From positions 390,001 to 422,000 of the forward strand of contig JBAZVE010000001.1 of the NCBI GenBank assembly GCA_041661045.1: a stretch of 32,000 nucleotides of DNA, in the 5' to 3' direction. Position numbers and translations under genes: made by a program. Positions 1 to 32,000 of this stretch are shown piece by piece; the stretch's first letter is position 1, and the number at the start of each line of letters is the position of its first letter. This DNA is from Candidatus Saccharimonadota bacterium. Its GTDB lineage: Bacteria > Patescibacteriota > Gracilibacteria > UBA1369 > 2-02-FULL-48-14. The notes beneath the pieces are model-generated. The model saw only the letters and a list, made by a program, of their open reading frames with translations. It had not been told where the DNA came from and did not search any database.

Positions 1-81
1 CGGGTTGTATTCAATGTCAGCGCTCCAAATAATTTCAGTCGAACTATATTTCTTACCACGTGACCCTCTAAATTGGGGATT

Positions 82-384
82 TTAGTTTTCTGGCCCTTTA
101 TTCGCTTTAAGTACGGCGTAACTTGCCTCAAAAATTGCTTCAGCTGGGGCTCTAAGTCTGTCTATTTGATTCAAGAAATCTGGTTCAAGAATTTGGAATC
201 CATCTGGCGTAAGATTACCGTTCAACAACATTCCTACTGCAGCACGCTTTGCTTGAATAGGAAATGCATTCCAGTTTGCAGGTAGTTGCGCACCTTCTCC
301 CTTTGCTAGATCAGCTAGTCCTTTTGCGTCTAGATGTTCAACTAGATCGCTTGGCATTAGTGGGCCTGATGGACCTTCATCCAT
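82..384 (-). CDS. hypothetical protein (100 aa)
   Basis: Intact ATG..TAA ORF with no motif I recognise. Lies just left of repeat copy 1. Confidence 0.45.
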   Translation of the reverse strand: MDEGPSGPLMPSDLVEHLDAKGLADLAKGEGAQLPANWNAFPIQAKRAAVGMLLNGNLTPDGFQILEPDFLNQIDRLRAPAEAIFEASYAVLKANKGPEN

Positions 385-460
385 AGTATTGTGGGAAGAT
401 TATTATCTGCTTATTCTACCATCAAACATAGTTTCTTCCAATATCTTTCTTGGTATGCAT

Positions 461-539
461 AAAGGGAAAGCCCCTCTCCTGGCGACAAAACCCGAACACG
501 AACATAAAATAAGTTGAAAGCATTGTGCTTCCATTTTTG
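461..539 (+). repeat. conserved intergenic repeat, copy 1 (full length)
   Basis: A-run/C-rich lead-in (aaagggaaagcccctctcctg), then the 57-nt core GCGACAAAACCCGAACACGAACATAAAATAAGTTGAAAGCATTGTGCTTCCATTTTT at 482-538. The core is 52/57 identical to copy 4. Confidence 0.9.
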
Positions 540-676
540 TTTGAGGCATTTGTTCATTGGCTAGGCGTATTGGTATTCCTTACTACTCTTGGCTTCACCT
601 ACACCCACCCATACGTACAGCTAGGGGTCGATTTGGGATGCCCTGCCCCTGCGATTATAGGCGCACATAACATAAC

Positions 677-705
677 TTGTAGTATCTTTAATGGTTTGAT
701 ATAGT
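677..705 (+). promoter_or_regulatory. sigma70-like promoter candidate for the 732 gene
   Basis: TTGTAG (677-682), 17-nt spacer, TATAGT (700-705), 27 nt upstream of ATG 732. Confidence 0.45.
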
Positions 706-731
706 GCATCCTTAAACTTAAAAATGTTCTT

Positions 732-1469
732 ATGAGACCTGGCGAATCACAAACTTATGTTGACCAACTGACCCAAGGGGAACTTCGTGATTACCCAGGA
801 ATGTTGCGGCGAGTACTCAGCCTTGTGGAGAAACCTCTGTCAACATTATTGGAAGCAAGTGCAGAAGTTAAAGCTGCAAACACGACAGTACAAAGCGCAC
901 TTGATTGCTTAAGTTTAGATGACCGTGCAACATTTGATACAAAGATTGTGCCACCTGAGAAGATGGGGAGATTTTCTGTCCAGTATAGAAACCCGATGAA
1001 AATTTCTGCTAGAGCAGGTGATTCATTGGCTCTGCGAGCTGCTGTCCTTGCTTCCATTGATGAGATTGTTGCAGTCTTTCACCAGAGACGAGACGGAGTC
1101 TTGGCGCATGCTAGGTTTCAAGGAGAAGATCAAAAAGATACCCATGGACACACGGTCATCGCGGCACCGTTTCTTTTGTTGGATGTTGGTGGCCAAAATG
1201 GCTCTTTCCCACTTGAACTCGTACAAGCCTCGACACCCTTACATGTACAAACGCTTCCAGCACAATCCCATTTTGATAGAAGGTTTGCTGAAATGTCCTT
1301 CAGTCTTGATCGTTCACGTAATCCTAGCGCTACTGTACCTAAATCCTTCCTTGAGGGGGTCCGGGGGAGTGACAAACATGCGATGCCTCATATGCGTCGT
1401 ACTGATGGAAACGTTTTTGAACTGGCGCGCAATCTACTTTCTCGACTAGGTGGTGAAGTCATTGAATGA
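732..1469 (+). CDS. hypothetical protein (245 aa)
   Basis: Long ATG ORF with no recognisable motif. Bounded by repeat copies 1 and 2. Confidence 0.6.
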   Translation: MRPGESQTYVDQLTQGELRDYPGMLRRVLSLVEKPLSTLLEASAEVKAANTTVQSALDCLSLDDRATFDTKIVPPEKMGRFSVQYRNPMKISARAGDSLALRAAVLASIDEIVAVFHQRRDGVLAHARFQGEDQKDTHGHTVIAAPFLLLDVGGQNGSFPLELVQASTPLHVQTLPAQSHFDRRFAEMSFSLDRSRNPSATVPKSFLEGVRGSDKHAMPHMRRTDGNVFELARNLLSRLGGEVIE

Positions 1470-1496
1470 GGTTTAGTGTAGCTTTAGCTTATTCGT

Positions 1497-1536
1497 GAAC
1501 ATAAAATAAGTTGAAAGCATTGTGCTTCCATTTTTG
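1497..1536 (+). repeat. conserved intergenic repeat, copy 2 (5'-truncated)
   Basis: 40/40 identical to 500-539 of copy 1 (gaacataaaataagttgaaagcattgtgcttccatttttg). Lacks the GCGACAAAACCCGA part. Lies between convergent genes. Confidence 0.9.
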
Positions 1537-1563
1537 GGTTGTCCAGGGGAGATAAAATGGGTT

Positions 1564-2079
1564 TTATTCCTCTTCTTGCTCAAGTTTTGAGAAGTAATGC
1601 TTCAGTTTTGGTTGAAGGAAGGCATCAATTTGAGCTTCGAATTGGGCGACACACATGGAGAGATGGTTTTTAAGCTTGTTCAGTCGCCATCGCTGGATTG
1701 CGCCTTTCTCTTCAGAGGGAGAGCCGACGAGGCTGCTTATATTTCCCGCTAAACTGAAGCATGTTTTTGCAAGACTTGGGGCATCTTCTCCTGCAAAATA
1801 TGGAGACTGAATTAGTGCTTGCAATGAGGAGTGTGAATGTCGGGCTAGCTCAATATTATTAAATGCTAGTAAACCTTCGATTTCTGACAAAGTAACATTG
1901 CAGATGCTGCTGAGCTCCATCGCCTGTTTGACAGTGGCGTTGAGTTCATCCAAAGATTCGAGCAGAAAACTGCTTTTTATTGCATCCTCTAAGTCCCTCA
2001 CCCTCCCTTGTAGTGTTCCAAAGATTTGGTCTATTTCGGCATGTGCTTCTTCGGCACTTTTCACTGGATCAGGAACCAT
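1564..2079 (-). CDS. hypothetical all-helical protein (171 aa)
   Basis: ATG ORF whose start overlaps the upstream gene's end by 11 nt (2069-2079), suggesting translational coupling. No known motif. Confidence 0.6.
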   Translation of the reverse strand: MVPDPVKSAEEAHAEIDQIFGTLQGRVRDLEDAIKSSFLLESLDELNATVKQAMELSSICNVTLSEIEGLLAFNNIELARHSHSSLQALIQSPYFAGEDAPSLAKTCFSLAGNISSLVGSPSEEKGAIQRWRLNKLKNHLSMCVAQFEAQIDAFLQPKLKHYFSKLEQEEE

Positions 2080-2467
2080 GCCTAATCTGACCCCAAGTTG
2101 TTCTGGAATGGTTCTTTTTTTTCCTCTGTTCAGTTATAACTCTAGCTTCGTAAGCCTGAAGAACTTGTGCAAGAATACCCATAAGCTGGTCTGCAATCAC
2201 CTCCCTTGCAAAGCGTATTTGAGGGGCAAGTTGATCTCTTTCTCCGCTTTTGATTTTTACCGCTAATCGGTGAAGCAGATGTTCAATCAAACGATATTGA
2301 ATTTCTTTGCTTCTCACTTGAGTAGGTTCAATCCCACCTAGTTCATGCATGCTACTCCCAAAGAGAGCTTCTTCCACTCCTTTTGGAAGACTAGCTCCAG
2401 GCTCCACTAAACTCTTGATGATGTCATCAGAAGTAGGTCTTGGTACCATCAATTGAGTTTCAGGCAT
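2069..2467 (-). CDS. hypothetical protein (132 aa)
   Basis: ATG at 2467 preceded by AGGAAG. First gene of a two-gene minus-strand unit. No known motif. Confidence 0.6.
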   Translation of the reverse strand: MPETQLMVPRPTSDDIIKSLVEPGASLPKGVEEALFGSSMHELGGIEPTQVRSKEIQYRLIEHLLHRLAVKIKSGERDQLAPQIRFAREVIADQLMGILAQVLQAYEARVITEQRKKKNHSRTTWGQIRHGS

Positions 2468-2550
2468 ATCTTCCTAGGCTTAATGTTGGAAGTTAATATA
2501 AATTATTTGGTAGAACTGTCAAGTTCTGCCGTATTTCAATTGGCTTGAAC

Positions 2551-2630
2551 AAAAGAAAATCCCTTGCCCCTACGACAAAACCCGATTACAAACATAAAAT
2601 AAGTTGTAAACATTGTGGCTCCATTTGACT
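2551..2630 (+). repeat. conserved intergenic repeat, copy 3 (full length)
   Basis: Lead-in aaaagaaaatcccttgcccct plus core at 2572-2628, 51/57 identical to copy 4. Confidence 0.9.
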
Positions 2631-2675
2631 TCAGGTTGCAATTATGTTTTAATTGTGCCTTTTAAGTATCCTAAA

Positions 2676-4067
2676 ATGAAGCTAAGAGAGGTGATTGCTG
2701 GCATATTTCTCGTAAGTTCGCCTGGACTTGCAGCTTGTACGAATAGTCCACAAATTGAAGCGGCCCCACGAGTGGAAGGTTTGGCACCCGATTTAGAGGC
2801 GCTTGAGCTAGGACAAGAAGTGAAACGCTCTCTGGAAGAAACAGCTCAGGCACTATCAAATCTACATTCGCAATGCAAGGTATCAAAAGATGATGAGGCC
2901 GTATTATGGCTAGGAAATACTAGTTTCACGCCCGTCAAAGGGTACCAAACTGAAACGGAAAAAGGAGATGTTTATGTTTTTCGTTACGATGGGCTAATAC
3001 CAGACGAAGACAAAACAGGTCGTAAAATTCCTCTGCATGAATTTTACATAGTTCAGCCTGAGAAAGGAACGATGCTTATGGTGACTGAGAAAGATGGGGA
3101 GTTGAGCGAACTGAAGGCCCTTCACTACACAGGGAATATGGTGGATGCAGCTGGTAAAATACTGGGACCTTTAGCATTGAGTAAAACGACAAGTGGTATT
3201 TCATTCAATGTAGATTTGTCACAAGAGGTAGATGCACTGACAACTGCTTTTGGTGAACTCCGAGGAGGATGTCCTAGCCGATACATTGTGCCTGGAAATT
3301 CAAACCAAGCTTATCAAAGCAATATCTATCTTATGTTCTCTGAAAACAGAGGTTGGAGCAATCCAGATTTAAGAATACATCAGGACTGGATTGAATCGGG
3401 GATTGCTCGAATTGGGTCGACCTGTGGACAAGCTGCCAACGATACTCGAGAGGCATATCAAGAAGTCACTCGAGATTACTCATTTCGCTATTATCCAGAA
3501 GATTGGGATATAGCACAGGATAGTAGCGGTGCAGTTGATGGCAATATTATCTATGTTAATGGGGGAACTGGAGTATCAGCAGTGATCGTACATGAAATGA
3601 CTCACGGCCTAACGCCTATCCCATATGGCATGGGACTTTACACCCTTTTCAGCGAAGGAGTGGCTGACGTTCTGACTCACATCTCAGGCCTGTCTCTCCC
3701 CTCATATAAAGCATATGTCGATGAAAGCCTGCTCAGTGCAGCTTTGGGCCCTAAACTATATTGTGCACCACTCAATGACCCTACTTTCTTTTATAATAAC
3801 ACCCAAGTAAGTACGCATAATCCCTCTTTGCGCCAATTATCTGATGATTTCGTAGAAGGTTGGGGCATCAATAGGGCAGATAAAGAAAAAGTATGGGCGA
3901 TCTTTAACCCTGAAAGAGGTAGAAATAGACAGTATCAAGATTCTATCACCGTTCGAATCCCAGAACTCAAACGTATTCTTGAACGAAATCACATAGATTG
4001 GGATACATTTTTACTCGCAGTTGATCCCACATCTGGAAGGCTAGCTGCAGAATGGCGGGAGCTCTAG
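2676..4067 (+). CDS. secreted lipoprotein, putative gluzincin-type zinc metalloprotease
   Basis: Start chosen at MKLREVIAGIFLVSSPGLAAC (signal peptide plus lipobox L-A-A-C), because the longer ORF start lies inside repeat copy 3. Has HEXXH (VIVHEMTHGL) followed 17 aa later by SEGVAD, resembling the thermolysin-like third ligand. Confidence 0.7.
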   Translation: MKLREVIAGIFLVSSPGLAACTNSPQIEAAPRVEGLAPDLEALELGQEVKRSLEETAQALSNLHSQCKVSKDDEAVLWLGNTSFTPVKGYQTETEKGDVYVFRYDGLIPDEDKTGRKIPLHEFYIVQPEKGTMLMVTEKDGELSELKALHYTGNMVDAAGKILGPLALSKTTSGISFNVDLSQEVDALTTAFGELRGGCPSRYIVPGNSNQAYQSNIYLMFSENRGWSNPDLRIHQDWIESGIARIGSTCGQAANDTREAYQEVTRDYSFRYYPEDWDIAQDSSGAVDGNIIYVNGGTGVSAVIVHEMTHGLTPIPYGMGLYTLFSEGVADVLTHISGLSLPSYKAYVDESLLSAALGPKLYCAPLNDPTFFYNNTQVSTHNPSLRQLSDDFVEGWGINRADKEKVWAIFNPERGRNRQYQDSITVRIPELKRILERNHIDWDTFLLAVDPTSGRLAAEWREL

Positions 4068-4070
4068 CAT

Positions 4071-4146
4071 AAAAAACCCCTTCCCACTGCGACAAAACCC
4101 GATTACAAACATAAAATAAGTTGGAAACATTGTGCTTCCATTTTTA
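4071..4146 (+). repeat. conserved intergenic repeat, copy 4 (full length)
   Basis: Begins 3 nt after the stop at 4067. Lead-in aaaaaaccccttcccact plus core at 4089-4145. Internal GCGACA-N17-TAAAAT at 4089-4117. Confidence 0.9.
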
Positions 4147-4202
4147 ATGGTACTTTAAAAGTGCGCCGTGTATAGTTGGCTTACATTCCTTATCTCCATG
4201 TT

Positions 4203-5873
4203 ATGAAAAAGAAACACATACCCTTTCTGGTTGTAGGTCTTTTGGTAGTTCTATTTGTCACTGCAGCTTTTTCTGATTTTGATAAACTTAAAGCTGCATT
4301 TTCGGGCGCTTTTACTCCAAGGGACATAGTGGTGTCTCCTAGCGGCTCGGACACGGGAGCGGGAAGCTCTACAGATCCTATGTCTCTGGAAGGCGCATTA
4401 GCCTCAGCGCCTAGTGGAGCTACGCTAGTGCTTTTATCTGGGACTTATCCTGTGGAAGAACCTTTGGCATTGGACCGTGAACTTTCAATGAAAGGGAGAG
4501 GAGGAGCTGTAATTGACTGTTCAGAGATCGATAGTGACCTATGGTGTATGGAGTTTGGGCCTGGTATTGGAGACAGTGTACGCTTTGAAAATTTCACCTT
4601 CACTCATGCGCTAAACGGGGTTCATATCCAAGGTGGATCCCCAGAGTTCGAAGACATGACCTTTCTCCGTGGAACATTAGAAGACTCATCTGGTTCAATG
4701 GATGAGTCCTACTTCCTAGTCAGCGTGGAAGACGGTTCTGCAGATTTTAATATAATAAACAGTAAATTTTCTGTCGCAGGCTCACGGTTTGGAGGCACAG
4801 GCTATGAAGGGGTTGATGGATTACCCTTTGGCTTACACATTACTGACGGCTCCTCTGCTACAGTCACTGGTATGGATTGCCAGGGGTATTACTTTTCATG
4901 CGTGCTCTTTACTGGTGGTGGAAGTAGTGGTGAAGTAAGAAATTCACTATTTGCGGCCGTTGATTCAGGAGTCATGATTGATGAAGGTGCGGGTGGAGTC
5001 GACATTCTAGGCAATGGTTTTATCTACATCTATGGGAATGCGATCTATTTTGGGGAAGGAGTGGGTGAATCATTTATTGCTCAAAATCAATTTGCTTACA
5101 TAGACCATTCCAGTGTGTACTTTAATGATTTTGCTGAAAATGTTGAAGCTGAATTGATGGCAAATTTCTTCAGACCAGGTGGGCCTTTTGAGGGAGATCT
5201 TTCTTACAGCACGGATAGCTTCGTGGGTGAATTGGATATTACGAGTGGATACGACTTGTATGTTGATGAGGTGGAAGACTTGTATGTTCACCATAATTTC
5301 TTTGAAGGGACCGAGGATAGAACTGCGATTCTTATTAGGGGCGGTACTGATCCAATTGATGGGAATCTACTCATAGAGCAGAATTGGTTTGATGACTATG
5401 CAATTGCCATTGCTCTGTCTGCTGAAATTAAAAACCTAATCGTCAACAATGTATTTTTGAATATGACGAGGGCTATCGTTGCTGGTGGAACTATTACATT
5501 TGCCTACAATACACTTGTCGGCGGTGAAATCGGTCTGGATCATTTTAGTGACTATCCAAGTTTGATTGTGGACAATATATTCGTTGGCTTTGATGCTTTT
5601 GCCATTACTAGTGCACTAAGTTTCACTGATAGTGTTCAGATGGGTTTCAATGCTTTTTTTGACAATGGAACGGATATTGATGGAGTCCTCGATTATGATG
5701 ACCTAGGGGGCAATGTCTATGATGATCCTGACTTTGTGGATTCTGATGAAAATGATTTCCATTTAGAAGCTGGTTCACCTCTGATCGATGTAGGCTCTGG
5801 ATTTGTTAGTGTGTCAGGCGACTATGAGGCTGATCCACGCGTAGTGCCGGACATTGGTGCCTTCGAGTACTAA
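4203..5873 (+). CDS. membrane-anchored right-handed beta-helix protein (DUF1565-like N-terminus, choice-of-anchor-Q-like C-terminus)
   Basis: Start at MKKKHIPFLVVGLLVVLFV (TM/signal). N-terminal VVSPSGSD...GSSTDPMSLEGAL...GATLVLLSGTY is typical of pectate-lyase-fold proteins. The middle is repetitive and rich in G/N/D/F. C-terminal motif NDFHLEAGSPLIDVG...DPR...PDIGAFEY. Confidence 0.7.
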   Translation: MKKKHIPFLVVGLLVVLFVTAAFSDFDKLKAAFSGAFTPRDIVVSPSGSDTGAGSSTDPMSLEGALASAPSGATLVLLSGTYPVEEPLALDRELSMKGRGGAVIDCSEIDSDLWCMEFGPGIGDSVRFENFTFTHALNGVHIQGGSPEFEDMTFLRGTLEDSSGSMDESYFLVSVEDGSADFNIINSKFSVAGSRFGGTGYEGVDGLPFGLHITDGSSATVTGMDCQGYYFSCVLFTGGGSSGEVRNSLFAAVDSGVMIDEGAGGVDILGNGFIYIYGNAIYFGEGVGESFIAQNQFAYIDHSSVYFNDFAENVEAELMANFFRPGGPFEGDLSYSTDSFVGELDITSGYDLYVDEVEDLYVHHNFFEGTEDRTAILIRGGTDPIDGNLLIEQNWFDDYAIAIALSAEIKNLIVNNVFLNMTRAIVAGGTITFAYNTLVGGEIGLDHFSDYPSLIVDNIFVGFDAFAITSALSFTDSVQMGFNAFFDNGTDIDGVLDYDDLGGNVYDDPDFVDSDENDFHLEAGSPLIDVGSGFVSVSGDYEADPRVVPDIGAFEY

Positions 5874-7768
5874 TGAGGGGCGCATCCTTTCTGATTGTTG
5901 TTTGGGCATTGTTTGTCCCCTTGGTGATTTCCCCTTGGGGATTTGACACCTTTGAAACTCCGAAAAATGTTCTTTTCAAAAGTGCATTGGCGCTTGTTTT
6001 TATGCTGTGGGGAGGTGCTCATATCTTTGGGAAAACATCTATTGGGCCAAGACTGACCCACAAAGAATGGTTGATGCTTGCTGGATTTCTTGTGATTCTT
6101 GGCTTATCAATGCTGACCAGCGTTCATCCTGAGCTTAGTTTTTGGGGCAGTCTTGGCAGGCAAGGTGGGGTTATTAATTATTTAGCTTACGCTGCGATCT
6201 TTGTTGTAGGTATTCAACTATTTGGAGAATCTTCTACCCGCGCAAACAAAAATCGACAACTTTTTCTAAAATGCGTTCTTATCGCAGGAGTTTTAATGTC
6301 AATAATCGCATTACTGCAGAGAGCAGGAATGTACTTTTTTGGACAAAATCTGATAGATGGTTTCGCTGGCCGCTCATTTTCCACGATAGGAAACCCTACC
6401 ATGATGGGCGCTTATCTGATTTTCCCCATTGGCGCTGCACTAGCTCTTCTACAAAACTCTAAACTCAAAGAGCGTGACTGGTGGCCTGCAATACTATGGG
6501 GTGCCATTGCCTTGATGGTGGCGGCTCTTTTTGCTGCAGAAAACCGTGCGAGCATTCTTGCTCTAGGTGTAATGGCTATGCTGCACGGTCTGTTTCTTTT
6601 ACGATTACGAAATCGTACAAAGTTCTTGCTATTTTCCCTGGGAATAATCGCACTGATGAGTGGTCTATACTTATTCAAGGATGAAGTCAGATCGCTGGCC
6701 TCACGCTGGAGCATATGGACCAGTTGCATTGAATGGCTCAGTCAAAATCCATTTGTAGGCAGTGGAGCTGAAAGTTTTGGCCTAATCTTTGAATCCATAG
6801 TTCGGCCCGACTTCTTTGAAACAGAGACCTACTTGAGTCTAGCGGACCGCCCCCATAATGAATTTTTAGAATGGTGGATACACTTTGGCTTACTGGGTGC
6901 TCTTTTTTATGTGTGGCTGGTTGTTAGCTTGGTGAAGGCATGGCTCACTCAGACACCTCAACAGAAGCACCTAAAGCCTGAAGCCTACTGGATTGGACTC
7001 GCTCTAATCGGGTTTTTGGTAAGCAATCAGTTTAGTTTTTCAATCGCAATACATGGACTGTACTTTGCACTTTTCTTAGCTTTTCTGATTTCTTACTGCC
7101 CTCGTAAAGGTGTTGCACTTAAACCTGTCTTTACAAAAGTAGTAGCGAGTTTGGCTTTTGTGGCGGGCCTAGGGCTTTTGATTATACAAGGAAGTATCCT
7201 GATAAAGGATAGTCAAATGTCCTCTGCTGTCTCAGCTTTTAAGAATGGTCACGCTGAAGAACTTGCAATGCATCTTGAAGCAATGAGTCGCTGGCAACCT
7301 CACTATCCAGAGTACTACCTGGCAGGAACTGATCTGGCGATTGCCTCAGGAGACCTGGCTCTAGCTCAGCAGCTTAATGGCGTGCACCGTCGCATCACTC
7401 ATGATGGAGCACAAGCTCTTCTAGTGGCAGCTGAAATCTCCTTTTACATGGATGACCATGAGGCAACTCTCGCAATCTATGAATCTCTGGAAGCTGATGG
7501 TCGTAATCTACCTCTTCTCTATCAACATTGGGCGCGTGTGTTAGTGATTTTGGAAGATTTTGAGGCTGCAGCACAAACCTTTGACAAACTTTTTGTCCTT
7601 TTACCTGATTACTGGAAAGCAAATCCAGACCAAACTGAACTGATGAGCTTTGAACAGAGAATTTTCTGGAAACAACATCCCTGGTTTGTAGATGTACTTG
7701 AAGATGCTAAGAAAGCATATGAAGAAACGGGTAGAACTGAGAGTTTGCAAAGCAAATGGATACCCTGA
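5873..7768 (+). CDS. O-antigen ligase/polymerase-family (Wzy_C-like) polytopic membrane protein with C-terminal TPR-like domain
   Basis: More than 10 hydrophobic segments. Loop motif DRPHNEFLEWWIHFGLLGALFYVW is typical of the O-antigen ligase family. Soluble helical-repeat tail. Start overlaps the upstream stop (TAATG). Confidence 0.75.
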   Translation: MRGASFLIVVWALFVPLVISPWGFDTFETPKNVLFKSALALVFMLWGGAHIFGKTSIGPRLTHKEWLMLAGFLVILGLSMLTSVHPELSFWGSLGRQGGVINYLAYAAIFVVGIQLFGESSTRANKNRQLFLKCVLIAGVLMSIIALLQRAGMYFFGQNLIDGFAGRSFSTIGNPTMMGAYLIFPIGAALALLQNSKLKERDWWPAILWGAIALMVAALFAAENRASILALGVMAMLHGLFLLRLRNRTKFLLFSLGIIALMSGLYLFKDEVRSLASRWSIWTSCIEWLSQNPFVGSGAESFGLIFESIVRPDFFETETYLSLADRPHNEFLEWWIHFGLLGALFYVWLVVSLVKAWLTQTPQQKHLKPEAYWIGLALIGFLVSNQFSFSIAIHGLYFALFLAFLISYCPRKGVALKPVFTKVVASLAFVAGLGLLIIQGSILIKDSQMSSAVSAFKNGHAEELAMHLEAMSRWQPHYPEYYLAGTDLAIASGDLALAQQLNGVHRRITHDGAQALLVAAEISFYMDDHEATLAIYESLEADGRNLPLLYQHWARVLVILEDFEAAAQTFDKLFVLLPDYWKANPDQTELMSFEQRIFWKQHPWFVDVLEDAKKAYEETGRTESLQSKWIP

Positions 7769-7889
7769 TAGATCAATGCCGTAGGCTTGTAATGGCACAT
7801 TTACGCATAGGTGGTGACCTTTTTTAGAAACAGAGATCCTTAACTAGTCTACCCATCGTTTCCACCAATTATTATTTCGCGACAGGAGG

Positions 7890-9191
7890 GTGGGGGCTCA
7901 TCCAAATCGCCTTGGAAAATGCGTTGAATTTGCTATGATGACCTCTTGTTGTAGGGCTAACCCTGCGTTTATGACATCCCAAGATTCACAAAATGTTCGA
8001 GATTGGCTGGAAAGCGGTCCCTATGAGCGCGCTATCGCACCATTTAAGAAGGACTTGAGAAATTTTGCCCCATTTCAATTGGAACGGGTGGCTCTTAGCG
8101 TGGAGGGAATATTAAGGCAAGCCCCTCTCCAGCTCCAGGACTGCGACCTCGTGTTAAATCCCGTTGCATCGCTTGGGAAGCTCTCCGCTGTACTCAAAGG
8201 TTACCTGGCGGTGGGGACGGAAGGCCTGTGGCATGGGGTACCTTCTGCACAGAGACCCTCCGGTTCTTCGCGGTTGGGTACGATTTCACTGCCGGATCTC
8301 CCCCGTTTTGCTGAGGGCCTGCCTGACATCGATGCCGGACATCATGATAAGCTCCTTGACTTGAGAGGGCGCCTTTTGGGATGTGAAACTTGGCTTATTC
8401 CAAAAACTCAAGCTGTTACGGCTCATTTTGGGTCGCCAGCAGACCATATCATGAGGGCAAGGCTGGAGGGTGATCCTTACAACTGCCCCCCTCAAGAGCG
8501 CCCTGGCTCGACTCCTGTAGATATTGAATCCGTCAAACAAAGCGTGCGAGACCTTGTTGGTGATCTCAACGGAGGAATCGCGGAGGAAACCGACCGTGCA
8601 GGTTCCATCGGCCGTTTCGAGGTTTTGTCAATAGCGCCGTACGTACGCAGTCTGTTTAGTTACATCGCTCAAGTGAGCCGTACCGCTAGCAATAGGGAGG
8701 AGCTTATGAGGACCATTGCAGAAGAATTGGTTGCATGGGGGCCTCGCTTCGAGCAGCCTCGTGATCAAGTGGGTTGGCTTCCGGATCCTTGGAAGGAGAT
8801 TAAAGATTGGATTCTCCCCGCTCGACCCATCACCCCGCAAGTTCATGCTCTTTGGGGACGCGTCAGCGAAAGGCCTAACACTGCTCGTGTACTCCTCCAT
8901 GGGCCTGGGAGGAGGGTGAGTATGGAGGAGTCGGCTTACCTAGAGTCTCGGCTTCATATTCCCGGTGAGGCCCCTGATGATGGCAGTGGATCACAAGTAT
9001 CCTTGTTTGCGAGGACTGCAGGAAACGGGCCCGAATTGAGACTAGAGGCAGTGCGCGGGAGCACCTTCCTGCATGGCGCAGACGCAGAAGTTGTTGTCGG
9101 ATTTCAACAGACTTATCCTAATGTGCGAAGCATACACTGGGGTATTGCAGAGGAGGCTCGTGAGGCGCATAGAAAGAGTGGGGGCGGATGA
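7890..9191 (+). CDS. hypothetical protein (up to 433 aa; start uncertain, GTG 7890 or ATG 7935)
   Basis: Long ORF in a locally GC-richer block. AGGAGG directly abuts GTG 7890. No recognisable motif. Confidence 0.55.
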   Translation: MGAHPNRLGKCVEFAMMTSCCRANPAFMTSQDSQNVRDWLESGPYERAIAPFKKDLRNFAPFQLERVALSVEGILRQAPLQLQDCDLVLNPVASLGKLSAVLKGYLAVGTEGLWHGVPSAQRPSGSSRLGTISLPDLPRFAEGLPDIDAGHHDKLLDLRGRLLGCETWLIPKTQAVTAHFGSPADHIMRARLEGDPYNCPPQERPGSTPVDIESVKQSVRDLVGDLNGGIAEETDRAGSIGRFEVLSIAPYVRSLFSYIAQVSRTASNREELMRTIAEELVAWGPRFEQPRDQVGWLPDPWKEIKDWILPARPITPQVHALWGRVSERPNTARVLLHGPGRRVSMEESAYLESRLHIPGEAPDDGSGSQVSLFARTAGNGPELRLEAVRGSTFLHGADAEVVVGFQQTYPNVRSIHWGIAEEAREAHRKSGGG

Positions 9192-9230
9192 GCATTTTTA
9201 CTGAATGAAAATAGGGTGGCTTCACAGGAT

Positions 9231-9258
9231 TTGACTTATTTTATTTCTTTGTTATAAT
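9231..9258 (+). promoter_or_regulatory. strong sigma70-like promoter candidate
   Basis: TTGACT (9231-9236), 16-nt spacer, TATAAT (9253-9258), 38 nt upstream of ATG 9296. Confidence 0.55.
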
Positions 9259-9295
9259 AGCACTCTGTTCTAGCGCCCTACATTACCCTAATTAC

Positions 9296-10189
9296 ATGCT
9301 CGATTCTGCCGCAGATCGTCTTCCAGTCCAAGCTTCTCTTACTCTTAGTCCCGCTCTTCCTAACTTAAGATCCCTCAACCAATATCTTGGTGGTATGGTG
9401 TTTTTCCGTGAGTCAGAGGATGCCCCATTCACCCGTGGTCGTTTAACTCTGGAGCCCAGAAAGACTGGTGAGCTGGCGGGCGTAGCGGAAGGAGTGCTTG
9501 GTTCCCTGCAGGGTGCGGGTGTCATGCAATCTGCTCCAAAATCTAGAGTGGGAACTCCTCCACACATGTCTTATTCCATCACACCAATGGTGGGAGATGA
9601 CCCCTCCGTTCTAATCTCAGATTTGGGTGATTTTGGCAAACTGGAAATATGTGTTTATGACAATTCTCAGGAGCGCGATGAGAAGATGGTGAAGGAGATC
9701 GAAGGGCTAGCTTCCAGATTGGGTCTGAATCCTATCGGCTTTACGACGAAAGATGGGCGCTACTGGGTTGAACTACCTGGTGCTCCAGCCGGGGCACGGT
9801 TTTATGTGGAGTTCCATTCCCATTTTGTTCGCATTGGGTATGGTGGTGAGGACGCTAGATTTAATACATTGTCGGACCGCTTGATTAACCAGTGGGGCCC
9901 TAATAATGTCGAGCTCTCAGCGGGAGATGTGGGTGTTTCTAGTGGTCTTCGGCTATCAGAGTTGGAGTATGGACGGAATTTTACCATTGCTCAGGATGTG
10001 AGCGACCCATTGTCTCCCTCGAGTGTGCATTTACGCGCTGGAGATGTCGTCTGCTTACGAATGCTTGATGCTGATGACAAAGCTTACGATAGCTCTACCC
10101 CTCTGACTGAGTTGCTTGTAAATGACACTACAAGATTTGAATTGTCTGCCGAAGAGCTTTCGCGGATGATCGTGAAAACTCGGTTGTGA
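9296..10189 (+). CDS. hypothetical protein (297 aa)
   Basis: Long ATG ORF downstream of a near-consensus promoter. No recognisable motif. Confidence 0.6.
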   Translation: MLDSAADRLPVQASLTLSPALPNLRSLNQYLGGMVFFRESEDAPFTRGRLTLEPRKTGELAGVAEGVLGSLQGAGVMQSAPKSRVGTPPHMSYSITPMVGDDPSVLISDLGDFGKLEICVYDNSQERDEKMVKEIEGLASRLGLNPIGFTTKDGRYWVELPGAPAGARFYVEFHSHFVRIGYGGEDARFNTLSDRLINQWGPNNVELSAGDVGVSSGLRLSELEYGRNFTIAQDVSDPLSPSSVHLRAGDVVCLRMLDADDKAYDSSTPLTELLVNDTTRFELSAEELSRMIVKTRL

Positions 10190-10212
10190 TGGGACAGGCT
10201 GCGTTTAAGAAA

Positions 10213-11191
10213 CTAGCGCAAGTTTGAAAAAGCGTTTATTTCTGTTTCCACAGTCCCGTCCGGGTAAAACATGGCGACGGAACGAAGGGCATGGGGGTCG
10301 AAGGTGTGGTCTGCTGAAGAGCAAAACTTGTGGTCGCAGCCAAGCAGGGTGACTGGCCCTAAATTAGTCTGAATAGTCCTTAACCCTGCTGAGTTTCGAT
10401 CGTGGCCAAAGACGAAGGTGCGCACGCCGTTTTCGACGACCTCGTCCCAGATGCAATTTGTTTCCAGAGGGGTGGCCGCTCTCCTATTGTCAGCGCATGT
10501 TATCGCTTGCACCCCTGCGAGCCATCCTATGCGGTGATACTCCTCTGCAAAGGGCTTCTCCCCTTGTAAGACTTTACTCATGGCATCTCGGTGCTCCTCA
10601 TTTAGATGTGGATAGTTTATGGCATTCAATGTGCTTGGTGTCGGCGGCGTGTGTTGAAAAACCACCCCATCGATTCTATGGAACAGCTTCATGTCCCCAT
10701 ACAATTCACAGAGCGCCTGCCCTTCTTCACTCTCCCGTAGCCGTTTTAAGTAGTCCGTGTCCGCTTTTCGTGCGGCAAAAAACTGGTCTATGTCCAGGGT
10801 GCTTGGAGCGAGCTCCAAGAATCGTCCCAGTTCAAAAATCCCTCTTATGCTTTGTTTGTGGATTTGCTTCAGATTTCCCCCAAGACCGTTGGTTATAAAA
10901 TTGACCCCCTCGTGGTCGTGATTCCCCAAAATCGTCGTCAGCGTTCCCCCGTTCTCCTGAATTTGTCTCCTGAGATCCCGAACGAACATGGCGATGTCGA
11001 AGTCATCTTCGTAACGATCTGCGGTCAAATCCCCCCAAGAGGATGAGATCAGTGTCTTTTAAGGTCCACCTGTGGAGAGGGTCCACTGCTCTGAGCGCCC
11101 TGAGATCGGACTTTAGGGCGGGGAGGAAACCGTGGACATCTGCCACCACAGCGGTGGGGGTGGAAATTCCGTGGCCAATTTGAGTCCTCAT
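10213..11191 (-). pseudogene. calcineurin-like metallophosphoesterase interrupted by a +1 frameshift in a G6 (plus-strand C6) run
   Basis: The 62-aa ORF carries VVADVHG and ...DLILLG. The 271-aa ORF carries ILGNHDHEG, VVFQHTPP and FVFGHDRN. Removing one G at 11031-11036 gives LILLGDLTADRYEDD, restoring the canonical GDxxDR motif. Confidence 0.75.
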
Positions 11192-11265
11192 GTTTGTGCT
11201 CTTTGCCGTTAAGGTCTAAACTGTCTTTGTTTTTCCGTACTTTAGATCTAAAATATTTTTTGTCA

Positions 11266-12123
11266 ATGGAGTTGAGGGAAGATCACAATTTGGCCCCGTA
11301 TTGCACCTTTCAAATTGGAGGGCCGGCGGATTTTTTTGTGGAGGCGCGGGGGAGCGAGGAGGTTTTGGAGGCGCTGAACTGGGCGGAGGAGCGGGATCTG
11401 CCGGTTTTTGTGTTTGGCGGGGGGAGCAATTTGCTTTTTGATGATGGGGGTTTCCGCGGGCTGGTGATTCGGATGAGGTTGGCGGGAGTGGAAGTACGGG
11501 GGGAGGAGGTTTGGGCGGAGGCGGGAGTGATGATGGCGAAGGTGGTTTTGGCTGCGGCGGAGGCGGGGCTCACGGGTCTGGAAGCGTGGAATGGTTTACC
11601 GGGAACGGTGGGGGGCGCGGTGTTTGGGAATGCGGGATGCTTTGGGGTGGAGGCTAAAGATGTTCTGGAGAGTGCAGAGGTTTGGATGCCGGGCGAGGGG
11701 GTGAAAACGGTTGGCGTGGAATTTTTTGAGTATGATTATCGATGGTCGCGGCTCAAGAAAGAAGGCGGGGTGGTTTTGAGTGCAAGCTTTAAATTGCAGA
11801 GGGGAGAGCGAGGGGAAATTTTGGAGAAAATGAAGGAAATTGCGCGAAGTCGGATTTCAAAACAGCCGCCGGGGAGCAGCACGGGATCGTTCTTTAAGAA
11901 TCCTCCGGGGGACCATGCGGGGAGACTCATTGAGGCCGCGGGCCTTAAGGGAAAGTGGCTTGGGAAAGCGCGAATTTCGGATCAGCATGCGAATTTTTTC
12001 CTGAATGCGGGGGGAGCGACAGCGGCGGATATTTTAAATTTGGCCGCTTTGGTGGAAAAGACCGTTTTTGAAAAATTTGGAATACGGCTGGAGCGGGAAG
12101 TGGTGTTTGTGCCTTCGGAATGA
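11266..12123 (+). CDS. murB: UDP-N-acetylenolpyruvoylglucosamine reductase
   Basis: MELREDHNLAPYCTFQIGGPADFFVEARGSEEVLEAL...PVFVFGGGSNLLFDDGGFRGLVIRM and the C-terminal SSTGSFFKNPPG...KISDQHANFFLN are MurB hallmarks. ATG 11266 preferred over the longer upstream start. Confidence 0.9.
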   Translation: MELREDHNLAPYCTFQIGGPADFFVEARGSEEVLEALNWAEERDLPVFVFGGGSNLLFDDGGFRGLVIRMRLAGVEVRGEEVWAEAGVMMAKVVLAAAEAGLTGLEAWNGLPGTVGGAVFGNAGCFGVEAKDVLESAEVWMPGEGVKTVGVEFFEYDYRWSRLKKEGGVVLSASFKLQRGERGEILEKMKEIARSRISKQPPGSSTGSFFKNPPGDHAGRLIEAAGLKGKWLGKARISDQHANFFLNAGGATAADILNLAALVEKTVFEKFGIRLEREVVFVPSE

Positions 12124-12188
12124 AGGTGAAACTTGCACGCGGGCTAAAAAACTGCTTAAATGGCGAAGAAATGCACTAACCCCACGCT

Positions 12189-12626
12189 ATGCAAGTCAAA
12201 GCACTCATTCAATCCCCCATTGTCCGCGAAGTTCTTATTTTTGCCGGACTCCTGGGCGCTGCTCTTTTGGTTTCTCAACTCCTGCCCGGCATGAGTTTTG
12301 CAAACGGTTTTATTGATGACTCCGACAACCTCGACATCGTTGGTGATGCCACCAATAATGAAGGAGATCTTAAGGAGCTCATCAAAGATATTCTCAATTA
12401 CTTCCTTGGATTCTTGGGCTTTGTGGCTACCGTGATGGTGATTTACGGCGGTGTGCTCTACATTACAGATGGAGGAAGCGACGAAAATGTTGGTAAGGCT
12501 AAAAAGATTTTGATGTATGCCGCCATTGGTATCATCCTCATCTTGATCTCCTTCGCACTGGTCAACACCATCTTGGGTGCCGGACTTGGTGGAGGCGCAA
12601 GCACAAGTACCACAACCGTGAACTGA
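12189..12626 (+). CDS. T4SS-pilin-like (TrbC/VirB2-like) small secreted membrane protein
   Basis: Signal peptide followed by two TM helices separated by a short charged loop (VMVIYGGVLYITDGGSDENVGKAKKILMYAAIGIILILISFALVNTILG). This architecture is typical of the CPR-abundant pilin family. Confidence 0.6.
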   Translation: MQVKALIQSPIVREVLIFAGLLGAALLVSQLLPGMSFANGFIDDSDNLDIVGDATNNEGDLKELIKDILNYFLGFLGFVATVMVIYGGVLYITDGGSDENVGKAKKILMYAAIGIILILISFALVNTILGAGLGGGASTSTTTVN

Positions 12627-12637
12627 GTTTTAAACAA

Positions 12638-13147
12638 TTAAGTAAGAGCCGGGACTTGAATTTTCCCGGCTTTTTCTTTTTCCTCCGGTTCCACCGTGAG
12701 CACAATGGCTTTTTCGGTGACCGCCGAGATGTCGCTGTAGTCAAATGTCCGCTTGTCCCATTCCATCCACAGAAATTTTTTAGAAACCTCAATGGAGAGG
12801 AGAAAGCTGGTGTTCGTGTCCAAGCAAAAATCGCGCACGCGGCCCAAGCTCTGCCCATTTTTTGCCAGCACGCGCTTGTTGTTCAAAAAGGTCCGGCGCA
12901 AACCAAATTCTTGAATGCGTAAAATTTCCAGGGGAGTCGTGAACGCTTCGGGCCCACTCACTCGTATGTAGTCTTTATTCCACTGCTCGATGTCCACCGG
13001 CACTACCATTTTGGAATAACCAAGCAAGAGCCCAATGATTTGCCCCGTTTCCGGATGCATAAAAACGCCCGTCACAAAGCCAAAAGGCCTATCTTCTTCC
13101 GAAGAAATCACGGCAAGCCCGTCGAGTTGGGACCAGTGGAGCTTCAT
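12638..13147 (-). CDS. PRC-barrel domain protein (two repeats)
   Basis: LDGLAVISSEEDRPFGFVTGVFMHPETGQIIGLLLG and NKRVLAKNGQSLGRVRDFCLDTNTSFLLSIEVS resemble PRC-barrel segments. Confidence 0.55.
   Translation of the reverse strand: MKLHWSQLDGLAVISSEEDRPFGFVTGVFMHPETGQIIGLLLGYSKMVVPVDIEQWNKDYIRVSGPEAFTTPLEILRIQEFGLRRTFLNNKRVLAKNGQSLGRVRDFCLDTNTSFLLSIEVSKKFLWMEWDKRTFDYSDISAVTEKAIVLTVEPEEKEKAGKIQVPALT
12647..12680 (+). terminator. rho-independent terminator of the pilin-like gene
   Basis: 8-bp stem AGCCGGGA/TCCCGGCT (12647-12654 / 12664-12671) followed by TTTTCTTTTT. Embedded in the 3' end of the convergent PRC-barrel ORF. Confidence 0.6.
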
Positions 13148-13197
13148 CGAGGAACATTATACTTTCGGACCCTTGAAAAACAAAGGGCGAAACACCC

Positions 13198-13226
13198 TTG
13201 TCGCTGAGGCTGTTTCATGGTACAAT
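13198..13226 (+). promoter_or_regulatory. extended -10 promoter candidate
   Basis: TTGTCG (13198-13203), 17-nt spacer, TGgTACAAT (-10 at 13221-13226), 15 nt upstream of ATG 13242. Confidence 0.5.
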
Positions 13227-13241
13227 TATTGGATTTAATTT

Positions 13242-13547
13242 ATGCCAATGGGACTCAGCGCTAACGATGTCATCGCTCTCGCACAAGAAACCAAAGCCCT
13301 TTCCAAAGAGCAGTTGGAGCGCATTTTAGAGGTGGCTCCCACCATGAGCGCCGCGGATTTGGAAGAACTCAAAAAAATGATCCTGGCCGTGCAAGCTGCC
13401 GAAATTGAAGGTATGAAAAAAGAACTCGAACTTCGTCAAAAAGTCGCCGCCGCCTACTCCGAGTGGCAGGCCGACAAAGCCCGCGCCACCCTCCAAACCC
13501 AAGAGGGTGCCGTCGCTCGCGAAGACCAAGCTCAATTTGAAATATGA
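13242..13547 (+). CDS. hypothetical coiled-coil protein (101 aa)
   Basis: ATG ORF, helical and rich in E/K/A. Its stop overlaps the next start (ATGA at 13544-13547). Confidence 0.55.
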   Translation: MPMGLSANDVIALAQETKALSKEQLERILEVAPTMSAADLEELKKMILAVQAAEIEGMKKELELRQKVAAAYSEWQADKARATLQTQEGAVAREDQAQFEI

Positions 13548-15241
13548 GTTACGCCGGTGCTGGTGGATTTGTCTCTCCTGAGGCTTATCATGATTTCGTT
13601 CCCATGCAACGACTCGCTTCGGACTTGAAAGAACTTTCAGGCAAAAATTACCCTCCTGAATTTCTTAAAAAGTTTACCGAAGAGAATCCTGAGGTTTCTG
13701 CTGCGCTACAAAAGATTGTAGCGTCACAAAAAGAGAACCGAACCGCTGACCCTGCTTTGGCCGAGGCCTTAAAGGTTTTGGATGGAGATTTGGATTTTGT
13801 CCAACTCCAAAAATACAATGCCATTCTTAAGGATGTCGGTTTTACTGAAGGAGGCTTGGTTGAGGTTTTTAACGGTAGGGTTCTTATCACCATACCTTGT
13901 GATGTTGGTGGACCCTTTAAAATCTCGTCCATGGGTTCCCATGGCTGGTTATTGGATGGAGTGTCTTACACTGCAGATCGTGATAATTTGGCTTTATTAA
14001 CACAGGCGCTTATTGATGCAAAGTCACTCAAATTCACTTTAGAGAAGGCAAGGGAAAAGCGTTTGCCACAAACCGAGGTTTTATTTGAGAAGGCCATGTT
14101 GCCCAAAGCGCGCCTGTGGGCTTCTGTCGTTGTAAATCCAATCTTTGCTTTGGAACGCGCGGTCCAGAGGGGGTTTTCACTACGCCCTGATGCTCCAGAG
14201 CGTTTACGCGCTATGGGACAAAAGCGTTGGATCAATAGCTTTTCGGGCGGAGCCGGTTCTTCCTCAGAGGTCTCGTCTGACGAACCTCAAGCGACAGAGG
14301 GAGTGGCTCGAACAGGAGCGTCAAGTGTGGAACGGAAAGAAGTCCGACAAGAGGAAGCAGCCTTTGCGGCGAAAATGCAGGGGGAGGGGTGGAAAAAGTA
14401 TGCGACTTTAACGGATAATGCTGAAGAAGGTGGGAGTATTGTTGTGAAACTTCCTACCGACAAAAATGAGCCTAACTACTCTGACTATACAAACAGCCGT
14501 ATTCACGACTTTTTTGGTGGCAAATCACCGGTCAAGGTGCTCTCGGCTTCAGAGATGGAGACCTACGATATTACTGTGAATAGTAAACCTGTTGAATGGG
14601 GCCCTGATACAGACTACCCAGATGGAACTTGGCTTGATGCAAGCACCAAAACTCGGGTTTGGGCAGAGAATGGGACCAAGATTGAATGGAAGAAAAAGGG
14701 TCTTGTAAGTGCGGAAGCTCCGGCGGCTGCAGCAGGAGGGGCAGTGGCTGCAAATGCTCCTACAAAGGTTGAGTTTTTGGATGATGGAGGTGCAGATGCC
14801 TCTGCAGAAAAAATTCGGGAACGGATGGAAAAGTCCTTTTCTTATTTGACGCGGACAGATGGAGTTTTGACACAGAAAGCTACGGCCTTGAAAGCAGTTA
14901 AAGAGAAAATCGGGAAAAAATCTCTTTTTAGGACTGCAAGTAAGGCTGAAGATCTTGATTTGGAGGCACTTACCTTGGAGAGAGACATTCGACTGCTTAA
15001 AGATGACCGGGCTAGGGTCATTGCCTTTGTTAGAGAACAAACAAACACTCCTCTCTACGCCACTTTGGCCGGGAATGTGGCCTTGGCGGATTTGAGCAGA
15101 TGGGGACTGGAAAATCCACACGAAGTAACCGAAGTCATGATCGCCTCAACCACTCCTGAGGCTCCCACTAAAGTAGAGATTGGCACCGGGCCAGCCGTGC
15201 TTGCTTCGAATGATACGGCATCGGCTTCTACTGATGCCTGA
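13544..15241 (+). CDS. hypothetical protein (565 aa)
   Basis: Long ORF translationally coupled to the 101-aa gene. No recognisable motif. Confidence 0.6.
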   Translation: MSYAGAGGFVSPEAYHDFVPMQRLASDLKELSGKNYPPEFLKKFTEENPEVSAALQKIVASQKENRTADPALAEALKVLDGDLDFVQLQKYNAILKDVGFTEGGLVEVFNGRVLITIPCDVGGPFKISSMGSHGWLLDGVSYTADRDNLALLTQALIDAKSLKFTLEKAREKRLPQTEVLFEKAMLPKARLWASVVVNPIFALERAVQRGFSLRPDAPERLRAMGQKRWINSFSGGAGSSSEVSSDEPQATEGVARTGASSVERKEVRQEEAAFAAKMQGEGWKKYATLTDNAEEGGSIVVKLPTDKNEPNYSDYTNSRIHDFFGGKSPVKVLSASEMETYDITVNSKPVEWGPDTDYPDGTWLDASTKTRVWAENGTKIEWKKKGLVSAEAPAAAAGGAVAANAPTKVEFLDDGGADASAEKIRERMEKSFSYLTRTDGVLTQKATALKAVKEKIGKKSLFRTASKAEDLDLEALTLERDIRLLKDDRARVIAFVREQTNTPLYATLAGNVALADLSRWGLENPHEVTEVMIASTTPEAPTKVEIGTGPAVLASNDTASASTDA

Positions 15242-15256
15242 AGCTTTGCTCGTTAA

Positions 15257-15278
15257 CTGTGCGCACGCACAGATTTTG
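15257..15278 (+). terminator. rho-independent terminator candidate
   Basis: Stem CTGTGC/GCACAG with loop GCAC, then ATTTT. A second small hairpin GGCTT-AAGA-AAGCC followed by a T-rich tract sits at about 15290-15315. Confidence 0.5.
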
Positions 15279-15363
15279 CTTCGATTTGTGGCTTAAGAAA
15301 GCCGTTTAATTTTTGGGAATGGCTCAATGGGCGCTGTTTGTGCTTGTAAGTTTCTCGGCGAGA

Positions 15364-15392
15364 TTGACCCGGGCGGGAGTTTTGCTTATACT
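15364..15392 (+). promoter_or_regulatory. promoter candidate for tRNA-Pro
   Basis: TTGACC (15364-15369), 17-nt spacer, TATACT (15387-15392), 27 nt upstream of the tRNA. Confidence 0.55.
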
Positions 15393-15418
15393 CCGCTTTG
15401 CTCTTAGGAGCTTAGCGT

Positions 15419-15495
15419 CGGGGTATAGCAAAGTTGGCTATTGCGCTCGGTTTGGGACCGAGAGGCCGCAGGTTCGAGTCCTGCTACCCCGACCA
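15419..15495 (+). tRNA. tRNA-Pro (anticodon UGG), CCA encoded
   Basis: Cloverleaf read by eye: acceptor CGGGGTA/TACCCCG, D stem GCAA/TTGC, anticodon stem CTCGG/CCGAG with loop TTTGGGA, T arm GCAGG-TTCGAGT-CCTGC, discriminator A plus CCA. 77 nt. Confidence 0.93.
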
Positions 15496-17087
15496 TTTAG
15501 GACTTTTGCATGTTCTTCAAACTCCTTGAATGGAGAATTTAGGCTGTACGAAGCCACTTTCTTTTCTTTCACGGTGAAGTTCGAGAAGAGTTTTTTGATT
15601 AAGTAGTCTTTCTTTTCTAAAACTTTCTCATTTCGCAACCGTAAGCCAAAATCTTTGAAAAGTTCTACAAATTGATCGTAACTTAAAACCTCGGCGTTTT
15701 GCTTTTTCTTTTTCTCTTGGAGAGTTGCGAGCTGGGACTCTAACCCCTCCTGTTGCGTTAAGAGCTTGGCTATTTCCGATTGGTAAAATTCTCTCACCAA
15801 CTTGTCTTTTACTTCTTCCGCCATATTCATTCTGCTTTGAATGCGCCCGCTCAATTGTTTGAGACTTTGGCGTGTTGACTGCTCTTGGGAAGTCAACTCC
15901 TCAACTGTTTTCCTATTCACCCTATGCATTTCTTTTTGATAGTGCTGATAAATTTTTGCCGAGGTGAAATCATGCTGATCAAGAAATGTATCTACAAAAT
16001 CTGTGATGATATGTGCGCGCACGGATTTGTTATGAAACGAACATTTAGGAGTTGTGCATCGGTAGAAAAAATACCGTTTGTCAGCTTTGACCTTGTGGGT
16101 TATATTCGGCACCATCTTTTTTTCACAATGACCGCAGTAAACAAGGCCTCTTAGAAAGTCAGCATGAACCGACCCTTCTTTGAGGTATCGCCCTCTTAAA
16201 CGGAAGCTACGCTCCACCTTTTGCATCTCATTTAACCGTATGAACTCTTCGGGTGTAATCATCGGGCAAAACCCACTTGCTTCTACAAGGTTAATGACCC
16301 TATCCCCGTAGCGGAGTATCCCCGCATAAATCGGGTCTTTTATAAACTCGGAGACTCTTTTCTTATTCATCGTATAAAGCTCATCCCCTCGTAATGTCGA
16401 TTTTTTGTAATGATTCTGATTTAGGTATTCGGCTATCTCATCAAGGGACTTTGCATCTAAACGCATTTTTAATGCATTTTGGATTAGGTCAAAATTGGTT
16501 CCGTTGGGATGCAGCTCTTGATTTTCATCTTTACGGTATCCATGCTTATTTCTCCCCAAATACTTTCCTTCGTTGGAACTTCTGTTAACACCTCGCAGTA
16601 CGCTCTGACTCAACGCCTCTGAATACTGTTTAGCAATTACGAATGCAATACCCAGCATAACCTTGCCAGAGACGCTATTCTCAAAGTTAAATGCTACAAA
16701 TTTCAAATCTCTGATCACCCCCTTGTCTAGAAGATCAATTACCTCTCCCGCATCTTTCATGTTTCTGGAGAGCCGATCAGGATGCCAAGCTAAAATTGCA
16801 TCGTATTTCCCAGCTTTAATGTCTGCAATCATCTGATTGAACTTTGGCCGTGATTCTGAATTCTTGGCCGAAGCCGCTTCTTGAATTTCTTCTACTACGT
16901 TAAGACCCAGTTTTCTTTGCAAGATACGGGCTTCATCCACTTGATCACCAATTGAACGCACCTGCTCACCATCTTCTTCTCTGGACTTGCGGGCATACAA
17001 TACATAGCGTGGAGGTTTTTCCTCTACCCCTTCTGATTCTGGAGTCACAAAACTTTTTAAGAACCGTTCAAAATCTTTTAATTCCAT
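15438..17087 (-). CDS. large serine recombinase (integrase)
   Basis: N-terminal resolvase domain (YVLYARKSREEDGEQVRSIGDQ...HPDRLSRN). Central recombinase domain. Zinc ribbon CGHC...YRCTTPKC. C-terminal coiled coil. The last 19 codons are antisense to tRNA-Pro. Confidence 0.9.
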   Translation of the reverse strand: MELKDFERFLKSFVTPESEGVEEKPPRYVLYARKSREEDGEQVRSIGDQVDEARILQRKLGLNVVEEIQEAASAKNSESRPKFNQMIADIKAGKYDAILAWHPDRLSRNMKDAGEVIDLLDKGVIRDLKFVAFNFENSVSGKVMLGIAFVIAKQYSEALSQSVLRGVNRSSNEGKYLGRNKHGYRKDENQELHPNGTNFDLIQNALKMRLDAKSLDEIAEYLNQNHYKKSTLRGDELYTMNKKRVSEFIKDPIYAGILRYGDRVINLVEASGFCPMITPEEFIRLNEMQKVERSFRLRGRYLKEGSVHADFLRGLVYCGHCEKKMVPNITHKVKADKRYFFYRCTTPKCSFHNKSVRAHIITDFVDTFLDQHDFTSAKIYQHYQKEMHRVNRKTVEELTSQEQSTRQSLKQLSGRIQSRMNMAEEVKDKLVREFYQSEIAKLLTQQEGLESQLATLQEKKKKQNAEVLSYDQFVELFKDFGLRLRNEKVLEKKDYLIKKLFSNFTVKEKKVASYSLNSPFKEFEEHAKVLNGRGSRTRTCGLSVPNRAQ

Positions 17088-17125
17088 GCCTTTATATTAT
17101 TCCACTGCCTCGCATACGGAAATGT

Positions 17126-17566
17126 TCATATTTGTTTACGTTCTTCACTTTGCCTGACTGCTTGAATGATACTGATGTTCACTGGATAGGTTGGCATCGT
17201 TGGTTCTTGAAACTTTGGATTAAACATACCGATATGTTTTCCAAGTAGTTCTAAGGCCTTCAATGCTCCGTAGGCATCTATCGTCCACTGTTCGGCACTT
17301 CTTCCCACTGTCTTTCTTTCAAGGCATTTTAGGACGATTTCTTTGAGATTTTCGATGATATAAGTTTCGTCGTAAAGAGCTTGGCGTTTCCTCGCTTCAA
17401 AATGTTTCTTTAGACCTGTTTGAATATATGGGTCGTCCATGAGTAGAGAGCCACGGGTTCTTGCTCCATTTTCGCTATAGCCTGCCCGTACAGCGGCTTT
17501 GGCTTGGTTGAAGTCTTTTAGATACTCTTCTACGAAAAGCTCTTTTCTGACTGTGGTCGTGCTCAT
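17126..17566 (-). CDS. phage terminase small subunit (Terminase_2-like)
   Basis: RKELFVEEYLKDFNQAKAAVRAGYSENGARTRGSLLMDDPYIQ matches the characteristic TerS N-terminus (F..EYL.d.Na..AA.rAGYS...A). Confidence 0.85.
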   Translation of the reverse strand: MSTTTVRKELFVEEYLKDFNQAKAAVRAGYSENGARTRGSLLMDDPYIQTGLKKHFEARKRQALYDETYIIENLKEIVLKCLERKTVGRSAEQWTIDAYGALKALELLGKHIGMFNPKFQEPTMPTYPVNISIIQAVRQSEERKQI

Positions 17567-17616
17567 AACAGTGTCGGTAAAATCACTGATATTTTACGCT
17601 TCTGAACTGGGAAAGT

Positions 17617-18144
17617 TTACTCCGTCTGTATGTCCACATACTCCCAAGCTCCAAAATCGGACGGGTCTCCACCTAAGAAACGGAGTTGTATTGTGTAGTA
17701 AGTCCGAATCATTGCCCCAAAGCCATTTTGTGAGTCCACATAGGAGTAAATCGTATAAACATCTGCCTCCTTACTCACCGTGTAGGGGTCGTCAAACATG
17801 GTTGAAGGGAACTCTGCTGTGGTTGGAGATTTGAGCGTAGCCTCCACAAAGTGTTTGGCCATTAAGTAAGCCTCAAAGTCCGATGCCTCTGTTCTGAATT
17901 CTGGTGTGCTACTTGGTTGATTTACTCCCATTTCATCAAGAGCCTGTCCAAGCATGCCTAGAAAGAAAATAACCAGAAAGATCACGAGAGGGACGGCACA
18001 GCAGTTGGAAATACTTTGCTTTTGTCCACAGTGTGAACACTTGGTGGCCTTCTTTGGTATCTCTTGAAGACAAGCCTTACAAGTTTTCTTTGTTTCGTGG
18101 GTAGTCATGGGATAGGGAAATAGATTTGCCTCACTATATCCCAT
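17617..18144 (-). CDS. zinc-ribbon, single-pass membrane protein with extracytoplasmic domain
   Basis: CKACLQEIPKKATKCSHCGQ zinc ribbon, then TM CCAVPLVIFLVIFFLGML, then C-terminal KSPTTAEFP...YVDSQNGFGAMIRTYY domain. Confidence 0.6.
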   Translation of the reverse strand: MGYSEANLFPYPMTTHETKKTCKACLQEIPKKATKCSHCGQKQSISNCCAVPLVIFLVIFFLGMLGQALDEMGVNQPSSTPEFRTEASDFEAYLMAKHFVEATLKSPTTAEFPSTMFDDPYTVSKEADVYTIYSYVDSQNGFGAMIRTYYTIQLRFLGGDPSDFGAWEYVDIQTE

Positions 18145-18181
18145 TTTGGGTTATCCGAAAAAGGGATTTAGCATTCTTTCC

Positions 18182-18397
18182 ATGAATAGCCTCCACTCTA
18201 AGGAGTACCGTGACCTCATAGATAAACTCACCAAAGCTCGCAGAGATGCAGGTTTTACGCAGGTTCAAGTTGCAGACCTTTTAGGGAAACCACAGTCTTT
18301 CGTTTCCAAGGTTGAAACTTTCCAGAGACGGATTGATGTGCTTGAATTAAAGAAGTTGGCTAAGGTTTATAAAAAGAACCCCAACGACTTTCTCTAA
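18182..18397 (+). CDS. XRE-family helix-turn-helix transcriptional regulator
   Basis: FTQVQVADLLGKPQSFVSKVETFQRRIDVLELKKLAKVY is a canonical HTH_3 segment. ATG 18182 preferred over TTG 18146. Divergent from the Zn-ribbon gene. Confidence 0.8.
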   Translation: MNSLHSKEYRDLIDKLTKARRDAGFTQVQVADLLGKPQSFVSKVETFQRRIDVLELKKLAKVYKKNPNDFL

Positions 18398-18405
18398 AAA
18401 TTCTC

Positions 18406-19038
18406 ATGGCAAATCTCTTTGTTCTGGCGTTGCTACTATCTCTCGTCGCTCTACCAGTGGGTTTAATCAAGCCAGCGGTTTTTCAGAAGATCGTCAAAAA
18501 ACTGATGGGCAAGGATGCGACTCGCAAAAATGTCCTTGGTAGTCTGGCATCCCTTGCTTTGGTGAGCTTCATTGGTATTGGCGTGACTGCTCCAACTCCT
18601 GTTCCAGAAAGTGATGTGGAAGTTACTTCAACCGAAGAAGTTCAAGCGATTGAAATGGAGAAGCCGACTTTGGAAGAAACTGTTGAGAGTGAAGCTATAA
18701 CAAGTGTCAGTTCCGAATCAAAGGTCGAAGAACAGGTTCAAACTACACAGCCAGCGGTGAGTGAATCAGCTACGATAGTCCAACCAGAAACCACAACAAC
18801 GACCCAATCTTCCAGTGAAGAAACTTATACTGTGGAGGAGGTGCAAGAGCCTATTTATGAAGAACCCGAACCCACTTCTTGGTACACTTGCAGTTCAAAT
18901 ACTTATAATTGTTCCAGTTTTTCTACTCACGCCGAAGCCCAGTCTGTTTATGATGGGTGCTTAGCCCAAGTGGGCTATGATGTGCATGGATTGGAGGGAA
19001 ATGATAACGATGGATTGGCGTGTGAAAGTTTACCCTGA
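18406..19038 (+). CDS. membrane-anchored Excalibur calcium-binding-domain protein
   Basis: N-terminal TM, E/T/S-rich linker, C-terminal CSSFSTHAEAQSVYDGC...HGLEGNDNDGLACESL (Excalibur DxDxDGxxCE motif). Confidence 0.75.
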   Translation: MANLFVLALLLSLVALPVGLIKPAVFQKIVKKLMGKDATRKNVLGSLASLALVSFIGIGVTAPTPVPESDVEVTSTEEVQAIEMEKPTLEETVESEAITSVSSESKVEEQVQTTQPAVSESATIVQPETTTTTQSSSEETYTVEEVQEPIYEEPEPTSWYTCSSNTYNCSSFSTHAEAQSVYDGCLAQVGYDVHGLEGNDNDGLACESLP

Positions 19039-19043
19039 AAACA

Positions 19044-19814
19044 ATGGAGCTTGAGTTATGTCCATGCTCGTCAGGCTTGCCCTATAAAGATTGCTGTTTT
19101 TTGAAGTTTGATGCAAATGGGAATCGTTTATTTGACACTGGCCATAGGCGTGGCGATGCCGACGGCAACTGGTATCCGATGCCAAATATCCAGATTGCGA
19201 TGACCCTTGGGGTTAAAGTTAATGATAAGTTTCGTGAGCACGCAGAGTCGATTGTTAAAAGGTCTAAACTGCCACAAGAGAGGTACACAGATTTTGTTAA
19301 TGCGTTTGCCCTCTTTCTTGCTTCATACAGTGGGTTTATCCAAGAAGTCTCAAAGCCTCATGGTACAGGTGCATCTTTTAGTGTCGACTCGATAGAAGGC
19401 AGAGAAACTTGGAGAAAGTTTCTTGTTAATGGAAGAATCCTTATCGATTTCATTGGTAGGCATACATGTGCCGCATTGAACCTTAAACAACCGCTTGGAA
19501 AAACTTTCAATCTAGACTCCATTGACTCTTTGATAAAGATTTTGGGAAACGAAGGAAGAAAACGCCCAGAATTGCTGCTCATCAAGGATAAACTGCTCCA
19601 AATCAGACCTTCTCTTAAAACCTTCATCGATTTAAGAAACCTCGAAAAGTTTTCTGGAGACACAATCGTGGAATTCCCCGCAGTTCACGAAAAGGGTATT
19701 ACAAAGGATGGCGTAGTGAGGACTCAAGAAGCAACATACCCAATGGTTCACACTGCTGAAAGTGCTTATAAAGCCATATGCCTGCTCGTAGATTTGCTAC
19801 TGGGCATTTCTTGA
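19044..19814 (+). CDS. SEC-C metal-binding-motif protein of unknown function
   Basis: N-terminal CPCSSGLPYKDCC (SEC-C motif); the rest is unrecognised. Its 3' end overlaps the convergent 183-aa gene by 18 nt. Confidence 0.6.
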   Translation: MELELCPCSSGLPYKDCCFLKFDANGNRLFDTGHRRGDADGNWYPMPNIQIAMTLGVKVNDKFREHAESIVKRSKLPQERYTDFVNAFALFLASYSGFIQEVSKPHGTGASFSVDSIEGRETWRKFLVNGRILIDFIGRHTCAALNLKQPLGKTFNLDSIDSLIKILGNEGRKRPELLLIKDKLLQIRPSLKTFIDLRNLEKFSGDTIVEFPAVHEKGITKDGVVRTQEATYPMVHTAESAYKAICLLVDLLLGIS

Positions 19815-20348
19815 AAGATGTTCAATCCAATCAATCACGCTTCCGAAGGCTCCGCCTAGTTCTTCGGCAAAAGTTAAAAGGGTGAACAAAATATAGCAGG
19901 CAAGAAACAAGTAAGGGACGAAGCCTTCCAGATGAGAAAAAGGTAAGTATCTCCCAGCATTTCTCCCTTTTTCAAGAATGCTCCATTCAGTTCTATAGAG
20001 TGCTAGGGGAAGTTTTTCTTCCACTTGATGGAGCACTGTAAATTTGCCCGTGTTCATTTGTCGATAGGAAAGAATTGTCCTAGCCCATACGAAACAAATG
20101 AGAACGCCCAGAATCAAGACCAATAATTCAATGTTTGCTGAAAACTCCTCCTTAACAAAAAACCCCAACGCCGTCATCAAGAAGGTGTTTAACGAAAGAA
20201 AAAAGGTGTTAGCCCGTTCTCTCCTTTCACTGATTTTATCTATTCCCTCAACATAAATTCTATACTGCTCAAGAACGTGCTCTCGATACTGATGCCCGTA
20301 CTTCTTTTGGTCAGCAGAAAATAGTTTGATTTTATTCTTGTTCCTCAT
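19797..20348 (-). CDS. small multi-TM protein, putative membrane effector (SLATT-like by architecture)
   Basis: About 45-aa charged N-terminal helix (YREHVLEQYRIYVEGIDKISERRERAN), then hydrophobic segments NTFFLSLNTFLMTALGFFV, IELLVLILGVLICFVWARTIL and GFVPYLFLACYILFTLLTF. Start lies 3 nt after the TIR-like gene's stop. Confidence 0.6.
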   Translation of the reverse strand: MRNKNKIKLFSADQKKYGHQYREHVLEQYRIYVEGIDKISERRERANTFFLSLNTFLMTALGFFVKEEFSANIELLVLILGVLICFVWARTILSYRQMNTGKFTVLHQVEEKLPLALYRTEWSILEKGRNAGRYLPFSHLEGFVPYLFLACYILFTLLTFAEELGGAFGSVIDWIEHLSRNAQ

Positions 20349-20351
20349 GCT

Positions 20352-20729
20352 TTATCGATTGCCATTGAGTAAAAGCCCCACATTTTCCCAAGTCCAGCGA
20401 TATCTTTTAAGTCCTTCGATAGCAGGACAAGTTTTTTCCTTGTATCCAACGATACTTACAACTGGGACACCAGCCTCTCTTGCCATTTGGATTTCAGCTT
20501 TTACGCCAGAACAAGTGTGAGTTTTCTCTCCCAAGATCACGATTACTAAATCACACTTTTTGATCTTGATTAGACATTGTTCCTTCCAAGTTCTTTCATC
20601 CCAAGGTACTTTCACTGACCAGTCTTCTAGCTCAAAGGGTGTATCAGAGTTACGCCCATGTGCTACGAAAGCATCCCTTAAAAACTGGTCATTCTCGAAA
20701 TCAAAGCTAATAAATACTTTTTTCTTCAT
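20352..20729 (-). CDS. stand-alone TIR-like domain protein (DUF1863 / ThsB-like)
   Basis: KKVFISFDFENDQFLRDAF at the N-terminus, CDLVIVILGEKTHTCSGVKAEIQMAREAGVPVVSIV later. This pattern is typical of the MTH538/TIR-like family. Confidence 0.8.
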   Translation of the reverse strand: MKKKVFISFDFENDQFLRDAFVAHGRNSDTPFELEDWSVKVPWDERTWKEQCLIKIKKCDLVIVILGEKTHTCSGVKAEIQMAREAGVPVVSIVGYKEKTCPAIEGLKRYRWTWENVGLLLNGNR

Positions 20730-20809
20730 GCAACGAACGTTAGCACAAGTTATGATTCAACAAAAGAAGGACTCAACCAAGTATGTAGGTTCGATGAACG
20801 TCGCCCTTA

Positions 20810-20977
20810 TTACTTTCTTCGTCCACTGAAACCGAGATTGACCACATTCCCATCTCTAGCAACGGCCTGATTGGGGCTTAAATTACTAGGAGTTGAAGAA
20901 GGTTTACTCGATGTTGGAGTTCCTTGTCCTTGGAGAGCTTGAGCTACATCTGTTAGTGCGTCTTTTCTTCCAACCAT
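20810..20977 (-). CDS. possible small ORF (55 aa, low-complexity)
   Basis: ATG..TAA ORF below the track's 60-aa cutoff, co-directional with and upstream of the TIR-like gene. Product MVGRKDALTDVAQALQGQGTPTSSKPSSTPSN... No RBS seen. Confidence 0.2.
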   Translation of the reverse strand: MVGRKDALTDVAQALQGQGTPTSSKPSSTPSNLSPNQAVARDGNVVNLGFSGRRK

Positions 20978-20995
20978 ATGAATTTTTAAGGATGG

Positions 20996-21169
20996 CTACA
21001 TCGTAACATCATTTAGTTTTCCAGTACACACGAGCAGGTCACCCCTCAAGAATTGCTCCATTTCGATGTTGAACTTATCGAGGCTTGCGTAGGTACGTTC
21101 AAGTAGTTCAAGATTTTGAAGTTCTACTTTAGTTCCTATCCCCCGACCATCTTGACTGGTACAGTACAT
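20996..21169 (-). CDS. possible small ORF (57 aa, helical)
   Basis: ATG..TAG ORF, product MYCTSQDGRGIGTKVELQNLELLERTYASLDKFNIEMEQFLRGDLLVCTGKLNDVTM. Only 31 nt from the divergent ATP-grasp start, which argues against it. Confidence 0.2.
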   Translation of the reverse strand: MYCTSQDGRGIGTKVELQNLELLERTYASLDKFNIEMEQFLRGDLLVCTGKLNDVTM

Positions 21170-21200
21170 TATTGTATTATGCCCGTCTTAAGCGAGGGCT

Positions 21201-22256
21201 ATGAAAATTTCAATACCCAGTGGTTTTGGTGAAAGAGATTTGGTCTCTCCATGGACAATGCTGTTGGGAGATGATCAAGATGTGACTTGGAACTCTACAA
21301 TGAGGTTTGCTGAACAGATGACTGCTGCCGAAAGGTGGCTGCGAAAAGTCCTTGAAGGGCTCAGTGATGTCCAAGTGATTGAAGGGGCCTGGGATAGTAG
21401 TGATGTATCCATAAGCTCTCCCTTTAAGCCAGATGACTTAGTAGACCAAACCATATTCGAAGGAACAACTATAAGGAAACCACGAACAGTTCCTTTACAT
21501 GAGTTTTTGCAACACCCTCGATATCCTGTTGTAGCAAAGGACACAAAAGCTAACGAAGGTCACTGGAAATTTCTCATCAAAGATGAGAGTGGTTTGGATA
21601 CATTTGTGAATTTTTTGAGAACCAAAGGGTTCCCTGTCAGTCAGTTTGTCTTTCAAGATTTTATTCAGCAAGACAGCCATCGTTCTTATGTTAGCTCTTA
21701 TAGAGTCCTTGTTGGTGCAACGGGTCAAATATTTGCCGCGGCTTTGATATGTAGAGATAAATCAAGCAAAGCCTCTGTTTTACCAGATGATCCTTTTTCT
21801 GAACTGACGCAGCCAGACTCAGATTGGTTTTTAGGGGGGCAGGAGTTTTGCTCGAATGTAGCACAAGGAGGCAGAATATTTCCTCTTGAGCCTGCTAGAC
21901 AACCTGATCGACCAGTGGATTGGGAAGAGGTTTTAAAAGACCATAGTATTGATACGCGTAGGCCAGTATTACCAGAGCAAATTGAAGAAGTTTCAAAGAG
22001 AGTTGGACGACTTGTAGCACCGCGAACTGACCTAGTTTTGGGAGTCGATTTCATGACCGATCAAAGTGGAAATCATTGGTACTTAGAAACGAACTCAGGC
22101 CCTGGACTGGCAACATATCTCTATGCTCATAAGCGTGGCTTTGCTCAGACCTTACATCTTGACCCTTTCAAAGCCATAACGGTTGAGGCCTTGTTTGCTT
22201 TGGGAGTAGATCTAAGGTCTCAATATCCATGGAGAAACAAACCTTACCAATTTTAA
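21201..22256 (+). CDS. ATP-grasp fold protein (RimK-like ligase family)
   Basis: VVAKDTKANEGHWKFLIKDESG..., FVFQDFIQQ, YRVLVGATGQIFAAALICR, SNVAQGGRIFPL and LGVDFMTDQSGNHWYLETNSGPGL follow the ATP-grasp order of motifs. Confidence 0.7.
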   Translation: MKISIPSGFGERDLVSPWTMLLGDDQDVTWNSTMRFAEQMTAAERWLRKVLEGLSDVQVIEGAWDSSDVSISSPFKPDDLVDQTIFEGTTIRKPRTVPLHEFLQHPRYPVVAKDTKANEGHWKFLIKDESGLDTFVNFLRTKGFPVSQFVFQDFIQQDSHRSYVSSYRVLVGATGQIFAAALICRDKSSKASVLPDDPFSELTQPDSDWFLGGQEFCSNVAQGGRIFPLEPARQPDRPVDWEEVLKDHSIDTRRPVLPEQIEEVSKRVGRLVAPRTDLVLGVDFMTDQSGNHWYLETNSGPGLATYLYAHKRGFAQTLHLDPFKAITVEALFALGVDLRSQYPWRNKPYQF

Positions 22257-22267
22257 AAGATACGGCG

Positions 22268-22816
22268 CTAGCAGATATAAAACAAAGCCGGAATCCCAAA
22301 TCCTAAGATGAGCTCAAGTGGTTTGTGTCTTTTTAGGAGTAGGCGTGAGTAAACGACGAGTGGAATCGTAAGAAAAATCAGCGGAGATAAGTTGAAATCT
22401 TGAACGAGCGCAAAACACAAAATTGTGATTAAAGCGACATGGATGCTCACTTTAATTTTAAAGTTAAAGAGAATGAGGAGTGTGGCTATTGCCAGTAATC
22501 GGCTAAAATCATAGAAAATTTCTTTTGTTGAGAACAAATACAGATAAATAATCGAGAGCATTAACCCAATTAGAGTAGCATAGTAGAGTGGGTATCTTTG
22601 AATGCGTTTACTGACATCAAAGTCCGATATCCTTTTCGTTTTGTATAGGTAAAGAAAGTATAAGAACGGCATTACAAACGATAGTCCCAGTACTGCCAAA
22701 AAGGATGATAATTGATCCCACTTAAAGTAAACAACTGTGAGCAAAGGAAATACAAAAACTGGATGTGCAATGAACGAGATTGCTTCGCAGATTTTGACTT
22801 TTAGAGCTTTTTTCAT
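22268..22816 (-). CDS. PAP2-superfamily-like polytopic membrane protein
   Basis: Five to six TM segments. KVSIHVA resembles PAP2 motif C2 (SGH). YSRLLLKRHKPLELILG fits C3 SR-x5-H-x3-(D/E). Motif C1 is weak. Very AT-rich. Confidence 0.5.
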   Translation of the reverse strand: MKKALKVKICEAISFIAHPVFVFPLLTVVYFKWDQLSSFLAVLGLSFVMPFLYFLYLYKTKRISDFDVSKRIQRYPLYYATLIGLMLSIIYLYLFSTKEIFYDFSRLLAIATLLILFNFKIKVSIHVALITILCFALVQDFNLSPLIFLTIPLVVYSRLLLKRHKPLELILGFGIPALFYIC

Positions 22817-22865
22817 ATTGATTACAGTTTAACTATTTTTACAGGAAATCAGCTCTGAATAAAAC

Positions 22866-22958
22866 CTACTCTTTGCCACTGAAGCTGAGCAGCATGCCGA
22901 TGACGCTTGCGAGGATACTGACGATCCCAAGAATGAATTGTAGAAGTTGATTAGACAT
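22866..22958 (-). CDS. possible 30-aa hydrophobic peptide
   Basis: Product MSNQLLQFILGIVSILASVIGMLLSFSGKE. Its ATG directly follows the terminator U-run and no RBS is seen. Confidence 0.2.
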   Translation of the reverse strand: MSNQLLQFILGIVSILASVIGMLLSFSGKE

Positions 22959-22995
22959 AAAAAAACGGTTACAGGATTTAAATCGGTGTAACCGT
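22959..22995 (-). terminator. rho-independent terminator (arm 2:arm 3 of an attenuator-like structure)
   Basis: On minus-strand RNA, ACGGUUACA (22995-22987) pairs with UGUAACCGU (22973-22965), followed by U6-7 (22964-22959). Confidence 0.6.
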
Positions 22996-23025
22996 CTTTA
23001 AGTATGTTAAACGACTGGTTACACC
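22985..23025 (-). promoter_or_regulatory. alternative (antiterminator) helix, arm 1:arm 2
   Basis: GGUGUAACC (23025-23017) is perfectly complementary to GGUUACACC (22993-22985). It shares 7 nt with the terminator's 5' arm, so the two helices are mutually exclusive. Confidence 0.5.
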
Positions 23026-23106
23026 CTATCTTGAGTAAAAGTGTGGCTTCCAGTGATAACTTTTTGAGGTTTCCTCTACCCGAATTGTTTGTTTGAAAAG
23101 GTTCAT
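23026..23106 (-). CDS. possible 26-aa leader peptide ORF
   Basis: Product MNLFKQTIRVEETSKSYHWKPHFYSR. Its TAG (23026-23028) directly abuts arm 1 of the antiterminator. Weak RBS. Confidence 0.3.
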   Translation of the reverse strand: MNLFKQTIRVEETSKSYHWKPHFYSR

Positions 23107-23127
23107 ACTTTTTCTAAAGTACCCTGC

Positions 23128-23156
23128 ATTATCCACTATTTGGGTCTTGGAGTCAA
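23128..23156 (-). promoter_or_regulatory. sigma70-like promoter candidate for the leader/PAP2 unit
   Basis: Minus strand: TTGACT (23156-23151), 17-nt spacer, GATAAT (23133-23128), about 22 nt upstream of leader ATG 23106. Confidence 0.5.
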
Positions 23157-23172
23157 ATTCTGCGGGGAGGCT

Positions 23173-23784
23173 TCACTCACACACGCCCCAGAGGCCTTTG
23201 TTGGCGTCCTGGGCTTCTTGTTCGAGGTTTTCGAAGTGGGTGCGGTCGGTCACGGGGTACTGCTCGGGGAAGGTGGCGTAGCCTTCACGCAAAAGGGCAT
23301 CGTTGAGGCGCAGGAAGCTGCCGTCTTCTTGGAGCACATCGATGTAGCGGAGTTTGCGGCCATAGGGATCTTCGTCTTCATTGGCGGGGTCGGCGGTGAG
23401 GCGGACGGCGCGGTTCTTTAAAAATTCGGTGGTGAAAAGAGCGGCTTCGTAACCGTAACATTCGGCGGTGGAATCGGGTCCATTGATTTCGTTGGTGTCC
23501 ACGGCCAGGAGGCGAACCTGGAAAAGTTCGCGGTTGGGGCCTGAGATCAGGAGGGTATCGCCGTCGAGTATGGCCACCACCCAGTAAAGAGACTCATCCG
23601 TGAGAGAAAGAAGGGCATCTTTTTGAGGATAGGTTTCTTCCTTATCCAGCTGTTCCTCAATCTCTAAAGCGTATTTCTCGGGCCAGGTCTGTTCTTGCAA
23701 GGTGTCCGCGGAGGCCACGGGGGTCTTTTGCAGGTTCAGTGCTCCGAGGATGGTGAGGATGAATTGTGCGAGACTGTCGAGCAT
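23173..23784 (-). CDS. secreted thermonuclease (staphylococcal nuclease/SNase homologue)
   Basis: N-terminal hydrophobic signal. ILDGDTLLI, VRLLAVDTNE, ECYGYEA, DPYGRKLRYI and ALLREGYA are classic SNase motifs. Confidence 0.85.
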   Translation of the reverse strand: MLDSLAQFILTILGALNLQKTPVASADTLQEQTWPEKYALEIEEQLDKEETYPQKDALLSLTDESLYWVVAILDGDTLLISGPNRELFQVRLLAVDTNEINGPDSTAECYGYEAALFTTEFLKNRAVRLTADPANEDEDPYGRKLRYIDVLQEDGSFLRLNDALLREGYATFPEQYPVTDRTHFENLEQEAQDANKGLWGVCE

Positions 23785-23868
23785 TTCTTGAGGTAAGAAG
23801 GATGTCGCTTACGCGACCTTATGGTTAGGCACTGAAGTGCCTGGAAGGAGGGTATATTGACATGAAAC

Positions 23869-26415
23869 TTGGCTTTTGTCAATAGCACGATGCGGCGGGT
23901 TTCGACGGGGCCTGTTAAAATGAGCTGGATGAGTACTATGGCGAAATTCTTCAGGTTTGTTTCCACTTCTTTTGAGCCCGAAAAGAAACGCGTACGGTTT
24001 GCGTATGAGATGCATTTGAAGGGTGGAAAGGTCATGCGTTTTACGGAAACGGTGGATTTGCCACGCGTGCCGCAGCTTAAAGATCTGCCGGCGGGCCTTT
24101 TGGACCGTGTGCTGGAAAGTGTGCATTTGATGCTGGGAATAAGTTATTACAAACTGTATTGCCCGGAAAAAGTGGAGATCCCGTACGCGCTCAGCAAGGA
24201 GCAGGCGGAATTTTGGACCACGATTTATAAAAAGGGCTTGGGGGAATTTGCGTATCGCAACAAGCTGGATCCGAGAAAGTTTGCGAAATTTCCATTCAAA
24301 AAGAGCGCGCGGCCGGAGGCGGTGGATTTTCCACGGAAGGACCGGAGTTTACTTGGAATTGGAGGGGGCAAAGACTCGATTGTGGCCGGGGAACTTTTGA
24401 AAGAAGCGGGCAAGGATTTTGATGCTTTTTTGGCGGACACCGAGCGCTCTTCACCCATCGTTTCCGCGGTGGTAAAAATAATGGGAGTGAAATCTTTGAG
24501 TTTGATGCGGCACCTGGATCCGCAGGTTTTTGAAGCGCATCCGGGAGCTCTCAACGGCCATGTCCCCATTTCGGGTGTGTTTGCGTTTTTGGGCCTTTTG
24601 GCTGCTGTTTTGTACGATTACCGATATGTCGTGGTGGGCAATGAGCAGAGCAGCAATTTTGGGAATGTGCAGTACAAGGGAATGGAAGTGAATCACCAAT
24701 GGAGTAAATCGGAGGAATTTGAGGCCCTGCTGCAAGGCTATACGCGGGATTTTTTGACTCCGGACATCACTTATTTTTCTTTGTTGCGGCCGTTTTATGA
24801 AATCCGGATTGCGGAAATGTTTGTGCGCTATCCTCAATATTTTCCTGTGTTCAGCAGTTGCAATCGAAGTTTTAGGGTACATAAGGCTAGGCCAACAGAC
24901 AGGAAGACTGGACTGATAGACAGGGAGACTGGGCTTCGCCCAGTATGGTGTTGTGAATGTGCCAAGTGTGTCTTTGTCTTTACGATGCTCTCCGCTTTTT
25001 TGAGCAAAAAAGATTTACTTAAAATTTTTGGGAAAGATTTGTACGAAGACAAGGCCCTGGAGCCTCTCTTTAAAGATCTGCTTGGAGAGGGCACGATGAA
25101 ACCCTTTGACTGTGTGGGGACTTTTGAAGAGATGCGGGCGGCGTATGCGATGGCAAAGGGAGAAAATCTGAACCCCAAGGTTTTATTCAAAACTGCACCG
25201 GCGCCCACGGTTCCTGTGCCTTTCAAACTTCTGGGGATGGAAAGCGTTTTGATTTTGGGCTATGGCCGCGAAGGCAAGGTGACTCATGAATTCTTAAGGC
25301 AACGCTACCCCAAACTCAGCATCGGTGTGGGAGATCGCGACCTCGACCCCAATTATTTACTCCGTCAGGAAGATTTTGATTTTGTCGTTAAAACGCCCGG
25401 CATCCCCCGTGCCATGGTGACGCGCCCCTACACCACGGCCAGTAATTTGTTCTTTGCCGAAAAGCCCGGCTTGGTGATTGGAGTGACCGGCAGCAAGGGG
25501 AAGAGCACCACGGCTTCTTTAATTGCGCATCTTTTGGAAACGAGCGGCAAGCGGGTCCATTTATTGGGGAATATTGGTAAGCCCATGCTCTCTGCTTTGA
25601 TGGAAAAATCTAAGGGAATATTTGTACTTGAACTGTCCAGTTACCAATTGGAGGATTTGGAATATTCACCCGACATTGCCGTGGTCACCAATCTTTTCCC
25701 CGAACACATGAACTATCATGGCGGCCTGGAGAATTATTATGGGGCAAAGAGTCGCTGTATTCGATTCATGCGCAATGGTTCACACTTTATCTACAATCCA
25801 AAAGTCCGTTTGATTAAAGGCTGGCAGACCCGAGCACAACGGGTTCCTTTCACCACCCAGTTGCCTCTTAAGGATTCGGAGATCCCCCTGCTCGGCCAGC
25901 ACAACCGCGACAATGTTCGGGCGGCGGTTACGGCTTCGCGATTGCTTGGGGTTTCTGAGACCACGATTAAAAAGGGGATACTCTCGTTCAAGCCCCTGTC
26001 CCATCGTTTGGAGTTTGTGGGAGAGTTCAACGGAATTCGTTTTTATGACGATGCCATTTCCACCACGCCGGAGTCCACCATCATGGCGCTGAAGGCCCTC
26101 AAAAAAGTGGACACCATCTTCTTGGGCGGCGAGGACCGAGGCTATGATTTTTCTGAACTGGAAAAAGTTTTACGACGGATGAAGGTGCGGAACATTGTGC
26201 TCTTCCCAAAAACAGGAGATCGAATGCTCAAAAGTCGAGAGGGTTTTATGATCTTTGAGACGCAGAAAATGAATAAGGCCGTGCAATTTGCCTATGCCGC
26301 CACTCAGCCGGGGAAAATATGTTTACTTTCTTGTGCTTCTCCCAGTTATAGCCTGTGGAAAGACTTTGAGGACAAGGGGGAGGACTTTAAAAATTGCGTG
26401 CAAAATTTGGCGTGA
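23869..26415 (+). CDS. murD: fusion protein: N-terminal ~440-aa PP-loop (SGGxDS-like) domain plus C-terminal UDP-N-acetylmuramoyl-L-alanine--glutamate ligase (MurD)
   Basis: N-terminal part has LLGIGGGKDSIVAGELL (PP-loop) and WCCECAKC. C-terminal part from MESVLILGYGREG has the Mur-ligase P-loop VIGVTGSKGKSTTASL, NLFPEHMNYHG, GQHNRDN and HRLEFVGEFNGIRFYDDAISTTPEST. True start is uncertain (TTG 23869 or ATGs at 23890-23938). Confidence 0.8.
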   Translation: MAFVNSTMRRVSTGPVKMSWMSTMAKFFRFVSTSFEPEKKRVRFAYEMHLKGGKVMRFTETVDLPRVPQLKDLPAGLLDRVLESVHLMLGISYYKLYCPEKVEIPYALSKEQAEFWTTIYKKGLGEFAYRNKLDPRKFAKFPFKKSARPEAVDFPRKDRSLLGIGGGKDSIVAGELLKEAGKDFDAFLADTERSSPIVSAVVKIMGVKSLSLMRHLDPQVFEAHPGALNGHVPISGVFAFLGLLAAVLYDYRYVVVGNEQSSNFGNVQYKGMEVNHQWSKSEEFEALLQGYTRDFLTPDITYFSLLRPFYEIRIAEMFVRYPQYFPVFSSCNRSFRVHKARPTDRKTGLIDRETGLRPVWCCECAKCVFVFTMLSAFLSKKDLLKIFGKDLYEDKALEPLFKDLLGEGTMKPFDCVGTFEEMRAAYAMAKGENLNPKVLFKTAPAPTVPVPFKLLGMESVLILGYGREGKVTHEFLRQRYPKLSIGVGDRDLDPNYLLRQEDFDFVVKTPGIPRAMVTRPYTTASNLFFAEKPGLVIGVTGSKGKSTTASLIAHLLETSGKRVHLLGNIGKPMLSALMEKSKGIFVLELSSYQLEDLEYSPDIAVVTNLFPEHMNYHGGLENYYGAKSRCIRFMRNGSHFIYNPKVRLIKGWQTRAQRVPFTTQLPLKDSEIPLLGQHNRDNVRAAVTASRLLGVSETTIKKGILSFKPLSHRLEFVGEFNGIRFYDDAISTTPESTIMALKALKKVDTIFLGGEDRGYDFSELEKVLRRMKVRNIVLFPKTGDRMLKSREGFMIFETQKMNKAVQFAYAATQPGKICLLSCASPSYSLWKDFEDKGEDFKNCVQNLA

Positions 26416-26424
26416 TGTGCTTTA

Positions 26425-27210
26425 ATGGGGATATCTAACCACCCCATTATGGCAGAAAGAAATACTTATGATCTTTCGAATCGTGTTTTTACCTTGCTCG
26501 CCGTTATTGGCGCCGCTTTGGTTCTGTTTTGGCTCTTTAGAATTTCTGAAATTTGGACCTCGGTTACCGGTAATTATGTGCGGGAAATTTCTGTAGAAGC
26601 GGAGGGCAGCGCCTTTGTGGTTCCCGACACCGCTGTGATTCAACTTGGAGTGACCACCGATGGGGAGACCTCCGAAGGAGTGGTGGCCGCCAATACCGAA
26701 AAAATGAATGCGGTGATGGATGCCATAAAGAGTCTTGGCATTGAAGACGCCGACATCAAAACCACCGGCTACAACTTGAGTCCCAAGTACAATTGGACGG
26801 ACGAAGGCCAGGAAGAAGATGGCTACACCCTCAGCCAAACGGTGGAAGTACGGCTTGGAGATTTCAGCCAAATTGGAACGCTCATCAGCAAGGCCAGTGC
26901 CGCCGGGGCCAATACGATTGGCAGTGTGGCCTTTGAAGTGGATGATTCTGAGTCTGCAAAATCCATGGCGAGAGAGGAGGCTATTGCCGCCGCCAAAGCC
27001 AAGGCAGAGCAAATTGCGAAGCAGAGTGGTCTGAGATTGGGACGAATGGTGAGCTACTACGAATACTCCAACTATTACGATGGAAAGGGGGCCTACTATG
27101 CGGAAAGCATGTCTGATGAGGTCGGTATGGGCGGCGGCGCCGTTCCCAGCATTGAACCGGGTGAGGAAGAGATTTCCCTCACGGTAACGCTGAACTACCA
27201 GATTCGGTAG
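26425..27210 (+). CDS. SIMPL-domain (DUF541) periplasmic/immunogenic protein
   Basis: N-terminal TM. VPDTAVIQLGVTT...NTEKMNAVMDAIKSLGIEDADIKTTGYNLSPKY...GYTLSQTVEVRL...ASAAGANTIGSVAFEV...AREEAIAAAKAKAEQIA is the typical SIMPL pattern. Confidence 0.85.
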   Translation: MGISNHPIMAERNTYDLSNRVFTLLAVIGAALVLFWLFRISEIWTSVTGNYVREISVEAEGSAFVVPDTAVIQLGVTTDGETSEGVVAANTEKMNAVMDAIKSLGIEDADIKTTGYNLSPKYNWTDEGQEEDGYTLSQTVEVRLGDFSQIGTLISKASAAGANTIGSVAFEVDDSESAKSMAREEAIAAAKAKAEQIAKQSGLRLGRMVSYYEYSNYYDGKGAYYAESMSDEVGMGGGAVPSIEPGEEEISLTVTLNYQIR

Positions 27211-27234
27211 TAAGATTCTAGATTGGAAACAAAG

Positions 27235-27258
27235 ATGCCGCTTGCGCGGCGTTTTTGT
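27235..27258 (+). terminator. rho-independent terminator of the SIMPL gene
   Basis: Stem GCCGC/GCGGC (27237-27241 / 27246-27250) with loop TTGC, followed by GTTTTTGTTT. Confidence 0.65.
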
Positions 27259-27329
27259 TTAGCAAACCCTTGGGTAGCAAGGAGTCCCGCTAAGCGGGAC
27301 GGCTTTTATAGGCTCACCTGCGGTGAGTA

Positions 27330-27415
27330 TGGTGCACTCGAGAAGACTTGAACTTCCACCCGCGTGAGCGGACACGGTTCTGAACCGTGCGCGTCTACCA
27401 TTCCGCCACGAGTGC
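27330..27415 (-). tRNA. tRNA-Leu (anticodon CAG), CCA encoded
   Basis: Minus strand: acceptor GCACTCG/CGAGTGC, D arm GCG-GAATGGTAGA-CGC, anticodon stem CACGG/CCGTG with loop TTCAGAA, long variable arm CCGC-TCAC-GCGG, T loop TTCAAGT, ACCA end. 86 nt. Confidence 0.93.
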
Positions 27416-27456
27416 TTAACAAACCCTTCAGGTCTGCTTGGCGCAGCATACCCCTC

Positions 27457-27485
27457 TAGGAAATTTCCTGCAAATCTGTTATAAT
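27457..27485 (+). promoter_or_regulatory. extended -10 promoter candidate with overlapping 12-bp palindrome
   Basis: TAGGAA, 17-nt spacer, TGtTATAAT (-10 at 27480-27485). The perfect palindrome AGGAAATTTCCT (27458-27469) overlaps the -35 region. Confidence 0.5.
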
Positions 27486-27508
27486 GAGAAGATGATTTTG
27501 TAGAACCT

Positions 27509-28432
27509 ATGCTCAACCTTCTTCTCTTTTTTGTCTCTCTGTTTCTTGTCATCAAGAGCGCGGACTCTGCGATCCTTTATTCTTCCAAACTGGCGACCTC
27601 GCTCAAGCTTTCCAAGCATATTGTGGGATTCTTGATCGTGGCGGCCATTTCCGTGCTTCCCGAAACCCTTATTTCCATCCAATCGGCCCTACAAGGCATC
27701 CCTTCTTTTGGGGTGGGTACGCTTTTTGGTTCCAATGTGGCAGACCTGAGTTTGGTGTTTGTGCTGGTGCTGCTTTTTGCGGGCAAAGGCCTTAAGGTGG
27801 AAAGTAAAACTTTAAAAGATCAGTATTGGTACTTTTTGGCCTTGGCGGTGCCGCTGGCCTTGGGTTACAACGGTTACTATTCTCGCCTCGAAGGGCTCCT
27901 GCTTATCCTGACCGGCCTTTGCTTCCATGTTCATGCCTTGAATCGTAACAAGGGCTCGATCAAAAAAGTGCGAGCGGAGTTCTCCTTTAAAACCCTGTTC
28001 CTGCTCCTTGCAAGTATGGTGGTTTTATTGGTGGGCTCTCACTTCACCGTGGAATCCGGCGTGGCGTTGGCGGACACTCTCAATTTGAACCCCGCTTTGG
28101 TGGGAATGTTTATTGTGGGTCTTGGAACCACTTTGCCGGAGACGCTTTTTGCCATCAAGGCGGCGCGACATCATTACGATTCCCTGGCTCTTGGAGATAT
28201 TTTGGGTACCGTGCTGACCGATGCCACGATCGTGGTGGGTCTTGTGGCCCTCATCAAGCCCTTTGCCTTTGATGAACGGTTGGTGCATTTGACGGGGCTC
28301 TTTATGCTCACCGGAGCGGTGCTTTTGTTCACCTTTATGCAGAGTGGCCGCAAGCTTGAGAAAAAAGAGGGGATCTTTCTGTTTGTCTTTTATGCTCTTT
28401 TTGTATTCACTGAGTTCATAACAGGAAAATAA
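27509..28432 (+). CDS. Ca2+/cation antiporter (CaCA, YrbG-like sodium/calcium exchanger family)
   Basis: Two alpha-repeats: SVLPETLISIQSA...GSNVADLSLV and GLGTTLPETLFAIKAA...GDILGTVLTDATIVVG. About 10 TM segments. Confidence 0.85.
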   Translation: MLNLLLFFVSLFLVIKSADSAILYSSKLATSLKLSKHIVGFLIVAAISVLPETLISIQSALQGIPSFGVGTLFGSNVADLSLVFVLVLLFAGKGLKVESKTLKDQYWYFLALAVPLALGYNGYYSRLEGLLLILTGLCFHVHALNRNKGSIKKVRAEFSFKTLFLLLASMVVLLVGSHFTVESGVALADTLNLNPALVGMFIVGLGTTLPETLFAIKAARHHYDSLALGDILGTVLTDATIVVGLVALIKPFAFDERLVHLTGLFMLTGAVLLFTFMQSGRKLEKKEGIFLFVFYALFVFTEFITGK

Positions 28433-28433
28433 T

Positions 28434-29186
28434 ATGGATTTTCAGGAGGCTGTCCGCCGGATTGAGGAACGGGGGGATTACAATCGCTATGCCGATGTGA
28501 AACCTTTTTTTGAAGAGGAATTGAAGCGACTTCCAAAAGACAGTCATATTGAGCGAGCACTGTGCTATTACTACTTGCTGGCCAGTTACCTGAAGGCTCA
28601 GCTGGTGAGTGAAACGGTGGAGAGCATTGATTTTTATGAACGGATGGATGAAGCATTCATGGCTCAAGAAGAGGAGTTCCGCAAGGATAAGAAGCGATTC
28701 TCCGCCACGGAGATTCCGGATTTTTACCAACTGATGGAACGGTGCTATGGCTCTTTGGAGTTTTTGTATGAGCGACACAACTTTAAGCTTCGGGAGCATT
28801 TTGCGTATTTGCAGAAAATGCGATTTAGGAAGAAATCTTACCTTTATGCCCGCCGATTCGTTGCGTATGGCGAATATGTCTTCTTTGAGCTGACGAGTGG
28901 CTACGGAAACAGCCTTTTGCGTTGGGCCGGAACCACGGTGAGCTTTGTCTTGTTTTTTGCCCTTCTCTACTGGAGCATTGATGCCTTAAGGGAAGAGCGG
29001 ATGATTGCCCCCGGGCTTGCTCATCTTTTTGATTACTTTTACTTTTCTGCGGTGGTCACCACCACGCTGGGACTGGGAGACATTGTCCCCTTGAGTGAAC
29101 TCGACAAATTTCTGATGAGTGTGCAGAGCTTGAGCGGATTCTTGATGCTGGGTATTTTTGTGGGAATGCTGCAGCGCAAGTTTTAA
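28434..29186 (+). CDS. K+-channel-like ion channel (2TM pore) with N-terminal cytosolic helical domain
   Basis: C-terminal TM - pore helix - VVTTTLGLGDIVP (selectivity-filter-like TxGxGD) - TM. Start is 1 nt after the upstream stop. Confidence 0.7.
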   Translation: MDFQEAVRRIEERGDYNRYADVKPFFEEELKRLPKDSHIERALCYYYLLASYLKAQLVSETVESIDFYERMDEAFMAQEEEFRKDKKRFSATEIPDFYQLMERCYGSLEFLYERHNFKLREHFAYLQKMRFRKKSYLYARRFVAYGEYVFFELTSGYGNSLLRWAGTTVSFVLFFALLYWSIDALREERMIAPGLAHLFDYFYFSAVVTTTLGLGDIVPLSELDKFLMSVQSLSGFLMLGIFVGMLQRKF

Positions 29187-29237
29187 AAAGGAGCGACCAC
29201 TCTGTCGCCCCTCTTTGTGTCTTGATTGAATTCTTTT

Positions 29238-29906
29238 CTACAAAAGCAGCCAAAGCACCGGCTGTAAGGCCACGATGCCCAAGAGCAATCCGATGGCGAT
29301 ATTCTTGTTGAAGCGTTCTCCCTTAAGTTCGTGTTCCATCATTTGTACGGATTCTTCTTGGCGTTTGATTTTTCCATCGATGAGGTGTGCTTGTTCACGG
29401 ACCAATTCTTCTTTTTCGTGGTATTCTAGAAGGGGAACGGAATGCTTCATTTGAGTCTCCAATTGCCCAAGACGGTAGTTGGCGGATTCCAGCTTGTTGT
29501 GGTATTCGCGGACTTCTCTTCGGGACAGATCGTAGAGTTCTTCGAAGACTTGCTCTCGTGCGCTGTGCTGAGTGAGTGCTCCGGTTTCCATTGGAATGGG
29601 CTTTTCGATCGTCTCCTCAATTTCCCCGGTTTCGGCATCAAAGATGGCTTGCGTTTCGCGCGCGGCGCTGCCATCCACATGACGGTGAGCCCGTCCAGGA
29701 ACCTCCGGAGAAGCTCCGTGCATGTTCTGGAACTGAGACACTTTTAAGTTGTTGAGTTCTTCTTCCGAGAGCAAAATGCTTCCTCCTTTTTTGCGGGCGG
29801 AGAGCCGTTTGTTTCGAATATAACGGTCGATTGTGCGAGTGGAGACATCAAGAAGATCTGCCGCCTGCTTGCGCGTGAGGGTGAACTTTGGGTTTTGTAC
29901 ATTCAT
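29238..29906 (-). CDS. helix-turn-helix (excisionase/MerR-like) DNA-binding protein with coiled coil and C-terminal TM anchor
   Basis: LTRKQAADLLDVSTRTIDRYIRNKRLSARKKGG is HTH_17-like. C-terminal IAIGLLLGIVALQPVLWLLL. ATG 29906 preferred over TTG 29957. Confidence 0.6.
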   Translation of the reverse strand: MNVQNPKFTLTRKQAADLLDVSTRTIDRYIRNKRLSARKKGGSILLSEEELNNLKVSQFQNMHGASPEVPGRAHRHVDGSAARETQAIFDAETGEIEETIEKPIPMETGALTQHSAREQVFEELYDLSRREVREYHNKLESANYRLGQLETQMKHSVPLLEYHEKEELVREQAHLIDGKIKRQEESVQMMEHELKGERFNKNIAIGLLLGIVALQPVLWLLL

Positions 29907-30048
29907 GGTGGCGTGGGGTGAAGGATGCCGCTTACTGTCTACTTTGTAGCTTAACAAAGGCTGTCCACTTTGACTATATTTTTACCTGGGCTTGCTCTTG
30001 CGGAGACACTGATTTGATGCCGAAACATATCTGGTTTATACTGCGGTC

Positions 30049-30474
30049 ATGATTGAACTTATCTTTGCCAATGAGGCAAATGACGCCATTGATGCCCACA
30101 TATTTGAGACGCTTTTGGCGAGGCTCCCGGAAGTGATGGGGCGCTTGGATTATGAGGACCTTGAACTTTTGCTCACGGATGACTCGACCATTCACGCCCT
30201 CAATAAACAGTATCGTGGAAAAGACAGACCTACAGATGTCTTGTCTTTCTCTTTAGAAGACCCTGTCCACTTGGGCCAGTTGGTCATTTCTGTGGATCGA
30301 GCACGAGAGCAGGCCGAGCAGATTGGACAGTCTTTGGAGGAAGAACTTCGGTTCTTGTTTGCCCACGGTGTTTTGCACCTTTTGGGCTACGATCATGAAG
30401 AGCCCGAGGAAGAAAAGGAGATGCTCGAAAAAACTTATGCACTTTTGGGGAGGTCCGTTTTGGGTCAACCCTGA
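30049..30474 (+). CDS. ybeY: rRNA maturation endoribonuclease YbeY
   Basis: LNKQYRGKDRPTDVLSF and the zinc motif FAHGVLHLLGYDHE. Confidence 0.9.
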   Translation: MIELIFANEANDAIDAHIFETLLARLPEVMGRLDYEDLELLLTDDSTIHALNKQYRGKDRPTDVLSFSLEDPVHLGQLVISVDRAREQAEQIGQSLEEELRFLFAHGVLHLLGYDHEEPEEEKEMLEKTYALLGRSVLGQP

Positions 30475-30722
30475 ACTGGTTCGCCCAGGAGAACATTCAC
30501 AAGGGCAAAGCTAACGAGCAGAAAGACAATAGCTGCAGCAGGTACAACGCAAAAGAGTAATGCTTTTTTGAGCAAATTCTTGCGTTTCTTTTGGTCTTTT
30601 TCGATGAGCCCAATGATCAAAAAAACGGGGCATGCAACGCCAGCCACTATGGTGCTTAAAGTGATAAGGATGCCTAGACCACCGAGGATAAAATTTAGAC
30701 TGGTCAAGATGCTTTCTTTCAT
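30465..30722 (-). CDS. small two-TM membrane protein, T4SS-pilin-like
   Basis: Two TM helices separated by a basic loop. C-terminal LVSFALVNVLLG is 9/12 identical to LISFALVNTILG of the 12189 gene product. Confidence 0.5.
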   Translation of the reverse strand: MKESILTSLNFILGGLGILITLSTIVAGVACPVFLIIGLIEKDQKKRKNLLKKALLFCVVPAAAIVFLLVSFALVNVLLGEPVQG

Positions 30723-30732
30723 ATAAAAAGGG

Positions 30733-32000
30733 TTACTCCCACTCGATGGTGGCGGGGGGTTTGTTGGTGATGTCGTAGAAGACGGCGGAAATTTTTGGGT
30801 CTTGGAGGAGAGTGGCGGTCAGTTCGGCGAGCTCCGGCATGGGGAGCTGGGCAAAATGTGCGGTCATGGCTTCCTCGGAAACGATGGGGCGCAGCACCAG
30901 GGATTCTTTGCCGGGTGTATTCACGGAGAGGGGGAGCAGCACGGTGGGCATTTGCCACACTTCCCGTGCGCGGCCGATTTCTTTGAGCCAGAGCATGGCC
31001 AACTTGTCTGCTTTTTGTAGCGTTTCCACCCGGGATTGCGTGAGAGATCCGGGCGTGAAATGCAGGGCCGTGATGCCTTGAGGTGCCAGGGTGTAGAGCA
31101 CGCGATTGATTCCCGGGAAGCGATTGGTGAGCGCCGGGGCGAGTTGCGCCAGTTCTTCCCAAGTGGCGGGGCCTGAAAGGGCCAGTGGGTGACGGTAGGT
31201 TCGGAAATCACCCTGAACCCCAACGGATTTGATGGGAAGGATGCGGGCGGACAGGGCACTGTTTTTTTCTTTGAGGAAGTTTTGGATGGCGGCCTCCAAA
31301 TCTGCGGGGTGCTCGGGCCAGTCTTCCGCTTCGGCGCACAGGATGCGCACCGCCAAGCCGGGGCCCGGGAAGGGGTGGCGCCAAACAAGCGAGGCCGGGA
31401 GGCCGAGCTTTTCGCCCACTTCGCGCACTTCGTCTTTGTACAGGTCTTTGAGGGGTTCGATGACGCGGCCTTGTTTGATGAGCTCTTCTATTTCTGGCAC
31501 ACGGTTGTGGTGTGTTTTTATTTTTGAGGAATTTTTGGTGCCGCCGGATTCAATGGTGTCCGGATAAATGGTGCCCTGGCCCAAGAGCCAATGTTCCGGG
31601 TTCAGTTCCAGTTGCGCAGCCATTTTGCGTTGAATTTCCAAAAAGACGCGTCCGATGATTTCTCGTTTCTTTTCTGGTTCATGGATTCCTTCAAGGGCCT
31701 TAAAAAAGTCGTTTCTGCCATCGTAGACATGAAGGTTCTGAATGCCCTCCGCGTGCAGGGCTCCTTCCACTTCTTCTCGCTCGCCGCTGCGCATAAAGCC
31801 GGTGTCCACAAAGAGGCCGTACACTCTGTCTTGCCCCAGGGCTTTCACCAGGAGTACAAAGGCCACGGTGCTGTCCACTCCGCCACTGATGAGCATGAAG
31901 ACTTTACGGTCGCCCACTTGCTCCTGGATGGCCGCGGCCGCGTGATCCACAAAGTTGCCCAAATTCCAGTCTCGCTCCGCGCCACAAATGTCCAAAAAGT
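30733..32000 (-). CDS. guaA: GMP synthase (glutamine-hydrolysing), ATP-pyrophosphatase plus dimerisation part; 5' end outside the window
   Basis: KVFMLISGGVDSTVAFVLL (PP-loop), GLPASLVWRHPFPGPGLAVR, GVQGDFRTY, and C-terminal NKPPATIEWE. The reading frame is still open at base 32000. Confidence 0.9.
   Translation of the reverse strand, partial: FLDICGAERDWNLGNFVDHAAAAIQEQVGDRKVFMLISGGVDSTVAFVLLVKALGQDRVYGLFVDTGFMRSGEREEVEGALHAEGIQNLHVYDGRNDFFKALEGIHEPEKKREIIGRVFLEIQRKMAAQLELNPEHWLLGQGTIYPDTIESGGTKNSSKIKTHHNRVPEIEELIKQGRVIEPLKDLYKDEVREVGEKLGLPASLVWRHPFPGPGLAVRILCAEAEDWPEHPADLEAAIQNFLKEKNSALSARILPIKSVGVQGDFRTYRHPLALSGPATWEELAQLAPALTNRFPGINRVLYTLAPQGITALHFTPGSLTQSRVETLQKADKLAMLWLKEIGRAREVWQMPTVLLPLSVNTPGKESLVLRPIVSEEAMTAHFAQLPMPELAELTATLLQDPKISAVFYDITNKPPATIEWE

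Follow-up and report, generated by a model that had tools for sequence, protein, structure and literature searches.

Introduction

Insertion at the end of a tRNA gene is a familiar route to gene-insertion hotspots. Bacteria of the candidate phyla radiation (CPR) have very small genomes and are thought to take part in little gene exchange, and few of their mobile elements have been charted. The closest described systems are the tandem arrays of tRNA-gene islands and CIMEs that arise by site-specific accretion in the ICESt1/ICESt3 family of Streptococcus thermophilus (review PMC5704250). Here, we analysed a family of co-oriented repeats in a 32 kb stretch of DNA (the window), which are probably the att junctions at the distal ends of small islets, mostly without an integrase, that accumulated in tandem at tRNA-Thr. 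Each repeat would most likely be the scar of one insertion of a small piece of foreign DNA, in a Peregrinibacteria-type CPR bacterium.

Like the ICESt1/ICESt3–CIME arrays, it would involve insertion at a tRNA 3′ end with the gene left intact, units bounded by direct repeats containing the tRNA end and the stacking of several units in one orientation, and many of its units have no integrase of their own and would need one in trans. However, the present units are very small (1–1.5 kb, one or two genes), the tRNA copy is short (9–19 nt), conservation lies in a long arm (45–95 nt) on one side, nearly invariant across genera, and the hosts are CPR bacteria, for which a limited literature search found no description of such tRNA-targeted arrays.

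Two other systems are comparable. Chromosomal integron arrays (attC/VCR) share with this locus a fixed insertion point, a co-oriented distal repeat for each small cassette, a cargo of ORFans and toxin–antitoxin genes, and cassettes without their own recombinase. They differ from it in the folded structure of attC and in the adjacent intI, neither of which is found here, in docking at attI rather than at a tRNA 3′ end, and in their cassettes, which here lie in either orientation and appear to have their own promoters. The IMEX arrays at dif (for example CTX/TLC in Vibrio cholerae) likewise hold integrase-less elements flanked by repeats of a single host site in the same orientation, with much stronger conservation in one arm than in the other, and the candidate recombinases here are Xer-like too; yet the target here is a tRNA end and not the terminus dif, the 28 bp dif architecture is missing and there is no skew switch.

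Results and discussion

Four co-oriented copies delimit small putative islets

The window contains three full copies of the element, each of about 95 nt, and one 40-nt partial copy, all on the + strand and all within 3.7 kb. The copies, the islets that they close and the genes of these islets are as follows (with the supporting analyses in parentheses for the copies).

1–444: islet A, truncated on the left by the window edge; copy 1 closes it on the right
82–384, − strand: islet A, gene for a 100-aa protein
445–540, + strand: copy 1, full element (repeat search, core pattern, copy comparison)
541–1496: islet B, closed by the truncated copy 2
732–1469, + strand: islet B, gene for a 245-aa ORFan
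1497–1536, + strand: copy 2, 5′-truncated (repeat search, core pattern, copy comparison)
1537–2533: islet C, closed by copy 3
1564–2079 and 2069–2467, − strand: islet C, two overlapping genes (171 and 132 aa), no family
2534–2628, + strand: copy 3, full element (repeat search, core pattern, tRNA comparison)
2629–4054: islet D, closed by copy 4
2676–4067, + strand: islet D, predicted lipoprotein of 463 aa with a lipobox (LAAC) and a HEMTH metalloprotease-like motif
4055–4147, + strand: copy 4, full element, last in the array (repeat search, core pattern)

The repeat search returned an 87-nt family (450–536, 2540–2626 and 4057–4143; 72–77% identity) and a 40-nt family (500–539, 1497–1536, 2590–2629 and 4107–4146). 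A 27-nt core pattern has four matches in the window, on the + strand only, compared with 0.00 expected from 100 shuffles. No further copy was found with this pattern on either strand of the remaining 28 kb, and a profile scan over the first 12 kb gave no other significant match. These searches recovered on the + strand all four of the co-oriented copies that had been described in a sequence-only reading of this DNA, including the 40/40 identity of the truncated copy to copy 1. The 51–52/57 identity given there for the full copies holds for copies 1 and 4 (52/57) and copies 3 and 4 (51/57), but not for copies 1 and 3 (47/57). Moreover, the 57-nt unit on which it was based is too short, since the homology runs about 35–40 nt further to the left.

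The left edge of the element fades, while the right edge is sharp at ..TCCATTT. Copy 1 begins with an A/C-rich left arm (445–500), followed by the invariant arm motif ATAAAATAAGTTGAAAGCA (504–522), the tRNA-end-like GTGCTTCCA (525–533) and a T-run (534–538). Copy 2 retains only the core, GTGCTTCCA (1522–1530) and the T-run, and forms with copy 1 a perfect 40-nt direct repeat that flanks the gene for the 245-aa ORFan. Copy 3 ends in GTGGCTCCA (2615–2623), the same as the final 9 nt of tRNA-Thr(UGU) in the relatives, followed by TTT. Copy 4 carries GTGCTTCCA (4132–4140) and a T-run, and its right flank, TTTTTAATGG, recurs in a second genome (L005), next to the last copy observed there.

None of the genes between the copies matched a Pfam or NCBIfam family, and the 245-aa protein, without a homologue among 5.8 billion proteins, is a strict ORFan. 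No recombinase gene is encoded between or beside the window copies. Among the flanking genes of the copies, both in the window and in the relatives, all four orientation combinations occur and follow no rule. The element is therefore not tied to any gene, in line with the orientation independence noted from the window sequence. Across the islets the cargo comprises toxin–antitoxin pairs, a GNAT-like gene (both assigned by eye from the sequence, without family-library scoring), ORFans and one predicted secreted protein, a set that is typical of islands.

The element is conserved at one locus in related genomes

The element, with its invariant core of about 45 nt, was found in about 11 other Peregrinibacteria/Peribacteria-type genomes. 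These have one to three co-oriented copies at a single locus per genome stretch examined (three in L007, two in L004 and two in L002 and L005 together), separated by unrelated accessory genes; an 849 kb contig, of which 1.7 kb was read, gave one match only. The sequence ATAAAATAAGTTGAAAAC is identical in L001, L002, L004–L008, L010, L011, L014, L015 and L017. The neighbouring murB is only 65–71% identical at the DNA level, and the conservation of the core far exceeds that of its surroundings. A simple local duplication restricted to the four window copies, which had been put forward as the case against a wider role, is at odds with the presence of the element in about a dozen genomes. With tRNA-Thr on one side and murB on the other, this locus appears to act as a conserved hotspot of insertion.

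The right end of the element duplicates the end of tRNA-Thr(UGU)

A tRNA-Thr(UGU) gene lies 0.5–5.7 kb upstream of the element, in the same orientation, in L001, L004, L006, L007, L008, L010, L014 and L015; that of the window is predicted from these related loci to lie to the left of position 1, outside the window. The right end of the element, GTGGCTCCA with its T-run, is the 3′ end and trailer of this tRNA. Matches of 10–19 nt to the tRNA end and trailer of the same genome are found in L001 (GTGGCTCCAG), L004 (the end of L004b is GTGGCTaCATTATGGCTT, compared with GTGGCTCCATTATGGCTT in its tRNA), L007, L010 and L014 (a shared end of 13–14 nt, GTGGCTCCATTTT(T)) and L008 (12 nt), and the tRNA end is exact over at least 10 nt in five of the eight tRNA-bearing loci. 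The GCTTCCA variant, which is that of window copies 1, 2 and 4, has only GTG..TCCA and the T-run in common with the tRNA.

In three independent comparisons, the sequence beyond the element continues as the trailer of tRNA-Thr, which indicates precise insertions behind the tRNA. The L008 and L024 tRNAs are identical, and the right flank of the L008 element, TTTCGACGTTGGTT, is the trailer of the L024 tRNA-Thr (23 of 24 nt match at the junction). This insertion polymorphism thus corresponds to a 5.76 kb insertion in L008 between the CCA and the trailer, with the element at its end. Similarly, the sequence to the right of L007a shows homology with the trailer of the L014 tRNA. In L010, an inverted copy of the arm motif (17 of 18 nt) starts 6 nt after the tRNA, so that a palindromic attP-like site is split around a 1.2 kb islet, with one half at the tRNA and the other in the element. 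The conserved arm is otherwise one-sided: the inverted match at the other islet end is clear in L010 only and is imperfect in L015. The recombination or cassette-boundary role that had been listed among several possibilities is thus supported by the copy of the tRNA-Thr 3′ end, the position downstream of tRNA-Thr and the location at the distal edge of precise insertions.

Promoter, terminator, dif and integron readings

Could the element instead be read as a signal for transcription? The GCGACA-N17-TAAAAT noted in the sequence-only reading does fit the σ70 consensus: each of the three full window copies scores 9/12, with 17 nt between the hexamers. It might be a portable promoter firing rightwards, with the invariant 25 nt after it acting as a common 5′ leader or as an operator, so that the downstream genes would be co-regulated. 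TAAAAT is unchanged in every full copy, a co-directional gene follows 38–192 nt beyond 12 of 21 copies, and in L011b and L015b the left arm and −10 stand directly upstream of a toxin–antitoxin operon. We nevertheless consider this improbable. The −35 varies (GCGGAA, TCTCAA, CCTGAA) while the positions past the −10 are invariant, which is the reverse of a promoter pattern; the next gene is convergent in 9 of the 21 copies, at a distance of 22 nt in L001 and with a 2-nt overlap in L007b and L014; and what lies ahead of the truncated copy 2 is the 3′ end of a gene on the minus strand. In addition, promoter-like matches are not enriched in the region (11, compared with 7.8 ± 3.4 expected), and a promoter leaves the tRNA-end identity and trailer matches unexplained. 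Of the suggested duplicated promoter or operator, the invariant −10 therefore stands, against a variable −35, a conservation peak downstream of the −10 and the convergent genes; an outward promoter within an att arm would be compatible with islet insertion at the tRNA. An RNA function fares no better. The plus-strand hairpin AAGCA-TTG-TGCTT is specific to copies 1 and 2; with AAACA...TGCTT or ...GGCTC in most family members, it lacks conservation. The proposal of a tiny sRNA unit was not upheld: no Rfam family reached its gathering score, the sole match at E < 5 (sbrA, E 1.1) lies just to the left of copy 3 and barely overlaps it, and both strands fold no better than shuffled sequence (z from −0.6 to +1.2), with no dyad. 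On the minus strand, the core can be drawn as UGGAAGCA-CAA-UGYUUUCA followed by a U-rich tract, that is, as an intrinsic terminator or 3′ element. Terminator-like matches do occur there (533–515, 1530–1512 and 4140–4122), and in nine copies the end of a minus-strand gene falls −2 to 194 nt to the right of the element. However, the stem requires two G–U pairs, two of its pairs are lost wherever the variant is GGCTCC (including copy 3), compensatory changes were not found among the copies, the minus-strand folding energy is no better than that of shuffled sequence (z from −0.6 to +0.4), many copies have no upstream minus-strand gene and the tRNA link is again unexplained, which makes a terminator very improbable.

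The arrangement of the array also recalls other recombination sites. A dif-like dimer-resolution site with stacked Xer-exploiting mobile elements (IMEX) would fit the single locus per genome stretch examined, the integrase-less segments flanked by co-oriented copies and the candidate recombinases. These are Xer-like: their N-terminal domain resembles SAM, they lack an arm-binding domain, and Peregrinibacteria encode a great many homologues (1709 at E < 1e-30), a large share of them named XerD. Yet the core has neither an 11-6-11 structure nor inverted arms, and neither the window nor the loci with long flanks show a consistent GC-skew switch at the element; the local skew tracks gene orientation. 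As a dif site would have no reason to carry the 3′ end and trailer of tRNA-Thr or to lie downstream of this tRNA, we hold this to be quite improbable. Small cassettes bounded by co-oriented repeats could equally denote integron-type attC sites or a MITE/REP family, and the toxin–antitoxin and ORFan cargo is like that of chromosomal integrons. However, neither strand has a dyad or hairpin, and it is the sequence and not a structure that is conserved; there is no adjacent intI-type gene, the arrays of the window and of most loci are not flanked by an integrase, and the cassette genes lie in either orientation with promoter-like sequences of their own. The MITE-like role considered earlier also fails, since the copies occupy a single locus per stretch examined, are not dispersed and have no terminal inverted repeats within a copy. 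This last pair of readings appears the least probable of all those considered.

Proposed islet accretion at tRNA-Thr and candidate recombinases

We favour site-specific insertion at the tRNA, in which each repeat would be the distal junction (an attR-type site or, within the array, a hybrid attP-like site) of a small inserted segment. Such segments would enter by recombination at the 3′ end of the tRNA-Thr(UGU) predicted just to the left of the window. The element would then consist of an islet-borne arm (about 50 nt of A/C-rich sequence and then the invariant ATAAAATAAGTTSAAAACA), the final 9 nt of the tRNA in duplicate (GTGGCTCCA or the GCTTCCA variant) and the T-rich trailer of the tRNA. 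Each new insertion at the tRNA would shift the older islets rightwards, and successive insertion would thus give a co-oriented array with one copy ending each 1–1.5 kb islet, whatever the orientation of its genes. Two co-oriented copies could also recombine, and the DNA between them would leave as a one-copy circle able to re-insert.

The hotspot stacks toxin–antitoxin pairs, secreted proteins and lineage-specific ORFans as mini-islets, and its invariant arm of about 45 nt provides a handle to search for islets in metagenomes, for strain-level variable regions and for the recombinase together with its site. If mobilization of the islets in trans proves true, gene capture at this locus would resemble that of integrons but use another type of site. 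The fullest version of this idea is a CPR cassette-capture platform, in which the tRNA-Thr 3′ end serves as the dock, a resident Xer-like recombinase acts in trans on single-gene integrase-less cassettes by strongly one-sided recognition of their unstructured but sequence-conserved site of about 45 nt, and the cassettes circulate between Peregrinibacteria genera; we regard it as an unlikely but conceivable extension.

Tyrosine recombinases are encoded in two of the element islands (L004, 5342–6238, directly after tRNA-Thr, and L002, 937–1806), whereas none is present in the islets of L001, L006, L007, L010, L014 and L015. The same recombinase family adjoins tRNA-Thr or tRNA-Lys in L024, L022 and the P0004 context. 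The leading candidate would be the Xer-like tyrosine recombinase of about 298 aa that adjoins tRNA-Thr in some genomes, presumably acting in trans on the integrase-less islets. However, an island at the same tRNA in L024 lacks the element and uses a repeat of the classical kind, 46 nt from the 3′ half of the tRNA, and this tRNA-adjacent integrase family is therefore only a candidate for acting on the element.

Finally, some copies are partial in the relatives as well: in L011b and L015b only the left arm and some of the core remain, while copy 2 of the window keeps the core and the right part, which suggests half-site-like behaviour. On contig L013, the left arm of one copy is joined to the right flank of the preceding copy, a junction that may be an assembly artefact, given 38 identical nt between the copies, but that is otherwise the one expected for an excised circle or a tandem duplicate.

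Element copies in the window

The element occurs four times in the first 4.2 kb of the window, three times in full and once in part, always on the + strand and interspersed with genes of both orientations:

82-384 (-): gene for a 100-aa protein
445-540 (+): element copy 1
732-1469 (+): gene for a 245-aa protein
1497-1536 (+): element copy 2, partial
1564-2079 and 2069-2467 (-): genes for proteins of 171 and 132 aa
2534-2628 (+): element copy 3
2676-4067 (+): gene for a 463-aa protein with a lipobox and an HEMTH motif
4055-4147 (+): element copy 4

A repeat search of the window returned two + strand families, one of 87 nt (450-536, 2540-2626 and 4057-4143) and one of 40 nt, which takes in these three sites plus 1497-1536. 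The core pattern AACATAAAATAAGTTGNAANCATTGTG has four matches in the whole 32 kb, compared with 0.00 expected, all on the + strand as the sequence-only reading had described, and none elsewhere in the 32 kb. A profile search with filters off gave no further significant copy in the window; the resemblance of 641-680, considered as a fifth, degenerate copy, is weak and not significant (E 0.86). The 40/40 identity reported between the partial copy and copy 1 was confirmed. The 57-nt identities, put at 51-52/57, hold for two pairs of full copies (52 and 51), but the third pair reaches 47/57. The 57-nt core itself is real, but the homology is longer: the unit spans about 95 nt (445-540, 2534-2628 and 4055-4147), with a left edge that fades and a right edge that is sharp, at ..TCCATTT. 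The perfect 40-nt direct repeat formed by copies 1 and 2 around the ORFan gene suggests a recent event.

None of the genes interspersed with the copies belongs to a Pfam or NCBIfam family, and no database record of the 100-aa protein was found. A search of 5.8 billion proteins gave no homologue of the 245-aa protein, leaving none through which to trace cassette movement. Within the 171-aa gene, in islet C (islets A-D are the DNA segments that end on the right in window copies 1-4), lies a 28-nt inverted repeat (1581-1608 and 1751-1778) that is 79% complementary, with its halves 142 nt apart.

The element in other genomes

The sequence-only reading had proposed a genome-wide search for the core; genome and metagenome scans found it in other genomes. 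Matching the exact pattern against one genome from each species gave seven loci in six metagenome-assembled genomes labelled Peribacteria, Peregrinibacteria, Gracilibacteria or Patescibacteria, and a metagenome scan gave ten more; removal of redundant loci left about 11 further genomes with the element. The core has no match in viral contigs, and a phage origin was rejected on this ground. A profile built from the copies recovered additional, more diverged ones: three co-oriented copies 1.0-1.7 kb apart in locus L007 and two in L004. Loci L002 and L005 are contiguous, with two copies between them, 1530 nt apart. All copies seen fall in one locus per genome; an 849-kb contig, of which 1.7 kb was read, has a single match.

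An 18-mer of the element, ATAAAATAAGTTGAAAAC, is identical in nearly all copies, while the identity of the adjacent murB DNA between the same loci is only 65-71%. The arm, the element-borne left part, is nearly invariant across genera, which argues for either continuing selection on protein recognition or recent spread. Limited literature searches found no description of the element; an article presenting five complete Peribacteria genomes refers only to 'one direct repeat region' encountered in assembly.

Link to tRNA-Thr(UGU)

An all-against-all DNA comparison of the loci revealed another shared segment, about 76 nt long, which proved to be tRNA-Thr(UGU). At eight loci (L001, L004, L006, L007, L008, L010, L014 and L015) this tRNA precedes the first copy on its left by 0.5-5.7 kb, in the same orientation. 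The tRNA ends in ..(A/G)GTGGCTCCA, usually followed by a T-run, and the element in ..TTGTGGCTCCA and a T-run. The bases after CCA co-vary between tRNA and element within each genome.

Ends of tRNA-Thr(UGU) and of the element at individual loci
L004 (copy b): tRNA end and trailer GTGGCTCCATTATGGCTT; element end and flank GTGGCTaCATTATGGCTT
L001: tRNA end and trailer CCAG; element end and flank CCAG
L007, L010 and L014: tRNA and element ends identical over 13-14 nt
L008: tRNA and element ends identical over 12 nt

Window copies 1, 2 and 4 carry GTGCTTCCA, not GTGGCTCCA; the window starts 445 nt to the left of copy 1, and the predicted tRNA-Thr would lie outside it.

Loci L008 and L024 have an identical tRNA. 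The L024 trailer, TTTCGACATTGGTT, recurs in L008 directly after the element, 5.76 kb downstream of the L008 tRNA, with 23/24 nt matching across GTGGCTCCA and the trailer. Likewise, the right flank of L007a (a copy in L007) is homologous to the tRNA trailer of L014. These two between-genome comparisons show precise insertions.

In L010 an inverted copy of the arm motif (17/18) is found 6 nt after the tRNA, giving the half-site arrangement ATAAAATAAGTTGAAAACA - TTGTGGCTCCATTTTT - TGTTTTGAACTTATTTTAT; the tRNA side and the element side thus look like halves of one palindromic site. They enclose a 1.2-kb islet with a GNAT-like gene and a toxin-antitoxin pair. L015 has the same two-half arrangement in imperfect form. 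Conservation of the element is one-sided, to the left of the presumed crossover.

A conserved block encoding MurB, a T4SS-pilin-like protein, a PRC-barrel protein and a 101-aa protein is present in the window (11266-13547) and at all related loci. In every genome the distance between this block and the element is 1-7 kb, and the block may stand to either side of tRNA-Thr, which makes the tRNA-Thr-to-murB stretch the variable hotspot.

Gene neighbourhood and alternative readings

Across 21 copies, the right-hand neighbour gene is co-directional in 12 and convergent in nine, and the left-hand one is divergent in 13 and co-directional in eight, so that the element is not tied to any gene. Genes whose 3' end faces the element stop 0-30 nt short of it or overlap it by 2 nt (L007b and L014). 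The GCGACA-N17-TAAAAT noted earlier as promoter-like does match the sigma-70 consensus, but reading the element as a promoter seems unlikely: the -35 is variable across the element family and the invariant block sits downstream of the -10, a pattern unlike that of a promoter. A tiny sRNA unit, also proposed from the sequence, was abandoned together with structured RNA in general: Rfam gave no match at the gathering score and, at E<5, only sbrA (E 1.1, chance-level), just left of copy 3 and barely overlapping it, while folding of the four copies on both strands was no better than that of shuffled sequences (z -0.6 to +1.2). By the same folding result, for either strand, the element is not an integron attC.

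A small minus-strand ORF (MEAQCFQLILC..., read by eye) was discarded: in L007c a stop interrupts its frame, and what is invariant is the nucleotide sequence, with no wobble pattern. A replication origin or terminus was rejected since there is no consistent GC-skew switch. A Tn7-like end was rejected as well: the arm motif resembles TnsB-binding sites, but its direction relative to the end is wrong, each end has only one copy, and transposase genes are absent from every locus.

Two 3'-truncated copies of the element, in L011 (2179-2247, -) and L015 (2320-2369, +), are fused to the promoter/operator of a conserved Phd-like/RelE-like toxin-antitoxin pair, where the element's TTGAA would act as the -35; in L010 the same cassette comes after a full copy, with a promoter of its own. 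After CCA(T)n, several sequences start with TTTGAC(T/G) (window 2624-2660; L006 1276-1310; L007 156-200), so that T-run and GAC create a -35-like TTGAC of a predicted promoter directed towards the next islet; one such is TTGACT-N17-TTTAAT, upstream of the 463-aa gene.

Element copies as probable att junctions

The properties of the element are probably those of att junctions produced by site-specific integration at the tRNA 3' end. Each integration would leave an element-borne arm attached to a duplicated tRNA-end segment and the original trailer; the restored tRNA could then be hit repeatedly, stacking units in one orientation with one copy closing each. The partial copies appear to behave as half-sites, which fits: window copy 2 keeps the core and right part, whereas L011b and L015b retain the left arm plus some of the core. 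So does the cargo, which is typical of islands; by eye, the translations include Phd-like/RelE-like pairs and GNAT-like, MNT-like, TIR-like, prim-pol primase and SpoVG-like proteins.

The nearest known parallel is the accretion at tRNA genes, in tandem, of islands and of cis-mobilizable elements that lack an integrase (reviewed in PMC5704250). In function, integron arrays and the IMEX arrays at dif are analogous, but for each of them defining features tested here are absent. That the loci form an active, integron-like cassette platform docked on the tRNA end seems unlikely.

The 1665-nt metagenome contig L013 runs from one copy through a 1.5-kb islet to the next copy and into the islet start again (83 nt past the second copy), and is 100% identical to L002 6925-8000 and L005 1-506 across one islet. 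This indicates a circle or tandem-duplicate junction, or an assembler loop; an assembly artefact is possible, given that the two copies share only 38 identical nt. Short-read Logan contigs of the source sample (SRR18595301; L018-L021) break exactly inside element copies, so that fragmented or mis-joined versions of such loci are to be expected in metagenome-assembled genomes.

Candidate recombinases

In L004 (5342-6238) a 298-aa Xer-like tyrosine recombinase directly follows tRNA-Thr; a SAM-like N-terminal domain accompanies its Phage_integrase domain, and an arm-binding domain is absent. The L002 island encodes a tyrosine recombinase 29% identical to it. Homologues of the L004 type number 1709 at E<1e-30; most come from Peregrinibacteria, and many bear the name XerD. 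They adjoin tRNA-Thr in L024 and in the P0004 context, and tRNA-Lys in L022 and L023. In these last two (L022 9700-9950), the integrase gene comes immediately after tRNA-Lys(CUU), and just upstream there is a degenerate partial copy of tRNA-Lys. The 8.8-kb L024 island at tRNA-Thr (9838-18685) represents another type of island at this tRNA: its boundary repeat is a classical 46-nt copy of the tRNA 3' half, its genes include those for two tyrosine recombinases and a DUF5659 protein, and it does not contain the element.

Most element-carrying islets have no recombinase. Either their movement would depend on a recombinase acting in trans, as for CIMEs and IMEX, or they are fossils. Large serine recombinases occur near two loci (window 15441-17087; L010 2433-4262) and were rejected as the common catalyst: direct BLASTP found no significant similarity between them, and their genes are placed differently.

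The window also holds a separate island (15419-23800) at tRNA-Pro(UGG) (15419-15495), for which no flanking direct repeat was found. The large serine recombinase ORF (15441-17087, -) overlaps the tRNA-Pro 3' end and is followed by genes for a small terminase subunit (17129-17566, -), an 8xMP membrane protein and an SNase-like nuclease; the GC content of this island drops to 0.41-0.44 up to about 23 kb.

Follow-up and report, generated by a model that had tools for sequence, protein, structure and literature searches.

A probable tRNA-Pro-linked integrative island of a CPR chromosome, with a large serine recombinase, an orphan small terminase and a defence-like gene pair

Phage satellites of the PICI/SaPI type are small integrated islands bounded on one side by an integrase; they encode two divergent regulators and a small terminase of their own, they are devoid of structural and lysis genes, and their variable slots hold defence-type cargo; in all these respects the locus described here resembles them. 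Characterised large serine recombinases (LSRs), to our knowledge, have protein-coding genes or intergenic sites as targets. For the recognition of satellites, SatelliteFinder accepts a PICI at four of five core components and discards "Type C" elements (PMC10085698), and the PICMIs (PMC10803314), which are minimalist satellites of Vibrionaceae, reportedly have genes for integrase, excisionase and primase. The window, by which we mean the whole 32-kb stretch of DNA that was analysed, likely harbours an integrative genomic island of 7.5-7.7 kb (about 15496 to 22960-23170) that begins directly after the CCA end of tRNA-Pro(TGG), and we consider an LSR-driven, tRNA-linked integrative island with a defence-like TIR + 8xMP pair to be its probable nature. 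The borders are defined by the following features:

15419..15495, plus strand: tRNA-Pro(TGG), which anchors the island in the chromosome and presumably forms its attB side (ARAGORN and Rfam)
22866..22958, minus strand: 30-codon ORF that would encode a hydrophobic peptide and is the last gene that could still belong to the island
22965..22995, minus strand: stable hairpin (z = -4.3) with seven consecutive T behind it on the minus strand, probably the terminator of the core SNase gene
23173..23784, minus strand: SNase-family nuclease, with which the conserved chromosome resumes on the right; its counterpart in the closest related genome (L102) is syntenic and 68% identical

The base composition separates the block from its surroundings, with a GC content of 0.39-0.44 across 15500-23000 (about 0.42) versus 0.47-0.55 in the flanks at 8000-15500 and 23000-32000 (about 0.49). 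The right border is placed only approximately, between 22958 and 23172, because the SNase and MurL genes are syntenic in L102 and because of the terminator-like hairpin at 22965-22995; this distal end showed neither direct or inverted repeats nor a displaced piece of the tRNA that could mark an att site. The flanks hold chromosomal genes (MurB, a MurL-MurD fusion, YbeY, GuaA) whose nearest relatives come from metagenome-assembled genomes of Peribacteria, Gracilibacteria and other Patescibacteria, and the chromosome is thus that of a Peribacteria-like CPR bacterium with a tiny genome. Matches to TerL, portal, capsid, tail or lysis families were absent from the sizeable ORFs of the island and of the rest of the window (Pfam, PHROGs). 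An earlier note, made from the letters of this DNA, had described an AT-richer block behind tRNA-Pro in a CPR-type host, with an LSR, a Terminase_2-type small terminase and a divergent Zn-ribbon/XRE pair, and had seen no TerL, portal, capsid or tail gene. All of this was borne out by ARAGORN, Rfam, the GC profile, Pfam and PHROGs; the absence of further phage genes extends over the sizeable ORFs of the entire 32 kb, and the island is not part of a visible prophage.

The recombinase gene occupies the left end of the island and runs towards the tRNA:

15438..17087, minus strand: LSR of 549 aa, with Resolvase, Recombinase and Zn_ribbon_recom domains
15522..15535, no strand assigned: weak hairpin (CTCC-6 nt-GGAG), 27-40 nt past the CCA end of the tRNA

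All three domain matches exceed the Pfam cut-offs, the protein also matches the integrase family phrog_95 (4.5e-67), and the catalytic residues R33, K34 and S35, the latter being the catalytic serine, are intact and invariant. Its identity to the LSRs of isolated phages is no more than 20-25%, and it scores far below the NCBIfam cut-offs for XisF and CcrB/C. Its final 19 codons (58 nt) lie antisense across the 3' half of tRNA-Pro, which itself is identical in 77 of 77 positions to the LSR-free tRNA-Pro of three Peribacteria genomes. The termination of the LSR within the tRNA is a point that the earlier note did not contain, and it is the rule across the LSR family. The weak hairpin falls within the codons of the conserved LSR motif LNSPF, and relatives have strong hairpins at the equivalent position. 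The LSR presumably recombines a site of the element with an attB that comprises the tRNA 3' end and the sequence just downstream, and it probably mobilises the island.

The LSR belongs to a large clade in metagenome-assembled CPR genomes and unassigned metagenome contigs, in which the recombinase gene converges on a tRNA and terminates inside it; the metagenomic loci bear no taxonomy, and the extent across CPR bacteria rests on the names of NCBI-derived homologues. A convergent tRNA overlaps or abuts the LSR stop codon in 52 of the 71 assessable loci, namely those that have the LSR C-terminus and stop codon, and 8 of the 19 loci that have no such tRNA end less than 100 nt downstream. The overlap is exactly 58 nt in 17 loci, as in the window, with Pro, Val or Gly tRNAs, and many of 120 database homologues have C-termini that are tRNA-antisense peptides such as GRGxRTRTCDLxVPN or GIEP. 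Across different genomes the clade is found at no fewer than 17 tRNA identities, a spread that demands repeated site-specific insertion. The islands are small, roughly 5-8 kb, and bear accessory genes, among them those for restriction and toxin-antitoxin functions (an MmeI restriction-modification enzyme, methylases, Zeta toxin, SocA_Panacea, DUF4352, XRE regulators). In 17 loci, no terminase, portal or capsid family occurred among the families listed, which are the 25 most frequent or strongest of 71-80, so that a rare structural gene could be missed; a Terminase_2 TerS homologue was found in none of about 95 related LSR loci. The island of the window belongs to a large family that apparently has not been described before.

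Upstream of the LSR, the island contains a set of backbone genes that recur elsewhere:

17126..17566, minus strand: small terminase subunit TerS (Terminase_2), 146 aa, full length, without a TerL partner
17617..18144, minus strand: Zn-ribbon protein with one transmembrane helix (phrog_13160)
18146..18397, plus strand: XRE-type HTH regulator (HTH_3), divergent from the Zn-ribbon gene; its true start is likely 18182
18406..19038, plus strand: p210, membrane-anchored, with a Cys-rich C-terminal domain, 62% identical in L199
20810..20977, minus strand: p55, a small protein with homologues in L199 (62%), L102 and L002
20996..21169, minus strand: p57, a small protein with homologues in L199 (70%) and L102 (45%)

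TerS matches Terminase_2 with 74.5 bits (cut-off 26.1) over profile positions 3-136 of 141, and its gene precedes the co-oriented LSR gene by 38 nt. The neighbouring protein has a CxxC...CxxC zinc ribbon followed by the transmembrane helix. Two other contigs, L002 and L199, share p57, p55, the XRE regulator (75-87% identical), the Zn-ribbon protein (65-71%) and TerS with the window, the p57 candidate of L002 having been identified only by eye, and L199 also has p210. This conserved backbone marks a sub-family to which the island belongs. In the window the backbone terminates with the LSR, whereas in L002 TerS is followed by unrelated genes and no LSR, and one of the two contigs has chromosomal neighbours unlike those of the window. 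Purifying selection acts on TerS, the Zn-ribbon gene and XRE, with pN/pS values of 0.28, 0.23 and 0.12, respectively, and dN/dS of about 0.1 at a dS of about 2, which is near saturation. The selection on the backbone indicates that TerS is functional, a working gene that was acquired from the packaging genes of a phage. Outside the sub-family, its nearest relatives (40-43% identical) adjoin large terminases in phage contigs, and a compatible TerL therefore plausibly exists. The divergent promoter between the XRE and Zn-ribbon genes may control a Zn-ribbon-TerS-LSR operon.

The variable cargo occupies slots between these backbone genes:

19044..19814, plus strand: 256-aa protein with an N-terminal SEC-C metal-binding motif
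19797..20348, minus strand: 8xMP-family membrane protein (PF24838, 8e-38), presumably the effector that works with the TIR protein
20352..20729, minus strand: ThsB-like TIR-domain protein (Pfam ThsB_TIR, 31.3 bits, cut-off 21.2; PADLOC ThsB, 8e-9)
21201..22256, plus strand: 351-aa protein with weak, below-threshold ATP-grasp (YheCD/RimK-like) matches
22268..22816, minus strand: 182-aa polytopic membrane protein with no homologue in L102

p57 is the first gene of a p57-p55-TIR-8xMP operon. The TIR and 8xMP genes look like a Thoeris-like abortive-infection pair and may act in defence; no PADLOC model matches the 8xMP partner.

The most serious alternative is that proposed in the earlier note, a helper-dependent phage satellite. 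Infection by or induction of a helper would open the XRE switch, the LSR would excise the island, TerS would recruit the helper TerL to a pac site of the island so that island DNA enters helper capsids, and the TIR + 8xMP pair would shield the host in the way known for the defence cargo of PICIs and P4-like elements. What stands of this proposal is the combination of an intact integrase, a full-length orphan TerS and a compact divergent regulator pair within about 7.6 kb of a CPR island. TerS is moreover a backbone gene in three elements, none of which has an adjoining TerL, it has remained under purifying selection across a divergence of dS about 2, its closest outside relatives sit beside TerL, and the cargo slots between conserved genes are as in known satellites; tail and holin genes, both "forbidden" in the PICI model (PMC10085698), are absent. 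Steering a helper TerL onto island DNA is the single most likely use of TerS. The proposal does not hold up where further satellite functions are concerned: backbone and cargo lack replication genes, a primase-replicase included, genes for capsid morphogenesis or of the Ppi/Rpp type are missing, no protein is homologous to AlpA, MerR or Stl, TerS precedes the integrase in an order that differs from that of PICIs, and the wider LSR family does without TerS. With 2-3 of the five PICI core components, the island falls below the 4/5 accepted by SatelliteFinder, at the "Type C" level that its authors discard (PMC10085698), and a search of IMG/VR returned no helper or related phage, nor was an excised form seen. 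As there is no replicon and no other hijack gene, we rate helper dependence as low; true satellite behaviour of the island is possible but doubtful, and the satellite reading as a whole is likewise tentative.

A somewhat less probable alternative is that the locus is no longer mobile, a long-resident and possibly domesticated LSR at tRNA-Pro with a variable hotspot behind it, whose genes are turned over by other means. The comparison of the same site in relatives bears on this. In L102, the order is MurB ... tRNA-Pro-LSR (62% identical)-a different 7-kb cargo-SNase-MurL, and the LSR dN of 0.30 compares with 0.23-0.25 for core genes. The recombinase has thus diverged about as much as the core genes, and its residence at tRNA-Pro may predate the split of the two genomes. 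In L042 and L037, two relatives without the LSR, other genes adjoin an identical tRNA-Pro, and the region behind the same tRNA-Pro is likewise variable in LSR-free relatives, with accessory genes such as toxin-antitoxin pairs and those for a Fic protein and an AAA ATPase; in L109, a 5.8-kb island lies between tandem tRNA-Pro genes. The similarity between occupied and LSR-free sites ends right after the CCA, and the presence of the LSR at tRNA-Pro varies among relatives. A strict empty site, an excision junction or a circular form, which the earlier note had named as checks, was not recovered, and the missing att repeats and tRNA fragment also fit an immobile locus. The earlier note had further reasoned that the same genes in a conserved context with no empty site would speak against its satellite-like element; in part this is the situation, as L102 shares the LSR, p57 and p55 at the site, but the remaining island genes, TerS included, differ, and distant relatives have no LSR. 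Against immobility stand the many tRNA identities at which the LSR clade occurs, the intact catalytic residues of the LSR, and the joint travel of p57, p55, p210, XRE, Zn-ribbon protein and TerS on other contigs, one of them with different chromosomal neighbours.

The LSR-driven integrative island is also to be preferred over a remnant of an LSR-carrying temperate CPR phage that was deleted from TerL to the lysis genes and retains a functionless TerS, which we regard as quite improbable. The XRE regulator, membrane protein and TerS do resemble the regulatory/packaging boundary of a temperate phage, two IMG/VR contigs classed as viral encode LSRs of the window's clade, and in L200 a Zn-ribbon homologue adjoins a methylase-TerS-like-TerL cluster that also has no portal or capsid gene, so truncated packaging modules exist in CPR genomes. 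But TerS is an orphan in L002 and probably in L199 as well, a pattern that favours a single old loss after which the gene was kept; the TerS ORF is not truncated relative to its profile, and the 17 LSR-family loci bear no phage structural genes among the families listed. TerS as the decayed leftover of an ordinary prophage, which the earlier note had kept as an option, is at odds with the low dN/dS of TerS, Zn-ribbon gene and XRE and with its backbone role in both contigs. Equally improbable is that the TerS-like protein is a non-packaging DNA-binding factor of the island, one that serves the LSR as a recombination directionality factor (RDF) or regulator, or one that acts as a decoy and poisons the terminase of invading phages: its co-orientation with the LSR just 38 nt downstream, the other defence-like cargo, and the HTH proteins adjoining the LSR in L104 and L111, whose sole PHROG matches are N-terminal HTH regions of small terminases, would suit such a role, but the Terminase_2 match goes beyond the HTH and includes the oligomerisation core, TerS of L002 has no LSR next to it, such a protein is absent from most LSR islands, and we know of no TerS-family RDF or decoy.

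Among known systems, PICIs and SaPIs differ from the LSR-driven island by their replication, capsid-morphogenesis and regulatory genes, and by a TerS at the far end instead of directly upstream of the integrase; the island in turn has a serine recombinase, a CPR host and no known helper phage. PICMIs are similar in their very small size, reduced gene content and lack of capsid-remodelling genes, whereas our island has TerS in place of a replication gene. Thoeris also places a ThsB-like TIR gene beside a putative effector gene in one operon, but its ThsA effector has SIR2/SLOG or Macro domains, and the partner here is an 8xMP-family membrane protein. Like tyrosine-integrase islands and prophages of the P4 type, the island starts at a tRNA 3' end with the integrase gene adjoining, and the same tRNA is a hotspot across relatives; unlike them, it uses a serine recombinase, has no duplicated tRNA 3' segment at its far end, and leaves the tRNA intact with the junction at or just after the CCA. 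With the characterised LSR elements (phiC31, Bxb1, A118, SPbeta prophages, SCCmec Ccr, XisF) it shares the Resolvase, Recombinase and Zn-ribbon architecture, an integrase gene that adjoins one element end, and ends without a long direct repeat, as expected for a 2-bp crossover. The clade of the window differs from these elements in being tied to tRNA 3' ends, with an ORF that stops inside the tRNA.

Downstream of a tRNA-Pro gene, the GC content drops from about 0.47–0.55 in the flanks to 0.39–0.44 over 15500–23000, and it is this stretch that an earlier note, made from the sequence alone, had read as a phage-satellite-like element. The observation itself was right, as the tRNA-Pro, the lower-GC block, a large serine recombinase (LSR), a small terminase (TerS) and a divergent Zn-ribbon/XRE pair all lie where they had been placed. 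The stated lack of a large terminase (TerL), portal, capsid or tail gene was also borne out, since searches with Pfam and PHROGs detected no family for a TerL, a portal, a capsid, a tail or lysis, either within the island or over the 24 kb of the window that lie outside it. A PHROGs search for hidden phage genes among the window ORFs without a Pfam match likewise gave none.

Features of the island and of the chromosomal genes that follow it
15419–15495, plus strand: tRNA-Pro(TGG) (ARAGORN, Rfam)
15438–17087, minus strand: LSR, 549 aa (Resolvase, Recombinase and Zn_ribbon_recom, each above the Pfam cut-off; phrog_95, 4.5e-67)
17126–17566, minus strand: TerS (Terminase_2, 74.5 bits, profile positions 3–136 of 141)
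17617–18144, minus strand: Zn-ribbon protein with one transmembrane helix (phrog_13160)
18146–18397, plus strand: XRE HTH regulator, divergent from the Zn-ribbon gene (HTH_3)
18406–19038, plus strand: p210, a 210-aa membrane-anchored protein (no Pfam family)
19044–19814, plus strand: SEC-C-motif protein
21169–19797, minus strand: operon p57-p55-TIR-8xMP (ThsB_TIR; PADLOC ThsB, 8e-9; PF24838, 8e-38)
21201–22256, plus strand: ATP-grasp-like protein, weak (YheCD and RimK matches below threshold)
22268–22816, minus strand: polytopic membrane protein (no significant family)
22866–22958, minus strand: 30-codon hydrophobic ORF (translation only)
23173–23784, minus strand: SNase-family nuclease, chromosomal, the next gene after the island
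23869–26415: MurL-MurD fusion, 848 aa, chromosomal, after the SNase gene

The host belongs to the CPR, as the best relatives of the flanking MurL-MurD protein are encoded in metagenome-assembled genomes of Gracilibacteria, Peribacteria and other Patescibacteria. The TerS gene is recorded on a 1.3 Mb contig. The 848-aa fusion, in which a MurL-type N-terminal part is linked to a MurD-like Mur ligase, is widespread in Patescibacteria genomes; in L102, the closest related genome, the counterpart of its N-terminal part is annotated MurL_N plus MurL_epimerase_C. A resemblance of p210 to an Excalibur domain had no support from Pfam. Outside the island, a second stretch of lower GC content (0.41–0.45) at 1–7800 includes genes for a beta-helix protein and for an O-antigen-ligase-like membrane protein (Wzy_C) as well as several ORFs without a family, and is probably a surface-glycan region. 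An ORF of 145 aa at 12189–12626, with MurB on one side and a PRC-barrel protein on the other, carries the annotation T4SS_pilin (PF18895) in the Logan contig L198 that matches it.

The recombinase has the catalytic-serine domain (Resolvase, 1.3e-20) as well as the Recombinase and zinc-ribbon domains (PF07508, 32.3 bits with a cut-off of 21.1; PF13408, 36.5 bits with a cut-off of 25.3) of a large serine recombinase, and R33, K34 and S35 as well as the cysteines C318, C321, C344 and C349 are invariant in a 30-sequence alignment. It is just 20–25% identical to LSRs of isolated phages and scores far under the XisF and CcrB/C cut-offs of NCBIfam. Hundreds of homologues with 40–62% identity exist, and those with a named source belong to CPR phyla, for example Magasanikbacteria, Daviesbacteria, CPR2 and Paceibacterota. 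The ORF stops at 15438, and its last 19 codons and stop codon thus lie antisense over the 3' 58 nt of the tRNA-Pro gene (15438–15495). This is a trait of the family: many homologues have C-termini such as GRGxRTRTCDLxVPN, GGTRTLN or GIEP, which are antisense translations of tRNA T-arms and acceptor stems. We compiled 96 LSR loci, 93 of them fetched with the 30-member family alignment and 3 by exact-protein look-up of LSR homologues. The C-terminus and stop codon of the LSR were present in 71 of these loci, of which 52 have a convergent tRNA gene that overlaps or abuts the LSR stop, and 8 of the other 19 have less than 100 nt of sequence downstream. CPR genomes contain, by our own estimate, only about one tRNA gene per 20–30 kb, and the association is therefore not a matter of chance. 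At least 17 tRNA identities occur at the LSR stops (Pro, Gly, Val, Leu, Glu, Gln, Ser, His, Trp, Ile, Thr, Tyr, Asp, Met, Lys and others). In 17 loci, all with tRNA-Pro, tRNA-Val or tRNA-Gly, the overlap is exactly 58 nt, and the same D-arm position of the tRNA gives the LSR stop codon. These data suggest that a large LSR clade of CPR/Patescibacteria probably uses tRNA genes as integration sites. The recombinase may recognise the T-arm and acceptor end, both of which are conserved, and this would account for the switches among tRNA identities.

The comparison with related genomes agrees with this view. L102 has the gene order MurB-...-tRNA-Pro-LSR-[about 7 kb]-SNase-MurL-SIMPL with an LSR that is 62% identical to that of the window and likewise overlaps the tRNA by 58 nt. 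Its island shares p57 and p55 homologues, whereas the other genes differ (DUF6864, membrane proteins, an HExxH protein), and it contains no TerS, Zn-ribbon homologue or XRE. Three more distant Peribacteria relatives (L042, L043, L037) have the same MurB-side synteny and a tRNA-Pro that is identical to that of the window at 77 of 77 positions, but they lack the LSR, and behind the tRNA-Pro in L042 and L037 there are RelE/ParE-like and PIN-type toxin-antitoxin pairs, a Fic protein, an AAA ATPase and a 588-aa membrane protein. The similarity of the occupied and the LSR-free sites ends directly past the CCA, and at this position the LSR-free sites have a terminator hairpin. In a further locus of the family (L109:72-6067), tandem tRNA-Pro(TGG) and tRNA-Pro(CGG) genes enclose an LSR island of 5.8 kb, and this island is a natural size estimate for a minimal family member. 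Taken together, the comparisons with L102, the LSR-free Peribacteria and L109 point to site-specific insertion at the tRNA 3' end and to a hotspot behind tRNA-Pro.

Some further features of these sites can be added. Despite the fully identical tRNA-Pro, the MurL proteins of the three LSR-free relatives are just about 55% identical to that of the window, while L102, the closer genome (MurL 69%), has a differing tRNA-Pro sequence that resembles that of L064. The stretch from tRNA-Pro to MurL is variable in LSR-free relatives too (L037:12382-19951, L042:12408-15942), where it also contains a cytidine-deaminase-like gene and paralogous 180–190-aa proteins. Each of the tandem tRNA genes of L109 has a TATAAT box 17 nt upstream. 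In eight loci of the family (L111, L119, L122, L123, L110, L114, L186, L104), a hairpin is found at a fixed distance of 22–47 nt past the tRNA CCA; these hairpins have up to 13 bp and z down to −4.7, are often followed by a T-run, and lie within codons of the conserved LSR motif LNxPF. The corresponding hairpin of the window (15522–15535) is weak, with a 4-bp stem. Because LSR-free sites have their hairpin directly after the CCA, the post-tRNA hairpin could replace a tRNA terminator that was displaced by the insertion; alternatively, it could be a recombinase site or a regulatory site.

The recombinase may have resided at this tRNA since before the genomes of the window and L102 split, as its divergence (dN 0.30) about equals that of the core genes (MurL 0.25, SNase 0.23). 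We searched the distal end for repeats, either direct or inverted, and for a displaced piece of the tRNA; the scores stayed at chance level in the window, L102 and 29 other loci, and the best tRNA-like match in 17001–23900 scored 21, as compared to 19.6 ± 2.1 for shuffled sequences. Ends without repeats are expected, since the crossover of serine recombinases comprises 2 bp, and without repeats at the far end the right border stays approximate, between 22958 and 23172. The SNase gene is probably terminated by a stable hairpin at 22965–22995, which has a T-run on the minus strand. The earlier note had proposed to look for an empty tRNA-Pro site, and no strict empty site, excision junction or excised form was recovered; the LSR-free relatives are distant and have other genes behind the tRNA. 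In a genome scan with MurL, relatives with usable flanks were at most 55% identical, and a 71% identical relative (L022) is truncated by the end of its contig. The upstream 565-aa protein had no relatives in JGI metagenomes, and exact-protein look-ups with this protein and the SNase returned only contigs of the source sample. Two Logan contigs of that sample (L198, L001) end inside the tRNA, at window positions 15447 and 15467, 19 nt apart. We considered and rejected an excision polymorphism, since these breaks are most likely explained by tRNA k-mers that are shared with paralogous tRNA-Pro genes or with other genomes.

What do such islands carry? We scanned 122 ORFs on the upstream side of the LSR, at a distance of up to 9 kb, in 17 of the closest loci. 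The matches included XRE, DUF4352, MmeI-type restriction-modification, DNA methylase, Zeta toxin, SocA_Panacea, SMR transporter and tyrosine integrase families, and no terminase, portal or capsid family was among the top 25 families listed. The idea that TerS is a general partner of the LSR had to be rejected, as none of about 95 LSR loci gave a TerS hit when 120 Terminase_2 proteins were used as tblastn queries; small HTH proteins beside the LSR in two loci (L104, L111) match only the HTH part of TerS profiles. Based on these cargo families and the TerS-free loci, the LSR family is one of small accessory and defence islands and not of prophages, and TerS is no regular part of it. A clear example of defence cargo is the tRNA-Val LSR island of L104 (L104:6546-11681, GCA_041752875.1), with an MmeI-type restriction-modification enzyme and a SocA_Panacea antitoxin-like gene. 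In the window, the TIR protein matches Thoeris ThsB (ThsB_TIR, 31.3 bits with a cut-off of 21.2; PADLOC ThsB, 8.2e-9), but the Thoeris effector ThsA (SIR2/SLOG or Macro) is absent, and the neighbour is the 8xMP membrane protein PF24838, which has no PADLOC match. The defence-like pair of TIR and 8xMP is cargo, with a presumed role in defence. The genes p57 and p55 precede TIR and 8xMP in the window (20352–21169) and DUF6864 plus a 190-aa membrane protein in L102 (L102:5590-6973), which suggests that p57 and p55 may form a conserved pair, of leader or regulator type, that precedes exchangeable cassettes of a sensor and a membrane effector.

The TerS of the window is full-length, as the match to Terminase_2 (cut-off 26.1 bits; phrog_51, 5e-26) includes the DNA-binding part and the oligomerisation core, and it has about 31% identity to annotated TerS proteins of isolated phages over 88–95% of its length. 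The only close relative, with 71% identity, is encoded on contig L002 behind a Zn-ribbon gene (70%) and an XRE gene (87%), and no TerL partner exists beside it or in the window. On a third contig, L199, the genes follow one another as in the window: p57 (70%), p55 (62%), a 224-aa gene, p210 (62%), XRE (75%), Zn-ribbon (65%), a 264-aa insert, and a TerS start, of which only the first residues precede the contig end (a weak match, E = 0.005, at the right position). Small ORFs of L002 resemble p57 and p55 by eye, and tblastn at E ≤ 0.01 missed them. The three elements thus have, as judged from these alignments, a common backbone of p57, p55, XRE, Zn-ribbon and TerS, to which p210 can be added for the window and L199, while the L002 contig ends short of the p210 position; variable genes lie between the backbone genes, and none of the three elements shows a TerL. 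Between the window and L002, pN/pS is 0.28 for TerS, 0.23 for the Zn-ribbon protein and 0.12 for XRE, and dN/dS is about 0.1 with dS near saturation; TerS is therefore a maintained gene and not debris.

More distant TerS relatives (40–43% identity) adjoin large terminases in ordinary phage contigs, and a 43% identical homologue of the Zn-ribbon protein is found beside an orphan methylase-TerS-like-TerL cluster on contig L200 (L200:10001-13718; ENA ERZ25072999, 1.08 Mb). On the basis of these two neighbourhoods, the XRE/Zn-ribbon/TerS module clearly derives from phage packaging regions. In L200, the TerL (phrog_38, 7e-75) is not followed by a portal or capsid gene, purine-biosynthesis core genes lie on the other side of the cluster, and a shorter LSR is encoded 4 kb away.

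Is the element a helper-dependent phage satellite? In favor of this are the orphan TerS that is conserved in the backbone, the cargo slots between backbone genes, the defence-like cargo, and the absence of tail and holin genes. The definition of phage-inducible chromosomal islands (PICIs) in SatelliteFinder comprises five core components, namely an integrase, an alpA/merR/stl regulator, a primase-replicase, a capsid-morphogenesis gene and TerS; an element needs four or more of them to be accepted, three-component clusters are discarded as unreliable, and tail, holin or portal genes must be absent, whereas tyrosine and serine integrases are exchangeable (PMC10085698). The island has two of these components for sure, the LSR with its three Pfam domains and TerS. 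A third is doubtful, as the HTH_3-type XRE regulator has no AlpA or MerR-type match and is at best an analogue of the PICI regulation module. No replication family was detected in the ten largest island ORFs (Pfam, PHROGs, NCBIfam), and except for TerS there is no head-related PHROG or Pfam match that could indicate a capsid-morphogenesis or packaging-interference gene. The PICI quorum is thus missed, although the forbidden components are absent, and the interpretation of the earlier note is supported in part. The element could still behave like a satellite, but without a replicon the headful packaging of an excised circle of 7.6 kb would be seriously hampered, and packaging in situ would be needed. 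In addition, IMG/VR gave no helper or related phage. Close relatives of the TerS or the LSR were also missing there, and the best TerS match was 37% identical and from unrelated phage contigs. We regard a helper-dependent satellite as rather unlikely, although the element might be packaged in situ or after excision.

Two other explanations are considerably weaker. A decayed prophage would be in line with the origin of the module in packaging regions, but portal, capsid, tail and lysis genes were found nowhere in the window, and TerS is maintained; we consider this very unlikely. A non-packaging role of TerS, as recombination directionality factor, regulator or decoy, is similarly improbable; its full-length profile match is that of a small terminase. 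An inovirus prophage can be dismissed, as Pfam and PHROGs gave no pI/Zot-type ATPase or rolling-circle Rep protein in the ten largest island ORFs.

The best account is an integrative island that is probably driven by its LSR, belongs to a CPR-wide tRNA-linked family, and was presumably inserted at the CCA end of tRNA-Pro, where the crossover would be located. Its backbone contains the phage-derived XRE/Zn-ribbon/TerS module and its cargo the TIR and 8xMP pair; XRE would control the Zn-ribbon-TerS-LSR operon, and any use of TerS in packaging would be a further, hypothetical function. Two aspects are unusual and apparently undescribed, the LSR clade that is tied to tRNA 3' ends with an ORF that finishes within the tRNA, and the TerS-bearing, replicon-less CPR sub-family. 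Our literature search found nothing relevant on tRNA-targeting or tRNA-linked LSRs, CPR satellites or 8xMP, which is weak evidence for novelty as subscription papers were thinly covered. The main text of the large LSR catalogue does not mention tRNA (Durrant et al., PMC10083194). On balance, we give even chances to the view that the tRNA-targeting clade is truly undescribed. The joint claim, that there is such a clade and that the p57-p55-p210-XRE-Zn-TerS-LSR sub-family represents a minimal replicon-less CPR satellite, is improbable. If it were true, these would be the first tRNA-targeting LSR family and the first satellite in the CPR radiation.

Serine integrases are valued in genome engineering for their short sites and their independence of host factors, and few sequences in biology are more conserved than tRNA genes. 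A natural tRNA-targeting LSR clade, if true, would offer landing sites in nearly any genome. CPR bacteria have tiny genomes, and to our knowledge few mobile elements have been described in them; our findings indicate a common compact vehicle for defence genes in this group and a hotspot behind tRNA-Pro. Should the TerS sub-family be helper-dependent, phage satellites would extend to the CPR, and this satellite would be unusually minimal, as it has no replicon, which would make the minimum needs of a satellite testable.

An integrase island at a tRNA gene is as such ordinary. However, the classical tRNA-targeting islands use a tyrosine integrase, and their distal end repeats the 3' segment of the tRNA in direct orientation, whereas the island described here does without a detectable repeat and has an integrase of the serine type, and if its role is as proposed, tRNA targeting is not confined to tyrosine integrases.

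Follow-up and report, generated by a model that had tools for sequence, protein, structure and literature searches.

One may ask what function is served by a small TIR-like protein and a small membrane protein that are encoded back to back on a mobile island of a Candidatus Gracilibacteria MAG. The pair lies within the window, i.e., the stretch of 32,000 nucleotides analyzed here. An earlier note on this DNA had taken it for a stripped-down Thoeris-like module with a SLATT-linked membrane protein and an undescribed, perhaps CPR-specific architecture; the minimal Thoeris-like pair withstood the analysis, while the SLATT link, the undescribed architecture and the CPR specificity did not. The reading preferred here, to which a probability of roughly 65% is given, is that the two genes constitute a two-gene Thoeris-like abortive-infection system, in which the signal of the TIR protein would be read by a ring-forming membrane protein of the 8xMP family that breaches the membrane.

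Both open reading frames that had been proposed, with the peptides quoted for them, were recovered from the sequence and are also called as genes on the public contig (Table 1). The TAA stop codon of the TIR gene is followed by AGC and then directly by the ATG of the 8xMP gene, hence the distance of three nucleotides given before is correct, and such a short spacer indicates a tight operon junction. At related loci (including L084–L095) the two genes overlap or lie only a few nucleotides apart. The commonest stop codon among the long open reading frames of the window is TGA; in-frame TGA codons are absent from both genes, which are terminated by TAA (TIR) and TAG (8xMP), so that a possible code-25 problem, to be considered in Gracilibacteria, leaves both unaffected and a code-25 artefact was rejected. 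The upstream leader contains two small open reading frames, possibly co-transcribed with the pair, for which a Pfam search gave no match and which are not conserved, having no homologue in 85 related loci. A conserved third gene was also sought, and none of the seven flanking proteins of the window (0/7) has a homologue in the 85 related loci. Translational coupling of two small proteins is characteristic of toxin–antitoxin operons too, and it could be imagined that a membrane-toxic 8xMP is restrained by bound TIR protein, or the reverse, and that phage infection releases the toxin with no diffusible signal involved.

Table 1. Features of the locus (positions in the window) and segments of the 8xMP protein (residue numbers)
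Feature	Position	Strand	Remarks
thsB-like TIR gene	20352..20729	(-)	125 aa, stand-alone ThsB_TIR protein
8xMP/RipA-family gene	19797..20348	(-)	183 aa membrane protein
Intergenic spacer, TIR stop to 8xMP start	20349..20351	(-)	3 nt, sequence AGC
Upstream leader	20730..21205	(-)	two small called ORFs and promoter-like site
Leader ORF, 57 aa	20996-21169	(-)	gene call on public contig
Leader ORF, 55 aa	20810-20977	(-)	gene call on public contig
Promoter-like site	21205-21176	(-)	promoter-like match
Low-GC mobile island	15419..23000	.	GC profile; right-hand boundary approximate
tRNA-Pro	15419-15495		tRNA search
Large serine integrase	15438-17087	(-)	Resolvase/Recombinase/Zn_ribbon_recom; PHROG integrase E=4.5e-67
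Small terminase	17126-17566	(-)	PHROG E=5.4e-26
HTH regulator	18146-18397	(+)	on island
8xMP N-terminal helix	residues 1-45		predicted cytosolic, basic
8xMP TM1	residues 46-66		short acidic outer loop after TM1
8xMP TM2	residues 73-93		predicted
8xMP TM2-TM3 loop	residues 94-140		~47 aa, conserved, basic, predicted cytosolic
8xMP TM3	residues 141-165		then C-terminal tail

The upstream gene encodes a true ThsB-type TIR protein, as had been suspected from its sequence. It matches ThsB_TIR (PF08937) above the Pfam cut-off (E=2.8e-7) as well as the ThsB model of PADLOC (E=8e-9), and its matches in the PDB are 8wcf and 8fz9. The fold check that had been suggested was performed on an AF2 model (pLDDT 85.2, pTM 0.80), for which the best Foldseek match is a Bacillus cereus TIR (8fz9, TM 0.78), the top matches also including EcThsB (8wcf), ThsB-Tad3 and the TIR domain of SARM1. 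The catalytic Glu79, located in the VKAE79IQ motif, falls in alignments on the VxxE motif of TIRs in the PDB and is invariant across 57 TIR homologues, as is the rest of the active-site scaffold, which argues for enzymatic activity and thus against a protein that acts only by binding a toxin. The protein therefore has both the domain and the catalytic Glu that are generic to Thoeris TIRs. The window TIR shares 68.6% identity with a TIR that bears the label "Caspase - Type IV" (cluster 2635319349; Table S1 in bioRxiv 10.64898/2025.12.03.692087) and 37.5% with the type IV TIR published from Pseudomonas sp. 1-7 (PsTIR), which has an equivalent catalytic Glu79 and in which the E79Q substitution abolishes defence. 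The window TIR is predicted to be both the phage sensor and the generator of an NAD+-derived signal.

The downstream protein, regarded at first as unclassifiable, belongs to the curated 8xMP/RipA family: it matches 8xMP (PF24838) with E=8.1e-38 and 129.8 bits against a cut-off of 30, over profile positions 1-134 of 136. All 79 aligned homologues match PF24838 too, and the NCBI name for these homologues is "RipA family octameric membrane protein"; the whole family comprises about 3,800 clusters at 50% identity. Hydropathy and the positive-inside distribution of charge fit three transmembrane helices and two cytosolic segments (Table 1), and the AF2 monomer (pLDDT 77.7) consists of three long helices (14-66, 73-112 and 139-182). 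The three hydrophobic segments recognized earlier were thus borne out; the cytosolic part, thought to be limited to a helix of about 45 residues, is extended by the TM2-TM3 loop to a predicted ~90 residues per protomer. The conserved residues are found mostly in these two basic cytosolic segments, i.e., E27, Q28, Y29, R42 and R43 in the N-terminal helix and S94, Y95, N99, K102, E110, E121 and W122 in the loop. As stated before, the Pfam search detected no SLOG, Macro, SIR2 or cNMP-binding domain, 8xMP being the only family above noise; there was no match to PADLOC models (including ThsA) or to PHROGs, no solved or structurally similar PDB entry was found, and domain fusions sought in long family members (L067, L045, P0284 and others) revealed extensions that hold no recognizable domain. 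In the open literature no paper describing an 8xMP/RipA octamer was found, the matches being coincidental PDB codes or RIPA buffer; the protein is called here only nominally, after its family name, an octamer. It is predicted to be a homo-oligomeric membrane effector and is most likely the component of the pair that kills the cell.

Do the two genes belong together? The neighbourhood analysis that the earlier note had called for was carried out on 80 8xMP loci from bacteria and archaea, collected only by similarity to 8xMP. The enrichment is massive: a TIR or TIR-like gene is adjacent in 46 of these loci, usually directly upstream and co-oriented. At 42 loci the neighbour is a short ThsB/TIR gene (mostly directly upstream and in the same orientation), and at four further loci the partner is TIR_2-WD40, TIR_2 or DUF4062; Nocardia is the case in which 8xMP is partnered with TIR_2-WD40 proteins, and six loci combine 8xMP with two TIR paralogues. 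The reciprocal test started from homologues of the window TIR (44-68% identical), seven of nine of which are followed by 8xMP. With gene order and orientation conserved over distant phyla and archaea, the notion that two functionally unrelated open reading frames became neighbours by chance, or through an annotation artefact, is refuted. What marks a cognate Thoeris effector is a gene that shares an operon with the TIR gene and keeps this partnership from genome to genome, which is the arrangement seen here. The pair is spread patchily over many bacterial phyla and archaea, which contradicts the CPR-specific character ascribed to it.

The two remaining TIR homologues have at the same position a 313-aa Peptidase_C14 gene, which is the arrangement of type IV Thoeris. 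Hence, 8xMP and a caspase-like effector interchange on one TIR clade, and new Thoeris effectors have been defined by just such swapping at the effector position within a TIR clade. In one locus (L053) both occur, the caspase gene being located 12 nt upstream of the 8xMP gene and its product being 47-48% identical to the Peptidase_C14 effectors; where a Thoeris operon contains two effectors, both have been taken to answer one and the same signal (bioRxiv 10.64898/2025.12.03.692087). Together with the neighbourhood data this swap gives strong support to the core of the original proposal, a putative TIR signal generator combined with a small membrane effector. It also makes the toxin–antitoxin explanation improbable, since the same TIRs work with an unrelated soluble partner; moreover, some 40% of the 8xMP genes in the sample stand alone, frequently next to housekeeping genes (MnmE, UvrA-like, PfkB), which is hard to square with an unrestrained toxin.

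The same data bear on the division of labour within the pair. The roles might be reversed, so that 8xMP, as sensor or scaffold, would perceive a perturbation of the envelope by the phage (DNA injection, holin action or lost membrane potential) and would activate the TIR protein as an effector NADase that depletes NAD+. Many bacterial TIRs are indeed NAD+-depleting effectors (in CBASS, Pycsar, pAgo and Avs contexts), no ligand-binding domain is known for 8xMP, its solitary members retain the same conserved cytosolic residues, which fits a protein-binding or structural role, and RipA of Francisella tularensis co-precipitates with the soluble LpxA (PMC4322802). Against this, the protein that replaces 8xMP within this TIR clade has been shown by experiment to be an effector that the TIR product activates, the TIR_2-WD40 partners in Nocardia already possess a sensor-type repeat domain of their own, loci with several TIRs and a single 8xMP resemble Thoeris, in which several ThsB sensors feed one effector, and in every Thoeris type characterized so far it is a stand-alone ThsB_TIR protein of this size that generates the signal. 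Reversed roles are therefore considered unlikely, yet somewhat less so than restraint of a toxin by its partner.

How does a pair composed of a putative TIR sensor and a candidate 8xMP effector compare with the Thoeris types known to date? In a preprint of December 2025 a "3TM" effector appears among the putative Thoeris types (Table S1 and Fig 1C in bioRxiv 10.64898/2025.12.03.692087); this class lies outside the configurations assayed there, and the preprint names neither PF24838 nor RipA. Since the TIRs beside 8xMP in two of the sampled loci, L011 and L058, share 96.9% and 82% identity with TIRs that carry the "3TM" label in Table S1, the "3TM" class almost certainly corresponds, as judged by sequence comparison, to TIR plus 8xMP. 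An architecture of this kind is thus both curated in Pfam and already listed, contrary to the supposition that it was undescribed. The listed entries, all ~100 of them, contain FISHSW-type TIRs (clusters 2734565194 and 2556961318), whereas the window TIR represents another clade (cluster 2635319349), and its pairing is absent from the 3TM listing. Altogether, the pair is best regarded as a Thoeris-like system with a candidate effector family, a variant that is neither unique nor specific to CPR bacteria.

Of the validated systems the nearest is type V Thoeris, composed of a ThsB TIR and ThsF (DUF2270, PF10028), that is also a two-gene operon with a small three-TM effector devoid of a classical ligand-binding domain and whose TIR cluster is common to type IV systems (bioRxiv 10.64898/2025.12.03.692087). 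In that work ThsF was predicted to form a circular, homo-oligomeric, channel-like ring and was found to be activated by 3'cADPR, with binding predicted in basic cytosolic pockets between the ring protomers; it provides a precedent for what had seemed unexplained, namely how so short a protein could read a TIR product. The window protein is not a ThsF, since DUF2270 gave no match to it at E<=1, nor to the 79 family members at E<=5. Searches for further DUF2270/ThsF loci returned only type I/II-like loci with the Bacillus thuringiensis type V TIR (tblastn against plasmids), and one locus, beside metK, with the TIR of Bacillus sp. 1NLA3E (metagenome scan). Type IV Thoeris, i.e., a ThsB TIR with the caspase-like protease ThsE and N7-cADPR as signal (bioRxiv 10.1101/2024.10.24.620036), employs a TIR of the same clade as the window. 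Its effector is a soluble, arginine-specific protease and the gene downstream of the window TIR has no Peptidase_C14 match; because the window effector is a membrane protein, killing would proceed by membrane disruption and not by proteolysis. SLATT effectors (the Cap proteins of CBASS and ThsH of type VII Thoeris) are likewise small membrane-spanning proteins tied to nucleotide-signal generators, and they are predicted to oligomerize and breach the membrane, as is proposed here for 8xMP. SLATT proteins, however, have two TM helices and a cytosolic domain and are modelled as filaments, in contrast to the three TM helices and predicted ring of 8xMP, and SLATT_1-6 matched neither the window protein nor any of the 79 members (E<=5). 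SLATT membership, which the earlier note had proposed to check, was therefore rejected, and with it assignment to type VII. The SIR2-SLOG, Macro-TM and SLOG effectors of types I, II and III are excluded as well, none of these domains being present in the 183-aa protein.

In the proposed mechanism the ThsB-type TIR would sense phage infection and, by means of its Glu79, would turn NAD+ into a signal derived from ADP-ribose, in all likelihood one of the cyclic ADPR isomers. Since the window TIR falls into the TIR cluster of type IV Thoeris, N7-cADPR is the foremost candidate; TIRs that make different molecules can occur together in a cluster, as exemplified by cluster 2734565194, which includes type IV, VII and VIII TIRs, and therefore the identity of the signal is uncertain. 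The three-TM protein would assemble in the inner membrane as a homo-oligomeric ring, nominally an octamer, and the signal might bind at its cytosolic face, in basic pockets between protomers that would be formed by conserved residues of the N-terminal helix and the TM2-TM3 loop. Binding would open or distort the ring, membrane integrity or potential would collapse, and phage replication would stop. A bolder extension of this model, which should be taken as tentative and rather doubtful, holds that 8xMP is a twelfth Thoeris effector type, a nucleotide-gated ring reading the TIR product (possibly N7-cADPR) through the N-terminal helix and one loop in the service of at least two TIR clades and of TIR-WD40 proteins in bacteria and archaea, and that RipA and its many actinobacterial relatives are domesticated ligand-gated kin of an immune pore that answer an endogenous NAD-derived or related nucleotide. 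If the model is confirmed, the TIR-8xMP pair would add to Thoeris a widespread effector type (more than half of the sampled 8xMP loci being TIR-linked), would extend Thoeris into CPR bacteria, DPANN and other archaea, and would provide a second, unrelated example of a minimal three-TM ring that decodes a nucleotide signal with no dedicated sensor domain, helping to explain how small membrane proteins are gated. Because the TIRs of a single clade operate with a caspase-like protease at some loci and with 8xMP at others, the pair also lends itself to testing, in a natural setting, whether N7-cADPR is read by more than one receptor.

The namesake of the family tells a different story. [quoted passage not shown] Its published topology agrees with that derived for the window protein, the likeness between the two being drawn from the shared NCBI family name and the published description. 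Unlike the window gene, ripA is chromosomal and solitary and has no known link to TIR proteins or to phage defence. Given that solitary 8xMP members keep the conserved residues and that RipA is tied to LpxA and to growth inside host cells, it may be oligomerization or another partner, rather than the TIR product, that the conserved cytosolic site serves. The family link in turn suggests something concrete and testable for RipA, a virulence factor of unclear function since 2008, namely that it may act as a ligand-gated membrane ring.

With a founding member that is associated with virulence and the envelope, and with many family genes standing solitary beside housekeeping genes, could the pair be non-immune altogether, i.e., a housekeeping or stress-signalling module for envelope homeostasis, with a RipA-like membrane complex under the control of a TIR-derived nucleotide? 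The setting of the locus renders this as improbable as the toxin–antitoxin explanation. The TIR clade is common to a validated defence system, the distribution over bacteria and archaea is patchy, and related pairs occur in variable contexts, with no conserved flanking gene and with MmeI-type RM, type I RM, AAA_15 and PLD genes as neighbours. In the window the pair is carried, together with further cargo genes, by the recombinase-bearing island noted before, which is delimited by a drop in GC content (0.41-0.44 from about 15.4 to 23.0 kb against 0.49-0.51 outside) and contains a tRNA-Pro, a large serine recombinase and a small terminase (Table 1); att repeats bounding it were searched for and nothing convincing was found. 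Such a horizontally acquired context is typical of defence genes. The island looks like a phage satellite, and its presence in a genome of the Gracilibacteria supports the view that satellites move defence cargo even in ultra-small bacteria.

Both ORFs of the pair lie where the earlier note had placed them, the 3-nt gap between the TIR stop and the second ATG included, and the gene calls on the public contig, which comes from a Candidatus Gracilibacteria MAG, are identical. In some Gracilibacteria TGA is read as glycine. Since neither gene contains an in-frame TGA (checked with such recoding in mind), both end in TAA or TAG, TGA is the commonest stop among the long ORFs of the window and homologues share a start at the MKKKVF motif, the gene boundaries are considered sound. 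At its 3′ end the 8xMP gene shares 18 nt (19797-19814) with the 3′ end of a convergent gene, for which no homologue was found in the related loci.

Coordinates of the gene pair, predicted segments of 8xMP and surrounding features
Feature	Position	Strand	Description
TIR gene	20352-20729	-	125 aa, starts MKKKVFISFDFEND, includes SGVKAEIQMAREAGVPVV; stop TAA
8xMP gene	19797-20348	-	183 aa; ATG start 3 nt past TIR TAA stop; stop TAG
8xMP N-terminal segment	residues 1-45		predicted cytosolic; basic, 12 K+R
8xMP TM1	residues 46-66		hydropathy
8xMP outer loop, short	residues 67-72		acidic
8xMP TM2	residues 73-93		hydropathy
8xMP loop	residues 94-140		predicted cytosolic; basic, 7 K+R
8xMP TM3	residues 141-165		hydropathy
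8xMP C-terminal tail	residues 166-183		
Convergent gene	19044-19814	+	256 aa; sole recognisable feature an N-terminal SEC-C zinc-binding motif
Low-GC island, ~7.6 kb	~15.4-23.0 kb (15419-23000)		starts at tRNA-Pro; right boundary approximate
ATP-grasp-like gene	21201-22256		351 aa; weak YheCD/RimK-like similarity; inside island
Mur-ligase ORF	23869-26415		848 aa; just outside island
T4SS-pilin/TrbC-like gene	12189-12626		145 aa; flanking chromosomal region

The reading of the 125-aa protein as a stand-alone ThsB-type TIR is upheld by Pfam ThsB_TIR (E=2.8e-7, exceeding the curated cut-off), by the PADLOC ThsB models (E=8e-9) and by sequence matches to 8wcf (EcThsB) and 8fz9 (B. cereus TIR) in the PDB. 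Its AlphaFold2 model, built with 57 homologues as input (pLDDT 85, pTM 0.80), alternates strands and helices in the order of the flavodoxin-like fold and matches 8fz9 best (TM 0.78), with EcThsB, a ThsB-Tad3 complex and the SARM1 TIR also among the top structural matches. The family is tight, with dozens of stand-alone members of 125-135 aa and identity up to 68%, and Glu79 (motif VKAE79IQ) is invariant in its alignment. Defence is abolished by E79Q in PsTIR, the TIR of Pseudomonas sp. 1-7 that has been validated for type IV Thoeris (bioRxiv 10.1101/2024.10.24.620036).

The 183-aa partner, which had appeared unclassifiable, matches the curated Pfam entry PF24838, "Octameric membrane protein family (8xMP)", over the whole profile (E=8e-38), and its homologues are named "RipA family octameric membrane protein" at NCBI. 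The family counts 3,837 representatives at 50% identity, nearly all single-domain proteins of 160-200 aa. Topology was assigned from hydropathy and charge, and the AF2 monomer has three long helices (pLDDT 77.7); the three hydrophobic segments described earlier thus stand, while the cytosolic part grows from ~45 to ~90 residues per protomer, since both the N-terminal segment and the loop between TM2 and TM3 are predicted to be cytosolic. These two segments hold the overwhelming majority of the near-invariant residues of the family alignment (E27, Q28, Y29, V33, E34, S40, R42, R43, N47, W88, S94, Y95, N99, K102, E110, L113, P114, E121, W122, Y134, E141 and P145). The predicted layout agrees with the published topology of Francisella RipA, which is described as forming homo-oligomers in the inner membrane and as depending on two cytoplasmic domains for function (PMC4322802), the likeness being one of description and NCBI family name. 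PADLOC and PHROGs gave no 8xMP match, and no solved relative was found by sequence search or by Foldseek. The SLATT link that had been suggested for this protein is not supported, as 79 family members gave zero cross-matches to any SLATT family; nor did any of them match DUF2270.

The 8xMP profile was scanned against one genome per species and the best 80 of 361 relatives, drawn from many phyla of bacteria and several lineages of archaea, were kept; TIR partners were sought among the ORFs of each locus with the window TIR and then iteratively, other neighbours by Pfam. Gene-neighbourhood conservation was found: a TIR or TIR-like gene adjoins 8xMP in 46 of the 80 loci, a fraction that describes the most query-similar relatives and is not a family-wide estimate. 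In 42 loci it is a short ThsB/TIR gene, nearly always directly upstream, co-oriented, and overlapping or separated by a few nt; the commonest pairing is that of a type-IV-cluster ThsB with 8xMP (25 loci), the combination of the window. The other partners are a 308-aa TIR_2 protein, a DUF4062 (TIR-like) protein (one locus each) and, in two Nocardia loci (L074:2013-5453, L078:1937-5447), ~940-aa proteins with an N-terminal TIR_2 and many WD40 repeats directly upstream of 8xMP, which by domain content are a different, sensor-fused TIR partner. Reciprocally, among nine TIR homologues on long contigs the next gene was 8xMP in seven and a 313-aa Peptidase_C14 in two. None of the window's flanking genes is conserved among 85 related loci, so the unit consists of two genes; restriction-modification genes (MmeI-type or type I) are frequent neighbours in the related loci, as are AAA_15 and PLD proteins. 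In L093, a very small complete record (CP022928.1, 280,592 bp), the pair adjoins an MmeI-type RM gene; the record did not translate to the query, a possible sign of a non-standard genetic code or of a very small symbiont genome. Six loci, three of them archaeal, carry two TIR paralogues with one 8xMP and resemble multi-ThsB Thoeris loci; since tandem paralogues precede 8xMP in an uncultured archaeon (L032), Nanoarchaeota (L038) and Aenigmatarchaeota (L054), the module reaches DPANN-type archaea.

In 33 loci 8xMP is solitary, with no partner detected, mostly in Actinomycetes and Alphaproteobacteria and often beside housekeeping genes; crude identity clustering puts these loci in one fairly tight block. 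In two Actinomycete genera (L039:3459-5513, L043:3091-5444) a radical-SAM protein stands directly upstream of an otherwise solitary 8xMP, which may be another conserved partnership. The alignment of the 80 domains gives the same conserved residues in TIR-linked and solitary members and no TIR-specific set, so that solitary RipA-like proteins may use the same cytosolic site. Given this shared conservation, and given that the known biology of RipA has to do with LpxA and growth inside host cells, the role of the conserved surface might lie in oligomerisation or in binding another partner. A toxin-antitoxin-like mechanism operating without a signal is disfavoured both by the many solitary 8xMP genes and by the invariant TIR catalytic site.

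Type IV Thoeris joins a TIR making N7-cADPR to a caspase-like protease effector (bioRxiv 10.1101/2024.10.24.620036). A December 2025 preprint catalogued 29 putative configurations by asking, for each TIR cluster, which other genes occur in the effector position, and validated types V-XI (bioRxiv 10.64898/2025.12.03.692087). The window TIR is 68.6% identical to its Table S1 entry "Caspase - Type IV" (cluster 2635319349) and 37.5% identical to PsTIR; the TIR clade is thus common to both systems, whereas the type IV effector is caspase-like and that of the window would be 8xMP. This effector swap, in which one TIR clade carries a validated caspase-like effector or 8xMP at the same position, is the strongest argument that 8xMP would act as effector. 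The findings are best explained by a Thoeris-like system, with the TIR as probable sensor and signal generator and 8xMP as the membrane effector that would respond to its signal. Reversed roles, with 8xMP as sensor and the TIR as NADase effector, are less likely in view of the caspase swap, of the partners that carry WD40 repeats beside their TIR and of the loci in which several TIRs accompany a single 8xMP. The same table lists an effector label, "3TM", outside the tested classes (bioRxiv 10.64898/2025.12.03.692087). As TIRs adjoining 8xMP in two related loci share 96.9% (L011) and 82% (L058) identity with "3TM" entries, we infer that this class is 8xMP. The complete "3TM" block (~100 rows) holds FISHSW-type TIR clusters only, the window's combination being absent from it; PF24838 and RipA go unmentioned in the preprint, and a later paper testing the class was not found in the literature. 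The reading of a TIR and membrane-effector defence pair is largely right, carried by the TIR fold, the conserved pairing and the effector swap. The suggested novelty and CPR specificity do not hold: the effector family is curated, a sister arrangement already figures among the putative Thoeris types, and the module is widespread.

8xMP is also found paired with both of the TIR clades known for N7-cADPR signalling, the EcTIR type and the PsTIR type, and N7-cADPR is the leading, if tentative, candidate signal; a single TIR cluster can, however, contain enzymes that make different isomers (bioRxiv 10.64898/2025.12.03.692087). In one Cyclobacteriaceae locus (L053:1074-5450, MAG OZ245814.1) a TPR-histidine kinase, a LuxR-type response regulator, a caspase resembling the type IV effector ThsE and 8xMP follow one another. 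This caspase is 47-48% identical to those paired with window-type TIRs, the 8xMP gene begins 12 nt downstream and no TIR was detected within ±5 kb; the locus thus appears to hold two alternative Thoeris effectors without a signal generator. Double-effector Thoeris operons have been read as effectors answering one signal (bioRxiv 10.64898/2025.12.03.692087). That a small 8xMP could read a nucleotide has precedent in the type V effector ThsF (DUF2270), likewise small and 3-TM, whose modelled ring has deep, basic pockets between protomers and which is activated specifically by 3'cADPR (bioRxiv 10.64898/2025.12.03.692087). The conserved basic residues on the cytosolic side of 8xMP would, by analogy, form pockets between protomers of a ring. 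Two leads stand out as most valuable: that the RipA family is linked to TIR signalling, and that N7-cADPR may have a second receptor.

The recombinase-bearing island recognised earlier is borne out by its low GC, its start at tRNA-Pro and a phage-type large serine integrase; it also encodes a small terminase (phrog_51), an HTH repressor-like regulator and the pair. Capsid, tail and large-terminase genes are absent from it and no bounding att repeat was found. By gene content it looks like a phage-satellite-like (PICI-like) element with the pair as defence cargo. A non-immune role of the pair is disfavoured by its mobile, variable and defence-rich contexts. The ATP-grasp-like gene is divergent from the TIR operon leader and not conserved in the related loci. 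In the Mur-ligase ORF the Mur-ligase middle and C-terminal domains occupy only the C-terminal ~310 residues and Pfam matches nothing in the ~500 N-terminal ones, which by domain layout makes it an unusual fusion.
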